The notes: generated by a model not told the origin, from the sequence alone. Shown: positions 1 to 64,000, counted from the stretch's first letter. The stretch is 64,000 nt of DNA from a virus (IMGVR_UViG_3300049489_000477:52507-116506); one strand, 5' to 3'. Numbers and translations: made by a program.

Positions 1-818
1 AACTTCTCCTTGAGAATTTTAAGCTTCGATTCTTGTTCAGCTATGATCTTATCTTTTTCTTCGTCTAGTTTTCGTAACTTCTTTTCCTTTTCGATTTCTG
101 ATGGTGTTTTATTATTGTTATCATCTAGCTCTTTGTTGAGGCTCTTTGCTAAACTCTTTACTTCCGTATCAGATAATTTTTCGCCCTTGTTTATTTTCGC
201 CATCAATTTTTCAACGGTAGAATTGACGGCTTTAAATTGGTTATCTATCTTATTGGTTAATTCTTTGTGATTTTCTTTGGCTGTTTTCTGAAAATCTTGA
301 AATGTTGGTAGCAACTTTTCTTCTTGCTTAGGTTCTACATGTGACTTTGGGGCAATCAACTTCGACATGCCGCCAAACATGCTCTGAATCGACTTACCAA
401 GTGATTGCTCAATACTTGCTTGTGTTGCTGGGGCTGAATGGTCTTTAGCAAAATATCCAAATGCATCGCTTGCGACTGACCTGGCTCCTGTTACGCCACC
501 CGAAAGATACTTTTCACCAAATACCTTGAATTCACCTTTTATTTTGGCTAATGTTTCTTCTTTATCTTTATCTCTTTGCTTTTTAAATTCATTAAGTATT
601 TCGTCTGATAGTTGCTGTGGTGTCTTCTGTTTGCTTTGAGCTTCGAATTTTTCTTTTAATGCTTTGATGGTATTTTCACTACCGCCAAATTTTGTCATCA
701 ATTCAGCCATTGATGCAGAAAGAATATGCATCTCATGCCGCATGTCCATTAATGCTTGCTTCATGAGGTCTTGGTCAGACACCCCTATTTGATCAGCAAT
801 AATGCGACTATCAGCCAT
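1..818 (-). CDS. Probable tape measure / baseplate hub protein, N-terminal part (runs off window)
   Basis: Not in the ORF track. ATG at 818 (MADSRIIADQIG...) and open to the window edge. Helical, K/E-rich, directly downstream of the gp26/gp51-like pair. Confidence 0.55.
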   Translation of the reverse strand, partial: MADSRIIADQIGVSDQDLMKQALMDMRHEMHILSASMAELMTKFGGSENTIKALKEKFEAQSKQKTPQQLSDEILNEFKKQRDKDKEETLAKIKGEFKVFGEKYLSGGVTGARSVASDAFGYFAKDHSAPATQASIEQSLGKSIQSMFGGMSKLIAPKSHVEPKQEEKLLPTFQDFQKTAKENHKELTNKIDNQFKAVNSTVEKLMAKINKGEKLSDTEVKSLAKSLNKELDDNNNKTPSEIEKEKKLRKLDEEKDKIIAEQESKLKILKEK

Positions 819-820
819 AA

Positions 821-1036
821 TTAACCTCGAATTGCCTTATAAAGATTGGTTATACCTTCAATGATAAGTTCATTCATTTGTTCTTTTTCTCTTGTTTCAT
901 CGTTTCTTTTCTCTTCGTATGTGTTTTTAAAAGTAAACGAATGGAAAATAAACTCAAAAAACTCTAGTTCTTCCGCCTGATGTATATTTATACAACCTTC
1001 GGAATTTTTTATAAGCTCAAGAATATCACGAAGCAA
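821..1036 (-). CDS. gp51-like baseplate hub assembly protein, probably the -1 frameshift extension of the upstream ORF
   Basis: Small ORF after the gp26-like gene with only a TTG start. The frame stays open up to the T7 run at 1072-1078. Confidence 0.55.
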   Translation of the reverse strand: MLRDILELIKNSEGCINIHQAEELEFFEFIFHSFTFKNTYEEKRNDETREKEQMNELIIEGITNLYKAIRG

Positions 1037-1062
1037 TTCGAGGTAATATTCTCGTTCAATTG

Positions 1063-1848
1063 TTATTTTATAAAAAAATCAATAAACTTGACCTCATCTT
1101 TACTCTGTTGTTGACAATGAACGCATGTAAAGTCCATTTCTAAAAATGTTCCAAAACCTTTGATCTGCGCGAAGTAGTTTTTTATGCGTTCAAAATCATC
1201 CAGGGTCAACGATTCAGCAAATTCAACTCTTTCTTTTATAGATGGTGTTACTTCTTTCTTCACATCATCAATAGATACCGTTATTGCTTTGATTGTAGAT
1301 GCCAAGAAAATAAAATTCTTCTCTACCTCACTCGTTACCTTGGAATCCTTAATATATTTCTCTATTTCAAGGTTGTCGCCACGCGACAGCAAGCCGACTG
1401 CGAAGGAAACATCACCGTTTTTAGAAACAATAACATTCGTTTGCTCTGGTTCTTTAAAAAACTTGGTCGTGATGTTTGTAAATGGGAATTTTACATCAAC
1501 ATTTGTCTTACCGCATGCTGAACATACATGGTCTATGGAGGCGTAGTCAAATTCCGTTGAATTTTTTCGTATTTCAGTCAAAATCTGCTGCCGTTCTTGA
1601 TCTACTAGCTTTTTAGCATCAATGGGCACTTCATCATCGGTTGCTGCGTATTTTTCAATAAGTTTGTCTGCAAAGGCATCAATAGCCGTCTCATCAGAAC
1701 CTTCCAGCACCTTTAAAAATTCCTTTTTGTCTCGTATTTTTATAGGGCGAAGCAAAATTTCTTTCCCGCTATAACATAATGTGACGGGCTTTGGTGCCGC
1801 TTTTGTTAAATACGCTTTTTTAATATCAGACATATTAATATCAGACAT
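1063..1848 (-). CDS. gp26-like baseplate hub / tail assembly chaperone
   Basis: LRPIKIRDKK motif, two CxxC pairs and C-terminal DFF, as in T4-like gp26. Lies between the tube and tape measure genes. Confidence 0.75.
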   Translation of the reverse strand: MSDINMSDIKKAYLTKAAPKPVTLCYSGKEILLRPIKIRDKKEFLKVLEGSDETAIDAFADKLIEKYAATDDEVPIDAKKLVDQERQQILTEIRKNSTEFDYASIDHVCSACGKTNVDVKFPFTNITTKFFKEPEQTNVIVSKNGDVSFAVGLLSRGDNLEIEKYIKDSKVTSEVEKNFIFLASTIKAITVSIDDVKKEVTPSIKERVEFAESLTLDDFERIKNYFAQIKGFGTFLEMDFTCVHCQQQSKDEVKFIDFFIK

Positions 1849-1907
1849 GAGATATCCCCTTGTTGTTTAAATTATACCCTAAAAACCAATTACTTTTTAT
1901 AAGAAAA

Positions 1908-2495
1908 TTAGTCGGTAGGTCTGTTGTTTGTTTGTTTTGGCTCTTGTTTATTTGACGGACTAAACAACTCTATTGTGTAGAAATCATATGTAAAATTAAC
2001 ATTAAAATGAGCCAAATCATTAGATGCGTTGTTTAATTCGTACCCACCAACCTTGCGTGGGAAGAAACCATTCATGGTATATTTGCAAACTGGTTGACCA
2101 ACTCTATTCAATTGATATACATGCGCAATTCTCTTGTATGACTTTTGCGTGGCAGCAGCTTTGCGGTTAAAATCCCATGCCAAAGATGACCATGCCAGAA
2201 AAGTTGATCGCAAAATATACGAATCGTCTGACCAAAATGTAACCGCCCAATCATCATCAAATCGTATACCCTCAACTGCCTTTATACTGAGATGTTGAAA
2301 CTCTATATTTTTTGATTTTAACTCGAAATTTGGTAAAGTTAGTGTTTGTGCAAATGCTGTTAATGTCGTTTTATCATCGGGTACGATACCAATGGCTGGT
2401 ATTTCGATAGCAAACATGTAAGAACGAGCAAAATCGCCGCCCAAAGCGGCGATTTTTTCTCTAAAACCTACAAGATTGATGTTGTGTATAGTCAT
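1908..2495 (-). CDS. Tail tube-like paralog (gp19/gp54 family)
   Basis: LP, W-x-VTF, FP and F-x-V-x-FTYD tube motifs. Clearly similar to 2536-3201. Confidence 0.75.
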   Translation of the reverse strand: MTIHNINLVGFREKIAALGGDFARSYMFAIEIPAIGIVPDDKTTLTAFAQTLTLPNFELKSKNIEFQHLSIKAVEGIRFDDDWAVTFWSDDSYILRSTFLAWSSLAWDFNRKAAATQKSYKRIAHVYQLNRVGQPVCKYTMNGFFPRKVGGYELNNASNDLAHFNVNFTYDFYTIELFSPSNKQEPKQTNNRPTD

Positions 2496-2535
2496 AAAAG
2501 AATTATACCAACAAAACCAACAACATTAAGCGTTT

Positions 2536-3201
2536 TTATGCGTCTATTGGTCTGTTCGCTACCTGTGCTGGCTCGTCTGTGTTAACTTCATTACTTGGAA
2601 TGTTACGGTTAGGTGCAGATACAACCGCTCTTTCACTGTTATCACTTCCAATGTTGACTGCCTTGGCGTTAGCACCAGTAGCTACGGTATAGAAGTCATA
2701 TGTAAATGTTACATTAAACTTCGCTGGTTCTACATCGTCGTGTCCCAACTTTGGTGATTCAACGATACTTGGGAACAAACCATAGAAGGCATAAACCAAT
2801 ACTGGTGATCCAAGACGATCAAGCTGGCTTACATATATCTTATCCTTCTTATAGCTGGTAAGAGCAGCCCCTTCCATCGTTCCTGGGTCATGAATATACG
2901 AGGTCCAGCGAAGGAGGTTTCCGCGAAGAGCCTGCGCTTCATCAGCCAAGCACTCGACTTGCCATGTTTGGTCAAATTCGACTACCGATGCGACTTGCAT
3001 CTTCATGCCTTGGAAACCGATTGGACTCGTCTTGACCTTGTACGCAGGAAGAGTTATTGATCGAACCATCATTGATAATGTGTTCGTTCCAGCATCATCA
3101 AGCCACTGTGGCATGTCGATTTTGAACATGAATGACCTGGACCAATCTCCAAGTACAGTTCTAAATCCTACCAAGTTCTGGTTAAAAGCTTTGATTGCCA
3201 T
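2536..3201 (-). CDS. Tail tube protein gp19
   Basis: SITLP, QLDR, GLFP and FNVTFTYDFY motifs. Immediately downstream of the sheath gene. Confidence 0.85.
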   Translation of the reverse strand: MAIKAFNQNLVGFRTVLGDWSRSFMFKIDMPQWLDDAGTNTLSMMVRSITLPAYKVKTSPIGFQGMKMQVASVVEFDQTWQVECLADEAQALRGNLLRWTSYIHDPGTMEGAALTSYKKDKIYVSQLDRLGSPVLVYAFYGLFPSIVESPKLGHDDVEPAKFNVTFTYDFYTVATGANAKAVNIGSDNSERAVVSAPNRNIPSNEVNTDEPAQVANRPIDA

Positions 3202-3223
3202 TGTTTTTTACTCCTTAATTAGA

Positions 3224-5236
3224 TTAGCCTCTGCCGACCAACTCTTGGAAATTGACTCCAGTAGCTACAGCGGTGAATATGAGCTTGATGAACTCTATTA
3301 CACGAACTGGCTTTACTAATATTTCAGCGACGAATTCGTTACGGTCGATGACTTCTGGTGTGTTGTTTCTTTCGTCAGCAACAACCAAGTAGTCATAGAC
3401 GCCGCGCTTGGCTTTGATTTCAGCAAGGAAGTTGTTGACACTGTTGCTGAAGCGTGAGCGTGTAACTTCATCATTCAACTCGAATATGTAGTAGCGAGCA
3501 AGTCTCTCGATTGAACGCTCCAAGTAGAGGAACAAACGACGGACATTGACGCGATCAAATGCCGATGGCTTGGCTTGAAGTGTCTTTTGACCCCAGATAA
3601 CGATACCTTGACCAAGGAACTTCACAATAGGATTGATACGGTTCTGGTAAAGGATATCGCGTTGTGCCTGTGTAGGATTGACGATGGTATCAATGACATT
3701 ATCAATGATGCCACGGTTCAAGCCGGCAGGTGCCCACCACTGTGCGTATGCGAAGTCGGTACGGGCATATGTTGCGCCGACGAAGCCGGTTGCTGGGATC
3801 CAGCGTTCCTTCTCGCCATAGTTATCAAATATCTTGAAGTAGTTTCCGTAGATAGCGGAATAGCTACTGTTGATATTCAAGTCACCAGCAACATAGTTAG
3901 CCATCTTGGTGTAAACTTGATCAACGACCTTCTTGGTTGTTGGGTTTACCATGATGGTTTCTGGTACATTCAATATTGCGAAGCAATCCTTACGGATGTT
4001 CTTGGCAAGATTGTCCATTTCTCTCTTGACATTATCCGAGTAATCGGCATCCAAGAGAAGGTCTACTTGCTGAGATTCCTTGTTTCCAAAGAACTTCTGC
4101 CATGCACCGAAGATTTCACCTTCGAGTTGACCAAGACCAGGATCTGCGTCAAGAACACCATCGTGTGATGCATCCGAGTAACCAGCCAATCCGTCTGCTC
4201 CCATAAGTGGGGTACGACCAATAGACCATGTTACTTCGATAGCATCTGAGGATTCTTCACTTGTACCGGTAAATACATTAAGGTACTTGTTGTTTCCGTT
4301 GATAACGGATGGACCAAACATGTTGTTACCGTATCCGTCTCTCTGTTCTGGATTGGTCGAAACCATATATACATCGTCTAATGTATCATTTTCGTTGAAC
4401 ACATAGAAGAGGTATGTATCGTAGAAGTATACTGGATTGCCTGACATGTCGTATGATACGACTGTTGGTTCTGGACCATATTCTGGTGAGGTATAGTTGC
4501 CCAACATGACTGAATCGACAGCCCAGCCAGCCGATGTGTTGCTTGTATCAACTTGACCGCCGCCAGTGCGTGGTTGTGCGACAATGACATCATCACGGAG
4601 AGATGGAGCGCGGCTCAAAAGAGCATCGCCCGATGTTCCCGACCAATACATAGCAATAATTGCTTGACGATCTGAATCAAGAACGGCTTGTGCCAAGTCG
4701 CGCTTGAGGTTTTGAAGTGTCTTGTATTCGAAATTCGAAACAACGGAGAATGAAATGTTTTCGTAGAATGGACCAGCGCCAACTGCGTACACATGGAACA
4801 ACTTTTCAGCACCAGATACGTCAAGAGGTCCACCAGTTGTTGTAGCGGTTCCGACAGAATCATACACAAGAGGATATTGCTCAACCTTCATTGGTTCTGG
4901 TTGTGCAGTCAAATCACCCTGTGGTTGGGTTGATGTTGGTGGTGTGAAACCAACGACTACACCAGCCGCATTACGAGTAGAATCTTCAATACGAACAACC
5001 TTGAGGGCGCTCGAAGCCTCGGAGAACTTCAGCGCAGTCCAAGCGAACTTGTAGTTAACATCATCTGGCTTACCAAAAACTTCTATATAGTTACTTGGGC
5101 TTGTGATGTCTACAATTTGATTAACTGGACCTTTAGTTGAGTGAACAACTATCGCACCCGTTGACGAGGTGACCGTTTCAATACGGAGTGTTCCGTCGCG
5201 CTCGATTACTTCTACGCCTGGAGAAAGAAGTGTCAT
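3224..5236 (-). CDS. Tail sheath protein gp18
   Basis: LLSPGVEVIERD N-terminus; WWAPAGLNRG, INPI, WGQKT, FDRVNVRRLF and ELNDEVTRSRF motifs. Confidence 0.96.
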   Translation of the reverse strand: MTLLSPGVEVIERDGTLRIETVTSSTGAIVVHSTKGPVNQIVDITSPSNYIEVFGKPDDVNYKFAWTALKFSEASSALKVVRIEDSTRNAAGVVVGFTPPTSTQPQGDLTAQPEPMKVEQYPLVYDSVGTATTTGGPLDVSGAEKLFHVYAVGAGPFYENISFSVVSNFEYKTLQNLKRDLAQAVLDSDRQAIIAMYWSGTSGDALLSRAPSLRDDVIVAQPRTGGGQVDTSNTSAGWAVDSVMLGNYTSPEYGPEPTVVSYDMSGNPVYFYDTYLFYVFNENDTLDDVYMVSTNPEQRDGYGNNMFGPSVINGNNKYLNVFTGTSEESSDAIEVTWSIGRTPLMGADGLAGYSDASHDGVLDADPGLGQLEGEIFGAWQKFFGNKESQQVDLLLDADYSDNVKREMDNLAKNIRKDCFAILNVPETIMVNPTTKKVVDQVYTKMANYVAGDLNINSSYSAIYGNYFKIFDNYGEKERWIPATGFVGATYARTDFAYAQWWAPAGLNRGIIDNVIDTIVNPTQAQRDILYQNRINPIVKFLGQGIVIWGQKTLQAKPSAFDRVNVRRLFLYLERSIERLARYYIFELNDEVTRSRFSNSVNNFLAEIKAKRGVYDYLVVADERNNTPEVIDRNEFVAEILVKPVRVIEFIKLIFTAVATGVNFQELVGRG

Positions 5237-5262
5237 AATTTACTCTCCTATTATCTTGATTA

Positions 5263-5270
5263 TATTTATA
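5263..5270 (-). promoter_or_regulatory. T4-type late promoter TATAAATA (sheath)
   Basis: Exact gp55 consensus upstream of gp18. Confidence 0.75.
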
Positions 5271-5336
5271 TGCCTTATGTGTTTATCTTTTGGATTTTTT
5301 ATATGCATCGATAAACCACCAACATTTAAATATTTA

Positions 5337-6947
5337 TCAGATTCTCCCTAGCTGCTTTTTGAAAATATCCTTGTCTGACAGTGGGCGCACATATTTATTG
5401 AAGCTCTTAAGAATATCTTCATCTGTTTCGGCGTTTGGATTGTTTTCTTTAGTTTGTGCCGCCTTGCCAGCATAATACATGAAATCGTCTTGATAGTAGC
5501 GGGATCGTAAGGCATATGATACCCAATATGCCGATGAAATCGTATCGTCGTGTAGATTTCGACCCACTCTTGCTTTAAAAACTCCTGGGGTTACTTCTTC
5601 AAAATAGGTGAGTTCTGTGTACATATCACGCGACCGGATGCGTATCTTTCCACATTCCACATCATCTTTAAAAAAGTTTAAAGCCATAGGCTTGGTTTTT
5701 ACATTGGCATTTATGCCATGTTCTGCTCGTTCATAGTCAAAAAAGACATTTTCATACTCTTTATCGTGATAAAGAACCTTACACACGACTTCACCAGTTG
5801 TGTTGTTTTCCACAATGACCATTGGGTTATTGAACATAGGGGTTAACTTGAAAAGAACATCAATAAAATCAAATAACACAATATCATTTTTCCTGAATAT
5901 GCCAACTTGCTCAAAACACTGAGTTGTATTGAACTCGGTAACATCAAAAATGTTTATTACAGAGAAGTCTGTGTTGTTTCCAGCACCTTTAGATACATCG
6001 ACACCAAATGCATACAATCTTCCCTTCTGTGGTTGCTTCCACATATGAAGACCTTCTTCGGTGATATATGCTGCGTCACTTACTTGTTCAGCGAGACGCA
6101 AAAGAGCCTCACCAGAAATAAGTGTATTTGTTGATCCAGTGAAACTACATTCATGTTCTTGATTAAAACGAACCTTACCAAGTATTGCCAATGTTGTATC
6201 GTGCCACGCTTGATCACGATCAGGATGTCTATCCCACTTGACCTTTTTAGAGACGAATGGGTTGGTTATACCATTGATGACTTTTCCAGCGCCAGTGAAT
6301 ATTTCATAGAACTTACCAGTTGATCCGTTTGGTGTAGATACCATGATCATACGACCACCTGTGCTGATGGTCGGGAATACGGATGTGAAGAAGTTTTCTG
6401 CTATTTCTTGTGGCACATGCGCGAACTCATCGAGAGCGAGAAGAGATAACGATTCACCACGGAACGAATCTTCAGCGGTTGTTCCGCCCATGATGGTCGA
6501 TCCGTTATCAAAACCTATTACTGTCTGGTCCCACTTTTCTGCGCCTGGCTTCAAGAAATCCGGCATTTCAAGATATGCCGTCTTAATATCTTTCATAAGA
6601 CTCTTTGCCGACGCTTCTTTGTTCGACAAAATACCAACGGTCTTATCGACATCAAACATGGCAAGCCACAACATATAAATGGACAGACATGTTGACTTAC
6701 CAAGCTGACGCCCGAAATTTAGAACGATGAATCTGTGTTCAACGAATGCAAGTAATGTCTCAATTTGGTAATCGAATAATTTGATGATGTGCTTGCCGCG
6801 TTTTTCTTCGATAACCGTAAAATACTTTTCGGCAAAGTAAATAATATCTTTGGAGCATTTCTTTATTTCGTTGATCTGCTCTGTCGTAAACTCTGTATCA
6901 GAATTTGGACGCTTAAGACCTTTTACTTTATCATAACTTACGGGCAT
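5337..6947 (-). CDS. Terminase large subunit gp17
   Basis: GRQLGKST Walker A, LALDEFAH Walker B, STPNG, FNQEHECSF, GVDVSKG nuclease motif and HDD. Confidence 0.96.
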   Translation of the reverse strand: MPVSYDKVKGLKRPNSDTEFTTEQINEIKKCSKDIIYFAEKYFTVIEEKRGKHIIKLFDYQIETLLAFVEHRFIVLNFGRQLGKSTCLSIYMLWLAMFDVDKTVGILSNKEASAKSLMKDIKTAYLEMPDFLKPGAEKWDQTVIGFDNGSTIMGGTTAEDSFRGESLSLLALDEFAHVPQEIAENFFTSVFPTISTGGRMIMVSTPNGSTGKFYEIFTGAGKVINGITNPFVSKKVKWDRHPDRDQAWHDTTLAILGKVRFNQEHECSFTGSTNTLISGEALLRLAEQVSDAAYITEEGLHMWKQPQKGRLYAFGVDVSKGAGNNTDFSVINIFDVTEFNTTQCFEQVGIFRKNDIVLFDFIDVLFKLTPMFNNPMVIVENNTTGEVVCKVLYHDKEYENVFFDYERAEHGINANVKTKPMALNFFKDDVECGKIRIRSRDMYTELTYFEEVTPGVFKARVGRNLHDDTISSAYWVSYALRSRYYQDDFMYYAGKAAQTKENNPNAETDEDILKSFNKYVRPLSDKDIFKKQLGRI

Positions 6948-7525
6948 TAAGTATCCTTCTTCTCAACAACCTCTGCTGTTGCTTCGACAATCTTCTCTTC
7001 CTTTTCGGCTTGCTTCAATGCTCGAATAAGGTCGCCTGTCGATCCAACATGAACGATGTTATTAACTGTCTTACCTTGCTCACCACCAAATATACTTGCT
7101 TTATTGACGATGGACTCTGCCTTCATTCTATTAATGCCGACCTTTTCGCGCTCAATGCGTAATTTCTCTTCGTCTAATTCGACATTTTTTAGACCGTCCA
7201 AGGCTTGTGTTACGGAATTGGCGGCGGCTGCCAATGCTTCTACATTTTTATAGTCGCCGGTCATACCAGCTTCTTCTTGCATGATACGAACAGCCATCAT
7301 ACTTGTTTCGGCAACTTCACGATATAGATCCTTGATGAAATCCTTGTCTTGTTCGTATGTTGCACGCTTCTTTTCAAACTGATCCTTAATGGCTTTGAGT
7401 TTCTTCTGCCGTTCCTCATACATTCTTTTCTTCTCATTGTCGGTAGACTCGACATTTAACTTGTTAATATCATCAGCGATACCAAGTGCCTTTTCTATAC
7501 TCTTTGTTGATGGTGCCTTTGCCAT
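6947..7525 (-). CDS. Terminase small subunit gp16
   Basis: Helical, with C-terminal VNNIVHVGSTGDL (gp16 NN.F.GST.DL motif). Abuts gp17. Confidence 0.8.
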   Translation of the reverse strand: MAKAPSTKSIEKALGIADDINKLNVESTDNEKKRMYEERQKKLKAIKDQFEKKRATYEQDKDFIKDLYREVAETSMMAVRIMQEEAGMTGDYKNVEALAAAANSVTQALDGLKNVELDEEKLRIEREKVGINRMKAESIVNKASIFGGEQGKTVNNIVHVGSTGDLIRALKQAEKEEKIVEATAEVVEKKDT

Positions 7526-7540
7526 AAAATCCCCTATATA

Positions 7541-8737
7541 TTATACATCATCTGGATTGCTATTATACTTCTGATATGCGTACCAAACAACCGAGTATGA
7601 AGTATCTGGCGGAATAGCTGATAATCTTACTTGGAATTGACCAGGCTGGATATTCTCGAAATTCGTGATTGTAAACGGCGCTGTTCCCTGTTTTGTATTG
7701 ATAATAGCTTGTGGAATATATTCTGGAGCGTTCTGGAGCGTTGTGCTTGTAATTGTGATGATATCTGTGGTTCCGTCCAACTTTACCTCACCATACGCAA
7801 GTGGCGGTGGTGGTGTTGATGTTGGTGGCATAATGTCTTGTTTCGAAACTTGGCAATTCCAGAAAGGTTCGTATTGATTTGCTATCTGTGAATGCTCTGG
7901 ATCAGAGAACTTCTTAATGTAATTGACAATATCTGCATCATAATCATAGAAACAGTATCCAGATGTGGCAGATGTTTGGGCACTATCGCTATCGACTGTT
8001 TGTGAAACGGTTTGCTCACCCAAATCAACGCCAGGTGTGCGAGGTTCAGTAACTGCCGAGTATCTGACTGTGACTTTCTTAATCGGATCAGCCACTGGTT
8101 CTTCTGGCTTGTAGAGGTTACATTCGACATCAAAATTGAAAGAATATGTCAAGAACTTCGAGCGGAATTCTTTTTCTGGTATGTCGGGATTGAATTGAGC
8201 AGATTCGGCTGTTTTTACAACTCTTATCTTTCTTCCTATGCCAATTCCCTTTTCATACATTTCAAGATATATTTCTGGATGTATAAATGAATCGATATTC
8301 TCAATGATTTGAACCAAGTGGTCCATATACTTAGCCCATACGATGACATCGAATGACAACTTATATGGTATGGTCTGCATATCCAAATGCTGCTTCTCAA
8401 GCGGCTTTGAAGTTCCCGGCTGTTGAAGATATTCCACATATATCTTTCTCTTCTCACGAATACCTCTCATGCGTTCCTTGTCCAAACCCATCGACTTCCA
8501 TTGAATTGAAATCAACGGAAGCACATTTTCGTTGTCACGCATCAAATATGGATTGGAGGTATTGTTATTCATGAGCATCTGAATAACTTTTTCTTTGTAA
8601 GTCAGCTTGACAGGAACTGGTACCCGTCCAGTGGCTTTACCATTCTCATCAAAATCGAAGACTTCCATTTCATCAAAAATGGACGCGAATAGAAGAACAT
8701 GTGTGTGAAGGACATGGTTATAAAACCAATTACGCAT
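7541..8737 (-). CDS. Tail terminator / sheath stabilizer gp15 with C-terminal extension
   Basis: FYN, VPV, LP.IS, PY.L.F and QIIENI motifs; gene order 13-14-15-16-17. Confidence 0.8.
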   Translation of the reverse strand: MRNWFYNHVLHTHVLLFASIFDEMEVFDFDENGKATGRVPVPVKLTYKEKVIQMLMNNNTSNPYLMRDNENVLPLISIQWKSMGLDKERMRGIREKRKIYVEYLQQPGTSKPLEKQHLDMQTIPYKLSFDVIVWAKYMDHLVQIIENIDSFIHPEIYLEMYEKGIGIGRKIRVVKTAESAQFNPDIPEKEFRSKFLTYSFNFDVECNLYKPEEPVADPIKKVTVRYSAVTEPRTPGVDLGEQTVSQTVDSDSAQTSATSGYCFYDYDADIVNYIKKFSDPEHSQIANQYEPFWNCQVSKQDIMPPTSTPPPPLAYGEVKLDGTTDIITITSTTLQNAPEYIPQAIINTKQGTAPFTITNFENIQPGQFQVRLSAIPPDTSYSVVWYAYQKYNSNPDDV

Positions 8738-10100
8738 GTGTTAGCTCTTTATAAAGATATTTAATAAACTTCGTTCTGTTCTCTGGTGTGAGGTCATTCA
8801 TAAACTCATCAATCTCTTTCATTCCCAACGCTTTTCCTTTTCTTATTCTATCAAGAATTTTCATTTTATTTTCATCTGTTAAGTGATTTATCTGATCAAT
8901 GTATTCTCTGGCGAATGCTGGGAATTCGATATCTGAATTGATGGTGTCGGTATATGATCCTGGTTTAACTTGTTTTTTCATGTTCGTAACGCCTGGATCC
9001 ATCATATGGGTCACTTCATGAACCAAGCCGCTGATCAGTCCATTTTTAAGGTCTTTTTTATAATCATTATAGAAGTTCGTAGCATTGACCAAAATGCGCG
9101 AATTAGGAACATCGATTCTAAAGTAGCTACCACCTTCTGAGGATGACATAACATTTTTTTGCATCTCAACGGTCAAATCCAGTTGCTCTTGGTTGTATGG
9201 ATTGGTGAGAATCAAACCATCTTCAATATATGTGTTGTAGCCTTTAGTAAGCGTTTCTTTTAATTTGTTAACGAATTCGTCGTAGTGTGTTTCCACCCAA
9301 CTGCGTATGTCATCAACTGGAACTTGTACAACGCCCTCATAGAAAATAGCATTAAGAGACTTTGTAAGAGATTCTCTTAGATTATCTGTTGCGATTGGCT
9401 TGGGTGATACGACAAACAATATGTCTGGGTTGCCCATCATCTCTCTGGTGAATTCTGGTATCTCTTTATATTTTCTATTTTCTGGGCTGTATAGATACTT
9501 GTGTGGGAAGTATCGTCCCAACTTTGCCCACACATCAAACGAACCCTTACCAGTTTCACCGGTCAAGTAGTTGTCAGAGTATAGTGCCCCAAAATAATTC
9601 TCTATCATGTAGATGTAGAGATTTATGGCAATTCCTCTTCCTTGATATTCGGTGACGATACCTACGCTTTCTGTTTTCCAGCCATATGCGTTTTTATACC
9701 AGCAAAATTCACCAATGGCATCTTGGGCTTTATTGAAAACATCGACTAATATGGTTTTTCCGCCGCTTCTTTCCCATACAATACATGTAAACCTCTCACT
9801 ACTTGCTATTAATTCAAATTTTCCCTTTTTCGTAAAAGATTGGTCCATTCTTTTGCTGATTATGCTACTGACATCACCAAATATTTCTTTCGATATATTT
9901 TTATTGGCATCGTTCCATGCGGGCATTTCAGATAAAGGCTTTTCTTTCGGTATGTTTGTATCTTCTTTACCATCCCAATTCGCGTATATAGCAGCTTGTT
10001 GTGCGCGAGCTTTCTCTTTACTCATGGGATGCTTACTCTTGTCCCCACTAGGACTAGATACTTTATAGCCACCGTCAACTTTGTGTACTTTAAAAGGCAT
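8730..10100 (-). CDS. Multidomain protein with GNAT-like and zincin-like domains (putative virion cargo)
   Basis: EYQGRGIA acetyl-CoA motif; HEVTH with a downstream E; LSE and LRE candidate cleavage sites. Confidence 0.6.
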   Translation of the reverse strand: MPFKVHKVDGGYKVSSPSGDKSKHPMSKEKARAQQAAIYANWDGKEDTNIPKEKPLSEMPAWNDANKNISKEIFGDVSSIISKRMDQSFTKKGKFELIASSERFTCIVWERSGGKTILVDVFNKAQDAIGEFCWYKNAYGWKTESVGIVTEYQGRGIAINLYIYMIENYFGALYSDNYLTGETGKGSFDVWAKLGRYFPHKYLYSPENRKYKEIPEFTREMMGNPDILFVVSPKPIATDNLRESLTKSLNAIFYEGVVQVPVDDIRSWVETHYDEFVNKLKETLTKGYNTYIEDGLILTNPYNQEQLDLTVEMQKNVMSSSEGGSYFRIDVPNSRILVNATNFYNDYKKDLKNGLISGLVHEVTHMMDPGVTNMKKQVKPGSYTDTINSDIEFPAFAREYIDQINHLTDENKMKILDRIRKGKALGMKEIDEFMNDLTPENRTKFIKYLYKELTHA

Positions 10101-10849
10101 TACCAGCCTCCCCAGCGTCTGGAGATTTCATCGCTCTTTGGTGGAGCAATACCGTCGCCTTGACCAGTACCATCGACTTCTTTCTTCACTTCTTCATTAT
10201 CAATCATGGTATTTGGTGAAGCTTTTGGTTGCTGAACATCGTATTTCGCAGCAACACGACCAGATCCGTCATTAACCAAAGCATCGGCTGGAGCGTCTGG
10301 GCGTAGATTGCCTTGGCTATCGACCACACCAAATCTTTCACCATATCCAGCACTATGAATTGTAACGGCTCTTTCACGGGCATTAAGAACGAACAAGCTT
10401 TTGAATCCAAATATATTTCCTTCGCGTCCAAGAGCAGCATGAACGGCATGCGATACTTCGTACACGAATGTTGAATTGAATGGTAAATAAAATTGATCAC
10501 CAGCTATAGGTTCGCGTCCGACTGCTGCTAAAAATGTCGGTAAGTGCAAAAAGACTCTGAATTCAATATTGTTAAGCTCACCGAATCCCGTGTATAAAAG
10601 ATTCTCGTCAAATCCTTCGGTATCAATCTTACCTTTTATAACATGCTTTCTCATGTATCTTTTGGTTGTATCCTCACCAAATGCGATATCTTTACGAATA
10701 TTGACTTCCACGGGGTAGTAATCCATAGGGATTCCATACACATTGATCATTTCGGCTTGCATACTATCTAAAGTCGAAATTTCATTACCCTGGTTTTGTG
10801 GACCAGTACCTTGTGGGAAATATTTTGTGTATGAAAGTGGATCTTGCAT
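10100..10849 (-). CDS. Neck protein gp14
   Basis: EMINVYGIPMDYYP, FGED, FG, P.AGDQFYLP and YEV motifs. Confidence 0.85.
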   Translation of the reverse strand: MQDPLSYTKYFPQGTGPQNQGNEISTLDSMQAEMINVYGIPMDYYPVEVNIRKDIAFGEDTTKRYMRKHVIKGKIDTEGFDENLLYTGFGELNNIEFRVFLHLPTFLAAVGREPIAGDQFYLPFNSTFVYEVSHAVHAALGREGNIFGFKSLFVLNARERAVTIHSAGYGERFGVVDSQGNLRPDAPADALVNDGSGRVAAKYDVQQPKASPNTMIDNEEVKKEVDGTGQGDGIAPPKSDEISRRWGGW

Positions 10850-10852
10850 AAA

Positions 10853-12094
10853 TTAATGGATAAGTAAGAGAGTTCCTAACACATCTGTTCTGGCAGCAGC
10901 ATCGTCGCCGTCACCTGGCTTAACAATAACATTATATTTCTTGGTATTATCAACGGGAAGCTTTACAAGTTCATCATAAGTTACGACGGAACCTGGATCT
11001 AAATCATACTTGAAAGTGACTCTCTTCTTTATCTCTTCCTTGTCTTGAGGTGAAAGTGGTTGACCTTTCACAAGATTCAAATCTCTGAACAATTCATCTG
11101 GTACAACTTTTGAGTGCTTTGCCGTGGTAAAATCAACATTTCTATCTTGTGTTCCACCCTTCGAGAAATTGAATATGAAATTATCTGGCTTAACATCATT
11201 GTATTTGTTGACTAAATCGACTTGCTTTGTGTAAGCATAGTGGCGAGTTTCTGGTGTCTGTTTTGCAACATCGAACGCAAGCATGAGATAGGTCTTTGAG
11301 AAGAAATCTCCTGCATCATGCCAACGCAATACAACTTTCTTGCCTCTCTTTGCGTTTGCTGCTACTGCCGCCTTCAATTCACTCAAAACTTTTTGCTTAA
11401 ATCCTTCATAGTCATTCATCAAAAAGTTTATTGTCCGAGTTGCCGACAACCATGGTCCTTCGTATTGAACATAACCACCCGATGTGGCATAACAATATGC
11501 TTTGCATGCACCAGCAGATGGACATGTTTTTACAACTTGAAACTTATTTTCGGCTTCGTTGTAAAAAAGACCTTGGAATGCTGGTAATGTCAAATCGTAG
11601 AAAACTTCATTGGCATTTGCACCAGATGCAGCTAATTTCGAATTTTGCTGAATGATGCTTTCTGGACGCTGTGTGATAAGTTGCTTAAGTTGTTTTTCAC
11701 TTATCTTTTTACCACTTGGTGTCAGAATTTTAAGTAATGTTGAACTATGTATCAACCGCTGTGGTCGCTCTGCTGGCTTATAGCCGCTACCAGTTTCTGG
11801 ATTAACAAGTGACTTATCACGCTTATACTGTTTTGATGGATTTGCTCTGTTAAATGCGATACCTTGAGCAATGTTGGGGTCATCTGTTTTTGATCTTGCG
11901 ATATCCATAGGATCAATGTCACGAACAGGAGCATCTGGAATTGGCTTTGCTTCCGCAAGACCAACGCCATTAAACTCTTCTTCTGTTGGAAGCTCCGATA
12001 GATCGCTAACAATTTGTTCAGCGCCTGGAGCTAAACCACCAGCAGTTTCTATCATCTTCCAAGATTCTTTAAGTTGTTCTAAAATTCTGTCCAT
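10853..12094 (-). CDS. Gene-product-88 family protein (Cys-triad, radical-SAM-like)
   Basis: TCPSAGACKAYCYA, RWHDAGDFFS, YAYTK and NFIFNFS motifs. Confidence 0.7.
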   Translation of the reverse strand: MDRILEQLKESWKMIETAGGLAPGAEQIVSDLSELPTEEEFNGVGLAEAKPIPDAPVRDIDPMDIARSKTDDPNIAQGIAFNRANPSKQYKRDKSLVNPETGSGYKPAERPQRLIHSSTLLKILTPSGKKISEKQLKQLITQRPESIIQQNSKLAASGANANEVFYDLTLPAFQGLFYNEAENKFQVVKTCPSAGACKAYCYATSGGYVQYEGPWLSATRTINFLMNDYEGFKQKVLSELKAAVAANAKRGKKVVLRWHDAGDFFSKTYLMLAFDVAKQTPETRHYAYTKQVDLVNKYNDVKPDNFIFNFSKGGTQDRNVDFTTAKHSKVVPDELFRDLNLVKGQPLSPQDKEEIKKRVTFKYDLDPGSVVTYDELVKLPVDNTKKYNVIVKPGDGDDAAARTDVLGTLLLIH

Positions 12095-12096
12095 AT

Positions 12097-13062
12097 TTAT
12101 CCTATGAAAAATGCTTGAGGTGGATATCCGAAGTAGTTTTCTGACAACTTCTTTTCTAAATCTTCTTTCTTTGATTTTCCTTCAGTAAAGAAAAAATCTG
12201 CATCAAACTCGACGCCGCCTTGGAACTTTGCTCCACGATATTTCTTCATGGTTGTTCCAACTTGTAACATACACAGTGCTAACGAATAGTGGCGAATAAA
12301 GTAATCATCATAAAGATATTCTGGAGCAACGCGAGTCCATACGCCGATGATATACATACCGGCGGTTTTTGGTGGTGGCGCTATACGCACACGACGGGAT
12401 GCTTCGTGAAAATCCAAATTCACCGTTACTTTAAAGCGTTGGTTGAGCATTTCCATGTATTCCATCGATAATTCGTATGTAATGACATCCATGCCGCCGC
12501 CGTCTGCTCTTGTTCCACCGCGAGTACCATAAGCTCCACCATTATACATGGTGCCGGGGAACCACAAACCAAGGAAATTATTTGTCGATGTATTTACTTG
12601 ACCACCAGCCATTCCACCCCACATGGTCTGTGAAATGGCTTCCGCGCTATTTAATGCTCGTTCGATGATTTCTTGTGTTGGCGCTGGAGCAGTTGTAAGC
12701 CAATTCAAGCCACCTGTACCGCTGCCGCCTGGTAATACCTTTGAAACACCAACGACACTTCTCGGAAGCTGATATTCAGCCCGATGTTGCATAATTGGAG
12801 CAGCAAGTTTTGGATCACAGAATGAGAATGGCGCTCCTGTCATAGTGCATACAGGGGCTGCCGAGGTAAGCATTGTTGAGGTATTGATAATGCAATAATT
12901 CTGTTCGTGACCTATGCCACCAGAAAACAATTGGTAATAATCGATTGCGTCATCAATACGATCTTCGATTTGTGAAGGCGAAAGTGGCATGACACCCATG
13001 ACAGATTCGCCTAAACTATCACGAATCCATGCAGCCAATTCCGACTTTTTAGAAGGTATCAT
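12097..13062 (-). CDS. Neck protein gp13
   Basis: SKKSELAAWIRDSLG, QIEDRIDDAIDYY and KKY.G...GGV motifs. ATG at 13062 has an AAGGA RBS. Confidence 0.88.
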   Translation of the reverse strand: MIPSKKSELAAWIRDSLGESVMGVMPLSPSQIEDRIDDAIDYYQLFSGGIGHEQNYCIINTSTMLTSAAPVCTMTGAPFSFCDPKLAAPIMQHRAEYQLPRSVVGVSKVLPGGSGTGGLNWLTTAPAPTQEIIERALNSAEAISQTMWGGMAGGQVNTSTNNFLGLWFPGTMYNGGAYGTRGGTRADGGGMDVITYELSMEYMEMLNQRFKVTVNLDFHEASRRVRIAPPPKTAGMYIIGVWTRVAPEYLYDDYFIRHYSLALCMLQVGTTMKKYRGAKFQGGVEFDADFFFTEGKSKKEDLEKKLSENYFGYPPQAFFIG

Positions 13063-13081
13063 AGGCAAATCCTTACCTATG

Positions 13082-13089
13082 TATTTATA
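13082..13089 (-). promoter_or_regulatory. Late promoter TATAAATA (gp13)
   Basis: Exact consensus. Confidence 0.75.
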
Positions 13090-13644
13090 TTAGTTGTCTT
13101 CTATGTACTTCTTAAGCTTTTTTATAAGCTCGTTCTTATGGTTTGGAACATCGGAAAAATCCACCTTCAAACGCTCCAAGTATTCTATAGCTTTTTCCTT
13201 CCTCATCACAAACCAATTCTTTTGGCTGAACTTTTTCAAGAATGATATCAAAGCTTCATTATTCATATCATTTTCAGCGTCATTTTTATCTGGTATTTCT
13301 GGTGTTTTTTCTGTTGTATCCTCAACATATGAAACAACAGTTTTTTCTTCCCGCTTCAAGTTTTCAAGGAAGGTCTTGTGTGGGGCTTGCTTTTTTGCTT
13401 GTACAGCGACGATATCAAGCTCTTGACCATCATATACTTTAGTTGGATGCTTTGGATCGTGTGAAATTTCGCCTTGTTTTAATGGTGGTGTCCAGCCTAC
13501 GAATTTGAATCCAACAACATCCTTATATACGGCATAATCCGCATATATAACATCACCAGAATTAACGATTTGAGGTGGTTTTGTTATATCCAAACGCAAC
13601 CGAATTGGTGACGGATCTGACCGTAAAAAGTATCCGAAAGGCAT
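13090..13644 (-). CDS. Hypothetical protein, possibly head-associated
   Basis: N-terminal beta-rich segment and a small C-terminal helical domain. Lies downstream of gp23. Confidence 0.6.
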   Translation of the reverse strand: MPFGYFLRSDPSPIRLRLDITKPPQIVNSGDVIYADYAVYKDVVGFKFVGWTPPLKQGEISHDPKHPTKVYDGQELDIVAVQAKKQAPHKTFLENLKREEKTVVSYVEDTTEKTPEIPDKNDAENDMNNEALISFLKKFSQKNWFVMRKEKAIEYLERLKVDFSDVPNHKNELIKKLKKYIEDN

Positions 13645-13646
13645 GG

Positions 13647-14093
13647 TTATCTTAATGCCTCCAGCCGAGAAATTTCCATCTTGGCTCTATGTATGTCGCG
13701 CTCGATTGTTTCTACGATAGCCAGTGCTTTTGATACGCCACCAGATAAATCTGCTCTTCCGACCCATGCTTCATAATCTTGTTTCGCATAGTGTAGCGAT
13801 TCTTCCAATTGATCGACTTCCTCTTTTAAGTTGGCTATCTTAAACAGGACATACTCTCTGTCATTCTTCTCGTCTACTTGAGAGTCGCGGATTCTGGCTT
13901 TGAGTTTAGCAAGCTTTTCTGCTTGTTCTTCTACTATTTTTTTATAGTCGTTTTTGATATCTTGCTGGGATTCCGATGCTTCATTGAGACTCTCTTTAAA
14001 AGATGGAATTATTAATTCTTCCCTTTTAATTGGAGCTATATCGGGAATATCATCAAGTGACTTGGGGAAGGTATCGTCTGGTAATTCGCTCAT
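13647..14093 (-). CDS. Hypothetical coiled-coil protein
   Basis: 148 aa, coupled to its neighbours. Confidence 0.65.
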   Translation of the reverse strand: MSELPDDTFPKSLDDIPDIAPIKREELIIPSFKESLNEASESQQDIKNDYKKIVEEQAEKLAKLKARIRDSQVDEKNDREYVLFKIANLKEEVDQLEESLHYAKQDYEAWVGRADLSGGVSKALAIVETIERDIHRAKMEISRLEALR

Positions 14094-14341
14094 AAGTAGT
14101 TCCTATTATCTATGAAGATTTGCTTATCTATATAATACCACTTTCTACATGCAATTTCTGATGTTTCTCCGTTTACAATGTCTAAAAACACTTTAAGCTT
14201 TTTGTCATCTTTTTGTATTTCGACATACTCATGAAGGAGAATTTGACAATATGCGTCACCTACTTTTGCACCATCTACTATAGATGCCACGATTTTAAGA
14301 TCCTCTGGGGTTAGGTATTTTGTTAGTTCAGTAATGTCCAC
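14090..14341 (-). CDS. Hypothetical protein
   Basis: 83 aa, GTG start 6 nt after TATAAT. Confidence 0.6.
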   Translation of the reverse strand: MDITELTKYLTPEDLKIVASIVDGAKVGDAYCQILLHEYVEIQKDDKKLKVFLDIVNGETSEIACRKWYYIDKQIFIDNRNYL

Positions 14342-14386
14342 GGGTATATTATATCGTTAACTCATATTTTCATAGACCAAATTTAT

Positions 14387-14420
14387 AAAAGAAAACCCCC
14401 CGGCATAGCCGAGGGGTTTC
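14387..14420 (-). terminator. Intrinsic terminator after gp23
   Basis: GAAACCCCTCGGC-TAT-GCCGGGGGGTTTTC hairpin followed by a T-run. Confidence 0.85.
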
Positions 14421-14449
14421 CTGTCTCACTTGTAGACGGTAAGCTAGGC

Positions 14450-15907
14450 TTATCCGAATACGACTCCGTTAGCCGAAGCACCCTGTGGGAGTGGGTTAGC
14501 GTAACCTGAGTTGTCATATCCAGCGATTGGGCTGTTGCCAAGGTTGACGCTGATGTAACGGTAGTAGTTTTCTGCGCCAAACAAGTTGTTGCAGATACCG
14601 TAACGTGTCATAACGCCGATTCTTGGGTTGAACGAATCAGGACCAACTGCTTCCATGAACATCAATGGAACGTATGGGCAGTAGATCACACCAGCGTCTG
14701 TGTCGCGGCTTCCCTTGTATCCTACGACTGCGTATTCGGTTTGAGCGAATACATCGCGGTATACGGTGAAGCGTCCGATTGTACCGACCTTGGCGACTCC
14801 ACTTACCTCTGTTGAGAGGTTTGTAGCGACGGACGAGAGAGCGAACTGCTCAAGTCCTTCAAGGATGGTGCATACGTTTGCGGAGCAGAGGATGAAGTTA
14901 CCAGCACCACGACGAGTTGCGCGAGCAATATCGTTCGAAGCCTTGACGAGCAAGGTGTAGAGGGTGCGGAACTTTTCCTGTTCCCAACGACCATCGGCTG
15001 TACCGTTAGCTGTACCGACTGAACCGTAGTTCCATGAATAGACGCCGCCGACCTTTGCAAGTTCAACGATGTTATTCTTCACTTCGGCATCGATTTCAGC
15101 AGCAACTTCGTAAGCCAAGAGGTCTGACAATTGCTCTTGGATGTCAACATTATGCATGTTGGCGATATCTTGCTGCGCTTCATATGTCCAACGAGCAGCG
15201 AGCTTACGGGTCTTTGCTGTGATTTCCTGACGCTCAATGGTCAATCCCATGTAGCGCATTTGTTCAGGAACACCTGTTCCACATACGTCACGAAGTTCAC
15301 CAAGTGTTTCACCTTCGTGGGTGATGTAGCCTGGCTTGTATCCTGCGCCGAGAGCGCCTGGATCACGCATACCACCCTTTACCTTGCCTGCGTCGGCTTC
15401 GGTAAGAGCATCGAATTGACCCGATGTTGGGAGTGATGCGCCAGTTGTACCAGCAGCCGAAGCAGGCTCAACGCCTGAGTAGAGTGCGTGTACGGTGTTG
15501 TATCCAGCTTCTTGTCCTGCGAAGTCGCCGCTCTGGTAGCGGTAGCGCAATGCATAAGCAAGTCCTACTGGAGTAAACATTGGTTGAACGCCTGCCAATT
15601 CGTTCGCAACGAGTTCTGGGAAGATACGAGCGACGAGTGGCATTGCGATAGGCTTGAAACGGGCGATACCCGCGCCTGGACCACAATTTGAATTGTATGA
15701 CGCTGCTCCGACTCCGGCGGCGTCTGATCCTGAGACGTTGAACGACTCATGTAATGGACCTTGGACTCTGCCTGGGTTCTGGAAATAGCGTTGTTCCATT
15801 TCAAGAAGTGCTGAAACGTTTTCAACAATTGAATCCTTCTTGATGTGGTTGGTTAATGGTGCCCACTTCTTGCGAAGGGCGTCCTTAAATACTCTAGCTT
15901 CTGACAT
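14450..15907 (-). CDS. Major capsid protein gp23
   Basis: KKWAPL, GVQPMFTPVGLAYALRYRY, AKTRKLAARWT.E.QQD, YCPYVPL and FNPRIGVMTRYG motifs. Confidence 0.97.
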   Translation of the reverse strand: MSEARVFKDALRKKWAPLTNHIKKDSIVENVSALLEMEQRYFQNPGRVQGPLHESFNVSGSDAAGVGAASYNSNCGPGAGIARFKPIAMPLVARIFPELVANELAGVQPMFTPVGLAYALRYRYQSGDFAGQEAGYNTVHALYSGVEPASAAGTTGASLPTSGQFDALTEADAGKVKGGMRDPGALGAGYKPGYITHEGETLGELRDVCGTGVPEQMRYMGLTIERQEITAKTRKLAARWTYEAQQDIANMHNVDIQEQLSDLLAYEVAAEIDAEVKNNIVELAKVGGVYSWNYGSVGTANGTADGRWEQEKFRTLYTLLVKASNDIARATRRGAGNFILCSANVCTILEGLEQFALSSVATNLSTEVSGVAKVGTIGRFTVYRDVFAQTEYAVVGYKGSRDTDAGVIYCPYVPLMFMEAVGPDSFNPRIGVMTRYGICNNLFGAENYYRYISVNLGNSPIAGYDNSGYANPLPQGASANGVVFG

Positions 15908-15936
15908 AATATTTTCCTTTATGGGGGGTTAATTAG

Positions 15937-17016
15937 TTAGTTACGGCGCATACGGTCGAGGTTAGTCTTCCATGCGTCCATGTCTGATGTTTTGTCACTT
16001 GCAGGTTTATTTATTGATTCAACAATACGTTCAACTTGCTTTTTAGCGGTATCCACAACCGCTTGTGGCTTTGCATCCTTCTCACTTATCTTTGCAGGCT
16101 TCGCTGATTCGGTTATCACGATATCTTTGATGATCTTGAAACGAGGTTCAAGTTCTTCAACGGAACACGATTCCAAAAGCTTTTCAGCCTTTGTCTTTTG
16201 TGCCTGAGTCATACCTTCCGTAAGTTGCTTTAACTTAACAGTTTTCTCTAACTCTTTAACCCGTGAACCAAGTTTCACATTTTCTTGAGCCTTTACATTC
16301 ACAGACTCACTTAACTTGGCTATTTCAGCCTTGGCAGCCTTAAGCGCATCGTAACCAGATTTATCAACACTGATTCCGTGCTTCTCGATTACACTTACCA
16401 TGTTTTCGACAAGCGGCTCAAGCGCAGCGGCTTTAGCGGCAGCCTCCATAATTTGTTCAGGAACGATTGTCTTGAGTTGCGACTGCATGTACTCATTCGC
16501 CTTCTCAATCAAATCACCCTTGAACGTCTCTAACGATTTGGCGTCGGCTTCCTGACGCATTCTCTTAAATTCGGCTGCTGATTCCATTGCAGTCGATTCT
16601 ACGAAAGTCTTGTATTCATTTGCAGCAGCCATTGCTTCCTCTTCGATCTTATCGCGGTACAAGGCGGCTGTCTCTTGAAGAACCTTTGTCGATTCCTCTT
16701 GGTATTCTTTTAATGATTCAAAAAGTATTTCTTCTTTTTGCTTAAATTCTTCTGCAAGTTGCTTTCCGAAGTCAGCAGCAGCTTCCTTGAGGAAAGCTTC
16801 TTTCTCTGACATATCCTTCTTCATCTGTTCAATTTCGGCAACAAGCTTTGTCTTTTCTTCTTGTAGCGCAACTGTAGCAGATGCGGATTCGGAAGTCTTG
16901 GCAGCAACGCGAGCTTCAACAACTGTGTTGATCATCTCTGCGACTTTTGCTTTTACTTCTTCAGAAACCAACTTTTCATCGATTCCTTTAAAAATTTCAG
17001 CAATAATATCTTTCAT
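15937..17016 (-). CDS. Prohead core scaffold gp22
   Basis: Long A/E/K coiled coil with many L/I-x-E sites. Lies between gp21 and gp23. Confidence 0.85.
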   Translation of the reverse strand: MKDIIAEIFKGIDEKLVSEEVKAKVAEMINTVVEARVAAKTSESASATVALQEEKTKLVAEIEQMKKDMSEKEAFLKEAAADFGKQLAEEFKQKEEILFESLKEYQEESTKVLQETAALYRDKIEEEAMAAANEYKTFVESTAMESAAEFKRMRQEADAKSLETFKGDLIEKANEYMQSQLKTIVPEQIMEAAAKAAALEPLVENMVSVIEKHGISVDKSGYDALKAAKAEIAKLSESVNVKAQENVKLGSRVKELEKTVKLKQLTEGMTQAQKTKAEKLLESCSVEELEPRFKIIKDIVITESAKPAKISEKDAKPQAVVDTAKKQVERIVESINKPASDKTSDMDAWKTNLDRMRRN

Positions 17017-17040
17017 AAAAGACTCCTGATTAATCTATAT

Positions 17041-17805
17041 TTATATTGGTTTTGATAAATCATTTAAAAATTTTTCGGCAAGCTTGATAAACATCGCATC
17101 CCGATCATTTTTAGGCATGGATCTAAGCGATTCATCCAAATTTTTATATGCTTTTTCTGTACGACGAAGTGACGATTCTGTATATGCTCCACCAGAAATA
17201 ATATATTCTCTATTCTCATATATACCCTGGACGAAACCTTCTGGAGCAGATGGGTCAGCAACGATATCTTCTGCTATCAATTCGAACTCGGTTACGATAT
17301 TGGCATCAGATCCAAACTTGCTTACAGCATCTTCATAGAGCTTTGGGTTTTGCTGGCTTGGTGAATTCAATGCACCCATGCCGCGTGATGATGTACCAAG
17401 CTGACCGTCTGACTTCAAAATAGTATCGGCTATACGACCATATTCAGTATCGATGATTTTTGCACGACCTACGACATCATCGCCTTCCCAGCGTAATTCA
17501 GTAATCATGTGGGAAACACGGTGCAAATTTATTTCAACACCTTCTGGGTGACCTAATTCGCCGTATGAGCGCAACTTGTTACCAGTCATTCTATCGTTAA
17601 CATACTTTTGAACACACTGGACCATCAATTCTTTTGGATAGATTCTTCCATTGCGGTTCTTGACATTACATTGAATGAATGGACCGACAATTTCGGTTAT
17701 GGACTTTTTCTTACCGTCTGCTGCTACTTCTTCCCTAATAACAACATCTTTAATTGCTTTAAAGTTAGGAGAATTTGCTTCCGTAATAAGCTTGTATATC
17801 TTCAT
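17041..17805 (-). CDS. Prohead protease gp21
   Basis: NRNGRIYP, GELGHP, SSRGMG and DIVADPSAP motifs. Confidence 0.95.
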   Translation of the reverse strand: MKIYKLITEANSPNFKAIKDVVIREEVAADGKKKSITEIVGPFIQCNVKNRNGRIYPKELMVQCVQKYVNDRMTGNKLRSYGELGHPEGVEINLHRVSHMITELRWEGDDVVGRAKIIDTEYGRIADTILKSDGQLGTSSRGMGALNSPSQQNPKLYEDAVSKFGSDANIVTEFELIAEDIVADPSAPEGFVQGIYENREYIISGGAYTESSLRRTEKAYKNLDESLRSMPKNDRDAMFIKLAEKFLNDLSKPI

Positions 17806-17824
17806 GTATAAAAACTCCTGAAAC

Positions 17825-17832
17825 TATTTATA
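17825..17832 (-). promoter_or_regulatory. Late promoter TATAAATA (gp21-22-23)
   Basis: Exact consensus. Confidence 0.75.
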
Positions 17833-17838
17833 TACCTT

Positions 17839-18252
17839 TTAAGTTTCTGTGTGTGATTTCTTAAGCTTTTCAGCAAATTTGGCTAAAAACTCTTTACTAC
17901 GAGAATCGATAAGACTGTCATATGCGGCTTTTGTGAACTTTGGGAAGTATTCATTGGCTCGAACATAGTTACCTTGAGCCAACGAATTGATCCATTCTTG
18001 ACCGCTTTGTGTCGCATTTTCGCGTGCCATAACTATACTCCTTGCTTTATGAATGTAATAATCATTTACTTGCTGATCAAACTTATCCATGACTTTTCTT
18101 GTAAACATAGGATCTGTATCCGGCAAATCTGGTGTTTCGGCTTTTTGTTTTGTAACCGCACTGTCCCATGCCGGTTCTAATTCATTTGGCTTCAATCCAA
18201 TTTCATCAGCTTTCAAAGTAATGTAAGAATTATGTTCATCTAATCTTTTCAT
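17839..18252 (-). CDS. Hypothetical protein at the prohead core (gp67/68) position
   Basis: Between portal and protease; call based on position only. Confidence 0.55.
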   Translation of the reverse strand: MKRLDEHNSYITLKADEIGLKPNELEPAWDSAVTKQKAETPDLPDTDPMFTRKVMDKFDQQVNDYYIHKARSIVMARENATQSGQEWINSLAQGNYVRANEYFPKFTKAAYDSLIDSRSKEFLAKFAEKLKKSHTET

Positions 18253-18261
18253 AGTATGTCC

Positions 18262-20007
18262 TTATACTGGAGTTGGGGCTGGCGGCTCTCCACCCTCGTC
18301 ACCACCGGCTGGTGGCTCTCCACCAGCGTCACCGCCTCCCATGTCGCCGCCCATATCGCCACCCATGTCACCGCCGAGGTCGCCTCCACCACCTCCACCG
18401 AGGTCACCTCCACCACCGCCTAATCCACCACCTCCACCAGCGTCACCTTCGGCTTCCTTTTCAAGTCTCTTGTTTATTTCACGTTCGATGTTTCTCTTCT
18501 TAACATTCTCGTCCCAATCATTATCATCAACTTCAAGATACTTCTTGATAACCCATTCTTGTGAAAGTGGCTTGTTTTCTGTATCGATAAGACCTTCGAA
18601 GTGCTTGAATACCTCAAACTTGAGAGAAAGCTTCTTGGCGTTCAAGAACATTTCGTACAAGTTATTCGAGAACATTTCAATATCGATGTCCTCTTCGGAT
18701 ATTCCCAATTCGTCAGAAATATGCTTGAGTTTCAAGTGCGACAAGAAAATATCTTTTAATGCTTTACAGAATCTCTTTGAGTATCTCTTCACATCTTTTA
18801 AGAACTTCAATTCGTCGTGGTTTATATCGCCAGCCGCGCCGAATTGTGTCTTTTTATCTTCGCCCCAACGAGACATTGGAATGTTCATTGCTAAATACAT
18901 TCTCTTTAAGAAGAATTCAACGTCTTGAATCTGATCAAGATGTTGACCGCCGGGCAAGGTTTCTACTTTTGAACCCTTTCCACCAGCAAATATTGGGAAG
19001 TAATAATCTTCGGTCATTGCAATAGGATCAAGACCTTCTGTGACATCACCTGTACTTGGATCGAAGAACTTTCTCTGTCTGTGTCTCTGAATTGTTTCGT
19101 TTAAATATTGTTCTGCTCTTGCTTTTGGTAAGTTACCGACATCGATGTTGAAGATTCTTCTTTCTGGAGCGCGAATAATTCTGTAGATAACAAGCGCATC
19201 TTCCATGAGCTTCAAACGACGATATGTTATCTTGGCATTTTCTAAAAATGAGTAAACTCTGATGTTCTGCTCGTTATCAGAGAACTCGCGTAATCCAGAG
19301 TTAGCATATGCCACCATTTCCTTTGGCATCTGTAGCAACTCTTGTGTTTGTTGAGCATGGTATGTGTAGAAGAAAATTTCATCAGCTTCTAAATCACCAT
19401 AGACGGGATAGACGAGGTTTGTCAAAAGCTTTTTGACTCTTGTAATGCCCAATTCTGGATTGTCGTTATCAATGACTTTTTCAAAGAAAATTTCACCATC
19501 TATCATGTAGTCTCTATACCACATATCGATGTTGTCATTAATTTTCATGACATCATGCATCAATGAGTTGAACTCGGCTTGAATGGTTTGCCGCTGATGT
19601 TCGTCTTCTCTTATGGCTTTTGACTTGATTTTAAGGTGTACGCAATTACCTTCATCATCGAAATTCACAGCCTCATCGACATACTCGTTTACAGCAAACG
19701 AAACAACAGGATACTTTGACATTTCACGGTATAGGCGTAAACTTTCTCTCTTATCGTTTTCAACACGATAGATTAACTTCGAGAAAATATTTAACTGGCT
19801 CTGAAAGTCACCAACTGCTAAGTCTTTTAACTCCGAGACTGCGATCTTATTCTTATCTTTTTTAATTTCTTGCGGCTTTTCATTTCCAGAAATAGCATTG
19901 AAAATGGTCTTTCGAACATTAGCAATTTGTGTTTGTTCATGTGGGGTAAGATTCTTAGCACGCTTATTGATGCCGCCCGTATATGAAAAATAGTCGCCTA
20001 TAGCCAT
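18262..20007 (-). CDS. Portal protein gp20
   Basis: YREMS.YP and MEDALVIYRIIRAPERRIFNIDVGNLP motifs; EDYYFP, ETLPGGQ and P.SR motifs; Gly-rich tail. Confidence 0.96.
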   Translation of the reverse strand: MAIGDYFSYTGGINKRAKNLTPHEQTQIANVRKTIFNAISGNEKPQEIKKDKNKIAVSELKDLAVGDFQSQLNIFSKLIYRVENDKRESLRLYREMSKYPVVSFAVNEYVDEAVNFDDEGNCVHLKIKSKAIREDEHQRQTIQAEFNSLMHDVMKINDNIDMWYRDYMIDGEIFFEKVIDNDNPELGITRVKKLLTNLVYPVYGDLEADEIFFYTYHAQQTQELLQMPKEMVAYANSGLREFSDNEQNIRVYSFLENAKITYRRLKLMEDALVIYRIIRAPERRIFNIDVGNLPKARAEQYLNETIQRHRQRKFFDPSTGDVTEGLDPIAMTEDYYFPIFAGGKGSKVETLPGGQHLDQIQDVEFFLKRMYLAMNIPMSRWGEDKKTQFGAAGDINHDELKFLKDVKRYSKRFCKALKDIFLSHLKLKHISDELGISEEDIDIEMFSNNLYEMFLNAKKLSLKFEVFKHFEGLIDTENKPLSQEWVIKKYLEVDDNDWDENVKKRNIEREINKRLEKEAEGDAGGGGGLGGGGGDLGGGGGGDLGGDMGGDMGGDMGGGDAGGEPPAGGDEGGEPPAPTPV

Positions 20008-20459
20008 TAGATAACTCCCATGTTGTTCAAGCGGACTTTATGGAAATTACGCATTTCCTGTTGTGTCTCCCCTATATTTATATCTTTAATAGCTTTCATG
20101 TGTAAAGGATTGTAAATTCTCCATGCGTTTTCGACATCTGGATTGCGTAAAAACAGGGCTTTTAGAATACGAAAACTAAAGGCATGCGGGTGTTCGGGGG
20201 TGTACATTTCCTTAATTTTACCATCTTTCATATAAAACTTCTCATAATCCTCTAAAAATATTTCAGAATTACGAAGTATGCGCAGATCGAGTCCATGTAT
20301 CCGTCTGTTGCGATCAAGGGCTGAAAATACGATTACTGGATTAAGAACCATGGGTTCTTGCATCGTACTTTGCATATTGGGATATGAGAATTTGTAGAAA
20401 TGACCTCTCTTCATTTCTTGAAAATTAACTCCACCGATGTTTCCAGATAATAAATCCAT
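20007..20459 (-). CDS. gp2-like DNA end protector
   Basis: G.FY.F.Y...P.....GLDL..L pattern. Adjacent to gp4. Confidence 0.55.
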   Translation of the reverse strand: MDLLSGNIGGVNFQEMKRGHFYKFSYPNMQSTMQEPMVLNPVIVFSALDRNRRIHGLDLRILRNSEIFLEDYEKFYMKDGKIKEMYTPEHPHAFSFRILKALFLRNPDVENAWRIYNPLHMKAIKDINIGETQQEMRNFHKVRLNNMGVI

Positions 20460-20483
20460 AAATAGTATTATAATATATTTATG
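20457..20483. promoter_or_regulatory. Palindromic bidirectional promoter region
   Basis: CATAAATA-GT-ATTATAAT-A-TATTTATG spans both divergent start codons. Confidence 0.55.
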
Positions 20484-20945
20484 TCAAAATTACATGTCTC
20501 AAAGTCAAAATGGAAGAAAGATATCTATACACCACATAATAGGATGAAATATAAGGGTACGGCTTTACCTGTTTGCCGATCAAGGTGGGAGTATCGATTT
20601 TGCCGGTTTCTTGATTTCAACGAAAATGTTATTGAATGGATAAGTGAGGAACCCAAGATTCCATATTTAAATCCGAATACAAACACTATGTGGAATTATC
20701 ATCCAGATTTTGTCATTCGCGTAAAGACCCTATCGGGACCACCAAGAACACAAATGGTTGAAATAAAACCCAAAAAACAGACCGTGCCACCCATTGTGAC
20801 CAAGGGTAAGCACCAGAGAACTATATTGTATGAAGCATGCACTTGGCGACAAAATTGCGCCAAATGGGAAGCAGCCCGCGCCTACTGTGCGTCAAGGGGC
20901 TGGGAATTTAAGATACTTACCGAAGATAACTTATTCGGCTGCTGA
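20481..20945 (+). CDS. Head completion nuclease gp4 (TnsA-like)
   Basis: KYKG, RS.WE, W.SE...IPY, Y.PDF, EIKP.KQT, N.AKW.AA and F.ILTE motifs. Confidence 0.92.
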   Translation: MSKLHVSKSKWKKDIYTPHNRMKYKGTALPVCRSRWEYRFCRFLDFNENVIEWISEEPKIPYLNPNTNTMWNYHPDFVIRVKTLSGPPRTQMVEIKPKKQTVPPIVTKGKHQRTILYEACTWRQNCAKWEAARAYCASRGWEFKILTEDNLFGC

Positions 20946-21821
20946 TGCTTTAAACTCGGTAAGCGGCTTCATTTGCTGCTTGTATTTTTCCAAGTTTTCA
21001 AACATTTCTCGTAGATTACGATCAATTAAATATCTAAACAGCTTCTTACCATCAGCCAACTTGTAATCTATTAATTGCTGTTGAAGTTTCGCTGTGAGTT
21101 CTGCTGGAATATAATCCATATCAATCAGCTTCTTGTTTCTTTCGAAGTTTTTGGCAAACTCTGTTAACTTTCCTTCACTGTCAACTTCGGTAATCAGCCT
21201 TGGTAAATCACCGGAAGCAATGAGTTTAGCCGCCTTTTTTTCACCCAAACCTTTTCTCACACCAGGAATATTATCTGACGAATCTCCGCAAATTATCTTT
21301 AATAACAATGATTGCTCTGGATCTTCCTTAACATAATCCTTTTTGTTTGGTGACCATAACTTGGTGTTAGGATACTTAAGTAATTGTATGTAGTCACCAT
21401 CACCCGTGACGATGGTTTTTTCATATTCTCTTGGTAATGTTTTTACAAGCCAGCCGATGATATCGTCAGCTTCTAAGCGAGGAACCGCTGGAGCATAAAA
21501 TGGAAAAACCTCTTGAAGCTCGATAACAAACTCATCCATAAACTTATAGAATCCATCCCAATCGACTTCGGATGCTTTCTTTTCTCGTATCTCTACTCTG
21601 TTGGCTTTATACGATTCTACTTCGTCTTTTCTCCAAGACTTTTTACAATCAACACCAATATAAACAGCATCTGGTTTAAATTGGCTGATATATGGAAATA
21701 TACCGTTAGCCAACAGTAGATGGCGCAACATGTTAAAACCAATGATTTTAATATCTGCTGCTTTTACAAACAAATATCTGTGCGCTAAATGTCCAAGATC
21801 AATGAGAAGAACCTTTTTCAT
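20931..21821 (-). CDS. rnh: RNase H / 5'-3' exonuclease
   Basis: LLID, WRK...YKANR, EADDII, GDGDY.QL and GD.SDNIPG motifs. Start placed at MKKVLL. Confidence 0.92.
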   Translation of the reverse strand: MKKVLLIDLGHLAHRYLFVKAADIKIIGFNMLRHLLLANGIFPYISQFKPDAVYIGVDCKKSWRKDEVESYKANRVEIREKKASEVDWDGFYKFMDEFVIELQEVFPFYAPAVPRLEADDIIGWLVKTLPREYEKTIVTGDGDYIQLLKYPNTKLWSPNKKDYVKEDPEQSLLLKIICGDSSDNIPGVRKGLGEKKAAKLIASGDLPRLITEVDSEGKLTEFAKNFERNKKLIDMDYIPAELTAKLQQQLIDYKLADGKKLFRYLIDRNLREMFENLEKYKQQMKPLTEFKASAAE

Positions 21822-21860
21822 GACCGATACTAACACGAATATTAATAATAACAATACCCA

Positions 21861-21892
21861 AAAATAAAAGCCGTCCCTTTCGGAACGGCTTC
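21861..21892 (-). terminator. Intrinsic terminator
   Basis: AAGCCGTTCC-GAAA-GGGACGGCTT hairpin followed by a T-rich tail. Confidence 0.85.
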
Positions 21893-21917
21893 TATTCTCC
21901 TTTAAAAATTTTTAAAC

Positions 21918-22412
21918 TTACTTAGGTGTGTCTGGTGTTCCAGCCTTATTTGGCTCGGTTGATCCACCCTTTGGTGACTTGTTCAATCCATCATTACCCT
22001 TATTCAATGGGCTATTGAGTGGAAGACCAAGTTGTGAGCGAAGCTTCTCGCGGAATTCTGATGGCTTGATCCATTCCTTTGGAGCAGCGCCAACACCCTC
22101 GTCGCGGGTTACTGGCTTGACATCAGCACCTTGTGCTGGCTGTTCTGCCTTGAATTCCTTGGCTCCACCCTTGACGCCTTCTGGACGCTTAACAGGTGTA
22201 ACCTTATTACCTTCTGGTTCGCCACCCTTGCCGTGGTCTTCGCCAACTTCCTTGACTCCAGCTTTTACGCCTTCTTCACGGTTGACTTCCTTTGGTTCTT
22301 TGGCTGGCTTTGTTTCAACGCCATCGACCTTGAACTTCTTACCAGTGTAAGTCTTCGACTCTTGGATTTTTGCCTTGAGAGCCTTAAGTTGCTTGAGTGT
22401 TGGAAATGCCAT
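21918..22412 (-). CDS. Putative internal head protein (paralog of the 125-aa repeat)
   Basis: Late promoters at 22430-22437 and 22450-22457; IQE site; FREKLR..LGL.L...LNK motif shared with the neighbouring gene. Confidence 0.6.
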   Translation of the reverse strand: MAFPTLKQLKALKAKIQESKTYTGKKFKVDGVETKPAKEPKEVNREEGVKAGVKEVGEDHGKGGEPEGNKVTPVKRPEGVKGGAKEFKAEQPAQGADVKPVTRDEGVGAAPKEWIKPSEFREKLRSQLGLPLNSPLNKGNDGLNKSPKGGSTEPNKAGTPDTPK

Positions 22413-22465
22413 AATATTCTCCTGTGATATATTTATATGGGGTTAAATGTATTTATATGAAAAAT

Positions 22466-23641
22466 TTACATGCCCGCCAAATCGTAGAGTCTTTCTGTCC
22501 ATTGGCGTGATGCTAGCAAATTATCTGTTGGTTTTAGACCAATTTTTATATATGTATTGGGATCCATAAGTGCAGTCTCGACTTTAGATGGTACTATATG
22601 TGGCGCTTTTGCTTTATTAGCTTCCCATTGTTTCTTTTGTTCGTCAGCGGCTCGTTGGGCTTCTTCGGGGGTGGCTGGTTGAAATGGGACTTGCTGAACT
22701 TTGGCTGGTGGAGTTGCTGGTTTAAAATTCCTATTTAAATACGCACCGCGTTCACGACTTCTAGTAACTCTATTACCTTCATCGTCAAACTTGTCACCAG
22801 GGACGAACATCGCCTCATCTAATTTTTTTTTTGATTCTGACAAGCCTTCCTTGCCCATATTTGGCTTATTGAGCTTATCGTCCAGTGATAAACCAAACAC
22901 GCCACGAACCTTTTCGCGGAATGCTTTTGCAACATAGTCTTTGGCTATGACAGCACCAGCAGCAGCGCCTTCTTTACGATCTGTGCCTTCATCTTTTCCA
23001 GCGGCTTTCTTGCTGCCTTCAAATTCTTTGGCAGCCTCTTCAGCACCTTCTTTATTCTTGTTGTTTGGATCGTTGTCCATCTTCTTACTGGCATCGAATT
23101 CTTCGGCGGCATTTTCAGCACCTTCTTTACCAGTTTCTACCTTTGCATCCTTATGAATTGGCTTGGAATCTGGCTTGAATCCCTTATCACCGTACAATTC
23201 TTTTGATGATTCTGCAAGACCTGTCTTACCAGCATTTGGCTTATTCAACTTATCGTCTAATGAAAGACCAAATGATGCGCGAATTTTCTTACCAAATGAT
23301 GCTGCGCCATATCCGTCCTTGGATATTTCAGCGCCACCCTCTGCGCCTTCTTTACGTTCTTCCTTTTCCTTGTTAGGAGCTTTGTCTGAACCTTCGAACT
23401 TATCAGCGGCATTGTCAGCGCCAGCTTTATTTTCATTTTCTGGTGTGTTATCCATTTTCTTACTGGCATCAAATTCGTCGGCAGCAGCTTTTACGCCGTC
23501 CTTACCAACTTTAACATCGGCGTCCTTATGAAGCGGGTCAGCTTTGGTTTTTAGACCCTTATCGCCATACAATTCCTTTGTCGATTCAGAAATAACTTTT
23601 TCTATTTCTGCCCATTTCTTTTCGATATCTTCGCGCTTCAT
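22466..23641 (-). CDS. Putative internal head polyprotein with two 125-aa repeats
   Basis: ATG at 23641 with AGGAG RBS and TATAAATA at 23662-23669. Repeats are bounded by ISE, LAE and LSE. Confidence 0.65.
   Translation of the reverse strand: MKREDIEKKWAEIEKVISESTKELYGDKGLKTKADPLHKDADVKVGKDGVKAAADEFDASKKMDNTPENENKAGADNAADKFEGSDKAPNKEKEERKEGAEGGAEISKDGYGAASFGKKIRASFGLSLDDKLNKPNAGKTGLAESSKELYGDKGFKPDSKPIHKDAKVETGKEGAENAAEEFDASKKMDNDPNNKNKEGAEEAAKEFEGSKKAAGKDEGTDRKEGAAAGAVIAKDYVAKAFREKVRGVFGLSLDDKLNKPNMGKEGLSESKKKLDEAMFVPGDKFDDEGNRVTRSRERGAYLNRNFKPATPPAKVQQVPFQPATPEEAQRAADEQKKQWEANKAKAPHIVPSKVETALMDPNTYIKIGLKPTDNLLASRQWTERLYDLAGM
22835..23584 (-). repeat. Tandem duplication of 2 x 375 bp in coding sequence
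   Basis: KELYGDKG, EFDASKKMDN and FGLSLDDKLNKPN each occur twice; the bounding Glu codons are 375 nt apart. Confidence 0.85.
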
Positions 23642-23675
23642 AGGAAAGCTCCTTATAAATCTATTTATATATAAA

Positions 23676-24305
23676 TTACTTTGGTTTTGTATAAAACCAA
23701 TCTTCAACAGATTTATATAGCTTGAAGTAATTATCCATAAACACGGACTTCTCTAAAATGATATATTTGCCCTTATAAACAAGTGCTGTTTCTGGAAGGG
23801 TCGGGTTACGATGCTCTACAAAGTCAATAAATGATTGGCGTTCCAAGCATACATAGCCGCTACGCTTTGATGTTATTCTAAAAATAATAAGCATCTTTTT
23901 ATCAACTTTGGCAGCGTCCTCCGTTGCCTGTCCAATCCACTTATCAAGCATCTTGTCCTCACCATTTAAAATCTTATGAAACTGTGGATCGTCATCATAT
24001 GCCTTGGATTCTAATGAAAACTTCATCCATGTTGGAGTGATGATGTCGCCGGTAAGGGTTTTCTTAGCCTCTTCGTTGATCTTCATATTCTTATTAAAAT
24101 TAAATCCGCCCATGAATGCGCCCGACATGGGTACACGACGGAATATATCACCAGGAAAAAGCGCCTCAAGTTCGTGACAAATATCACGCTCTGCTGCCTT
24201 GCCCTTTCGGCAACCATTGACCTTTTTCTTCTTTTCTTTTAAATGATTATCCTCTGGAATATCATTTACATTAAGGTTATCTAAAATGTCTTGGACATCT
24301 GCCAT
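23676..24305 (-). CDS. Holliday junction resolvase (Hjc-like PD-(D/E)xK)
   Basis: KGKAAER, FRRVPMSGA, GDI and ESK motifs. Confidence 0.8.
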   Translation of the reverse strand: MADVQDILDNLNVNDIPEDNHLKEKKKKVNGCRKGKAAERDICHELEALFPGDIFRRVPMSGAFMGGFNFNKNMKINEEAKKTLTGDIITPTWMKFSLESKAYDDDPQFHKILNGEDKMLDKWIGQATEDAAKVDKKMLIIFRITSKRSGYVCLERQSFIDFVEHRNPTLPETALVYKGKYIILEKSVFMDNYFKLYKSVEDWFYTKPK

Positions 24306-24358
24306 ATGCAAATTATATCACAATTTTTGATAACCACTAACCCGAAGATTATGTCTTA

Positions 24359-27178
24359 TTAAACTATGCCTAGTTTCTTAAGCTCTTCGTAGCCTTCTGC
24401 AAGACGCTGTTGTACATCAACGCCACGGGTGCATTGTGTCTTGAATCCATATGATTGATCAACTTCGTTGATACTTTCTGGATTCGAGTCATCGTACTTG
24501 AGACTCATAACAGCATCGTCGTAAATCTTCTCAATACTTGATTCAGTATTTTGGAAGTTACCAAGCAAATGGCTGATTGCCGTTTGGCGTGGGGTCGTGT
24601 GGAGATTATTCATCTTGATGTATGAATAAACGTCCTTATCTGACGCCTTGCGCGAAATTGAGCAGATAGGTGTAGCAATGAATGACGATACCATGGATGA
24701 AACATTACCAATACCAGCGGTATTGTTTGTTACATGCATTGGACCACCGATGGTGCAAACACCACCAGCACATCCTTCGGTAACCATGCTCTTTTCCATT
24801 TCTTCCCAGACTGCTCTGGTGTCCTCAAGAATAGCAGATGTTCTCTGCCACTTCAAGTCCTTGTCAGCGTCCAAGTCAAACTTGTCGGTATTTGGATCGA
24901 TGGTTACGGTGAGCTTACCTTCAGTCAATACAAAGCGAACTGGTTCAAGAGTTATCTTTGTTAAGTCAAATGACTTCTGGTAGCCAGGCAACTTGATCTT
25001 ATCACCGAGACGGAAACCGTTGAAACGAGTCGCTTCCTTCAAATTTGGGCGACCCTTCTTGAAATCTTTCGTCTCGTACTCGTCTTTCTTATTCTTGTCA
25101 CCAGCGGTTTTCTTCTTCTTGCCCTCTTCGTCAACTTCGGCTTTTTCAGCCTCTTCTTGTGTCAAAGGAATCTTTGCTTCCTCTTCTGACCACTGTTCTG
25201 CTGGCTCCTTTGATGGATCATGTACGGTTTTTACATACTTGACGATATGACCATCTGGCTTTTCACCAGTGGCTTCACGCTTGGCTGGAATGATTTCTGG
25301 CTTGGCAACAAACTTGTGCTTTCCAACTTTCTTCTCTTCAAATTCTTGAAGCTTTTCTTGGGCTGGTTCTTCGTCCTCTATTTCACCCATATCATCGTCA
25401 GCTTCGGCTGGTTCTGTTGGTTCTGTTGGTTCTGTTGGTTCTACTGGTTCGCCAGCTTCACCATCTTCTGCTTCGAAACCATCCTCGACTTCACAATCTT
25501 CGCCTTCGCATGCTTCTGGTTCTTCGGAAGCAGGGGCTTCTTTTTCAACATCAGTAAGAGCTTCAACAGCAGCCTTCAAATCCTCAAGAGCTTTTTCAGC
25601 GGTTTCAATCTTATCTTCTGCTTTTTCGGCAGCGGATTGAACGCCTTCGATAGCCTTCTCTTCGGCTTCTTCATGCTCGGCAGCTTCCTCTTCGGCTTCT
25701 TCGGCGGCTTCCTTCTCTTCTGGTGTTTGTTCAATCTCTTGTTCTTGGTCAACCGCGCCTTCGGCACCGGCTTCTGGAGCAAGTTCGACTTCACCATCTG
25801 TACCGGGAACGCCTAGCTCATTTTCACCGACAATAGGTTGTCCAACTGGTCCGTCTACTGCTGGAGCAGCTTGAGCGGCTGGTGATCCGATAGGACCATT
25901 TACATCGACTTCATCGACAACTGGTTGTCCAATAGGACCGTCTACGGCTGGATCTGTTGTAGCTGCTGGTGAGCCAATAGGACCATTTACACCTTGTGTA
26001 AATTCATCCAATAATGATTGGGCTACTGATTGAACATCTGTATTACCCTCTTGCATTCCGCAGCCTTCTTTTGCACATTGCTTGGCAACGCGCAAGAAAG
26101 CAGAGCGAGCGTTAGCTTCGTCAAATGTACCTCTCTTCATTTGTGCTTTGAGGTTCTTTTCGACTTGACGATAAATTGGAGATTCTTTGTATTGCGATAA
26201 ATCACTTGATCCTGCTGATGTATCGGCAAACGCATTTGCTGAGATATTTTCTGCTGCCATTGCTGGATCTTCTGGTGATGTGCTTACTACTGGACCTTCA
26301 GCATTTGCGGCTGGCTGTTGTTCAACGCCCGCGCCCATACTGTATTCAGCAATAACATTGTCGAGTTGTTCTAATTGTTCTTCTGTGAAGTTTTCCAAAC
26401 CTTCTTGAGACTTGGTTTCTTCATTGTATGAAATCATAGGGTCGCCATTTTCCTTGCAGACCTTATAAACCGTATCTTCGCCACGCTGTTCAACGCAGAA
26501 CTTTACCTTTTCACCAAGCCACATGCCTTCTTGCCATGGGGTTGGTTCTGGTTCGGTTGGTGGTAATTGTGCAGCTTGGGTTGGATCAACTGGCAATCCA
26601 GGCTCTGTTACGCCCGGAGGTGGTACTTCTAAACCAGGAGCGACACCAGTATCTTCAAAACCGCTTGGACCTACGGCTGGATCGGATGTGATAATAGGAC
26701 CAGCTTCTGGTTCACCTTCAAGTCCTGGCATGATGCCTGGCATATCTTCGATACCTTCCATGAGCTTCAAACGATACACAACACGGGCATCAATTTCATG
26801 TCTTTCAGCCATAGCGTGAGCATAGTTGACTATCTTCTCAATGGATTCGACCATTTGTATAACATCTTCCTTACGATCCCCACCAATGACATTTGCTGTA
26901 TTGATATTTTCAGTTATTTCCATGAGCTTTTCAACGATGATATCAACATCCTCTTTATTATTGAGCATATTGAGACGCATTTCGTTTACGACCGTCGCGG
27001 CTCTGGCTTCAAGAACCCCAGCCAATTTTGTCATCACACCGTTCATAAAGACGCGGTATGTGCCTTCTTTAAATACCGTTTCACCTCTGAACTCTGTGCC
27101 ACAATCGTCACAGCGAGTGATATTACGATATTCTGTGTCCGATAAATTGGTATTGCGACAATGTGGGCAACGATTCAT
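24359..27178 (-). CDS. 939-aa acidic low-complexity late protein with an N-terminal zinc ribbon
   Basis: CPHC...CDDC; E/P/A-rich; TATAAATA at 27197-27204; AGGAG RBS. Confidence 0.7.
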   Translation of the reverse strand: MNRCPHCRNTNLSDTEYRNITRCDDCGTEFRGETVFKEGTYRVFMNGVMTKLAGVLEARAATVVNEMRLNMLNNKEDVDIIVEKLMEITENINTANVIGGDRKEDVIQMVESIEKIVNYAHAMAERHEIDARVVYRLKLMEGIEDMPGIMPGLEGEPEAGPIITSDPAVGPSGFEDTGVAPGLEVPPPGVTEPGLPVDPTQAAQLPPTEPEPTPWQEGMWLGEKVKFCVEQRGEDTVYKVCKENGDPMISYNEETKSQEGLENFTEEQLEQLDNVIAEYSMGAGVEQQPAANAEGPVVSTSPEDPAMAAENISANAFADTSAGSSDLSQYKESPIYRQVEKNLKAQMKRGTFDEANARSAFLRVAKQCAKEGCGMQEGNTDVQSVAQSLLDEFTQGVNGPIGSPAATTDPAVDGPIGQPVVDEVDVNGPIGSPAAQAAPAVDGPVGQPIVGENELGVPGTDGEVELAPEAGAEGAVDQEQEIEQTPEEKEAAEEAEEEAAEHEEAEEKAIEGVQSAAEKAEDKIETAEKALEDLKAAVEALTDVEKEAPASEEPEACEGEDCEVEDGFEAEDGEAGEPVEPTEPTEPTEPAEADDDMGEIEDEEPAQEKLQEFEEKKVGKHKFVAKPEIIPAKREATGEKPDGHIVKYVKTVHDPSKEPAEQWSEEEAKIPLTQEEAEKAEVDEEGKKKKTAGDKNKKDEYETKDFKKGRPNLKEATRFNGFRLGDKIKLPGYQKSFDLTKITLEPVRFVLTEGKLTVTIDPNTDKFDLDADKDLKWQRTSAILEDTRAVWEEMEKSMVTEGCAGGVCTIGGPMHVTNNTAGIGNVSSMVSSFIATPICSISRKASDKDVYSYIKMNNLHTTPRQTAISHLLGNFQNTESSIEKIYDDAVMSLKYDDSNPESINEVDQSYGFKTQCTRGVDVQQRLAEGYEELKKLGIV
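25408..25450. repeat. 9-bp tandem repeat (GGTTCTGTT) encoding EPT repeats
   Basis: Seen directly in the sequence. Confidence 0.8.
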
Positions 27179-27214
27179 AAAAATTCTCCTAATGTCTATT
27201 TATAAGGTTTTTAC

Positions 27215-28051
27215 TTAAATCTTGTCTGTGTACATCTTTTTTATAACTTCCATAACGGTCTTTGTGTTAAACTCGAATTCCTCATTTGTCCGTTCATGGA
27301 GTCTGATGTCTGGGAAGATATGTCTAAAGACCATATCGTACTTTTCGTTCTTTGTTAAGAAATGCATCAACTTGACCGAATCTAGCGAATCTTGAAGGTT
27401 GTATTTGTAAGCGAAATTTTTCAATTCAAGTGCAGATGGACGAATACCATCCAACAGGCAGCAAGCTTTGATCATTTTTCCGGTCATTGGTATTTTCTTG
27501 AAATATTCTTCATACATGATTGGTGTATGTTCATAAGTCATAAAGCCAATATTCAAGCCATTATTTGAGAAAACATGGGTTATTTCTTTTATATCTTGGA
27601 TATTCGTGGCTTCGTTTGGTCTGATAACGATAAGAATGTTAGCATTATCAAAGTTATCTTTTAGTGCTGTAGAAGCGGAATTGACTTCGGAACTTAACTT
27701 CTTCTTTTTATCAAAGTGAGCCAATGAGAACATTTCCTTGAAGTCGATAGGAAACATCTTGAATCCAAAAAACTTACCAGCGATATATTGTCTTTCCTCG
27801 AAAGTAAGACTGTACTTCATTTTTGTATTAATCTCATTTTCCGACGATGATGGAGTTAACAATCCCAAATCGGCGTTTTCATCGAACGCCTCTCTTTTAG
27901 ACCCTACATAGTTTTTAATGTAATCCTTAATTCTATGGAATTCTTCTTTGCAAACGGGATCAAACTCACCAGTAAACAGTATAACATTCCATTTCATGGG
28001 TGGTTGTTGTGGGGTGTTTGCGCTGTAGAATTCTTTGAATGTTTTACTCAT
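27215..28051 (-). CDS. Degenerate cytidyltransferase-like protein with a capsid-targeting-like N-terminus
   Basis: MSKTFKEF; FTGEFDP resembles G.F.P of HxGH nucleotidyltransferases; LTFEER. Confidence 0.5.
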   Translation of the reverse strand: MSKTFKEFYSANTPQQPPMKWNVILFTGEFDPVCKEEFHRIKDYIKNYVGSKREAFDENADLGLLTPSSSENEINTKMKYSLTFEERQYIAGKFFGFKMFPIDFKEMFSLAHFDKKKKLSSEVNSASTALKDNFDNANILIVIRPNEATNIQDIKEITHVFSNNGLNIGFMTYEHTPIMYEEYFKKIPMTGKMIKACCLLDGIRPSALELKNFAYKYNLQDSLDSVKLMHFLTKNEKYDMVFRHIFPDIRLHERTNEEFEFNTKTVMEVIKKMYTDKI

Positions 28052-28415
28052 TGATGTTTCCTTGTAGACCCATAGCTTCTAAAAGTATATTTATACTTTC
28101 TATTTGCTTTTTCTTCAAAAATGGTTTCTTTACGAGTTTACAGGATTCGATGATGTACTTTGGGCGAATGGTCAGTATGTCCGTGTTGCCGATACCATAA
28201 AATTTTAGTATCTGTAAAACATACAGCATTTTTATCTTACCATCTTGTAGGTTTTTTATGAGCGATCCTAGAATAATGATCATGGGTTTTAAATCTTTAT
28301 CGATTTTTTCTAAAGCCTCTAGGATAATATCGACTTGGCTATTCGTTATCGACGGAGCCTTATCGTACTGAATTTTGGCTATTTGATCGTTGATTTCGTC
28401 TTGTATTTTATTCAT
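28044..28415 (-). CDS. Hypothetical protein
   Basis: 123 aa, overlaps the start of the next gene. Confidence 0.6.
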   Translation of the reverse strand: MNKIQDEINDQIAKIQYDKAPSITNSQVDIILEALEKIDKDLKPMIIILGSLIKNLQDGKIKMLYVLQILKFYGIGNTDILTIRPKYIIESCKLVKKPFLKKKQIESINILLEAMGLQGNINE

Positions 28416-28456
28416 TTTTTATCTTTCTTGTGATATAATTATACCAGGAGTTTTAC

Positions 28457-28945
28457 ATGACTAGCGAAAATTTAAACGACGAACCAGTGAACGAACAAAA
28501 AGAAGTGCAGGAGTTTTTAGATAACTTAGAAACCGCCTACGCAAACAAGCTGGACGAGATTAAAAATGAAGTCGAAGATGTATTTACTATAGATGATAAT
28601 AATCTTGTCGAAGAGAATATGCGAACCGTTTCGCGGTTGCACTTATGGATAACACGCCACGCCATAGAAAAAAGAAAATTATTAAGCCTACGGAGAAAGC
28701 GTGACGATGTTTATTCGAAGCTTCATAAGCATTATCGTGAAGGTAAGGGTGGAGTTGTTTCGTTAACAGATAAAGGAATAGATGCCCGTATAAACTTAGA
28801 TGGAACTTATAAGAGGTTTAACGCATTGTTCGAAGAACAAGAAAACATCGTTGAGTTTATTGAGCAAATCTGTTGGGCATTGAAGCAAACCAAAATGTCT
28901 GCATTACGGAATATTCAAGAATCCAAGCGAATCGAAGGCGCATGA
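28457..28945 (+). CDS. uvsY: UvsY-like recombination mediator
   Basis: Helical, with C-terminal ALRNIQE. Directly upstream of UvsW. Confidence 0.7.
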   Translation: MTSENLNDEPVNEQKEVQEFLDNLETAYANKLDEIKNEVEDVFTIDDNNLVEENMRTVSRLHLWITRHAIEKRKLLSLRRKRDDVYSKLHKHYREGKGGVVSLTDKGIDARINLDGTYKRFNALFEEQENIVEFIEQICWALKQTKMSALRNIQESKRIEGA

Positions 28946-30396
28946 CCGAAGCAGCTAATAAAGTCAGTATTGTAAAGATCAACAACACATGGGGTCATGT
29001 CGTTTGTAACGACATTCCAACTATGGAAGCGTTGTATAAACGGTTCGCTGTTCCTGTCGAGAATTATTGGTTTATGCCAAAATACAGAGCGGGTGTGTGG
29101 GATGGAAAGGTTCACTTCGTAACGGAAGCTGGTAGATTTTACAATGGTTTACTTCCCAAGATATTACAATTCTTTGGTGATGATTACGATATTGAATTAG
29201 ACTCTTCCTATGAAAAAGAATTCGTTGATGTTGAGTTGTTGAAAAAGGATTTCATAGAATATACCGACCAGACATTAACGACATTAGATCCGTATCGGTA
29301 TCAGTGGAGAGGTTCTATCAAAGCACTCTACCACAAAAGGGCAATATGTGAACACGGAACGGGAAGTGGTAAGTCGTACACGATCACGATGATCGTTAAT
29401 TATTTAAGACACAAAAATATCAATCATAAATTTTTGATACTTGTTCCTAAGTTGGATTTAATAGAACAGTTCTATGACAACATGATTGAGTTCGGATTTC
29501 CAGAAACCATACTTGGAAAATATAACGGATTTCAAAAGGATACACAACAGCCAATTATTATTTCAACTTGGCAATCCATCTACAAAAACGCAGCCTTCTT
29601 AAAAATGTTTACGGTATTCATAGCAGACGAGTGCCATGGTTTGAAGGCTGATCATGTCCGTGGCGTTGCGGAACGAGTTGTCAACTGTGAATGGAGACTC
29701 GGTTTCACAGGAACCATGCCAGATCAAAAATCCGATCATCTTTTGATTCAGGGTGTTCTTGGACCTGTTGTTGACCAGGCACTATACGAAGAATTACAGC
29801 GTGAGAAAACTATCAGTGCTTTAAAAATAACTTTATTAAAGCTTATATATCCAGAGCCGGTCATAGAACAGATGAAAGATATTCCATATGATCTTGAAAA
29901 AGAATTCATAGAAAATGATCCTTTTAGAAACAATCTTATTTGTAAGATAGCCGATAAGTTTGCCAAGGCGAATAAAAACTGTCTTATTCTTGTAAAAAAG
30001 ATAGACCATGGTGAACGGCTTATCAATATGTTAAAAGGTCTTGGTCATGATCCATCGTTTGTATATGGTGATGTAAAAATTGATGAGCGTAACGATATTC
30101 GTCGTGGTATTGAAGAAAAAGAAGGGCAAATCATCGTTGCAACCACTGGCGTCTACTCGACGGGTATTTCTATAAACCGACTACATGTACTGATGTTTGC
30201 ATCTAGCGGAAAAAGCAAAATCCAAACACTTCAATCGGTTGGTCGAGGACTACGAAAACATCCTACAAAAAATGAGTTGCAATTGTTTGACATTGGTGAA
30301 AACTGTAACCATTCTCGAAAACATTTAAATATCCGTGTAAAATATTACGAGAAGAATAAGTTTAATTATACTATAAAAGAGGTAACAGTCACATGA
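28942..30396 (+). CDS. uvsW: UvsW helicase
   Basis: FMPKYRAGVWDGK, GTGSGKS, STWQS, DECH, GFTGT and QSVGRGLR motifs. Confidence 0.94.
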   Translation: MTEAANKVSIVKINNTWGHVVCNDIPTMEALYKRFAVPVENYWFMPKYRAGVWDGKVHFVTEAGRFYNGLLPKILQFFGDDYDIELDSSYEKEFVDVELLKKDFIEYTDQTLTTLDPYRYQWRGSIKALYHKRAICEHGTGSGKSYTITMIVNYLRHKNINHKFLILVPKLDLIEQFYDNMIEFGFPETILGKYNGFQKDTQQPIIISTWQSIYKNAAFLKMFTVFIADECHGLKADHVRGVAERVVNCEWRLGFTGTMPDQKSDHLLIQGVLGPVVDQALYEELQREKTISALKITLLKLIYPEPVIEQMKDIPYDLEKEFIENDPFRNNLICKIADKFAKANKNCLILVKKIDHGERLINMLKGLGHDPSFVYGDVKIDERNDIRRGIEEKEGQIIVATTGVYSTGISINRLHVLMFASSGKSKIQTLQSVGRGLRKHPTKNELQLFDIGENCNHSRKHLNIRVKYYEKNKFNYTIKEVTVT

Positions 30397-32195
30397 TACT
30401 CCGAAACGACAAGAAAAAACCCATCACTGTTGTGTATCAGGGTAAGCGGATATTGGTTCATCCTAATCAGACTATCGATGGTCCGATTCAATTAACTATT
30501 TTTGGATTAACAGTAGTAACATCACCAACTCAACAACAATCCATTCATTCATTTTTAAAACCAGCCGAAGAAGTTTTATCAAATACCAACACAGCTACCA
30601 TCGACAGAGCTATTGAATATATAAAAAATTATACAACATTACCTTCGGTTGGTATTTGTATACTTTCAAAAGATTCTTTTAATCTCATATCGGAATGTAT
30701 TGATAGTATTTGTAAACATGTGGAATATCCAAAAACTAAAATTTATATTTTCGACACGGGAACAACTGATCACCAAACATTAAACTATTATAGTCATATT
30801 TCCAAAACATGTAAATTCCCAATTACTATCATGTCCGTGGGTGAATACCATTTTTCAAAGAATTACAATAAAGGACTAAAACAAGTTGATACGGATTTCT
30901 TCTTCATTCAAAATAACGACACCGTGGCTTTGAATGATTATGTAACGAAATTAATGAAGGTTGCTATTTTAGATAAAGTTGGAGCATGTGGTCCGCGTAT
31001 GTTATATAAGGACGGATCTATACAACATGATGGACAGTTGCTTTATAATCACCAACAAAAGGGATTCGGAAGTCCAACACATGTGAACTTGAGAAGAAAC
31101 CCAAATGAAGTTGGTAGTGGTTTGCTACCAGCAGATGGAATCACATGCGCGGGTATGTTGATAAAATCAAATACATATTGGGAAGCTGGTGGATTGAATG
31201 AATCATATCATGATATTTTCCAAGATGTAGAGTTGAATGTAAAAATACGAATGAATGGAAAAGCAATATTCTGTGATAGACAAGCTCTCATACATCACTA
31301 CGACAATACATCAAGAAATGCATTCTGGGCTAAGAATGTTGAAAAATTAAAATTGAAACATGCTGATTATGCAAACTTGTTTGGTAAATTCAATAACCAG
31401 TTACGATACACCGAAAGAAAGACATATAAATTCAGTATTGTAACCATCGTTAATAATATTGATCAATATTTGGATTTACTGAATGATTTGAAACAACAAG
31501 AATACAATTATGAAATCGAAATAATTGCAATACCAAATTTTGATGGAATATTTACATCAGCCGCTGAAGCATTAAATATCGGTATTCGTGTTTCGGAAAG
31601 TGATTACACTATTCTTTGTCATCAAGATTTACGTTTACCAAAAAACTGGCTTGAAACATTACATGAAAGAATTAAAGAAATAAAAATTGAACATTCTGAT
31701 TTTGGTGTTATTGGTATAGCTGGTTCGTGGGTGAATAGATATAGTGATGATGGGATTAGTTACTTGACTAATAGTGATACACCATTGAAATCAGTTCATA
31801 CAAAATATATTGAAGTACAGTGTTTAGATGAGTTGTGTTTGGTTGTAAACACGAAAAATAATATTTTGTTTGATGCAAATAACTTTACTGGATTTCATGG
31901 TTATGGATCAGACTTATGTTTATCATATCTTGAAACAGGATTAAAAAACTTTGCTGTCAATGCTCCGTGTACACATTTAAGTGATGGGTTTAAAAATTTA
32001 TTGACTAATGAAGGTTTACAATCGTATCTACAAGCAACTTTTACATTATTTAAAAAGTGGAGAGGTCGCTTCATTTCATTCAGAAATACAACAGCAGCAT
32101 TCAAATCTCAAGAAAATTCAATCTATTTCTTTATTGCTGATGAACTAAACAAGCGAGGAATACCGTTGAAAGATAAATTTATACTATCCGACTAA
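30393..32195 (+). CDS. Two-domain GT2 glycosyltransferase
   Basis: First GT-A domain: FSKNYN, QNNDT, G.IQH.G, GG..E, QDVEL. Second GT-A domain: CHQD, LDELC, FHGYGSD.C. Confidence 0.88.
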   Translation: MILRNDKKKPITVVYQGKRILVHPNQTIDGPIQLTIFGLTVVTSPTQQQSIHSFLKPAEEVLSNTNTATIDRAIEYIKNYTTLPSVGICILSKDSFNLISECIDSICKHVEYPKTKIYIFDTGTTDHQTLNYYSHISKTCKFPITIMSVGEYHFSKNYNKGLKQVDTDFFFIQNNDTVALNDYVTKLMKVAILDKVGACGPRMLYKDGSIQHDGQLLYNHQQKGFGSPTHVNLRRNPNEVGSGLLPADGITCAGMLIKSNTYWEAGGLNESYHDIFQDVELNVKIRMNGKAIFCDRQALIHHYDNTSRNAFWAKNVEKLKLKHADYANLFGKFNNQLRYTERKTYKFSIVTIVNNIDQYLDLLNDLKQQEYNYEIEIIAIPNFDGIFTSAAEALNIGIRVSESDYTILCHQDLRLPKNWLETLHERIKEIKIEHSDFGVIGIAGSWVNRYSDDGISYLTNSDTPLKSVHTKYIEVQCLDELCLVVNTKNNILFDANNFTGFHGYGSDLCLSYLETGLKNFAVNAPCTHLSDGFKNLLTNEGLQSYLQATFTLFKKWRGRFISFRNTTAAFKSQENSIYFFIADELNKRGIPLKDKFILSD

Positions 32196-32331
32196 AAAAT
32201 AATATTGAAAAAATATTATAGTGATGTTATACTGTACTTGTCGCAGCGATATATTATAAAAGTTACTCAGCCAAAAAAGATAGTTTGGTTGACATAAGAA
32301 ATCTATTTTCTTATATTTTTTTTTAATAAAT

Positions 32332-32478
32332 AAGTTACTTTCGAAGCTTCTTATAAAAGTTACTTCTTAAAATCTGCTTCTGAAGTTTCTTCGAAAGTTG
32401 CTTGTTAAATCTGCTTGTAAAGTTACTTGTTTAAGAATGGTTAATATATAGTTACTTGTTAAGTTAATTAAGCTACTA
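32332..32478. repeat. Array of degenerate AAGTTRCTT repeats (iteron-like)
   Basis: About 11 copies, mostly spaced 12-14 bp, in a ~340-bp AT-rich intergenic region. Confidence 0.75.
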
Positions 32479-32481
32479 GCG

Positions 32482-32515
32482 AAAAAAGCCACGACTAAAA
32501 AATCGTGGCTTTTTT
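32482..32515. terminator. Bidirectional intrinsic terminator
   Basis: A6-GCCACGA-loop-TCGTGGC-T6 between two convergent genes. Confidence 0.85.
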
Positions 32516-32537
32516 ATTTCAAAATGTATAAAGCTTT

Positions 32538-33584
32538 TTACTTATATACATCCAAGTAAAGCTGATAGTTTTTCGGATCCTCAAGCCAACGCTTATTGAG
32601 TTCCGTTTGACCGGCTTCAAGACTCTGGAATCGAGTGACCGGATCTTCCATAGCTTTAATAGCTTGATACCAATCATCGATATTATTTCTAACAGTCGTT
32701 GCGTTTGGTACCAAATCATATGGTCCTTGTTTGTTACCAATTGCGCTACAAATTGTCGGCAATCCTATAGCACTCATTTCGAGCAGCTTAAGATCAGACT
32801 TCGCATAATTGAATTCTGAATCACCGATAGGAGCTATGGCAATATCAGCATCGACTTCATCCATAGCCGATGGGAATTCATAGAAATCCTTCCAGTTATG
32901 GAATTCAACCAAATCAACCAGACCAGGCGGCTTGGTTCCGAAGAATACCCATTCAAATTCTGTCGCCGTCTTCTTTATTAAAGGAACCAGGAACTCAAGA
33001 TCACCGCCTGGTCCAACATGGGATGATGAACCAGCCCAGAAGATACGCAGCTTTCCCTTTTTACCCTTATTGTACTTATCACGCTTACCAAGATTACCCC
33101 ACATGAACTTAGGTAAGAAGTTTGGTACGACTGTTGAGTTTTTTACATTATAGTTAGCACTATAATAATCTTTGAGATAATTCGTTGAGAATGTCACAAT
33201 ATCAGCGATATTAAACATTTCAATCAGGTTATTTCTGCGTGTTTTTGTATAGAACTGGTAAGCGAGGATGTTGTGATCACCAATACCATGGACCAAATCA
33301 TCTAACTCATATACGATTTTAGCTTTTGATCCCATTTGTTGGATCATTCTCTTATATTCCTTGACGATTTTTAATTGTGCTACTGTCACTTGTCTTTGGA
33401 ATCGTACATAGTCCGCTCTGGCAAGATAGTTCAAGTCAAACAAAAACGCGAACATTGCTGGGCAATCATATGCAAATTTTGATGCTAGAAAGTTAAACGG
33501 AACGAATGTTCTATGAAATCCACAGCCGTTTTTATCGGACGGGAAGAGAATAACTGTCTTCATTTTCTTTTCGGGTTGATCCAT
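32538..33584 (-). CDS. GT-B fold glycosyltransferase
   Basis: GCGFHR, FQR, YELDD, WAGSSSH and DIAIAP...FNYAKSDLKLLE motifs. Confidence 0.85.
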   Translation of the reverse strand: MDQPEKKMKTVILFPSDKNGCGFHRTFVPFNFLASKFAYDCPAMFAFLFDLNYLARADYVRFQRQVTVAQLKIVKEYKRMIQQMGSKAKIVYELDDLVHGIGDHNILAYQFYTKTRRNNLIEMFNIADIVTFSTNYLKDYYSANYNVKNSTVVPNFLPKFMWGNLGKRDKYNKGKKGKLRIFWAGSSSHVGPGGDLEFLVPLIKKTATEFEWVFFGTKPPGLVDLVEFHNWKDFYEFPSAMDEVDADIAIAPIGDSEFNYAKSDLKLLEMSAIGLPTICSAIGNKQGPYDLVPNATTVRNNIDDWYQAIKAMEDPVTRFQSLEAGQTELNKRWLEDPKNYQLYLDVYK

Positions 33585-33665
33585 TGGGTAATCCTTTAGG
33601 GTTATTATATCAAAAATAAACAAATTTGTAATATTTAATGGTATAATTTTAATAAGGAGCTATAT

Positions 33666-34109
33666 ATGGCGCACAAGATTTTAAAAAGAAGGAAAGTTGC
33701 TGATCCATCAAGATATTACATCGACCACGACGAATATACAGGCGAAGTTGTAAAATTCATCAAGACGCAAGTAGCCTCCGAGCGCCTGGGTGAGATATGG
33801 AAGATGCATGTCGATAAGTGTGCAAGTGCCGCATGTTTTAAGAGCTATACATATCTTGACGAAATGAAAGGTTGTGCATTGCTGTTTCTTGTTAAATATT
33901 CGAAGTCATTCAATCCAAAGAAGATTTTAGACTCAGGAAAAGCACCAAACGCTTTTAAATATTGCACTTCGATAATTCACAACGCATTTATCCAGGTTAT
34001 TAATAAAGAGAAAAAGCATTCGAAGCTAAAAGACAAGATTATCAAATTACACCAACGAATTGTATATAATCTAAATAATTTTACAACTCCTTCAACTATT
34101 GACGATTAG
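33666..34109 (+). CDS. Late sigma factor gp55
   Basis: YYID, F.SYTY.DEM, FNP.K and NAF.Y.T.I..NAF...I.KEKK motifs. Confidence 0.9.
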   Translation: MAHKILKRRKVADPSRYYIDHDEYTGEVVKFIKTQVASERLGEIWKMHVDKCASAACFKSYTYLDEMKGCALLFLVKYSKSFNPKKILDSGKAPNAFKYCTSIIHNAFIQVINKEKKHSKLKDKIIKLHQRIVYNLNNFTTPSTIDD

Positions 34110-34131
34110 GAATTTATCATATAATACCCAT

Positions 34132-35208
34132 ATGGGTCATAGGATACTTTTAGTTTCTGATGTACATTTCGGCGTCAAGAGCAACAGTGAGTCATTCTTA
34201 AAGGTAACAGAAAATCTTTTTCTCAATACCATTAAGAAAATAATAATTGACGAGAATATCACTGATATCCGCATTCTTGGCGACTTGTTCGATAATAGAA
34301 ATACTGTAAATGTCAGAACATTTAACAGCGTTATGAAAGTCTTTCGTTGGTACCAAACGAACATGCCTGCGGTGAAGTGGAAGGTACTACTTGGCAACCA
34401 CGATATATACTACCACAATCGTTTAGATATTAATTCCATTGAAATGTTGCGTGAGTTGCCTAATGTTCAAATTATAGAAGATGTCGTTGAAGAGACGATT
34501 AATAATAAATCAATCATCACATTCCCGTGGCTCATAAAAGATTCGTCGCAGTATATAAAATTTAAAGAGGTATCTAAAGGATCTAAAAAGTACGACTTAT
34601 GTTTAGGTCACTTTGAGATAAATGGATTTGAAGTGATGCATGGCATCGTCCATGATGGTGGAAATGATAACGGAGAATTCAAAAACTTCGGCAGAGTGTT
34701 CACTGGACATTTTCATATCCGCGCCACGAAGAATCATATTTCATACCTTGGATCCCCATATCAAATAACCTGGGGTGATTACGGTGACGAAAAGGGTATT
34801 CATATCTATGATATTGATGAAAAAACAGTCAAGTTTATTCCAAATATCGATTCGCCTGTTTATATTCGTATAAACATGAAAGATTTGATAGATAAAAATA
34901 TAGAAAAGTTAAAGCGCGTAAAAGACAACTATGTAAAGCTCGTTATTGACGAGAAATATTCTGATGCGTTCATTGTCAAAGCGATTGCAAAAATTGAAAG
35001 CTTTATGCCAGTGAAATTAGAAGTAGAAAATAATTTCATCGAGCCATTTGATGGTGAAAATGTCGCTGATGTTGATTTCACAAAAATGAACGATCCGATG
35101 GTCTTTTTAGATGAGTACATACGAAATCTTGAAAACTTCGATCAGAACATTGATAAGAACGAATTTTCAGAGTATGTAAGAAATGTATACGGAGCAATAA
35201 ACAAATGA
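34132..35208 (+). CDS. Recombination nuclease gp47 (Mre11/SbcD-like)
   Basis: SDVHFG, GDLFDNR, GNHD, GHFE and GHFH motifs. Confidence 0.93.
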   Translation: MGHRILLVSDVHFGVKSNSESFLKVTENLFLNTIKKIIIDENITDIRILGDLFDNRNTVNVRTFNSVMKVFRWYQTNMPAVKWKVLLGNHDIYYHNRLDINSIEMLRELPNVQIIEDVVEETINNKSIITFPWLIKDSSQYIKFKEVSKGSKKYDLCLGHFEINGFEVMHGIVHDGGNDNGEFKNFGRVFTGHFHIRATKNHISYLGSPYQITWGDYGDEKGIHIYDIDEKTVKFIPNIDSPVYIRINMKDLIDKNIEKLKRVKDNYVKLVIDEKYSDAFIVKAIAKIESFMPVKLEVENNFIEPFDGENVADVDFTKMNDPMVFLDEYIRNLENFDQNIDKNEFSEYVRNVYGAINK

Positions 35209-37004
35209 AACTACTCTTTGAGAAGGTTGAAATACGAAACTTTTTAAGTTTTGGAAATATACCGACCGTATTTGATTATGAGTCTGGAATAAACATCGTA
35301 ACGGGTCGCAACCTGGATAATAGTACGAGAAATGGTGTTGGTAAGTCAAGTTTAATAGCCGACTCCATATCATTCGCTATATATGGTAAACCGCTTCGTG
35401 GTGAACATATTAATAAAGATGAACTCGTCAACGAACTCAATAAGAAAAATTGCGAAGTTTCCGTCTATTTTAAAATCGGAAACGATGCATATAAAGTCAC
35501 CAGACAAATAAAGCCTACCGCTTTTACAGTAGTATTGAATGATGAAGAAATTAAATTCGATTGTATAAAAAATACAGAAAAATGGCTGGAAGATAAGATA
35601 GGTATAAGTCACACATGTTTTTCAAATATATTAGTATTGAACATGAATGACACGACTCCATTTTTAACAATGGATGCTGCCAATAAGAGAAGAGTCATTG
35701 AAGATGTTATGAACATGAATGTCTATGGAAAAATTGCCGATGTTGCGAAGGACAATCATTTAGTTGCTAAGAATGATTTACGAACATATGAAAATGATGT
35801 GAAGCTCTCGAAAGAGACGCTTGAATTAGCAACAACCAATAAATTAAACTATGATGCCGAGCGTGAAAAGTTTGAGGCTACGAAAAAGGAAAAGGTAGCT
35901 TTATTTTTGAATCAAGTTGAACAGATGGAAAAGGAAAAAGAAGGATTGTTGTCGAATATAGATACGGTTAATTATGATAAGGAAATTCAGAACACGACAT
36001 CCAAAAAGGACAAGGCATTAGAGCTTGTACAAAAATATAAGATTAAATTAGCCGAGAACAAGCTTGAGTTACAAAACGCTAAAGAAACACTTAATAAATT
36101 AGAAGATAAACCACACTGTCCGACATGTAAGATACCAACGGACAATCCCATCATTAAAAAGTATGTGATAGAAACACAGAAAATTTTCAAAAATACAACG
36201 GAAGAGATTTCCAGCTTAAATGAAAAAATAAAGAATGGCGAAAATGTCATTAGTATTTTGGCTGGAAAAATCAAATCATTTGAACAATTGAAAGAGAAGA
36301 AAAAGCAAGTACAAAGTAAGATAGAAATACTTGATGCGAATATAAAATCTAAAAAAGAAGCAGTTGATGAAGAGAGATTGCGGGTGTTTACTGTTTCAAA
36401 CATCATTTCTGATGCTGATTTAAAGAAATTTCAGAAAAAGCATGATGATGCCATCCTGGCGTTCAATACCGCTTCAAAGTCATATAACTTTAATGGAATG
36501 TTGCGAAAGATTCTTGGCGAAGAGGGCGTCCGTAAGTTCGTCATATCCAAGATACTTCCATTCTTCAACACGAAGATAAACCATTATTTGAAAATAATGG
36601 GATCCGATTTAACATTAAAGTTCAATTCCAATTTAGAAGAGCAGATACTTACGCGCATCCGTGAAGAAAGAACATACGGTTCGTTCTCCGCTGGTGAAAA
36701 GAAGAGAATTGATATTGCCATATTGATGGCGCTTATGGACTTAGCAAAGCTTCAAAACAGCGTCGATACAAATCTTCTTGTTTTAGATGAGGTATTAGAT
36801 ACCGCTATGGATAACGAAGGTGTTGAAAGCTTTTTAAATTATCTCAAAGATGGATTTAAAACACTGTATCCAGATAAAGCCGTTTATATAATAACTCACA
36901 GAAACACGATTAGTGATGACTTTTACGATAGAATGGTGTGCTTACAAAAGAAAGACGGATTTACATCAATCGATAGTATTGTTAATATGAGAGCCAAATC
37001 CTGA
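35205..37004 (+). CDS. Recombination ATPase gp46 (Rad50/SbcC-like)
   Basis: NFLSFGN, NGVGKS, CPTC hook, FSAGEKKRID, LDE and ITH motifs. Confidence 0.94.
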   Translation: MKLLFEKVEIRNFLSFGNIPTVFDYESGINIVTGRNLDNSTRNGVGKSSLIADSISFAIYGKPLRGEHINKDELVNELNKKNCEVSVYFKIGNDAYKVTRQIKPTAFTVVLNDEEIKFDCIKNTEKWLEDKIGISHTCFSNILVLNMNDTTPFLTMDAANKRRVIEDVMNMNVYGKIADVAKDNHLVAKNDLRTYENDVKLSKETLELATTNKLNYDAEREKFEATKKEKVALFLNQVEQMEKEKEGLLSNIDTVNYDKEIQNTTSKKDKALELVQKYKIKLAENKLELQNAKETLNKLEDKPHCPTCKIPTDNPIIKKYVIETQKIFKNTTEEISSLNEKIKNGENVISILAGKIKSFEQLKEKKKQVQSKIEILDANIKSKKEAVDEERLRVFTVSNIISDADLKKFQKKHDDAILAFNTASKSYNFNGMLRKILGEEGVRKFVISKILPFFNTKINHYLKIMGSDLTLKFNSNLEEQILTRIREERTYGSFSAGEKKRIDIAILMALMDLAKLQNSVDTNLLVLDEVLDTAMDNEGVESFLNYLKDGFKTLYPDKAVYIITHRNTISDDFYDRMVCLQKKDGFTSIDSIVNMRAKS

Positions 37005-37047
37005 CTTGACTCTAAACCGATGTAAATAGAATACTAACGAGGTTTGT

Positions 37048-39861
37048 ATGTTGTCATATGTTTATCCAGATTATTACAAAAGCCAAATTGTATTTTGGGA
37101 ATATGAAAACGGTATTAAGCGTAAGTATGAAGAAGACATGCCGTTATATTTTTTTACCGAAGATGAAAAGGGTGATTATAAAACTATTCAAGGAAAAGCA
37201 GCTAAAAAACATGAGTTCACTTCATGGAACTCCTTTAAAGATAAACGCGAGAAATACAGAGAATATGGCATAAAACTCTACGAATCTGACATAAGTTTAC
37301 AGACGAAGTTTATTTGTAATCAATACCTTGGGGTGGATTTAAAGAAGCCTAAAGAATTCAATATATTTTTCATCGACATTGAAGTGCATCTTGAGCATGG
37401 ATTTCCTCGACCAGAGGATGCCGAAGGAAAGATAACACTCATAACCATTTTCTCAACAAGAGATAAAAAATTCTATGTCTTTTGTGAAAAGGACTTCGAC
37501 GCCACATTCATAAAAACAGAGCTTGGTTTCGATTACCAAAAGCGCGTTCATTCGACAGAAGAAGAATTATTACGCGACTTTATTCGATTCGTTCGTCATG
37601 AGCATCCCGATGTCATGAGTGGTTGGAATAGCCAATATTATGATCTTCCATACATCGTCAATCGCGGCAGAAAGATTTTAAATCAAGACGAAATAAATGA
37701 AATATCACCCGTTAACCACATACGAGAAGAGGAAATACGCGACAAAAAGACGGGTTTGATGTATAAGCAGTATTTCATATCAGGCATAAACTGTTTGGAT
37801 CTGATGGAAGTTTATAAAAATTACACAGCATCCATAAAGCCATCGTATGCATTAAATGCTATCGCATTAGAAGAAATTGGCGAAGGTAAGATGGAATATG
37901 CTGGATCGCTTGTCGAGTTATACAACAACGATTGGCAAACATATTGTAAGTACAACCTCCAAGACGTAAATCTACTCCGTAAGCTTGACGATAAACTCGG
38001 CTATATGAATTTGTTAATCACATTCTGCTACGGATGTAAGGTTCCGTTCGAACATTATTCAAAAACAACGAGAGTTCTTGACGGCGCGTTCATATCAAAG
38101 CTTGTTGAAGAAAAGATCGTGCTGCCCGATGTGAATCGTGCATTAATTGATGAAATGAAGCGTCTGAAAGATTTAGCCGAGGCTGGTACGATTGACGATG
38201 ATGATTTAAATAAAATAAACAACATAAAATATGTTGGCGGCTATGTTGCAGATCCAGAAAAGGGCGCTCACGAATGGATTTGCTCATTTGATGCAACTTC
38301 ACTGTACCCGTCTATCATGATTGGTTTTAATATCAGCCCAGAAACGAAACTCGGGACGATAAACGAATCACATGGTGTTGACATGGTGTATGAGTATATC
38401 CACGGTGATACAAAAAACGCTCAATCTAAGGTGCCGTTTACCATAGCAAATAAGCAAGGAACGACAACCGTACAGAAGCTTTCTGAATTAATTAAAAAGA
38501 ACAATTACTGTTTGGCGGCTAACGGAACATTCTATAGGCAAGATTTCGTTGGTGTTATTCCAAAATTCGTTAATGAATGGTTCCAGAAGAGAAAAGACTT
38601 TAAAAAGAAGATGTTGGATTGTAAATCATTAGGTGATAAAGACGGCGAGCAATACTACAATCTTCTTCAATGGAATTTTAAGATTCTGATCAACTCCGTT
38701 TATGGATATCTCGGAACACGATACTCACGATTCTACGATGTTGATAATGCCCGCGCCGTTACGCTGACAGGTCAATATGGTCTGAAAAGGACCATGACAA
38801 GACTCAATAACTTCTTTCTTAAAGAATGGGAAACACATCCTCTTGGTGTGAGACTACATGCCAAAAACTTCAAAGATATCGTTGTTTATGGTGATACCGA
38901 TAGTACATATGTCTCGGTAGGTCGTTTATTAAAGAGTATAGCATTCAAACCACAACAAACCGTGTCCGAAGAAAATAAAGAAAAATACAAGAAAGAATTC
39001 CACGCCGATACGATTGAGATAGATGATAAGAACATTACCTACACGGTTAAGGATAAAAAGATAACCCATAGTATTGAAAATGAAAATACTATCGATTTCA
39101 TCACAACAGAGATAGAGCCATTTATACAGAAGCTTATCGAAGATACCATGGTGGAATTCACACAGAAATCTGCCAACTGCTTGACCAACAAAATTTCGTT
39201 CAAGAGAGAATCTATCTGTCGTTCTGCTATATTCGTAGAAAAGAAGAAATACGCCATATGGCTTCTCAACGATGAAGGAAACGTGGTTGCCGATAAACTT
39301 AAGGTTACTGGTCTTGATATCGTCAGGTCAAGCACACCAACCGTTGCTAAAAAGTTATTGAAAGAAATCATTTACGATATGCTTCGTAGAATGAATCACG
39401 ACCACACAACAACACAGATACGCGAAGCAAGAAGTAAGTTCTTAACTGCAAAACCAGAAGATATCGCTTTTAACTCACCGGTTAATGGGCTTGATAAGTA
39501 TAAAGAAAAATACACATCAAATAACGATACATTCAAAAGCACACCAATAGCCGTCAGATCGGCTATTATTTACAACACACTTCTCGCCACAAGACCAGAT
39601 TTACAAGATACATATAACTTCATCTATAATGGTGATAAGATAAAGTATCTGTATATGAAAACTGGCGCGGAATGGGAATACGATGTATTCGCCATCAAAG
39701 GAAGATGGATAACAGAATTGAATAACGAAAAACTGATCGACAGAGAAATGCAATTCCAAGTCGCTGTTTTGAACCTCATGAAAAAGATGTTTGATCTTAT
39801 GGATTGGGAATTACCACGATTCGATCATCACGATTTCAAGTCGATATTCAAGAAAAGTTAA
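37048..39861 (+). CDS. Family B DNA polymerase gp43
   Basis: DIEV exonuclease motif, GWNS..YD, YN..DV, FDATSLYPSI, KILINSVYG, YGDTDS and KKKYA motifs. Confidence 0.96.
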   Translation: MLSYVYPDYYKSQIVFWEYENGIKRKYEEDMPLYFFTEDEKGDYKTIQGKAAKKHEFTSWNSFKDKREKYREYGIKLYESDISLQTKFICNQYLGVDLKKPKEFNIFFIDIEVHLEHGFPRPEDAEGKITLITIFSTRDKKFYVFCEKDFDATFIKTELGFDYQKRVHSTEEELLRDFIRFVRHEHPDVMSGWNSQYYDLPYIVNRGRKILNQDEINEISPVNHIREEEIRDKKTGLMYKQYFISGINCLDLMEVYKNYTASIKPSYALNAIALEEIGEGKMEYAGSLVELYNNDWQTYCKYNLQDVNLLRKLDDKLGYMNLLITFCYGCKVPFEHYSKTTRVLDGAFISKLVEEKIVLPDVNRALIDEMKRLKDLAEAGTIDDDDLNKINNIKYVGGYVADPEKGAHEWICSFDATSLYPSIMIGFNISPETKLGTINESHGVDMVYEYIHGDTKNAQSKVPFTIANKQGTTTVQKLSELIKKNNYCLAANGTFYRQDFVGVIPKFVNEWFQKRKDFKKKMLDCKSLGDKDGEQYYNLLQWNFKILINSVYGYLGTRYSRFYDVDNARAVTLTGQYGLKRTMTRLNNFFLKEWETHPLGVRLHAKNFKDIVVYGDTDSTYVSVGRLLKSIAFKPQQTVSEENKEKYKKEFHADTIEIDDKNITYTVKDKKITHSIENENTIDFITTEIEPFIQKLIEDTMVEFTQKSANCLTNKISFKRESICRSAIFVEKKKYAIWLLNDEGNVVADKLKVTGLDIVRSSTPTVAKKLLKEIIYDMLRRMNHDHTTTQIREARSKFLTAKPEDIAFNSPVNGLDKYKEKYTSNNDTFKSTPIAVRSAIIYNTLLATRPDLQDTYNFIYNGDKIKYLYMKTGAEWEYDVFAIKGRWITELNNEKLIDREMQFQVAVLNLMKKMFDLMDWELPRFDHHDFKSIFKKS

Positions 39862-41132
39862 CGGGTAAGCCAATCCCCGACTTTTCCGAGCATTCCCTTT
39901 TTCTTTGCAGCACCCTCGATCTTAGACTTCACAGACTTCAATGGAATATCATATTCTTGACCAGTTTCCTTGAAATCTGATTTTCCATTTTTTCCGTTCG
40001 ATGTTTTCTGCATAAGCTCGACTTTGACCATACCCTTTGAAGTATCGACATTTTTTACTAATCCAATAAGCTCCATTTCGGTAGCGCCTGGTATCTTCTT
40101 CAATGTGGTGTAGCTGTTTATCTTACTATCAACGAATTCCTTTTTGGCTTTGAATGCTTCGTCGTTAGGATCTATACCATATTGCTTAGGTGATTTTTGT
40201 ACTGCCAAAAACTTGGCTTTTGCTGCGTCAGCCGACTTCTTTGGTAATGCTGGTGGCGCTGCGGGTGTTGTAGCCGCTGGTGTAGCTGGTGTCGCCGCAG
40301 GCGCTGGTGGTGTAGCTGCTGGTGTTGGTGTGGCTGGCGCTGCTGATGCGGGCGGCGTGGTAGCTTCTTCAAATAAGTAAATAATGGCTTCTTTCATAAG
40401 CCAAATCATTTCTTCATTGATAGTTATGTAATTTTTATCATTCAACGCATGCCATGCGTTTTTAACAGCATTCTTTTGCTTTTCATTGGCTGGATCGATC
40501 TTTGTAGGATCTGCTTTGATATACGCATCGAAAAATTCTTGGTCAGTCTTAAATGTTTTCGCACTCTTCTTTGCGAAATCAGTCAATGAAGTAACTGCTT
40601 CTTGGCTCAATCCAGATACATTTTTTGAGGCTTCAACATTGTTTTGTAATTCCTTCTCTTCTTCTGGCGAAAGAGTAGGACTTGGTGTTGTTGGTGATGT
40701 AGGTGCTTGTGGGTTTGGGCTGTTTACCATCTTTAAAATTTCAGCAGCTATTTTACTCTTGGTGTCAACATCGAGATTCTTCAATTGTTCCATTGCTCCA
40801 TTTTGCTTCAACATCTTAAGAAAATCGCCTATTTCCTTTTCACCAGGCTTTCCGCTTCCTTTTTGCTGGGCTTGTTGCGACTGTGGCGATTGTTGTGACT
40901 GATTATTATCACCAAAAGAAACCTTTTTAGTCATGTCATCGTAATCCAGTTGTCCGTATGTGGCGGTACGAATCTGACGCAAGGTTTGTTCAAGTCTTGA
41001 AAGCTCTGGTCGCAAATCAATTTTTACCACATCATTTGGAATTATCGATGTGTCTGCCGACGAATCAATTTCAAAGGCTTCAAAAAAAGTTTGAATTATT
41101 AGCTTTTGGATGTCATCATGTGCGTCTGTCAT
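39858..41132 (-). CDS. Late-expressed hypothetical protein with Ala/Pro/Thr-rich linkers
   Basis: TATAAATA at 41151-41158 and GGAG RBS; antisense to the replication genes. Confidence 0.7.
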   Translation of the reverse strand: MTDAHDDIQKLIIQTFFEAFEIDSSADTSIIPNDVVKIDLRPELSRLEQTLRQIRTATYGQLDYDDMTKKVSFGDNNQSQQSPQSQQAQQKGSGKPGEKEIGDFLKMLKQNGAMEQLKNLDVDTKSKIAAEILKMVNSPNPQAPTSPTTPSPTLSPEEEKELQNNVEASKNVSGLSQEAVTSLTDFAKKSAKTFKTDQEFFDAYIKADPTKIDPANEKQKNAVKNAWHALNDKNYITINEEMIWLMKEAIIYLFEEATTPPASAAPATPTPAATPPAPAATPATPAATTPAAPPALPKKSADAAKAKFLAVQKSPKQYGIDPNDEAFKAKKEFVDSKINSYTTLKKIPGATEMELIGLVKNVDTSKGMVKVELMQKTSNGKNGKSDFKETGQEYDIPLKSVKSKIEGAAKKKGMLGKVGDWLTR

Positions 41133-41211
41133 AGCTCACTCCATAATTCTTATTTATAATTAAATTAAAAAATATTTATCCATATTGTATAATACGGAAG
41201 GAGAAAACAAA

Positions 41212-42426
41212 ATGCCTAAAAGCAATGTAGCCGATATTATTAAAGCACTAAAAAACGCAAATAAGAAAGAATTCGCTGATATTATCCAGCTTTCCGAATC
41301 AAAAACCGCAAAAGTTACCGATTGGATTAGCACAGGAAGTCACGCATTAAACAAGATTATTTCTGGTGATCCCCGTAAAGGAATACCAGTTGGCTTAATC
41401 ACAGCTTTTGCTGGTGAAGAAAGCACGGGTAAGTCGTACTTGGGTGCGAATATAGCCAGAGAGGCACAAAAGAAGGAATTTTTAGTTATCTATGTTGAGA
41501 CTGAAAATTCACCTATCGGAGAAATGTTAGTCAAAGTAGGGGCAAACCCAGATGAGATTATAAAACTTGAAAATTGCTTTACAATCGCTGAAGTCAAGAA
41601 TAAGCTCGTTAAGGTCATGCGTGAGATTCATGCTCAGTATCCAGATTCGCGTTTGTTGATTATTCTTGACTCCCTTGGAAACCTTGTTTCAGATAAGCAA
41701 CTTTACGGCGATGTTGAAGATAATAAGATCGGTCACGATCAAGGTATGAAAGCCAAGGAGCTTAAAGCCCTTGCCGCTATTTTGACCACCGAATTAGGTC
41801 GTTGCAACGGAACCATGGTTGTCATAAATCACATCTACCTTAAGCCTGGTCAAAATCCAGCCCTTCCACCAGAACAAGTATTCTCTGGCGGATCTGGTTT
41901 CTTATATACCGCATCGGTTATCATGTACATGCACAAGCGGGCTGAGAAGGAAGAAGCTGAAAGCCTCGCTACAGGAAAGACAGTCAAAAACACCGTTGGT
42001 GTTTTCATTCGTGGAATAACTAAAAAGAATAGAATAATTCCAGAAGGTAAAACTGGCGAATTCCATATTTCATTCACTGAAGGTATGAACAAGTGGTACG
42101 GTCTTTTAGAGGATGCACTTCAATACGGATTCTTTGAAGAGGCATCTGCTGGTTGGTATAATATCAAACATTTAAATAAAAAGGTTCGTACTGGTGAGCT
42201 TTATAATGATGAAAATTGGGAACCTATTTATGAACAGCTATGTGAAAAAATAGCTGAATCGAATAGATACATTTCTGCATCTGATGCGATTGTCGAGGAA
42301 ATTGAAAAGACAGTTACTCCAGAAGCATCCGTAGAACCCGGCATTTGTGTTAATAAAAATGATGAATGTGGGGACTCGGAAGACGATTCTTCTCCAAAAA
42401 AGCGGGGAAGAAAAAGCAAAAAATAA
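41212..42426 (+). CDS. uvsX: UvsX (RecA-like) recombinase
   Basis: ISTGS..LN..ISG, GEESTGKS, DSLGN, NH.Y, SGG and KNR motifs. Confidence 0.93.
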   Translation: MPKSNVADIIKALKNANKKEFADIIQLSESKTAKVTDWISTGSHALNKIISGDPRKGIPVGLITAFAGEESTGKSYLGANIAREAQKKEFLVIYVETENSPIGEMLVKVGANPDEIIKLENCFTIAEVKNKLVKVMREIHAQYPDSRLLIILDSLGNLVSDKQLYGDVEDNKIGHDQGMKAKELKALAAILTTELGRCNGTMVVINHIYLKPGQNPALPPEQVFSGGSGFLYTASVIMYMHKRAEKEEAESLATGKTVKNTVGVFIRGITKKNRIIPEGKTGEFHISFTEGMNKWYGLLEDALQYGFFEEASAGWYNIKHLNKKVRTGELYNDENWEPIYEQLCEKIAESNRYISASDAIVEEIEKTVTPEASVEPGICVNKNDECGDSEDDSSPKKRGRKSKK

Positions 42427-42480
42427 TAATTCGTATCTTGAATTAAATATCCGTTATATATACTAGCCAAAGGAGTATAT

Positions 42481-43890
42481 ATGGCGGATAAGGATAGAAA
42501 GCAGCTTTACATTTTAAAAGGATTATTGAAGCATACAGACTATGTTTCAAAGTTTATAGACAAACTTAATCCAGATTGGTTTTCATTTGAAGTTGCTCCA
42601 GTTGTTTTAACAGTTAAAAAGTATTTCTTAAATTATCAGAAGTTACCATCCATTGAGATGGTTTGTGATGTGCATTTAGAGAAAATATGCAACGGAGATA
42701 CTGAACGAAAAGATAATGCGGTATTAGCTATTGAAGAAGCTCTATCATTGCCTTTTGAACAAAAAGAATATGAAGAACATTTCGATTGGCTTGTTTCGAT
42801 GTCAAAAGAATGGATTATAGACAAATCCGTTGAACATGCGCTCATGCAAGCCGCCAATCTTTATGAGCAAGGCAAGCGACAAGAAGCAGTCCATAAGATT
42901 CTTGAAGCATCGCACATAAATTTTGATGATGATATAGGTTTGGAATATATTGCCGATATTGATCGCCGCATAGAAAATTTACGAGAAAAGAAACTTATCA
43001 TTCCTACAGGGATAACTTCACTTGATGATCGTATTGGTGGTGGCTGGCGTCCAAAGTCTCTGATCGTTTTTGGTGCTGCTACCAATGTTGGTAAGACATT
43101 GATTTTAGGTGCCATAACCGCTCACTTGATGCAACAAGGCTATGACGGTTTATATATAACCCTTGAAATTAATGATTACATGTTATCCAATAGAATTGAC
43201 GCAAACATTGCTGATATTCCGCTGAATGATTTAGTTAACCAGGCAGATAGATTAAAAGAAATCATATCAAACAAAGTCGAAACAGCTAAAAGAAACAATA
43301 AGCCAATTGGTCGTTTGATTGTCAAAGAATATCCACCGGCTACTGTTTCAGCACAGACGATTTTAGCAGCTATTCGTGAATTAGAGATTAAGCGCGGTGG
43401 TTTTAAACCAGACTTCATTTGTGTGGACTATCTTGGTTTAATGACGCCGAATGCCAAGGCTTTCTCTGATAATACATATGGAAAATTAAAGACAGTTGCC
43501 GAAGAATTACGAGCCATAGGCACAAAGCTATCGGTTCCTGTTTTTAGTGCCGTACAGGTAAACAGAGAAGGTTTCAATCAAGAGAAGTTGGGTCTGCAAA
43601 ATACCAGCGACTCGATGGGCATTCCTATGACCGCCGATTTGATGATCATGGTCAGTAGAAATGAAGAATTAGATAAGCAAAATAAGATGCGTTGGGAAAT
43701 AGCCAAATCGCGCTGGTCCCGCAATGGTGAAGGTATGACGATTCATGTTGATTTCGACCATATGAGAATATCCGATACATCCGATGCTCTTGCTGCTGAA
43801 CCAACAGCCGAGCAGCTTCGCATACATGCAAATTTAGAAACGAAGGAACAGCTTAATGCTCTTCCTGTTAAAAAACCGATTATTACTTAA
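42481..43890 (+). CDS. Replicative helicase gp41
   Basis: TNVGKT, YITLE, KEYP, VDYL, AEELR, AVQVNR, SDS.G and TAD motifs. Confidence 0.93.
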   Translation: MADKDRKQLYILKGLLKHTDYVSKFIDKLNPDWFSFEVAPVVLTVKKYFLNYQKLPSIEMVCDVHLEKICNGDTERKDNAVLAIEEALSLPFEQKEYEEHFDWLVSMSKEWIIDKSVEHALMQAANLYEQGKRQEAVHKILEASHINFDDDIGLEYIADIDRRIENLREKKLIIPTGITSLDDRIGGGWRPKSLIVFGAATNVGKTLILGAITAHLMQQGYDGLYITLEINDYMLSNRIDANIADIPLNDLVNQADRLKEIISNKVETAKRNNKPIGRLIVKEYPPATVSAQTILAAIRELEIKRGGFKPDFICVDYLGLMTPNAKAFSDNTYGKLKTVAEELRAIGTKLSVPVFSAVQVNREGFNQEKLGLQNTSDSMGIPMTADLMIMVSRNEELDKQNKMRWEIAKSRWSRNGEGMTIHVDFDHMRISDTSDALAAEPTAEQLRIHANLETKEQLNALPVKKPIIT

Positions 43891-43899
43891 GGAATTTTT

Positions 43900-44166
43900 A
43901 TGAAAACCGCCAAAGAAAAACAACTAACTTTTGAACAAATATCAGAATTATTTGATATGTCCATATCAGAGGTTAATGCCGTTATAAATACAGCATACAA
44001 TAAGATGGTTCATGAACTAGTGTTCACCCATCACTTTGACATCTGGGACGTAGTGGTTGAATTAAAAAGTCAATTTCATATGACAGAAAAAGAAGCTGTC
44101 GAGAAATTATCAAACGAACATCAAGAACTGTTAAAAAAATCGGCACAAAAAAGAGGCGACAATTAA
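43900..44166 (+). CDS. gp33-like late transcription coactivator with a sigma-4-like HTH
   Basis: Upstream of gp32; C-terminal half resembles gp33; N-terminal TFEQISELFDMS looks like an HTH. Confidence 0.5.
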   Translation: MKTAKEKQLTFEQISELFDMSISEVNAVINTAYNKMVHELVFTHHFDIWDVVVELKSQFHMTEKEAVEKLSNEHQELLKKSAQKRGDN

Positions 44167-44277
44167 TAATATTAAATTTTGGGTGTTGCGCGTAGCACAC
44201 CTTGTGTATAATGAATCCGTAGTTATACATTTCCGTATAATAAACGCAAACTAACAAACGAGAAAGGAAGCGTACCT

Positions 44278-45270
44278 ATGACTATATCAATGACAAACAT
44301 GGCTTCAAAAGCAGAAGAGCTTCGCGCCAGATTAAAGGCAGAGCAGGAAGCGAAAGAAGCCAAATCCACAAAGCAACCAACCCAATTCGAAGATATCAAA
44401 TTCAAGGGCGAATTGATTGGTGCGAAAACAAACTATGTTCTTCGCATTCTCCCACATATCCATGTGGATAATGGAGAGAACGAACCGTGGGTAAGAACCT
44501 ATGTTCACATCTTCCCAACACCACAAGGTGTTAAGAGATTCGCACTCTGCCCATCAACATTTGACGCGAAAGCACCGTGTCCGATGTGTGAGCGCAGTAG
44601 AGAGTTGTTCAAGAAAGTCAATGCACAAGAGGCTTCAAAAGCCGAAGAGGAAGTAGCCAGGAAGTTCTATAGAAAGCCTCGCTATTTCGTCAATGTTCTT
44701 GTCGTTGAAGATCCGCGCCCAACAGACAAGGGAAACCAAAAGGGTAAGATCCTTATTTGGGAGCTTGGTCAACAGATTTTCGAGAAGTTTAATGAAGCAC
44801 TTGTCGATCAAGGAAAGTTCTTCTACCTTCCAAATGGTGGATTCAACTTCAACTTGACCATCAAGAAGAAGGCTGAATTCGTTAACTACGAATCAAGCCA
44901 CTTCGCAAGTGAGGCATCCAATCTTCCCGATGATGTTGTTGCCCAGCTTGAGAGTAAGGTTCATGACCTGAACAAGTTTGCTCTCAAGAATGGCGCTCGT
45001 CCATATGACGATTTGATCGCTCTTATGGAAGGCAAGGAGATTGTGAAGAAAGAAAGAGAGTATGATTCGGCAACTGGTAAGACAGATACCCGCCCGATGA
45101 ACTCTTCCTTGAACGAATCGGTTGAGCTTCACGACGAACCGGCTGCTCCAAAAGCCGCCGCTGCTGTTGTGGCTGCACCAGCCGCTCCTGCTGCTAAACC
45201 AAAGCCGAAGGCGCTGACTGATGACGAATTGCTTGCATCGATTGACGATCTGACCGTCGATCCCAAGTAA
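44278..45270 (+). CDS. ssDNA-binding protein gp32
   Basis: LRILP, H...C...CP.CE zinc site, YFVNVLVVEDP, NYE.S.F and an acidic tail. Confidence 0.92.
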   Translation: MTISMTNMASKAEELRARLKAEQEAKEAKSTKQPTQFEDIKFKGELIGAKTNYVLRILPHIHVDNGENEPWVRTYVHIFPTPQGVKRFALCPSTFDAKAPCPMCERSRELFKKVNAQEASKAEEEVARKFYRKPRYFVNVLVVEDPRPTDKGNQKGKILIWELGQQIFEKFNEALVDQGKFFYLPNGGFNFNLTIKKKAEFVNYESSHFASEASNLPDDVVAQLESKVHDLNKFALKNGARPYDDLIALMEGKEIVKKEREYDSATGKTDTRPMNSSLNESVELHDEPAAPKAAAAVVAAPAAPAAKPKPKALTDDELLASIDDLTVDPK

Positions 45271-45294
45271 GTCCTTCTAAAAAATTAAAAGGAG

Positions 45295-45326
45295 AAATAA
45301 AGGGGGTAGAAATACTCCCTTTATTT
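45295..45326 (+). terminator. Intrinsic terminator after gp32
   Basis: AAATAAAGGGGGTA-GAAA-TACTCCCTTTATTT hairpin. Confidence 0.8.
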
Positions 45327-45352
45327 GTTATAATACCATCTAGGAGTATGTC

Positions 45353-46345
45353 ATGAAAAAAGGTCTTATATTAACTGGTTGTGCTGGTTTTATCGGTGTA
45401 AATATACTTTTAAAATTCACCAAATCACTTCGTGATAAGTATGATCAAGTATATAGTGTTGATAAATTAGGTTATGCCACAACATATAACAGAGACATTT
45501 ACAATGAGTTATGCGACAGCTTAAACATCGAGCGCATACATGTGAATATTAATGATCTTGCTGCTCATAAGAAATTCTCAGCCAATTTCGATTGGGATAT
45601 TTTAGACTTAGCTAGCGAGTCCCATGTTGATGTGTCGATAAAGAATCCTGCTGACTTGTTTAAAGAGAACGCGACCATACCAGCTAACTTTTTAGCTGCA
45701 TTTGATGATCTGAATTCTATACGGGCATATTACCACATTTCGACAGATGAAGTATATGGTGACCTCCCAACTGACGCTCCAGAATCAGCTTGGTTTACAG
45801 CAGCAAGCCAATTCAACCCAAGCAATCCATACAGTGCTTCAAAAGTCGCTCAAGATGCATACCTCATGGCAATGAGAAGAACATTTGGTGTTCCTGTTCA
45901 TTTCATCCGTATGGCAAACCAATTTGGAAGCTTCCAACATCCAGAGAAGATGATACCAGCATCATGCTTGCGTGCATATAGGGGTCAAGCCATTCAAGTA
46001 TATGGAACTGGAATGAATATGCGCCAATGGACTCCAGTTGAAGTAACAGCGCAAATCATCGTAGATAAGCTGTCAAAGGAAGAACGATTCGATGTTCTGC
46101 ATATTGCTAACAAGGATGGTTTAGTATCCAACAACCGTATTGTTGATATCTTGTCAGAAGCCATCGGTTTCTGCACCGGTCAAAAGCCACAAATTGACTT
46201 CGTTTCGGATAGAAAAGGTCATGATCTGTGCTACGCATTGCAAACGACCCCAGAAGTCGATGCATATTTCAAGGATATCAAGTTGGAAGATGCCGTCATT
46301 CATGCGGCAGAATTCTACTATATGAAAAGGGAAGAATTTAAGTGA
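45353..46345 (+). CDS. rmlB: dTDP-glucose 4,6-dehydratase
   Basis: TGCAGFIG, DKLGYA, ESHVD.SI, STDEVYG, PYSASK and DRKGHD motifs. Confidence 0.92.
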   Translation: MKKGLILTGCAGFIGVNILLKFTKSLRDKYDQVYSVDKLGYATTYNRDIYNELCDSLNIERIHVNINDLAAHKKFSANFDWDILDLASESHVDVSIKNPADLFKENATIPANFLAAFDDLNSIRAYYHISTDEVYGDLPTDAPESAWFTAASQFNPSNPYSASKVAQDAYLMAMRRTFGVPVHFIRMANQFGSFQHPEKMIPASCLRAYRGQAIQVYGTGMNMRQWTPVEVTAQIIVDKLSKEERFDVLHIANKDGLVSNNRIVDILSEAIGFCTGQKPQIDFVSDRKGHDLCYALQTTPEVDAYFKDIKLEDAVIHAAEFYYMKREEFK

Positions 46346-47592
46346 ATACTGTATCACATAAAAGGCTATTCAATTTGTGGGACGGAAAAGTCATCGTAGA
46401 CGAAATCCGTCAATTTAAAGACTCGCGTGGTATGTTAACAGAATTGTGGCGAGTAGATGATGATACCATGAATGCTTCCCCTCCAGCCATGAGCTATTGG
46501 TCGGTAACAAATCCATTGGTCATGCGTGGACCACATGAACACCTGACACAAGACGATTGGTTCGTGTCATGGTTTAACAGAATGGTCTATCAGCTATATA
46601 ATCCACAGACCAATGAAATGTTCCATTTCATAACAGACCCGTTATGTGTCTATCGCATAAAGGTCGGAGTGGGAATAATTCATAGTTATAGAAACCTTGA
46701 GCAGCGTCCGATGGTTACAGGTAACTTCCCATCAGCATTGTTTATGGGTAAAGATAAGAAATCACCAATTGATGAAATTCGCCACGAAGAAAAGATCGGT
46801 GAAGATTTGAAGACATATGTTATTATCGGTGCTGGTGGTAGACTTGGAAAAGCAGTAACAAAAACTTTATTCGATAACATGGGCTATCACAAATACCATG
46901 TCATACCAGTGTACGAAAAATTCCTTGATAAAGTATCCATCCAATGTTTCTTTGACGAGTTATTTAAAACCGAACCTCTCTTGTGTAAGCCAGAAAATAC
47001 ACATGTCATCAACTGCGCGGCACTAACTAATGTACAAAGCTTAAAAGAGTTTACGCCAGAAGTTAGATGGGTCAATGTTGAATTACCCGAGACATTAGCA
47101 AAAACATCTGCACACTACGATTTTAGCTTCTACCATATAAGTTCAGACTATGTATATCGAGTAGATGACAACTCGGTGTACACGCAGTCTAAAAAGCAAG
47201 CAGAAGAGGCTTTGCAGTCATTGGGTGCATATATCATTCGCGCAGCCAATCTATTCTCTTTAGATGTAAATGACACACACAACATCATTAGCAAGCTAAA
47301 GGAAAAAGCTAAAAATAATGAAGCTATTAGTGCCGATCCCGTCCAGATGATATTCCCGACCGAAGTTGGTGCGTTATCAAAAGAGATCATAGCTTACATC
47401 GACACCGATAACAGACCAACGAGCATCAATATATGCGGTCATGAAATGACTATTGAAGAGTTATATCGCTTAATGGGTGGTCAAACCGTATATCAGAGCA
47501 AATCATCCATATTCTTCAACCAGGACCAATTCGCCAAGAATTGTGTTATGGTAGATTGTTCTAAAGAAATAGACATAAAAATAAAGCAATAA
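46342..47592 (+). CDS. Fused dTDP-sugar 3,5-epimerase (RmlC) and reductase (RmlD)
   Basis: N-terminal DSRG and RGPH cupin motifs; C-terminal GAGGRLG, NCAA.T.V, HISSDYV and Y..SK motifs. Confidence 0.85.
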   Translation: MNTVSHKRLFNLWDGKVIVDEIRQFKDSRGMLTELWRVDDDTMNASPPAMSYWSVTNPLVMRGPHEHLTQDDWFVSWFNRMVYQLYNPQTNEMFHFITDPLCVYRIKVGVGIIHSYRNLEQRPMVTGNFPSALFMGKDKKSPIDEIRHEEKIGEDLKTYVIIGAGGRLGKAVTKTLFDNMGYHKYHVIPVYEKFLDKVSIQCFFDELFKTEPLLCKPENTHVINCAALTNVQSLKEFTPEVRWVNVELPETLAKTSAHYDFSFYHISSDYVYRVDDNSVYTQSKKQAEEALQSLGAYIIRAANLFSLDVNDTHNIISKLKEKAKNNEAISADPVQMIFPTEVGALSKEIIAYIDTDNRPTSINICGHEMTIEELYRLMGGQTVYQSKSSIFFNQDQFAKNCVMVDCSKEIDIKIKQ

Positions 47593-47594
47593 TT

Positions 47595-47602
47595 TATAAA
47601 TA
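47595..47602 (+). promoter_or_regulatory. Late promoter TATAAATA
   Basis: Exact consensus upstream of the lipoprotein gene. Confidence 0.7.
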
Positions 47603-47618
47603 CAGGTAGGAGCTATAT

Positions 47619-48392
47619 ATGAGAAACATCCTACTTGTATTGTTTGCGACAATGTGTGTTAGCTTTTTTGCATCATGTGGATACATGAGTGATGCCCGCG
47701 AAAAAGCCGTTACAACTGGTTTTAAAGATATAAAAGAATTAACTGTTGCTGTTCAACAGTGGGCGGTTCCGCCAGCCGAAGTTATTGCTACTATTAATGT
47801 AATAGCATCAACACTAGCACAGAGCATGGACCCAAATAACGAGGTCTTACCTACAAAATCAGCATATGAAATATACCAAGGTCACTTATTCGGTGTTCAG
47901 CACAATAAACCAAATCCAGCTTTGAAAGAAATCGAAGAGGCTACAAAAGCAAATGTTGATGATATCGGTACATGGACTTGGAGTGGTGTATTCGCTGGAT
48001 CATTAATCGCTCTTGGTTTCGCTGGAAAATTGATGGGTGGTCCATGGAATGTTGCTGGTACGGTATTACAAGGAATTGGTCGCCGCATGGTTCCTGACTA
48101 CGACAAGACCAAGAAAGCTGTTATTGGAGCCATCGCATCGGTTGATAGGGCACTTACCGATTACGGTGATTTGCTTGAAACATTACCAGAAACGCGCAAG
48201 GCACTAACCGAAAAGCTTGGTAAGGATCCTGTCGAATGGATGAAAGAGCGTCTGAATAAGGCACAAACAGACTTGAACACACCAGAGGTTTCAGAAATGA
48301 TGTCGCTTATGAAAAAGCACATGACAACCGAAGATGGTGTTTTAAAGCCAACTACCAGTGAAATTGACAGCTTCTTCAAAAAGATGCTGTAA
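47619..48392 (+). CDS. Lipoprotein with an internal hydrophobic segment
   Basis: Signal peptide with FASC lipobox; hydrophobic WSGVFAGSLIALGFAG segment. Confidence 0.65.
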   Translation: MRNILLVLFATMCVSFFASCGYMSDAREKAVTTGFKDIKELTVAVQQWAVPPAEVIATINVIASTLAQSMDPNNEVLPTKSAYEIYQGHLFGVQHNKPNPALKEIEEATKANVDDIGTWTWSGVFAGSLIALGFAGKLMGGPWNVAGTVLQGIGRRMVPDYDKTKKAVIGAIASVDRALTDYGDLLETLPETRKALTEKLGKDPVEWMKERLNKAQTDLNTPEVSEMMSLMKKHMTTEDGVLKPTTSEIDSFFKKML

Positions 48393-48445
48393 ACTCTCGG
48401 CTTGAATAGATTTATTGGTGGCTATAATCCGTAAAAGGATTTCAT

Positions 48446-49189
48446 ATGTCATCGTCAGAACCTATTCTTGAGGGAACCTTTTCAAAAGATAAGGCAAACG
48501 CTTTTGTAGATGCGCTATCACTGTTAGCAAGCATCGATGTTAAAAAACTTGTTCTTGAATTTAAAGGGGACGGAGTAAAGACATTAAGTGTATATGCACT
48601 TAACACCGCAAACACCGTAAATATGCGTCTGCATTTCGATCCGTGTCTTTTAGATGGCTTCACGATTACAAAGGATTTTAATTACGGTATAACCGATATC
48701 AATGATCTTGTGGGTATACTTGATGTTTTTGAAAATGGTTTCTCTATAAAAATGTCAGAAGATATAGCATCCATTAGCTCGAATGAAAACTACCTTGATT
48801 ACTACGGGGCGGATCAATCACGCATCAAGCGCGGCGAATCTGCTGAGTTAGATTGTAAGCTGCTTGCCAGCATAACATGCGATGGAACATTTAAAGAATT
48901 CATAAAAGCCATTGGTAAGACAGAGAATAACCATATCGTATTTAAAGGCGATGCTGCAAAGAAATCCATTACCATATCTCTTATGGATAAAGATGTTCGC
49001 GGCAACACATTTTCAAAACTTGTTCAAGTACCGGATCTTGCCGAAGATTTCAAAGTATCCATTAACAGAGAGTATTTCAAAAAAGTATTAACAACAAACT
49101 GCTCATTCAATATATATAGAGAAGCTATCCAGTTGACAAAAAAGACCGACTTGTTTAACATTGAATATCTTATTTTAACCCTTGTTTGA
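48446..49189 (+). CDS. Sliding clamp gp45
   Basis: Size, alternating beta/alpha pattern, GI.D...L and N.FS motifs. Upstream of gp44. Confidence 0.7.
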   Translation: MSSSEPILEGTFSKDKANAFVDALSLLASIDVKKLVLEFKGDGVKTLSVYALNTANTVNMRLHFDPCLLDGFTITKDFNYGITDINDLVGILDVFENGFSIKMSEDIASISSNENYLDYYGADQSRIKRGESAELDCKLLASITCDGTFKEFIKAIGKTENNHIVFKGDAAKKSITISLMDKDVRGNTFSKLVQVPDLAEDFKVSINREYFKKVLTTNCSFNIYREAIQLTKKTDLFNIEYLILTLV

Positions 49190-49199
49190 AAGTTGATGC

Positions 49200-49412
49200 A
49201 TGAAAAAGACAGAAGATTTAGCTTTTGAATATCAAAGCCGTGTACACAAAGCAGCAGCGCCAGAAGGATATGAGATTATCCAAAGTCCATATGAACAAGT
49301 AAGGCGCGATGATTTGAAATACACAGCCAATAATGCGTGGGCAGAAATTGGCGGCAGCGAAGGTATTCGCGCATTGGGATTTTATTTAGTCGCTCGTAAA
49401 ATACATCAATGA
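49200..49412 (+). CDS. Hypothetical protein
   Basis: 70 aa, within the operon. Confidence 0.55.
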   Translation: MKKTEDLAFEYQSRVHKAAAPEGYEIIQSPYEQVRRDDLKYTANNAWAEIGGSEGIRALGFYLVARKIHQ

Positions 49413-49425
49413 AAGGTTATCGTTT

Positions 49426-50349
49426 ATGCCGATTAGTGATAGTCCATGGGTCGAAAAATATAAACCACGAAAGATCGATGATGTTATAGGCGATCCTGTA
49501 ATGATCGGTAAATTCAAAGAGTTTATCGAAAAGAAGGATCTACAACATCTTCTCTTTTGTGGGCGACCAGGCACAGGTAAAAGCACATGTGCCAAGCTGC
49601 TTGCCAACGAGATAACATCAGAAAACAATGTCATGTACATCAATGCCTCCGAAGAAAAAGGCATTGATGTACTTCGTAATAAAGTCGCAAACTTCTGCCA
49701 GATGACTTCATTTGGTAAATTGCGCATTGTCATATTTGATGAATTCGATGGCATGTCATGGCAATCGATGGATGCCATGCGCAATACCATGGAAGAATAC
49801 ATTTCAAATAGCCGCTTCATTTTGACATGTAATTATGAACGAAAGATTATTGAGCCTATAAAGTCTCGCTGTCAAATGTGGGACTTCACGGCAAATGAGA
49901 ATGTGCAAAAAGTCGCCATCGGTAAAAAGTTATTAAGCATACTTCGAAGCGAGGATGTTACCGTACCAGAGAAATCCGACATCATTAAACTCGTTCACAA
50001 ATTCTATCCAGACATTCGGCGCACCATCAATGCTCTTCAAAAATTAACAATTAATAAAGTATTCTCGTTTAACAATGAATTGTTAGATAATAACTACGAA
50101 GATAAGTTGCTTTCTCATCTAAAAGATATGAATATAAAAGCAATTAGAGAAGAATTGTTGGGGCATGCCGATTATAATGAAATGTACCGAATTCTTTTCT
50201 ATAAAGCTGGCGACATCAATGTGGACAAGAAGCTACAAATCATGAGTATTGTAGGCGATGCCGTTCGCTGGCATTCAATCGTATTAGATCCTGAGATAAA
50301 CTTCGTCACATGTCTTCTTAAAATATGCGAAGAGATTAATAAAGAATGA
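49426..50349 (+). CDS. Clamp loader ATPase gp44
   Basis: WVEKYKP, GRPGTGKS, INAS, DEFD, FILTCN, SRC and PDIRR motifs. Confidence 0.94.
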   Translation: MPISDSPWVEKYKPRKIDDVIGDPVMIGKFKEFIEKKDLQHLLFCGRPGTGKSTCAKLLANEITSENNVMYINASEEKGIDVLRNKVANFCQMTSFGKLRIVIFDEFDGMSWQSMDAMRNTMEEYISNSRFILTCNYERKIIEPIKSRCQMWDFTANENVQKVAIGKKLLSILRSEDVTVPEKSDIIKLVHKFYPDIRRTINALQKLTINKVFSFNNELLDNNYEDKLLSHLKDMNIKAIREELLGHADYNEMYRILFYKAGDINVDKKLQIMSIVGDAVRWHSIVLDPEINFVTCLLKICEEINKE

Positions 50350-51305
50350 TATTTGATTTCTTCAAGGTACTTTTTAAAAACAAGCAAGGTTCGCCAAAAG
50401 AACCAGCACAAGAGGATACTTTGGAAACTCCAGATGCGGTCCAATTGGTAAATATGAATGTACCGGAACAAACCAATGAACCACCAAAAGTAACACCAGC
50501 AAAAGTCATTCGGGAAAGCCAGAAGCCACCATCAGTTAAAAATATTCCACCAAGTAATTTAAAAAAAGATGCTATAATCAATAATATACCTCACAAGGAG
50601 CCTTCAATGTCGGAAATATTTTTAGTCGTTTTAGATGCAACTGGAAGAACAAACTTCAAGGCACTTACACAGAATATACAAAACTTCTACTTTGTATATG
50701 CAACCGACGAAGCAAGAGCCAAGGAAATGGTTTTGTATTCGTTCCTCCGATCCCAACGCCGCCCAGCCGATCAGTTGATAAATGAAATTCAAGCTGCTCT
50801 AAAAGCGACAAGAATGTCGGCTATTCTTCGGAACATGAATGAACAGAACAACTTCTGGACCTATGTTCCATTCGGTCGCAAGCCGGGCGCTGGTCAGCAA
50901 ATTGTAGCACCAGATCCGTCACGCATGGTTCACCACACCGATCCGAATATGCCCGATGCAACATCGGCAAGAGCATATGTTCCTGCCGCGCCCGCTAGTG
51001 GTGTCGAGGTAACACCAGATGATTTGCGTGGGGTACAATTCAGCGCCCAAGACGGTGCTGTGCTGAATAAACTCAAAGCAACGGCAAATGGCGGCAAGGT
51101 ACCAATGCCATTGACCGAAGATGCTCCACCGTTAAATCCCGAGAACGAAGAAGTCGTTCGCCAGGTCAAGGAACAAAACAATCAATTGCTTGAAGCCAAT
51201 AAGCAAATGATGGCGAAGATGGAAGCTATGATAACCGCTATGAGTCAGCCAAAGAAGCGTGGTAGAAAACCAGCCGACGAAACCCAGCCACCACAAGAAG
51301 GCTAA
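50346..51305 (+). CDS. Hypothetical protein (possible internal start at 50607)
   Basis: 319 aa between gp44 and gp62; AAGGAG RBS before ATG 50607. Confidence 0.65.
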   Translation: MIFDFFKVLFKNKQGSPKEPAQEDTLETPDAVQLVNMNVPEQTNEPPKVTPAKVIRESQKPPSVKNIPPSNLKKDAIINNIPHKEPSMSEIFLVVLDATGRTNFKALTQNIQNFYFVYATDEARAKEMVLYSFLRSQRRPADQLINEIQAALKATRMSAILRNMNEQNNFWTYVPFGRKPGAGQQIVAPDPSRMVHHTDPNMPDATSARAYVPAAPASGVEVTPDDLRGVQFSAQDGAVLNKLKATANGGKVPMPLTEDAPPLNPENEEVVRQVKEQNNQLLEANKQMMAKMEAMITAMSQPKKRGRKPADETQPPQEG

Positions 51306-51308
51306 TAC

Positions 51309-51740
51309 ATGGAAAAACGAGTTGGGTTGACTAAGAAAGAAAAACCGAAATCGACAGCGTTTTTCGATGTGTTAAAAGACATACGAACAACCAAACAAGG
51401 AAACTTGTTCGATGTTGAGGGGTCGGCTTATGAGAACGAATTCAGCCCCATGATGGCTCTTCGCTTTCTTTCCATGAATGAAGAATTGTGCCCGCTCGTA
51501 AATTCCATAAATCACATTCAAGATTCGTTTGATAAAAAACAGATATACACATTGCTTATCGAGTTGATTCCAAAGACACAATATAGCCAATTCATCAAGT
51601 CGCATAAAGAACACTTCGAATATGAAAAGGATGTTGCTGACTATTACCAATGTTCATTGAAAGACGCGAGAGAGTACATCAAACTCATGGGATCAGCCTG
51701 GGCAGAAGAGATACACAGGTCATACGGAGGCGCACAATGA
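51309..51740 (+). CDS. Clamp loader small subunit gp62
   Basis: FD.L..I, F.P.M..R.LS and V..YY.CS...A.EY motifs. Confidence 0.85.
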   Translation: MEKRVGLTKKEKPKSTAFFDVLKDIRTTKQGNLFDVEGSAYENEFSPMMALRFLSMNEELCPLVNSINHIQDSFDKKQIYTLLIELIPKTQYSQFIKSHKEHFEYEKDVADYYQCSLKDAREYIKLMGSAWAEEIHRSYGGAQ

Positions 51741-52126
51741 CTATTGGTATAAAAGTAGAGCTTCTTACAGATTATTCCATCATTTGTGAAACACTTGAAC
51801 GCATTGGTGTTGTAAACAAGAAAGAGAAGAAAATCTATCCATCGTGTTATTGTCATAAAATGACAGATGACGCCGGAAACACAGAATATCGTATTTGTCA
51901 CTTTAAAGAAATGTTCACACTACAAGGTAAGCCGACAACTTTTAATAACCTTGATAAGTTGCGTTTAAAAACAATAGTTTATTTCTTAATAAAGTGGAAT
52001 CTTATACGAGTTGAAAAAGCCATTGATGAAATTTTAAAAGAAAAAATCGATATTGTCAAATATAGTGACAAAAAAGATTATAAAATAATTCATAAATTTA
52101 AGCATAACGAGCAACCAGAGGCTTGA
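51737..52126 (+). CDS. regA: Translational repressor RegA
   Basis: ETLERIGV, K.Y.SC, YRICHFKEMF.L.G, W.L and K...K..Y.I..K motifs. Confidence 0.9.
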   Translation: MTIGIKVELLTDYSIICETLERIGVVNKKEKKIYPSCYCHKMTDDAGNTEYRICHFKEMFTLQGKPTTFNNLDKLRLKTIVYFLIKWNLIRVEKAIDEILKEKIDIVKYSDKKDYKIIHKFKHNEQPEA

Positions 52127-52169
52127 TATTCAAAATACACTCCTATAATCTCAAATTATAGGAGTTCAC

Positions 52170-52481
52170 ATGCGTAAGACAAAAAATACCGACGATGTAC
52201 CAGCCGATGAGGCGACCAAGCCACAGAAGCCCAAGAAAGAGTTCGAAGTAACCATCACGATCTGGGATGACGGTGAGGTTACGAATAAACTTGTAGAGTT
52301 TATTAAAAAGGAGCGTGGCGCTCCCGAAAAGTGGCTGCGTAAGCCCGATCAGTTCAATGCCGCCATTAAGGACAAGATTTCAGAGAATCCTGTCCTCTTA
52401 CTGGAAAAGATTGCCGAAGGATTGAGTATCAATCTGTCAGCTTTCTTCGCAGCCAAGACAAAAGCCGAAGAAGGTAAGTAA
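52170..52481 (+). CDS. Hypothetical protein
   Basis: Upstream TTGATA...TATAAT promoter and AGGAG RBS. Confidence 0.65.
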   Translation: MRKTKNTDDVPADEATKPQKPKKEFEVTITIWDDGEVTNKLVEFIKKERGAPEKWLRKPDQFNAAIKDKISENPVLLLEKIAEGLSINLSAFFAAKTKAEEGK

Positions 52482-52485
52482 GCAT

Positions 52486-52899
52486 ATGCGCTACGCCCTT
52501 GGCTTTTGCTTTACCACTGATAAAAAGCATGTGGCTTTGATTCATAAAGAAAAGCCATTGTGGCAAGCCGGTTATGTAAACGGCATTGGTGGAAAAATCG
52601 AAGAGAACGAATCGCCAATTGACTGCATGCAACGAGAGTTTCGTGAAGAAACCGGTGTTGACATCAACAATTGGCGATTCTTTTGTGTGGTGAGTGGAGA
52701 ATGGGGTGAAATCCATATCTTCAAAGCATTCAACAATAAAGTTTGGAGCGCAACCACACAAGAGGAAGAAAAAGTCGAGATTATGGAGATTGATAAGCTA
52801 CCGTATAACATGATGATTCAAAATCTACGGTGGATTATCCCCTTGGCATTAGATAAAGATGATGTTGCTGGTGATATGCGAGAACGAAAAATACAATAA
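52486..52899 (+). CDS. NUDIX hydrolase
   Basis: GGKIEENESPIDCMQREFREETG Nudix box. Confidence 0.9.
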   Translation: MRYALGFCFTTDKKHVALIHKEKPLWQAGYVNGIGGKIEENESPIDCMQREFREETGVDINNWRFFCVVSGEWGEIHIFKAFNNKVWSATTQEEEKVEIMEIDKLPYNMMIQNLRWIIPLALDKDDVAGDMRERKIQ

Positions 52900-52909
52900 G
52901 GAACATACT

Positions 52910-53089
52910 ATGATGCAAAAGAATCTACTCAATGCATATGAGAAACTTGATCATTTGCGCGAGCGACTTGAATTCTCGGGTCTAAAGAAAGAGTGCGACA
53001 TTCTTGAAGAGGCGCGAGAAGAGTTGAACAGGTATCTGGCTGTTGTCGAGAAGTTCGATAGAACCGGTAAAAAGAAGTTTGACGAATGA
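52910..53089 (+). CDS. Hypothetical protein
   Basis: 59 aa, AAGGA RBS. Confidence 0.55.
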   Translation: MMQKNLLNAYEKLDHLRERLEFSGLKKECDILEEAREELNRYLAVVEKFDRTGKKKFDE

Positions 53090-53547
53090 ACTTTTCACAA
53101 GTTAAGAGAGATATCTATTACGGTTCTGAAAAGAACCATACGTTCTGGATAGTCAAGGAATCAGATAAATTCAAAGCATCTGTATGGGTACTTTTACCAG
53201 AACCATCTACAGAGCCAATACAAGAAGCTTCATTTGGATCAAAGGAAGAAGCCGAAGAATATCTCAACGGTATTTCCGCGACCATTGGCTTGAAATTGGT
53301 GAACGAAGCTAAACCTTTACCTAACATAAAGAATGCATTTGAAGAACTGCTATCTCACGCCCGCATGGAAATGATACGGGATGGTAGTGGTCGTGGCATA
53401 ATAAAAATCGATTTTCGTGTCAATATATCAGAGAATCCACTTCATAAATTCATATATGAATACAAGCATACCATAGATAATACCAATGCGGGCGTCGATG
53501 AATACAACAAGTATTTACAGCTTAAGGCAAAATACGAAGGAAAATAA
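53086..53547 (+). CDS. Hypothetical protein
   Basis: 153 aa, ATGA-coupled to the upstream gene. Confidence 0.6.
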   Translation: MNFSQVKRDIYYGSEKNHTFWIVKESDKFKASVWVLLPEPSTEPIQEASFGSKEEAEEYLNGISATIGLKLVNEAKPLPNIKNAFEELLSHARMEMIRDGSGRGIIKIDFRVNISENPLHKFIYEYKHTIDNTNAGVDEYNKYLQLKAKYEGK

Positions 53548-54533
53548 TGAGCGACTTTAATGTAGTATCCGATGAAGAGTTTGCCGTTATTTTGCGGGCA
53601 AGGAAAGAAAAACAACATGAGGAATACAAATATCTCCACTTGCTCCAAGATATTATGGAGAAGGGTGTCACGAAAGGCGACCGCACTGGTACGGGGACCA
53701 AAAGCTTATTTGGCACGCAACTTTCATTTGATGTTTCAAACTCATTACCCGTGTTGACCACCAAGAAAGTTTTCTTTAAAGGAATTGTTGAAGAGTTGCT
53801 TTGGTTCATTAGGGGTGATACAGATTCAAAGTTACTTGAAGCCAAAGGTGTGAATATCTGGAAAGGAAACACTTCTAGAGAGTTTCTTGACAAAAGGGGT
53901 CTGGATTATCCAGAAGGCTTCGCCGGTCCCGTGTATGGTTTCCAATGGAGGCATTGGGGCGGTGGATACAACATCAGAGCATTAATCAATGATGGTAATA
54001 TAACATATACGCAACAAATTGGTCAAGTTACACCTAGTAGTGGTAATTACGGAGTAGATCAACTTGCGAATGTCGTTGAAACTTTAAAAAAGAACCCTAA
54101 TGACCGTAGAATGATAGTTAGCGCATGGAATGTTGCTGAATTAGATCGAGTAGCACTTCCAAGTTGCCACTTGCTTTATCAGTTTGATGTATCTGATGGA
54201 AAATTAAATTGCCAGTGGTATCAGCGCAGTTGTGATACTCTACTCGGAATTCCATTTAATATAGCATCATATGCATTATTGACTTATCTTATCGCAAAAA
54301 TAACCAATCTAAAACCAGGAACTTTGACATTTACTGGCGGCGATACGCACATCTATCTTAATCACATCGACCAGTGTAAGGAACAGATTTCAAGAACACC
54401 ATATCCGTTTCCTAAACTGAATATCAAGAAAGACATTAAGACACTTGAAGATATTGAGAACCTTCAATTTGAAGATTTTGAATTGGTAGATTACATGTAT
54501 CATCCAGCGATTAAAGCTCCGATGGCGGTATAA
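53547..54533 (+). CDS. thyA: Thymidylate synthase
   Basis: DRTGTGT, EELLWF, GPVYGFQWR, PSCH, QRSCD...G.PFN and GDTHIY motifs. Confidence 0.96.
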   Translation: MSDFNVVSDEEFAVILRARKEKQHEEYKYLHLLQDIMEKGVTKGDRTGTGTKSLFGTQLSFDVSNSLPVLTTKKVFFKGIVEELLWFIRGDTDSKLLEAKGVNIWKGNTSREFLDKRGLDYPEGFAGPVYGFQWRHWGGGYNIRALINDGNITYTQQIGQVTPSSGNYGVDQLANVVETLKKNPNDRRMIVSAWNVAELDRVALPSCHLLYQFDVSDGKLNCQWYQRSCDTLLGIPFNIASYALLTYLIAKITNLKPGTLTFTGGDTHIYLNHIDQCKEQISRTPYPFPKLNIKKDIKTLEDIENLQFEDFELVDYMYHPAIKAPMAV

Positions 54534-54535
54534 GT

Positions 54536-54709
54536 ATGTTAATCAACCCAAACTATCTCGCTAATATTCTTTTTCATAAACTTCAAATGTTCGATGAAGG
54601 TCGAAAGATTGAAAGTTTAACGATTAAGGAAATACAAGAACTCGCTTATAACATCAACCAAGAGATTGAACACGACAATAAAAAAGGTGATGACGAGCCG
54701 CCATTTTAA
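54536..54709 (+). CDS. Hypothetical protein (57 aa, not in ORF track)
   Basis: MLINPNYLAN...DDEPPF, starting right after the thyA stop. Confidence 0.5.
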   Translation: MLINPNYLANILFHKLQMFDEGRKIESLTIKEIQELAYNINQEIEHDNKKGDDEPPF

Positions 54710-54717
54710 GGACTTAT

Positions 54718-54897
54718 ATGAGAAACTACGAATTGCGCCTCCAACTTATCATAGCCAAAGCCCAGCTTCTTTTAAAGGAACCTGGAAGACCCTGGCATAG
54801 CGACATAAAAGCTGCGCTTGCTGAAATCGCATCGGAAGCTAAAAAAGCCTACGACGAAGTAGCCAACGATAGAGGCTGGGAAGCGGGTGACAGATGA
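54718..54897 (+). CDS. Hypothetical protein (59 aa, not in ORF track)
   Basis: AAGGA RBS; MRNYELRL...; ATGA overlap with the next gene. Confidence 0.6.
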   Translation: MRNYELRLQLIIAKAQLLLKEPGRPWHSDIKAALAEIASEAKKAYDEVANDRGWEAGDR

Positions 54898-55265
54898 GTG
54901 AAGAATTGTCACCGTGGGAAGATTATTTGAAGATGCTTGATATGTATATTCCTCAAGTAATTAGTAAAGAAAGAAAGTTAACCCATTTAGAATTTGCTAT
55001 GCCGTGGTACTCTAAAGAGTATTCACAGATGGTATATGGAACACTTGTTAATTTCCTTCAATGGAAGAAATTTTTAAATCTTGATGTACCAGAGTTTGGA
55101 AGTGAAGAACACATGGATAAAATTGATAAAGGTCTTTTGGGGGAAGATACGATAGCAGAATATACACTCAAAGACGGATTTAACATCAAGGATATACAGA
55201 CCGAAGAAATGCATAAGGATTTCAGAGGTATGTTGGATACACACTATGAAGGATGGATAAAATAA
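54894..55265 (+). CDS. Hypothetical protein
   Basis: 123 aa, coupled to the upstream gene. Confidence 0.6.
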   Translation: MSEELSPWEDYLKMLDMYIPQVISKERKLTHLEFAMPWYSKEYSQMVYGTLVNFLQWKKFLNLDVPEFGSEEHMDKIDKGLLGEDTIAEYTLKDGFNIKDIQTEEMHKDFRGMLDTHYEGWIK

Positions 55266-55266
55266 C

Positions 55267-55527
55267 ATGGCAGATAAACCAATTGAAATATTCAGAGAAT
55301 TGATATGGAGAGCCAACCCATGGCTTCATGATTGTGAACGTCATTCCATGCAAGTAGCTTGGGACAAGTATCGTGAAACTGGTGAAAGACCATCAGAATA
55401 TTACTTGCCTGGAGGAATGATTAAGAAACTGACCGCTGAACAGCGGGAGATTCTTTCAAAGCTGACTTCGGATGAAGTTTCTAAAGAAGCTAATCCACAC
55501 ACATGGTATAAAAAGGAAAACAAATGA
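55267..55527 (+). CDS. Hypothetical protein
   Basis: 86 aa, within the operon. Confidence 0.6.
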   Translation: MADKPIEIFRELIWRANPWLHDCERHSMQVAWDKYRETGERPSEYYLPGGMIKKLTAEQREILSKLTSDEVSKEANPHTWYKKENK

Positions 55528-55721
55528 GCAAAAAAACAAAAAGTAAATCCAGTGGTCAAATTTTTACTTTAGAATTATCTAAAGATAAACTTATAGAAAT
55601 ACTCACACCGATACTTAAGAAAAATAAAGTTATTAAAGATCAAGTCATTTACGACTTTATGATTTCATTAGACACTAACCAGCGATTTCATTCTATGACA
55701 GTTGTGATGTTACCAAAGTAA
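55524..55721 (+). CDS. Hypothetical protein
   Basis: 65 aa, AAGGA RBS and ATGA overlap. Confidence 0.55.
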   Translation: MSKKTKSKSSGQIFTLELSKDKLIEILTPILKKNKVIKDQVIYDFMISLDTNQRFHSMTVVMLPK

Positions 55722-55724
55722 ACG

Positions 55725-56105
55725 ATGCTCAAATCCTTCCAAACATACTTCAACGAAGCAACTGACGAGGAAATCGTACAGTTCTTTTCTGCGTTCACAG
55801 CCGAAGAGCGTAACAAAGAATTCGCTGATATGTTTGGTCTGATTAGCTGCATCTTACGAGTCAAAGACGGTGACGATTGGGTTCGTAAATATTTCGTCTA
55901 CAGAGACTTGATCGTTAAGGAAGTCGATACCAGCACCCTTGGACCGGCGCTCGATAAGATCATTGCAGCCAACGAGAAAGCCTGGAAGGAATATACTGGC
56001 GGTAAAGAACAAGCCATTGGTCGGTTTATTGGGCAACTAGCTAAAGCAACGGGTGTAACTCCACAAGACGCGAAGGTGTTTATAGAGGCGAGGAAAGCAA
56101 AATGA
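55725..56105 (+). CDS. Protein with a GatB/YqeY-like C-terminal domain
   Basis: LDKIIAANEKAWKEYTGGKEQAIGRFIGQLAKAT resembles the GatB tail domain. Confidence 0.6.
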   Translation: MLKSFQTYFNEATDEEIVQFFSAFTAEERNKEFADMFGLISCILRVKDGDDWVRKYFVYRDLIVKEVDTSTLGPALDKIIAANEKAWKEYTGGKEQAIGRFIGQLAKATGVTPQDAKVFIEARKAK

Positions 56106-56269
56106 CCATTCAAGACGATTTCAGACAATTTTCAGAAGATGAATCTCTGATTATGAAAGTTAATCAAAAGCCTGACAGATCAATTCATATAATTGATGTC
56201 GGAAACGCTTCCAAAGAGGCGGCAGAAGAAGCCATACAAAAACTACGCGAAAAATTCAAAGGAACATAA
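56102..56269 (+). CDS. 55-aa mini-protein similar to the portal clip segment (not in ORF track)
   Basis: AGGA RBS and ATGA overlap; PDRSIHIIDVGNASKEAAE versus portal [19 protein letters not shown]. Confidence 0.75.
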   Translation: MTIQDDFRQFSEDESLIMKVNQKPDRSIHIIDVGNASKEAAEEAIQKLREKFKGT

Positions 56270-56270
56270 C

Positions 56271-56513
56271 ATGGCATTTAGCGGCGTAAGACACACCAAA
56301 AAGATTCTAAAAGAAGTCAATTTAGCAATCGCGGATTTACAAAAGGCAAAAGAACACCTTGAGTATTGTAATGACACAAAAGGGCTGTATTGTGATGGCA
56401 GACCCGATGAAGTCGATGCTTCAAAAGAAGAAACGGAAGGGGAAGCTCTTTCGTGTATGAGTGAAGCAGAAGCCCGTTTATCAACCATTTTGACAGAGAA
56501 CGGAATGATGTGA
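56271..56513 (+). CDS. Hypothetical protein
   Basis: Start at MAFSG with AAGGA RBS, just after the mini-portal stop. Confidence 0.6.
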   Translation: MAFSGVRHTKKILKEVNLAIADLQKAKEHLEYCNDTKGLYCDGRPDEVDASKEETEGEALSCMSEAEARLSTILTENGMM

Positions 56514-57322
56514 AAGCCTTTGTTTTAGCCGATCCACAAGGACAAATACGCGATAGGGATCAACTCGACCTCTACGACGGCTATCTCGCATTGTGTTACG
56601 ACACGAAGCTCGTAACTGCATCCGACATATACTCTAATAAAGAGAAAATAACCAGAGACGATATTTTCTGTGGGCATGTGCAGCTTTGTCAATACATCTG
56701 GAAGCAGCTTAAAGTGGCTGATCCGTGCATCCCCAACTATCCAGAGGAACTTAAAGAGTATTTTGGTCGGTCGATTCGCAAGATGAAATTCTATCAATTT
56801 AGGAATCTCCTCAAAGAGAACGAAGAATTTGGAAACATATACTTCGTCAAGCCCGTCAAGAATAAGCTATTTACAGGATTCACATGTGTAACCGAACAAG
56901 AATGTCTTTCTAAAACAAACTGCTCGCCAGAAACAGATGTATATGTTTCTAGCTATGTAAACTTCGGAGCAGAATTCCGTGCCTATGTCTATAAAGGCAA
57001 GGTCGTTGATTGCTTTAGATATTGGGGTGATGATTGGAAAGTCACTATTCCACATATGAACATTGAAGAAATGGTCAGTAAACTCAATATCAATGCCGTA
57101 TTCTACAGTCTTGATGTTGGCATAGATATCGACAAGAAACAAACACTTCTTATGGAAGTCAATGATGGGTACGCTCTTGGTAACTACGGACTCGCACCAG
57201 TTGATTATGCTCGATACTCGGCTGAAAGATGGCGTGAGATAATGAAAGACCCATTGGATGTAGACCCGTCCAAATGGTCGAAAGCATGCGAGAAGATGGG
57301 TTGTGAAAGAGTAGATTTTTAA
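56510..57322 (+). CDS. ATP-grasp ligase (R2K/DUF4343-like)
   Basis: FVKP...K.FTG, EFR.YV, LDVG and EVNDGYALG.YG motifs. Confidence 0.8.
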   Translation: MKAFVLADPQGQIRDRDQLDLYDGYLALCYDTKLVTASDIYSNKEKITRDDIFCGHVQLCQYIWKQLKVADPCIPNYPEELKEYFGRSIRKMKFYQFRNLLKENEEFGNIYFVKPVKNKLFTGFTCVTEQECLSKTNCSPETDVYVSSYVNFGAEFRAYVYKGKVVDCFRYWGDDWKVTIPHMNIEEMVSKLNINAVFYSLDVGIDIDKKQTLLMEVNDGYALGNYGLAPVDYARYSAERWREIMKDPLDVDPSKWSKACEKMGCERVDF

Positions 57323-57332
57323 AGGAAATACT

Positions 57333-57626
57333 ATGAACCACCGGAAACTTCGCAAACTCGCTGAACAAGCAACACATGGACCATGGTTTAGAAGTGCAGG
57401 AAGGACAGATGAATTTGATATATGGCATTATGAAATAGGTCCAGTTGGCACAAGAGAAAATCTTCACCAATATGAAGATACTATATGTGAGTGTACGGAT
57501 GCTGAACACGATGGAGCAAGAAACGGTGCATATATCGCCGCATGCGATCCGAATACCATCATTGGTCTGTTAGATGAAATAGCGAATTTAAAAAAGAAAA
57601 TTAAGAAATTAAAAGGATCCAGATGA
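57333..57626 (+). CDS. Ead/Ea22-like protein
   Basis: LAEQATHGPW and N..YIAACDP.TI..LLDEI motifs. Confidence 0.75.
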   Translation: MNHRKLRKLAEQATHGPWFRSAGRTDEFDIWHYEIGPVGTRENLHQYEDTICECTDAEHDGARNGAYIAACDPNTIIGLLDEIANLKKKIKKLKGSR

Positions 57627-57943
57627 TTTACTTTATTGACTTCGATGGTACGATATGCCCAGGTGGACCACCAACCGCTGCATGTGTCCGTACCATCAAA
57701 AAACTCAAAGAACATAACCACACGGTTGTCATTTATTCGTGTCGATCCAATCCAAATTGCGTGGAAGATGCTGCATTTGAAACCGCCGAAATGGTGAATT
57801 TCTTAAAAACATACGGAATTCCATTTGACCGCATAGAACCCAACAAGCCGCTATTCAACTTCATCATTGACGATCGAGCATTGGGTGTTCCATTGACTCC
57901 ACAACATGATGTTGATTGGGAACGCATAGAAAGACTCATATGA
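57623..57943 (+). CDS. Small HAD-family phosphatase
   Basis: DFDGT, YSCR, KP and IDDR motifs. Confidence 0.85.
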   Translation: MIYFIDFDGTICPGGPPTAACVRTIKKLKEHNHTVVIYSCRSNPNCVEDAAFETAEMVNFLKTYGIPFDRIEPNKPLFNFIIDDRALGVPLTPQHDVDWERIERLI

Positions 57944-58323
57944 AAAAAGCATTCAAATTTAACATAAAAGACATCGTAAGTGTAACTGACGGTGATACAT
58001 GTACCATGAATGTCGATTTAGGATTTAAACTCACATACAAGGTAAATGTTCGTGTTTCTGGTATTGATACTCCAGAAAAATCCACACCAGAAGGAAAGAT
58101 CGTCAAGAAAAAGGTTGAAGAATGGTTCACACAAGGATCTGACTTTACCTTGGAATCCCATAGTCTTGACAAATATGGTCGTGTACTAGGTGATATTCGC
58201 AACGGTAAAAATGTTTCTCTGTCGGCATACCTTATTGATAACCAGCTTGGAAGATACTATAAAGGCGACAAGAAAGTTGCATGGACAAAAGCTGAAATAG
58301 AAAATATTCTGAAAATGGCATGA
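57940..58323 (+). CDS. Thermonuclease (SNase-like)
   Basis: V.DGDT, DLGF, R..GIDTPE and DKYGRVLG motifs. Confidence 0.9.
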   Translation: MKKAFKFNIKDIVSVTDGDTCTMNVDLGFKLTYKVNVRVSGIDTPEKSTPEGKIVKKKVEEWFTQGSDFTLESHSLDKYGRVLGDIRNGKNVSLSAYLIDNQLGRYYKGDKKVAWTKAEIENILKMA

Positions 58324-58356
58324 TGTAATTTTTCACATTATCAGTATAATACCATT

Positions 58357-59430
58357 ATGAAGGTTCCGCAGCACATTGCCAAAGAAATTTTTTCTCGAAC
58401 GGTTCGTGCTGTTGAACAAGTAAGAACATCCAATCTCTTTTTGTACAGAGGTCATTGCCCAATTTGCAACGATCTTAAGAAAAAGAGAATGTATTTGAAG
58501 GAATATCCAGAGCATTATTTGGTATATTGCCACAATTGCGGATATTCACATAAATTTGAAGTGTTCTTAAAAAATAACTATCCGAGCGAATATGTTAAGC
58601 TCAAGCCGTATATTTTCGAATCCATCAAAAACGGTTCCTTTGCCCGCCGCAGAGAAAGTGTAAAATTCGAACCCGTCAAGCGGCTCTTGACGGATGAAGA
58701 TATCAACCGGAAGCTAACAACATATCTTCCAATGGTTTCATTTAACATCATGGATGAGCAGCTTGATACTCGTCGGGAGAAGTATCGGGCGCTCTGTTTG
58801 AAGTATCTTATTGACCGCCGCATACCCGAAGCCGTATTCAGAGACTTCTATTGCATATATGCCAGGTCACTGGCTGGATACATCGGAATACCGTTCTTCG
58901 ATAAGACGAAAAAGAACCTACTCCATGTTCAAGGCAGATTAGTCCTGCCGCGCAAGAACCCTGGATATGAACAACAAAAGTATCTGTTTTTAAAAGATTC
59001 AGACATGGGTGTAGAGCTTGAATCAAAACAATTATGGGGTATGTGGCGCATCCAATCCGACAAGCCTGTTATTATTTGTGAGGGCACGCTGGACGCCTGC
59101 GCATTCGAGAATGGAGTAGCTACATGCGGAGCCACCTTAAGCGAAACCTTTATTCGCAATATTATAAAACAGTATAAAAATAGAATATGGTGTGTCGATA
59201 ATTACTTTTTAGACAAAGCAGGACGAGACTTGACCCAGCGACTTTTAGAAATGGGTGAATCGTGCTTTGTCATACCAAGGAACATGATTGACAAAAAAGA
59301 TGCCAACGATCTTATAAAAGACACCTTCAAGGAATATACATATATTCCCGAGTCGTTTATTCAAGAAAATACATATGTCGGCGGCGTTAATGGAGGAATG
59401 GGATTAAGTAAGTTGCGTATACTTACTTGA
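58357..59430 (+). CDS. DNA primase gp61
   Basis: CPIC...YCHNC zinc finger, IPF, QGR, EG.LD TOPRIM motif, DN and KD.ND. Confidence 0.9.
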   Translation: MKVPQHIAKEIFSRTVRAVEQVRTSNLFLYRGHCPICNDLKKKRMYLKEYPEHYLVYCHNCGYSHKFEVFLKNNYPSEYVKLKPYIFESIKNGSFARRRESVKFEPVKRLLTDEDINRKLTTYLPMVSFNIMDEQLDTRREKYRALCLKYLIDRRIPEAVFRDFYCIYARSLAGYIGIPFFDKTKKNLLHVQGRLVLPRKNPGYEQQKYLFLKDSDMGVELESKQLWGMWRIQSDKPVIICEGTLDACAFENGVATCGATLSETFIRNIIKQYKNRIWCVDNYFLDKAGRDLTQRLLEMGESCFVIPRNMIDKKDANDLIKDTFKEYTYIPESFIQENTYVGGVNGGMGLSKLRILT

Positions 59431-59920
59431 TCCTGTTCATCACATCAAGCCACGGTCCACCCAACTCACGCATTTGCAGCAACACATATTCGCGCAATGC
59501 GGTGTCTTTTATGACCAATTGATCGGTGCGCTGGGCTAACGACTCGGGGGTGCCGATAACCCGTATGAGCAACGCATGGAAGGCGAAAATGGTGTCAATG
59601 TACTTGGTCATCATTTCCTGCATAACATCTTGCTTGCGTGCGTTTTCGTTCAATCTCGCAACCTCTTTAGCCACGGACTTACTTATGAGTGGGCTAGTAT
59701 CGGAAGGTACGAAATCGTGTGGTACAGTATCCGTTTTTTCAAATCTCCGCACAAACTCCGATGTAGTTGTTTTTGAAACGAACTGGTCGGCTGCACCCTC
59801 ATGTTCATGTGGGGCATGTGGAATATCTTTGTAAGTCACTGTCCCGTCAGGATTTTTGACAACAATCTTCAAATCCCCGTTCACATAACACAAGTCGCAA
59901 ATAGTGTCTTTATCGTTCAT
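59423..59920 (-). CDS. Hypothetical protein
   Basis: 165 aa, AAGGA RBS, convergent with the primase gene. Confidence 0.6.
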   Translation of the reverse strand: MNDKDTICDLCYVNGDLKIVVKNPDGTVTYKDIPHAPHEHEGAADQFVSKTTTSEFVRRFEKTDTVPHDFVPSDTSPLISKSVAKEVARLNENARKQDVMQEMMTKYIDTIFAFHALLIRVIGTPESLAQRTDQLVIKDTALREYVLLQMRELGGPWLDVMNRIK

Positions 59921-60011
59921 TTTTATATTCCTTGCAGTAAGAATACACAGATTTTTTAAAATTCAACCTATTTATTTTTATCTGACATGATATAATTACC
60001 GCGAGGTTATT

Positions 60012-61895
60012 GTGAATATTATTATACCGTTAGGTGGCATTGGTGAGCGTTTTAAAAAGGAAGGGTATAGTCTTCCCAAACCCTTGGTCCGAGTTAACGG
60101 CACATGCCTACTCAATCTCGTTCTCCAGAAACTGAAAACATCACAAGAAGACACAATTTTCATAATTTATAACAAGGTACTGGATGATTACCAATTCAGT
60201 AACATCATCAAATTCCATAACAAGAATCTTAACATCAAATTTATTGAAATTGATTTTAAGACGCGAGGCGCGGCTGAAACAATATTGTGCGGTCTGAATA
60301 CATTCACAGAAGAACAATTGAACGATTTAACCTTATCAATTGACTGCGACACATACTACGACGATGACATCATCACGGCATGTAAAAAGATCAATGATAA
60401 TCTCATATTTTATTTCACCGATACCGATACAAAGCCCATTTACTCATACATTGAATTTGATCAGTCAAACAGAGTCTACGGCATTAAAGAGAAGATAAAA
60501 ATTTCGGATAATGCCAATGTTGGTGCGTACTGCTTCAAGAATGGAACGACTCTCAAAAAATACTGTGAAATATTGACCGATACGAATTTGTCAGACAAAA
60601 AAGAATACTATGTTTCAAACATATACGCAACAATGCTTACAGATGGTCATCAAGTAAAAGCCGAAAAGATAGAAAATTTCAAAGTTCTTGGAACACCAGA
60701 GCAACTTCAAACATACTGCTTGACAACGGAACATGCGAAGAAGAGAAGGTTCTGTTTTGATCTGGATAACACACTTGTAACCTATCCGCAAATAGACGGG
60801 GACTACTCATCAGTATTACCGATCAAAAAAGCAGTAGAATATGTCAGGTTTCTCAAATCACACGGACATACGATCATCATTCACACAGCCAGGCGCATGA
60901 AGACGCATAATGGCAATGTAAATGCTGTTGTTGCTGACATTGGAAAAGTCACCATCGAGACACTTGAAAAGTTCAACATTCCTTACGATGAAATTTGCTT
61001 TGGAAAGCCATATGCTGATTTCTATATTGATGACTTATCAGCAAATCCATTCGTTGATATGGAGAAGCAGACCGGCTACTATATGCCGACCATTGAAAAC
61101 AGAAAATTTAATACCATTGAAATGTTCGAAAATGAGGTTGTCAAGTATTCGAAGAGTGATTCTATCTGTGGTGAGATACATTGGTATAAGAACATACCCG
61201 AAGAAATAAGCGACCTATTTCCGAAGTTGCTAGATGCTGGTGACCATAAGCTCAGAATAGAAAAGATTCACGGAATACCCGTATCGCTTCTCTACACAAA
61301 CTTGTCGTTAACCAAATCGCATTTACACAGAATATTTGATAGCATAGATAGAATCCATAACATAAGACCATATAATATAAAAAAATTCTATGGCTACTAT
61401 ACAAAAAAGTTAATAGAACGCCACGAATTAATCAATTATGCAACCTTTAGCCCGTCATCTGAATTAACATTTGTTGATTTGATGGGTAAACTCATCAAGT
61501 ATGAAGAAACTATTCGGTTAACATGCATCCACGGTGACCCCGTATTCACCAATATACTCATATCTAACAACAGTGATATAAAGTTTATCGATATGCGTGG
61601 CATGGTGAATGGTGAACTAACAATTTGTGGCGATTATCTGTATGACATTGCAAAAATCTACCAATCAATCATTGGATATGATTTCATCCATGCAGGAAAA
61701 GAACCAGCGACCGAATACATCAACAAGATGAAGCTTATATGTGAAGCAGAAATTGTCGCCAGATATGGTGAAGAAAATCTCAAGAAAGTCAAGCTCATTT
61801 GTGCATCGTTATTGTTCACACTGATACCGCTCCATAGCGACATGCAAAAGCAACAAGAATACTACAATCTTATCGAAGGACACAATCTCTTATGA
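60012..61895 (+). CDS. Nucleotidyltransferase + HAD phosphatase + APH/choline-kinase-like fusion
   Basis: IIPLGG.G.RF...PKPL and LGTPE; FDLDNTL, TARRM and GKP...YIDD; HGD...TN, FIDMRG and YD.AK. Confidence 0.85.
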   Translation: MNIIIPLGGIGERFKKEGYSLPKPLVRVNGTCLLNLVLQKLKTSQEDTIFIIYNKVLDDYQFSNIIKFHNKNLNIKFIEIDFKTRGAAETILCGLNTFTEEQLNDLTLSIDCDTYYDDDIITACKKINDNLIFYFTDTDTKPIYSYIEFDQSNRVYGIKEKIKISDNANVGAYCFKNGTTLKKYCEILTDTNLSDKKEYYVSNIYATMLTDGHQVKAEKIENFKVLGTPEQLQTYCLTTEHAKKRRFCFDLDNTLVTYPQIDGDYSSVLPIKKAVEYVRFLKSHGHTIIIHTARRMKTHNGNVNAVVADIGKVTIETLEKFNIPYDEICFGKPYADFYIDDLSANPFVDMEKQTGYYMPTIENRKFNTIEMFENEVVKYSKSDSICGEIHWYKNIPEEISDLFPKLLDAGDHKLRIEKIHGIPVSLLYTNLSLTKSHLHRIFDSIDRIHNIRPYNIKKFYGYYTKKLIERHELINYATFSPSSELTFVDLMGKLIKYEETIRLTCIHGDPVFTNILISNNSDIKFIDMRGMVNGELTICGDYLYDIAKIYQSIIGYDFIHAGKEPATEYINKMKLICEAEIVARYGEENLKKVKLICASLLFTLIPLHSDMQKQQEYYNLIEGHNLL

Positions 61896-62590
61896 AAGTA
61901 GCTGTTTGTTTTTCTGGTCAGCCAAGATATCTCGGCAATCAGTATGAAAAGATACATAAGACTCTGATAGAGCCATATAATTCCGATGTCTTTATTCATT
62001 GCTGGTGGGATCCGTCGTATATCGGGCAAAGATTCGATTTTTCTCCCCACGCCTCATCCCGAACGGGCACCTGGGAATTCAACACAGATTTTAAAGTAAA
62101 ACAGCTATACAACCCCAAAAAAGTTGCATTTGAACCCCACAAGAACTTTGACATGACAGCCTTTGCTGGTGCTAATTTTGAGAGACAGTCGCCACACATA
62201 TTAAAGAGCATGTGGTATTCTGTTAACAAAGCAAACCAGTTAAAAGCCGAATACGAAAAAGAAAATGCGATGGTGTATGACCTTGTTATACGCACCCGTT
62301 TTGATTTGAAGATTGAGTCATTTTCGTTGGATTTGAACGCAGTAGATACGAATAAGATATATGTTTCGGGTGAAATAAATCCATTATGTAACGATCAGTG
62401 CGCTTTCTCTAGCTCAAAGAACATGGATATCTATTGTGATTTATATAACAGACTTGAATCTTATTGGGTAAATGATAAACTCCCGAGTATGGTCAATGAA
62501 AAGGTGCTAACACACCACTTAAACAAAAACAAACTTGATATACATTTTTGTAGCAAAGATGAAATGTATGTCAATATATTAAAGGTATAA
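61892..62590 (+). CDS. Putative glycosyltransferase-like protein
   Basis: KVAVCFSGQPR, DVFIH.W, YDLVIRTRFD and ND motifs, as seen in glycan clusters. Confidence 0.6.
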   Translation: MKVAVCFSGQPRYLGNQYEKIHKTLIEPYNSDVFIHCWWDPSYIGQRFDFSPHASSRTGTWEFNTDFKVKQLYNPKKVAFEPHKNFDMTAFAGANFERQSPHILKSMWYSVNKANQLKAEYEKENAMVYDLVIRTRFDLKIESFSLDLNAVDTNKIYVSGEINPLCNDQCAFSSSKNMDIYCDLYNRLESYWVNDKLPSMVNEKVLTHHLNKNKLDIHFCSKDEMYVNILKV

Positions 62591-62591
62591 T

Positions 62592-63215
62592 ATGTACTAC
62601 TCACAAGTCGGACAAGATAAATTTTTAAACGAAACCATATTTAAAAACAAGAAGCATGGTAAATTTTTAGATATCGGCGCACACGACGGTGTTACATTCA
62701 GCAACACCTGCTTCTTCGAAAAGGAACTGGAATGGTCTGGTATCTGTGTCGAACCAAATCCGACAATCTTTGATAAGCTCATAAAAAATAGGTCATGTAT
62801 ATGCATGAACAACTGCGTATCCATGTCTGATTTGGAACTTGATTTTACCGTCATCAGTGGATATTCCGAAATGTTGAGTGGTATAACAGAAAACTATGAC
62901 CCCCGCCATATAGCCAGGATTCGCCGGGAAGTCATGGCACACGGTGGAAACATACAAAGTATAAAGATAAAATCAGAAACAATAACGAGTCTGTGCGACA
63001 AGAACAACATACACGAATTCGATTTCTGCACAATTGATGTCGAAGGTAGCGAATTGTCCATTGTTAAAAGTATAGATTTCTCAAAAGTAAACATCAAATA
63101 TTTCATCGTTGAAAATAACTACGGTACTACCGATGTTCAGCAATTCCTCGAAGCTAACGGACACAAGAAAATTGCATCGGTTGATTCAGATGATGTATAT
63201 GAGAGACAAGCATGA
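62592..63215 (+). CDS. FkbM-family methyltransferase
   Basis: YSQ.GQD, FLDIGAHDG...SN, W.G..VEP and IDVEGSE motifs. Confidence 0.9.
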   Translation: MYYSQVGQDKFLNETIFKNKKHGKFLDIGAHDGVTFSNTCFFEKELEWSGICVEPNPTIFDKLIKNRSCICMNNCVSMSDLELDFTVISGYSEMLSGITENYDPRHIARIRREVMAHGGNIQSIKIKSETITSLCDKNNIHEFDFCTIDVEGSELSIVKSIDFSKVNIKYFIVENNYGTTDVQQFLEANGHKKIASVDSDDVYERQA

Positions 63216-64000
63216 AAGTAGCTTTTTATACGGAGCATCTATCTTTACGAGGCACAGAAATAGCTTTGTTTGATTATGCAAAGTATAATAAACTCATTCT
63301 CAATAATGAATCGTTTGTGCTTATCAATGGCGCTCAACCAGAACACAAGAATCCAGCCAGAGAGAAGTTTACGAACGAATTTGGTTGTGTTTACCCACAA
63401 TACTCAAGACAAACAATAGAACAATTCATAGACGAGAAGAAAATCGATGTGTTTTATAAGATATGCGCTGGACATATAGAAGAATTGCCACGCAACTGTA
63501 AGACAGCAATCCATACGGTTTTTCCAAACTTCACACCATTTGGTGATGTATATGCCTATGTCTCTGAATGGCTGCGCGACTATTCTGTTCCGTGTGAGTT
63601 AAAAGAGAAGTACGATTTCGTTCCACATATCGTGGAACTACCAACGATAGAAGAGGATATTCGTGAGAGTCTAGGTATTCCACGGGACGCCGTTGTTTTT
63701 GGTTATTATGGTGGCAACGACTCGTTTGATCTGTCATTTGTAAAAAGCTGCATACATAGAACATTAAATGAAAGAAAAGATATTTTCTTTTTGTTTATGA
63801 ATATATCACCATTTATAAACCACCCAAGAATCAAGTTCTTGCCAGGAACATTTCGTTTAGAAGATAAGGTAAAATTCATCAACACATGTGATGCCATGAT
63901 ACATGCCAGGTCACGGGGAGAAACCTTCGGATTGGCAATAGCCGAATTCTCTTTAAAAAACAAAAGAATAGTGACATACGGACAAAGTACAGAAAAATGT
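63212..64000 (+). CDS. GT4-like glycosyltransferase (partial, runs off window)
   Basis: Not in the ORF track. Own translation gives RGTEIALFDYA, FGYYGG and HAR..GETFGLAIAE. Confidence 0.82.
   Translation, partial: MKVAFYTEHLSLRGTEIALFDYAKYNKLILNNESFVLINGAQPEHKNPAREKFTNEFGCVYPQYSRQTIEQFIDEKKIDVFYKICAGHIEELPRNCKTAIHTVFPNFTPFGDVYAYVSEWLRDYSVPCELKEKYDFVPHIVELPTIEEDIRESLGIPRDAVVFGYYGGNDSFDLSFVKSCIHRTLNERKDIFFLFMNISPFINHPRIKFLPGTFRLEDKVKFINTCDAMIHARSRGETFGLAIAEFSLKNKRIVTYGQSTEKC

Follow-up and report, generated by a model that had tools for sequence, protein, structure and literature searches.

Why a phage that carries an intact portal gene should also encode, far away from it, a separate small protein resembling one segment of that portal is the question raised by this locus. 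The window analysed, meaning the whole stretch of 64,000 nucleotides under study, formed the final 64 kb of an IMG/VR viral contig of 116.5 kb (completeness estimate 62%), and the phage was a divergent T4-like one whose best cultured portal relatives were only about 31% identical. A gene for a 55-aa mini-protein was found on the plus strand at 56102..56269, stop included, as established by ORF reading, homology, family and mapping on T4, and the exact protein sequence quoted in a preliminary description of this DNA was reproduced. The start signals and neighbouring gene boundaries reported there were also read at the same positions. In particular, a Shine-Dalgarno-like stretch (56085..56094, +), read directly as GAGG (56085-56088) and GAGGA (56090-56094), was separated by 7 nt from the ATG (56102-56104), which overlapped the TGA (56103-56105) of the upstream 126-aa gene (55725..56105), and the TAA stop (56267-56269) was followed by the next ATG at 56271. 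The ATGA overlap at 56102-56105 suggests translational coupling of the mini-protein with the upstream gene. Moreover, an identical protein was present in a public protein collection, with a precomputed PF07230 match attached.

The intact full-length portal gene of the phage, encoding a 581-aa protein of the T4 gp20 family, was located on the minus strand at 18262..20007 (325 bits for PF07230; E 7e-42 with T4 gp20 structures), at a measured distance of 36.1 kb from the mini-protein gene, close to the 36 kb given before. By alignment, the whole mini-protein was homologous to portal residues 258-312, encoded at 19072..19236 (-). A BLASTP comparison with the own portal gave 31.2 bits (E 7e-7), with 18/44 identities and one 4-residue gap, and a recount of the ungapped 31-residue match first reported gave the same 14 identical positions out of 31. 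The Smith-Waterman score between both proteins was 71, a value reached by 0/5000 shuffles (31.1 +/- 4.8, maximum 69). Furthermore, residues 12-53 matched positions 192-233 of the 433 in the Pfam profile PF07230 (Portal_T4) with an E-value of 1.6e-5, and the portal family phrog_213 matched the mini-protein with an E-value of 4.8e-5. Membership of Portal_T4 by score was marginal, since 24.3 bits were obtained for the protein (cut-off 22.9) and 19.4 bits, under the cut-off, for the same stretch in a six-frame scan of the whole 116.5-kb record. As judged from these alignments, the likeness to the own portal is far beyond chance, and the mini-protein and the stem/clip segment of the portal are truly homologous. 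In the six-frame scan of the 116.5-kb record, no Portal_T4 signal was detected besides the portal and the mini-protein ORF, and no portal homology was found in the ORF flanks; a split, intron-interrupted or decaying second portal gene was therefore ruled out.

Some other features of the portal and of partial gene copies were recorded. The C-terminus of the portal (18262-18450, -) consisted of a low-complexity tail of ~60 residues rich in Gly, Asp and Met, with GGGG, DLGG and DMGG runs and a Pro-rich end; it lay beyond the Pfam-covered residues 88-505, and the T4 gp20 alignments ended at residue 510. A comparison of 793 small ORFs with 80 large ORFs revealed no further convincing fragment of a structural protein in the genome. 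The 106-aa ORF at 57623-57943 (+) resembled residues 270-343 of a 627-aa nucleotidyl-transferase protein (60012-61895, +), with 31% identity over 74 aa (E 1.3e-6), and is the second small ORF of this genome that is paralogous to a portion of a larger gene. Outside the window, a cluster of small ORFs (C1:25331-29575) was paralogous to repeats in a 204-aa protein (C1:26207-26821), with identities of up to 56%.

On T4 gp20, residues 10-49 of the mini-protein aligned without gaps to residues 266-305, and the own portal aligned to gp20 at an offset of +1; residue i of the mini-protein was thus equivalent to residue i+256 of gp20 and i+257 of the own portal. According to Sun et al. 2015 (PMC4493910), the gp20 stem is formed by residues 255-278 (helix alpha5) and 359-377, and the clip by residues 279-358, with three strands and helix alpha6. 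When the +256 offset was laid on these domain limits, the mini-protein therefore represented gp20 257-311, comprising alpha5, clip strand 1, the tip and alpha6. The span from stem to clip that had been proposed earlier stood as regards the stem helix alpha5, and had to be narrowed in the clip to its first third (strand 1, tip and helix alpha6). Wing, crown, channel loops and two of the three clip strands were missing, with 42/433 profile positions covered, so that the mini-protein cannot form a portal. Extending the ungapped alignment, residues 32-55 were the positional equivalent of gp20 288-311, with the same last residue (311), and the conserved strand and tip, at residues 24-37, carried KPDRxIxIIDVGN. 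An AF2 monomer model built on an 18-row alignment (pLDDT 64, low) presented helices at residues 3-20 and 38-53, which coincided with gp20 alpha5 and alpha6 after the +256 offset, and an unstructured centre; this predicted fold is compatible with the portal topology with an unpaired strand.

The mini-protein belonged to a family of stand-alone proteins. An exhaustive HMMER scan of 1.84 billion representatives (E <= 0.001) returned five proteins, all small (55, 57, 60, 55 and 38 aa), and the four relatives were 52-60% identical to the query. The profile of these five found 18 proteins, the query and 17 others, among 163 candidates of 20-105 aa, the 17 other members having 38-89 aa, scores of 39-116 bits and 35-66% identity to the window member. 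Regarding their length, nine of the 18 had 55-60 aa, two were shorter, with 38 and 44 aa, possibly through decay or miscalling, six had 75-81 aa, with an insert of ~20 residues following the first helix, and one of 89 aa (P0014) extended slightly further into portal-like sequence. In a weak model of the long subfamily (pLDDT 55), strand E34-38 was paired with the insert strand E49-53. Absent or decaying homologues, named in the preliminary description as a result that would refute its reading, were not what was found: 17 small homologues with conserved ends were recovered, and the reading was not refuted in this respect. An N-terminal motif, M-x-x-IQDDFxQFSEDE, was common to all full-length members and missing from portals, the core PxRxIxxIDVGN...AEE...L/I-K-E-K-Y/F-K was common to the family, and the position of the stop was conserved (...EKYK-x-x). 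Positions I31, D32 and N35 were invariant (N35 corresponding to gp20 N291 and kept in 18/18), and R26, V33, A41 and K51 were nearly so. The portal family phrog_213 was matched by 15 of the 18 members. No fused forms appeared among the best 120 of 350 longer-protein matches, all of them ordinary PF07230 portals with <=51 bits. The family was rare (18 clusters among 5.8 billion), and the window member was a singleton at 90% identity.

The residues retained were compared with a set of 23 distinct portal segments and 16 full portals. In own-portal numbering, the portal invariants P281, R283, D289, V290, G291, N292, A298 and E299 were kept by the family, Y275, R279, A280, R284 and F286 were lost, and L293 and P294 were additionally lost in the subgroup of the window member. 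The tip read N-L-P-x-x-K in 9/18 members, N-A-T/S-x-E-V/A in 8/18, including the window member, and N-F-S-K-D-Q in the remaining one. Accordingly, the portal consensus L-P at the tip was lost in the eight 'GNAT/GNAS' members, and the Lys at the gp20 K296 position was kept by 9/18 members and gone in those eight and in P0003. By this comparison, the strand and alpha6 are constrained, alpha5 is loose and the tip exists in two flavours.

Further collections were searched for the family. When the single sequence was used in a word-indexed search for relatives of near length, only the query itself was returned, and the ESM Atlas gave no usable match. In IMG/VR, the scans with the single protein and with alignment A1 returned 39 and 316 stretches, respectively, none of which was related, and 489 of the 599 stretches returned with the long-subfamily alignment A4 were related; the 80 loci kept from the latter matched residues 47-74 only (47-77 in one) and were discarded as true portals. 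A degenerate DNA pattern for the long-subfamily insert had no matches in IMG/VR, and the family was not found there beyond this record by the protein, alignment and DNA-pattern scans. A metagenome scan with alignment A3 gave two loci: L009, a real relative, and L010, an ordinary 602-aa portal that was set aside. The only match of the GTDB genome scan fell within a membrane protein of 745 aa encoded by a GC-rich MAG and was rejected as a chance match to a AEEAVKRLREKY stretch. Among 50,697 cultured-phage records, 984, 914 and 2366 were matched by tblastn with the queries P0001, P0015 and P0010, respectively; the places equalled the records for each query, except for one extra place for P0010, and the query with the own portal likewise gave one extra place. 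No free-standing copy in these 50,697 records was seen among the matches listed (best 60 of 984, 30 of 914 and 12 of 2366), all of them on portal genes; a match in an unannotated 1866-nt gene adjoining terminase (H76) was read as a portal. Finally, no report of a natural portal-fragment gene or of a portal-fragment decoy was found by full-text searches of the main text of open papers.

The member encoded in the metagenomic relative (P0009 in L009) overlapped its upstream gene in the same ATGA-type manner (181 vs. 184), and the RBS and gene-overlap coupling were conserved in both known loci (window and L009; n=2). For this codon pair, dN was 0.27 and dS 0.7-2.2, with identities of 69/76/58% by codon position, which suggests dN below dS for a single pair in which dS is saturated; selection is better argued by the conserved ends across 35-66% identity than by one saturated pair. 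Overall, the mini-protein is very probably a real, conserved, portal-derived gene, and its sequence relationships point to a free-standing accessory gene exapted long ago from a fragment of a T4-type portal gene rather than to a remnant.

The genomic setting bore out the earlier placement among small accessory genes. The mini-protein gene was the first of a variable accessory island (56102..58356, +), delimited by comparison with the locus L003 and located between the conserved 126-aa gene and a primase-like gene. The island comprised six genes, namely the mini-protein, an 80-aa ORF, an R2K ATP-grasp, an Ead/Ea22-like gene, the 106-aa ORF and an SNase-like gene. The locus L003 was the closest relative found (79% identity on the upstream gene) and displayed td, a 57-aa gene, the 126-aa gene, an unrelated 89-aa ORF and the primase-like gene; the mini-protein was not found in this 32-kb fragment. 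The variable and accessory character of the island follows from these six genes in the window vs. one unrelated ORF in the L003 gap.

As to the genes around it, the upstream 126-aa gene (55725-56105, +), 79% conserved in L003, had a GatB/YqeY-domain match (PF02637, E 1.6e-7, 31.8 bits, cut-off 27). The 270-aa R2K-clade ATP-grasp (56510-57322, +), two genes downstream of the mini-protein in the same island, matched PF18299 (E 1.8e-30) and phrog_7313, and no relatives of this gene were found in IMG/VR by a pattern scan. Proteins of 57-60 aa ending in ...(D/G)DEPPF adjoined accessory islands in three related contigs (window 54536-54709, L003 2828-3001 and L009 1777-1959). Moreover, L003 carried at 1873-2598 (-) a 241-aa ORF with an N-terminus that looked GIY-YIG-like by eye, between thymidylate synthase and the 57-aa gene, which was missing from the window, and two ORFs of the same sort flanked the L010 portal.

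The mini-protein gene was co-directional with clamp-loader-like (gp44-like), RegA, NUDIX, thymidylate synthase and Toprim primase-like genes. The T4 late-promoter consensus is TATAAATA. This motif occurred 14 times in the window vs. 4.8 expected, and 0/100 shuffles reached 14. All 14 occurrences were within 985-47602, and 12, on the minus strand, immediately preceded structural genes (for example at 20075-20082, ahead of the gene pair ending in the portal); none was present in 47603-64000. This distribution points to the use of T4-type late promoters in this divergent phage. By analogy, from its neighbours and the absence of the motif, the mini-protein gene would likely be early or middle, and the portal and terminase genes late. 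A scan for sigma-70 promoters and terminators around the mini-protein gene gave counts at the shuffle expectation.

The portal clip is a single hub, shared by the packaging motor, the neck and bacterial immune sensors of at least three kinds. Docking of terminase on the segment, as asserted in the preliminary description, agreed with PMC4493910, where gp17 faces the clip-tip residues N291, M292, R295 and K296 of gp20 and where a 24-residue gp20 288-311 peptide is cited (its reference 34) as binding gp17 and inhibiting packaging; docking of gp17 on the clip also appears in PMC9958956. Regarding the neck, the C-terminal arm of gp13 inserts between adjacent alpha6 helices and a clip strand, where R295 and K296 engage in charge contacts with it, and gp14 is contacted by N291 and K309 in a mis-assembled complex (PMC12929587). 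The further claim that portal proteins are detected by bacterial immunity was likewise supported, this immunity touching the same segment, and was extended by Avs11, which also senses the portal; Avs sensors envelop the core of their target over extended interfaces (10.64898/2026.01.04.697583). As for SpbK, it attaches through its N-terminal domain to the clip helix of the SPbeta portal, and its activation follows from clustering on the dodecamer. Furthermore, EcAvs4 binding is incompatible with portal oligomerisation, and all four portal subdomains make inter-subunit contacts (PMC12847820).

The best explanation overall, proposed here tentatively, is that of an exapted portal fragment acting as a clip mimic, with a host sensor as its preferred target. 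A fragment of a T4-type portal gene has very probably become a stand-alone accessory gene, and its product would be a soluble mimic of the exposed clip tip that competes for a factor normally docking on the portal clip. The central strand, left without structure in the monomer prediction, would thus probably become folded on pairing with a partner. That the mini-protein acts by competitive mimicry of the clip is slightly more probable than not; that the target is a host portal sensor is a possibility on the unlikely side. The preferred target would be a host immune sensor of the portal stem/clip (Avs4-, Avs11- or SpbK-like), which the mimic could occupy without offering the full monomer surface or the 12-fold clustering needed for activation. 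A small early protein would then blind portal-sensing defences (of Avs4, Avs11 or SpbK type) ahead of the synthesis of the real portal, and the two tip variants (N-L-P-x-x-K and N-A-T/S-x-E-V/A) could reflect an arms race with the sensors.

A host sensor is slightly favoured over terminase or neck as the partner, since the gene is an accessory one of patchy distribution, located outside the late module, since two known sensor types contact the stem/clip helices carried by the mini-protein, and since a sensor dependent on the full monomer surface or on 12-fold clustering could be defeated by a monomeric mimic. Counted against the host-sensor reading is that a 55-aa piece covers only part of the extended Avs-type interface. 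Counted against the best explanation in general are the tip of the window member, devoid of the portal L-P and of the Lys at the K296 position, and the low confidence of the models (pLDDT 64 and 55). The strongest form of this reading, namely that the gene would be the first natural phage-encoded free copy of its own portal clip tip serving as an immune decoy, is doubtful.

Among the alternatives, binding of the mini-protein to the large terminase or to a gp13-like neck adaptor at the portal-docking site survives best, and is unlikely. It might keep the own motor inactive as long as no proheads are ready; the more plausible variant is that packaging or head completion is blocked in T4-like competitors infecting the same cell. 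The large terminase subunit of 536 aa (5337..6947, -) would be the candidate partner, in analogy to gp17 of T4. Residues 32-55 match the inhibitory gp20 288-311 peptide position for position, N291 and K309 have retained equivalents (N35 in 18/18; K53 in the window member), the Lys at the K296 position and a portal-like N-L-P tip occur in 9/18 members, and the clip alpha6 helix and strand are also the docking site of gp13 (PMC12929587). However, only one of the four gp17-contact positions was kept in the window member (N35), M292, R295 and K296 being replaced by A36, E39 and A40, and a simple T4-style charge contact with terminase is weakened by Glu39 and Ala40 standing at the R295 and K296 positions, where the own portal has Ala and Arg. 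An inhibitor of the own packaging would also fit poorly with a replication-gene cluster lacking late promoters and away from genes 16/17/20, and the absence of the gene from the closest relative found (L003) argues against a core morphogenetic regulator.

It is improbable that the gene encodes a small helix-strand-helix protein of portal descent with an unrelated job, such as that of a regulator. The strong divergence of the alpha5 part, the ~20-residue insert in six members and the metabolic or replicative neighbour genes would suit this reading. Nevertheless, the best-conserved part is the partner-docking strand, tip and alpha6 of the portal, with portal invariants retained, and no other Pfam or PHROG functional family matches.

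Quite improbable is a third alternative, in which the clip strand of the mini-protein would pair with the clip sheet of full-length portal monomers, either shielding the stem/clip from monomer-specific sensors until assembly or poisoning rival portal rings. The central and most conserved strand is the one left unstructured in the monomer model, and its pairing with the insert strand in the low-confidence model of the long subfamily suggests the need for a partner; the inter-subunit contacts of all four subdomains and the incompatibility of EcAvs4 binding with oligomerisation (PMC12847820) agree with it. However, Y275, R279, A280, R284, F286, L293 and P294, invariant in 16 aligned portals, were lost, and a broad poison would hit the own portal too. 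Complex prediction for own-portal residues 86-510 (16-row alignment) with the mini-protein (10-row alignment) gave 0.00 in both runs, with no controls, and is counted neither for nor against this reading.

A non-functional open remnant of a captured portal gene fragment, as might be read from the singleton status at 90% identity, the absence from one close relative found, the lack of free copies among the cultured-phage matches listed and the two truncated members (38 and 44 aa), is very improbable given that 18 divergent members keep the start, the stop and a family N-terminal motif foreign to portals, that the RBS and overlap coupling are conserved in two known loci, that the flanks show no portal homology and that dN < dS.

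For the preferred reading, a clip mimic directed at a host sensor, the consequences would be of interest beyond this phage. If the mini-protein is a decoy, phages can counter the recognition of indispensable structural proteins without altering them, and 'structural-protein-fragment decoys' would be a new class of anti-defence genes; if it is directed at terminase, it would be a natural packaging inhibitor used between phages. In addition, a separately encoded, conserved copy of the clip hub offers a compact natural reagent. Either way, accessory genes can arise through exaptation of pieces of core virion genes, and annotation pipelines should consequently not dismiss short matches to structural families.

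Several known systems resemble this one in part. The closest is the T4 gp20 clip and its 288-311 peptide: the mini-protein has its homologous segment in gp20 257-311, and the peptide is matched in position by residues 32-55. However, the peptide is a laboratory product and the mini-protein a natural, separately encoded and conserved gene, with Ala, Glu and Ala in place of M292, R295 and K296. With Portal_T4 (PF07230, phrog_213) it shares homology above the Pfam cut-off, in contrast to the full wing-stem-clip-crown of that family (~430 profile positions) retaining only profile positions 192-233 of 433 in 55 aa. Two PHROG families of unknown function come into play as well. The first, phrog_23805 (72 profile positions), matches the strand-tip-alpha6 core in 8/18 members (best E 1.2e-5) and the own portal weakly, and the second, phrog_12349 (97 profile positions), matches the same core in 4/18 members; the window member itself had no match to either at E <= 1. 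Since both match the same core, analogous small portal-fragment genes may exist in reference phages.

Eukaryotic microProteins, such as the Id proteins and LITTLE ZIPPER, are small and descend from the interaction module of a larger protein, whose functional domains they lack. The mini-protein is likewise small, homologous to an interaction module, devoid of the other domains and encoded by a conserved stand-alone gene, but kingdom and targets differ, and the dominant-negative action is here a proposed one. Finally, Ocr (PMC12409349) is a DNA mimic to which the mini-protein is comparable as a small accessory product encoded away from the structural genes that could occupy a host sensor. In contrast to Ocr, which mimics DNA, the mini-protein would mimic a structural protein of the phage itself; mimic proteins are already known, and here a mimic or competitor accessory protein would be derived from a core virion protein.
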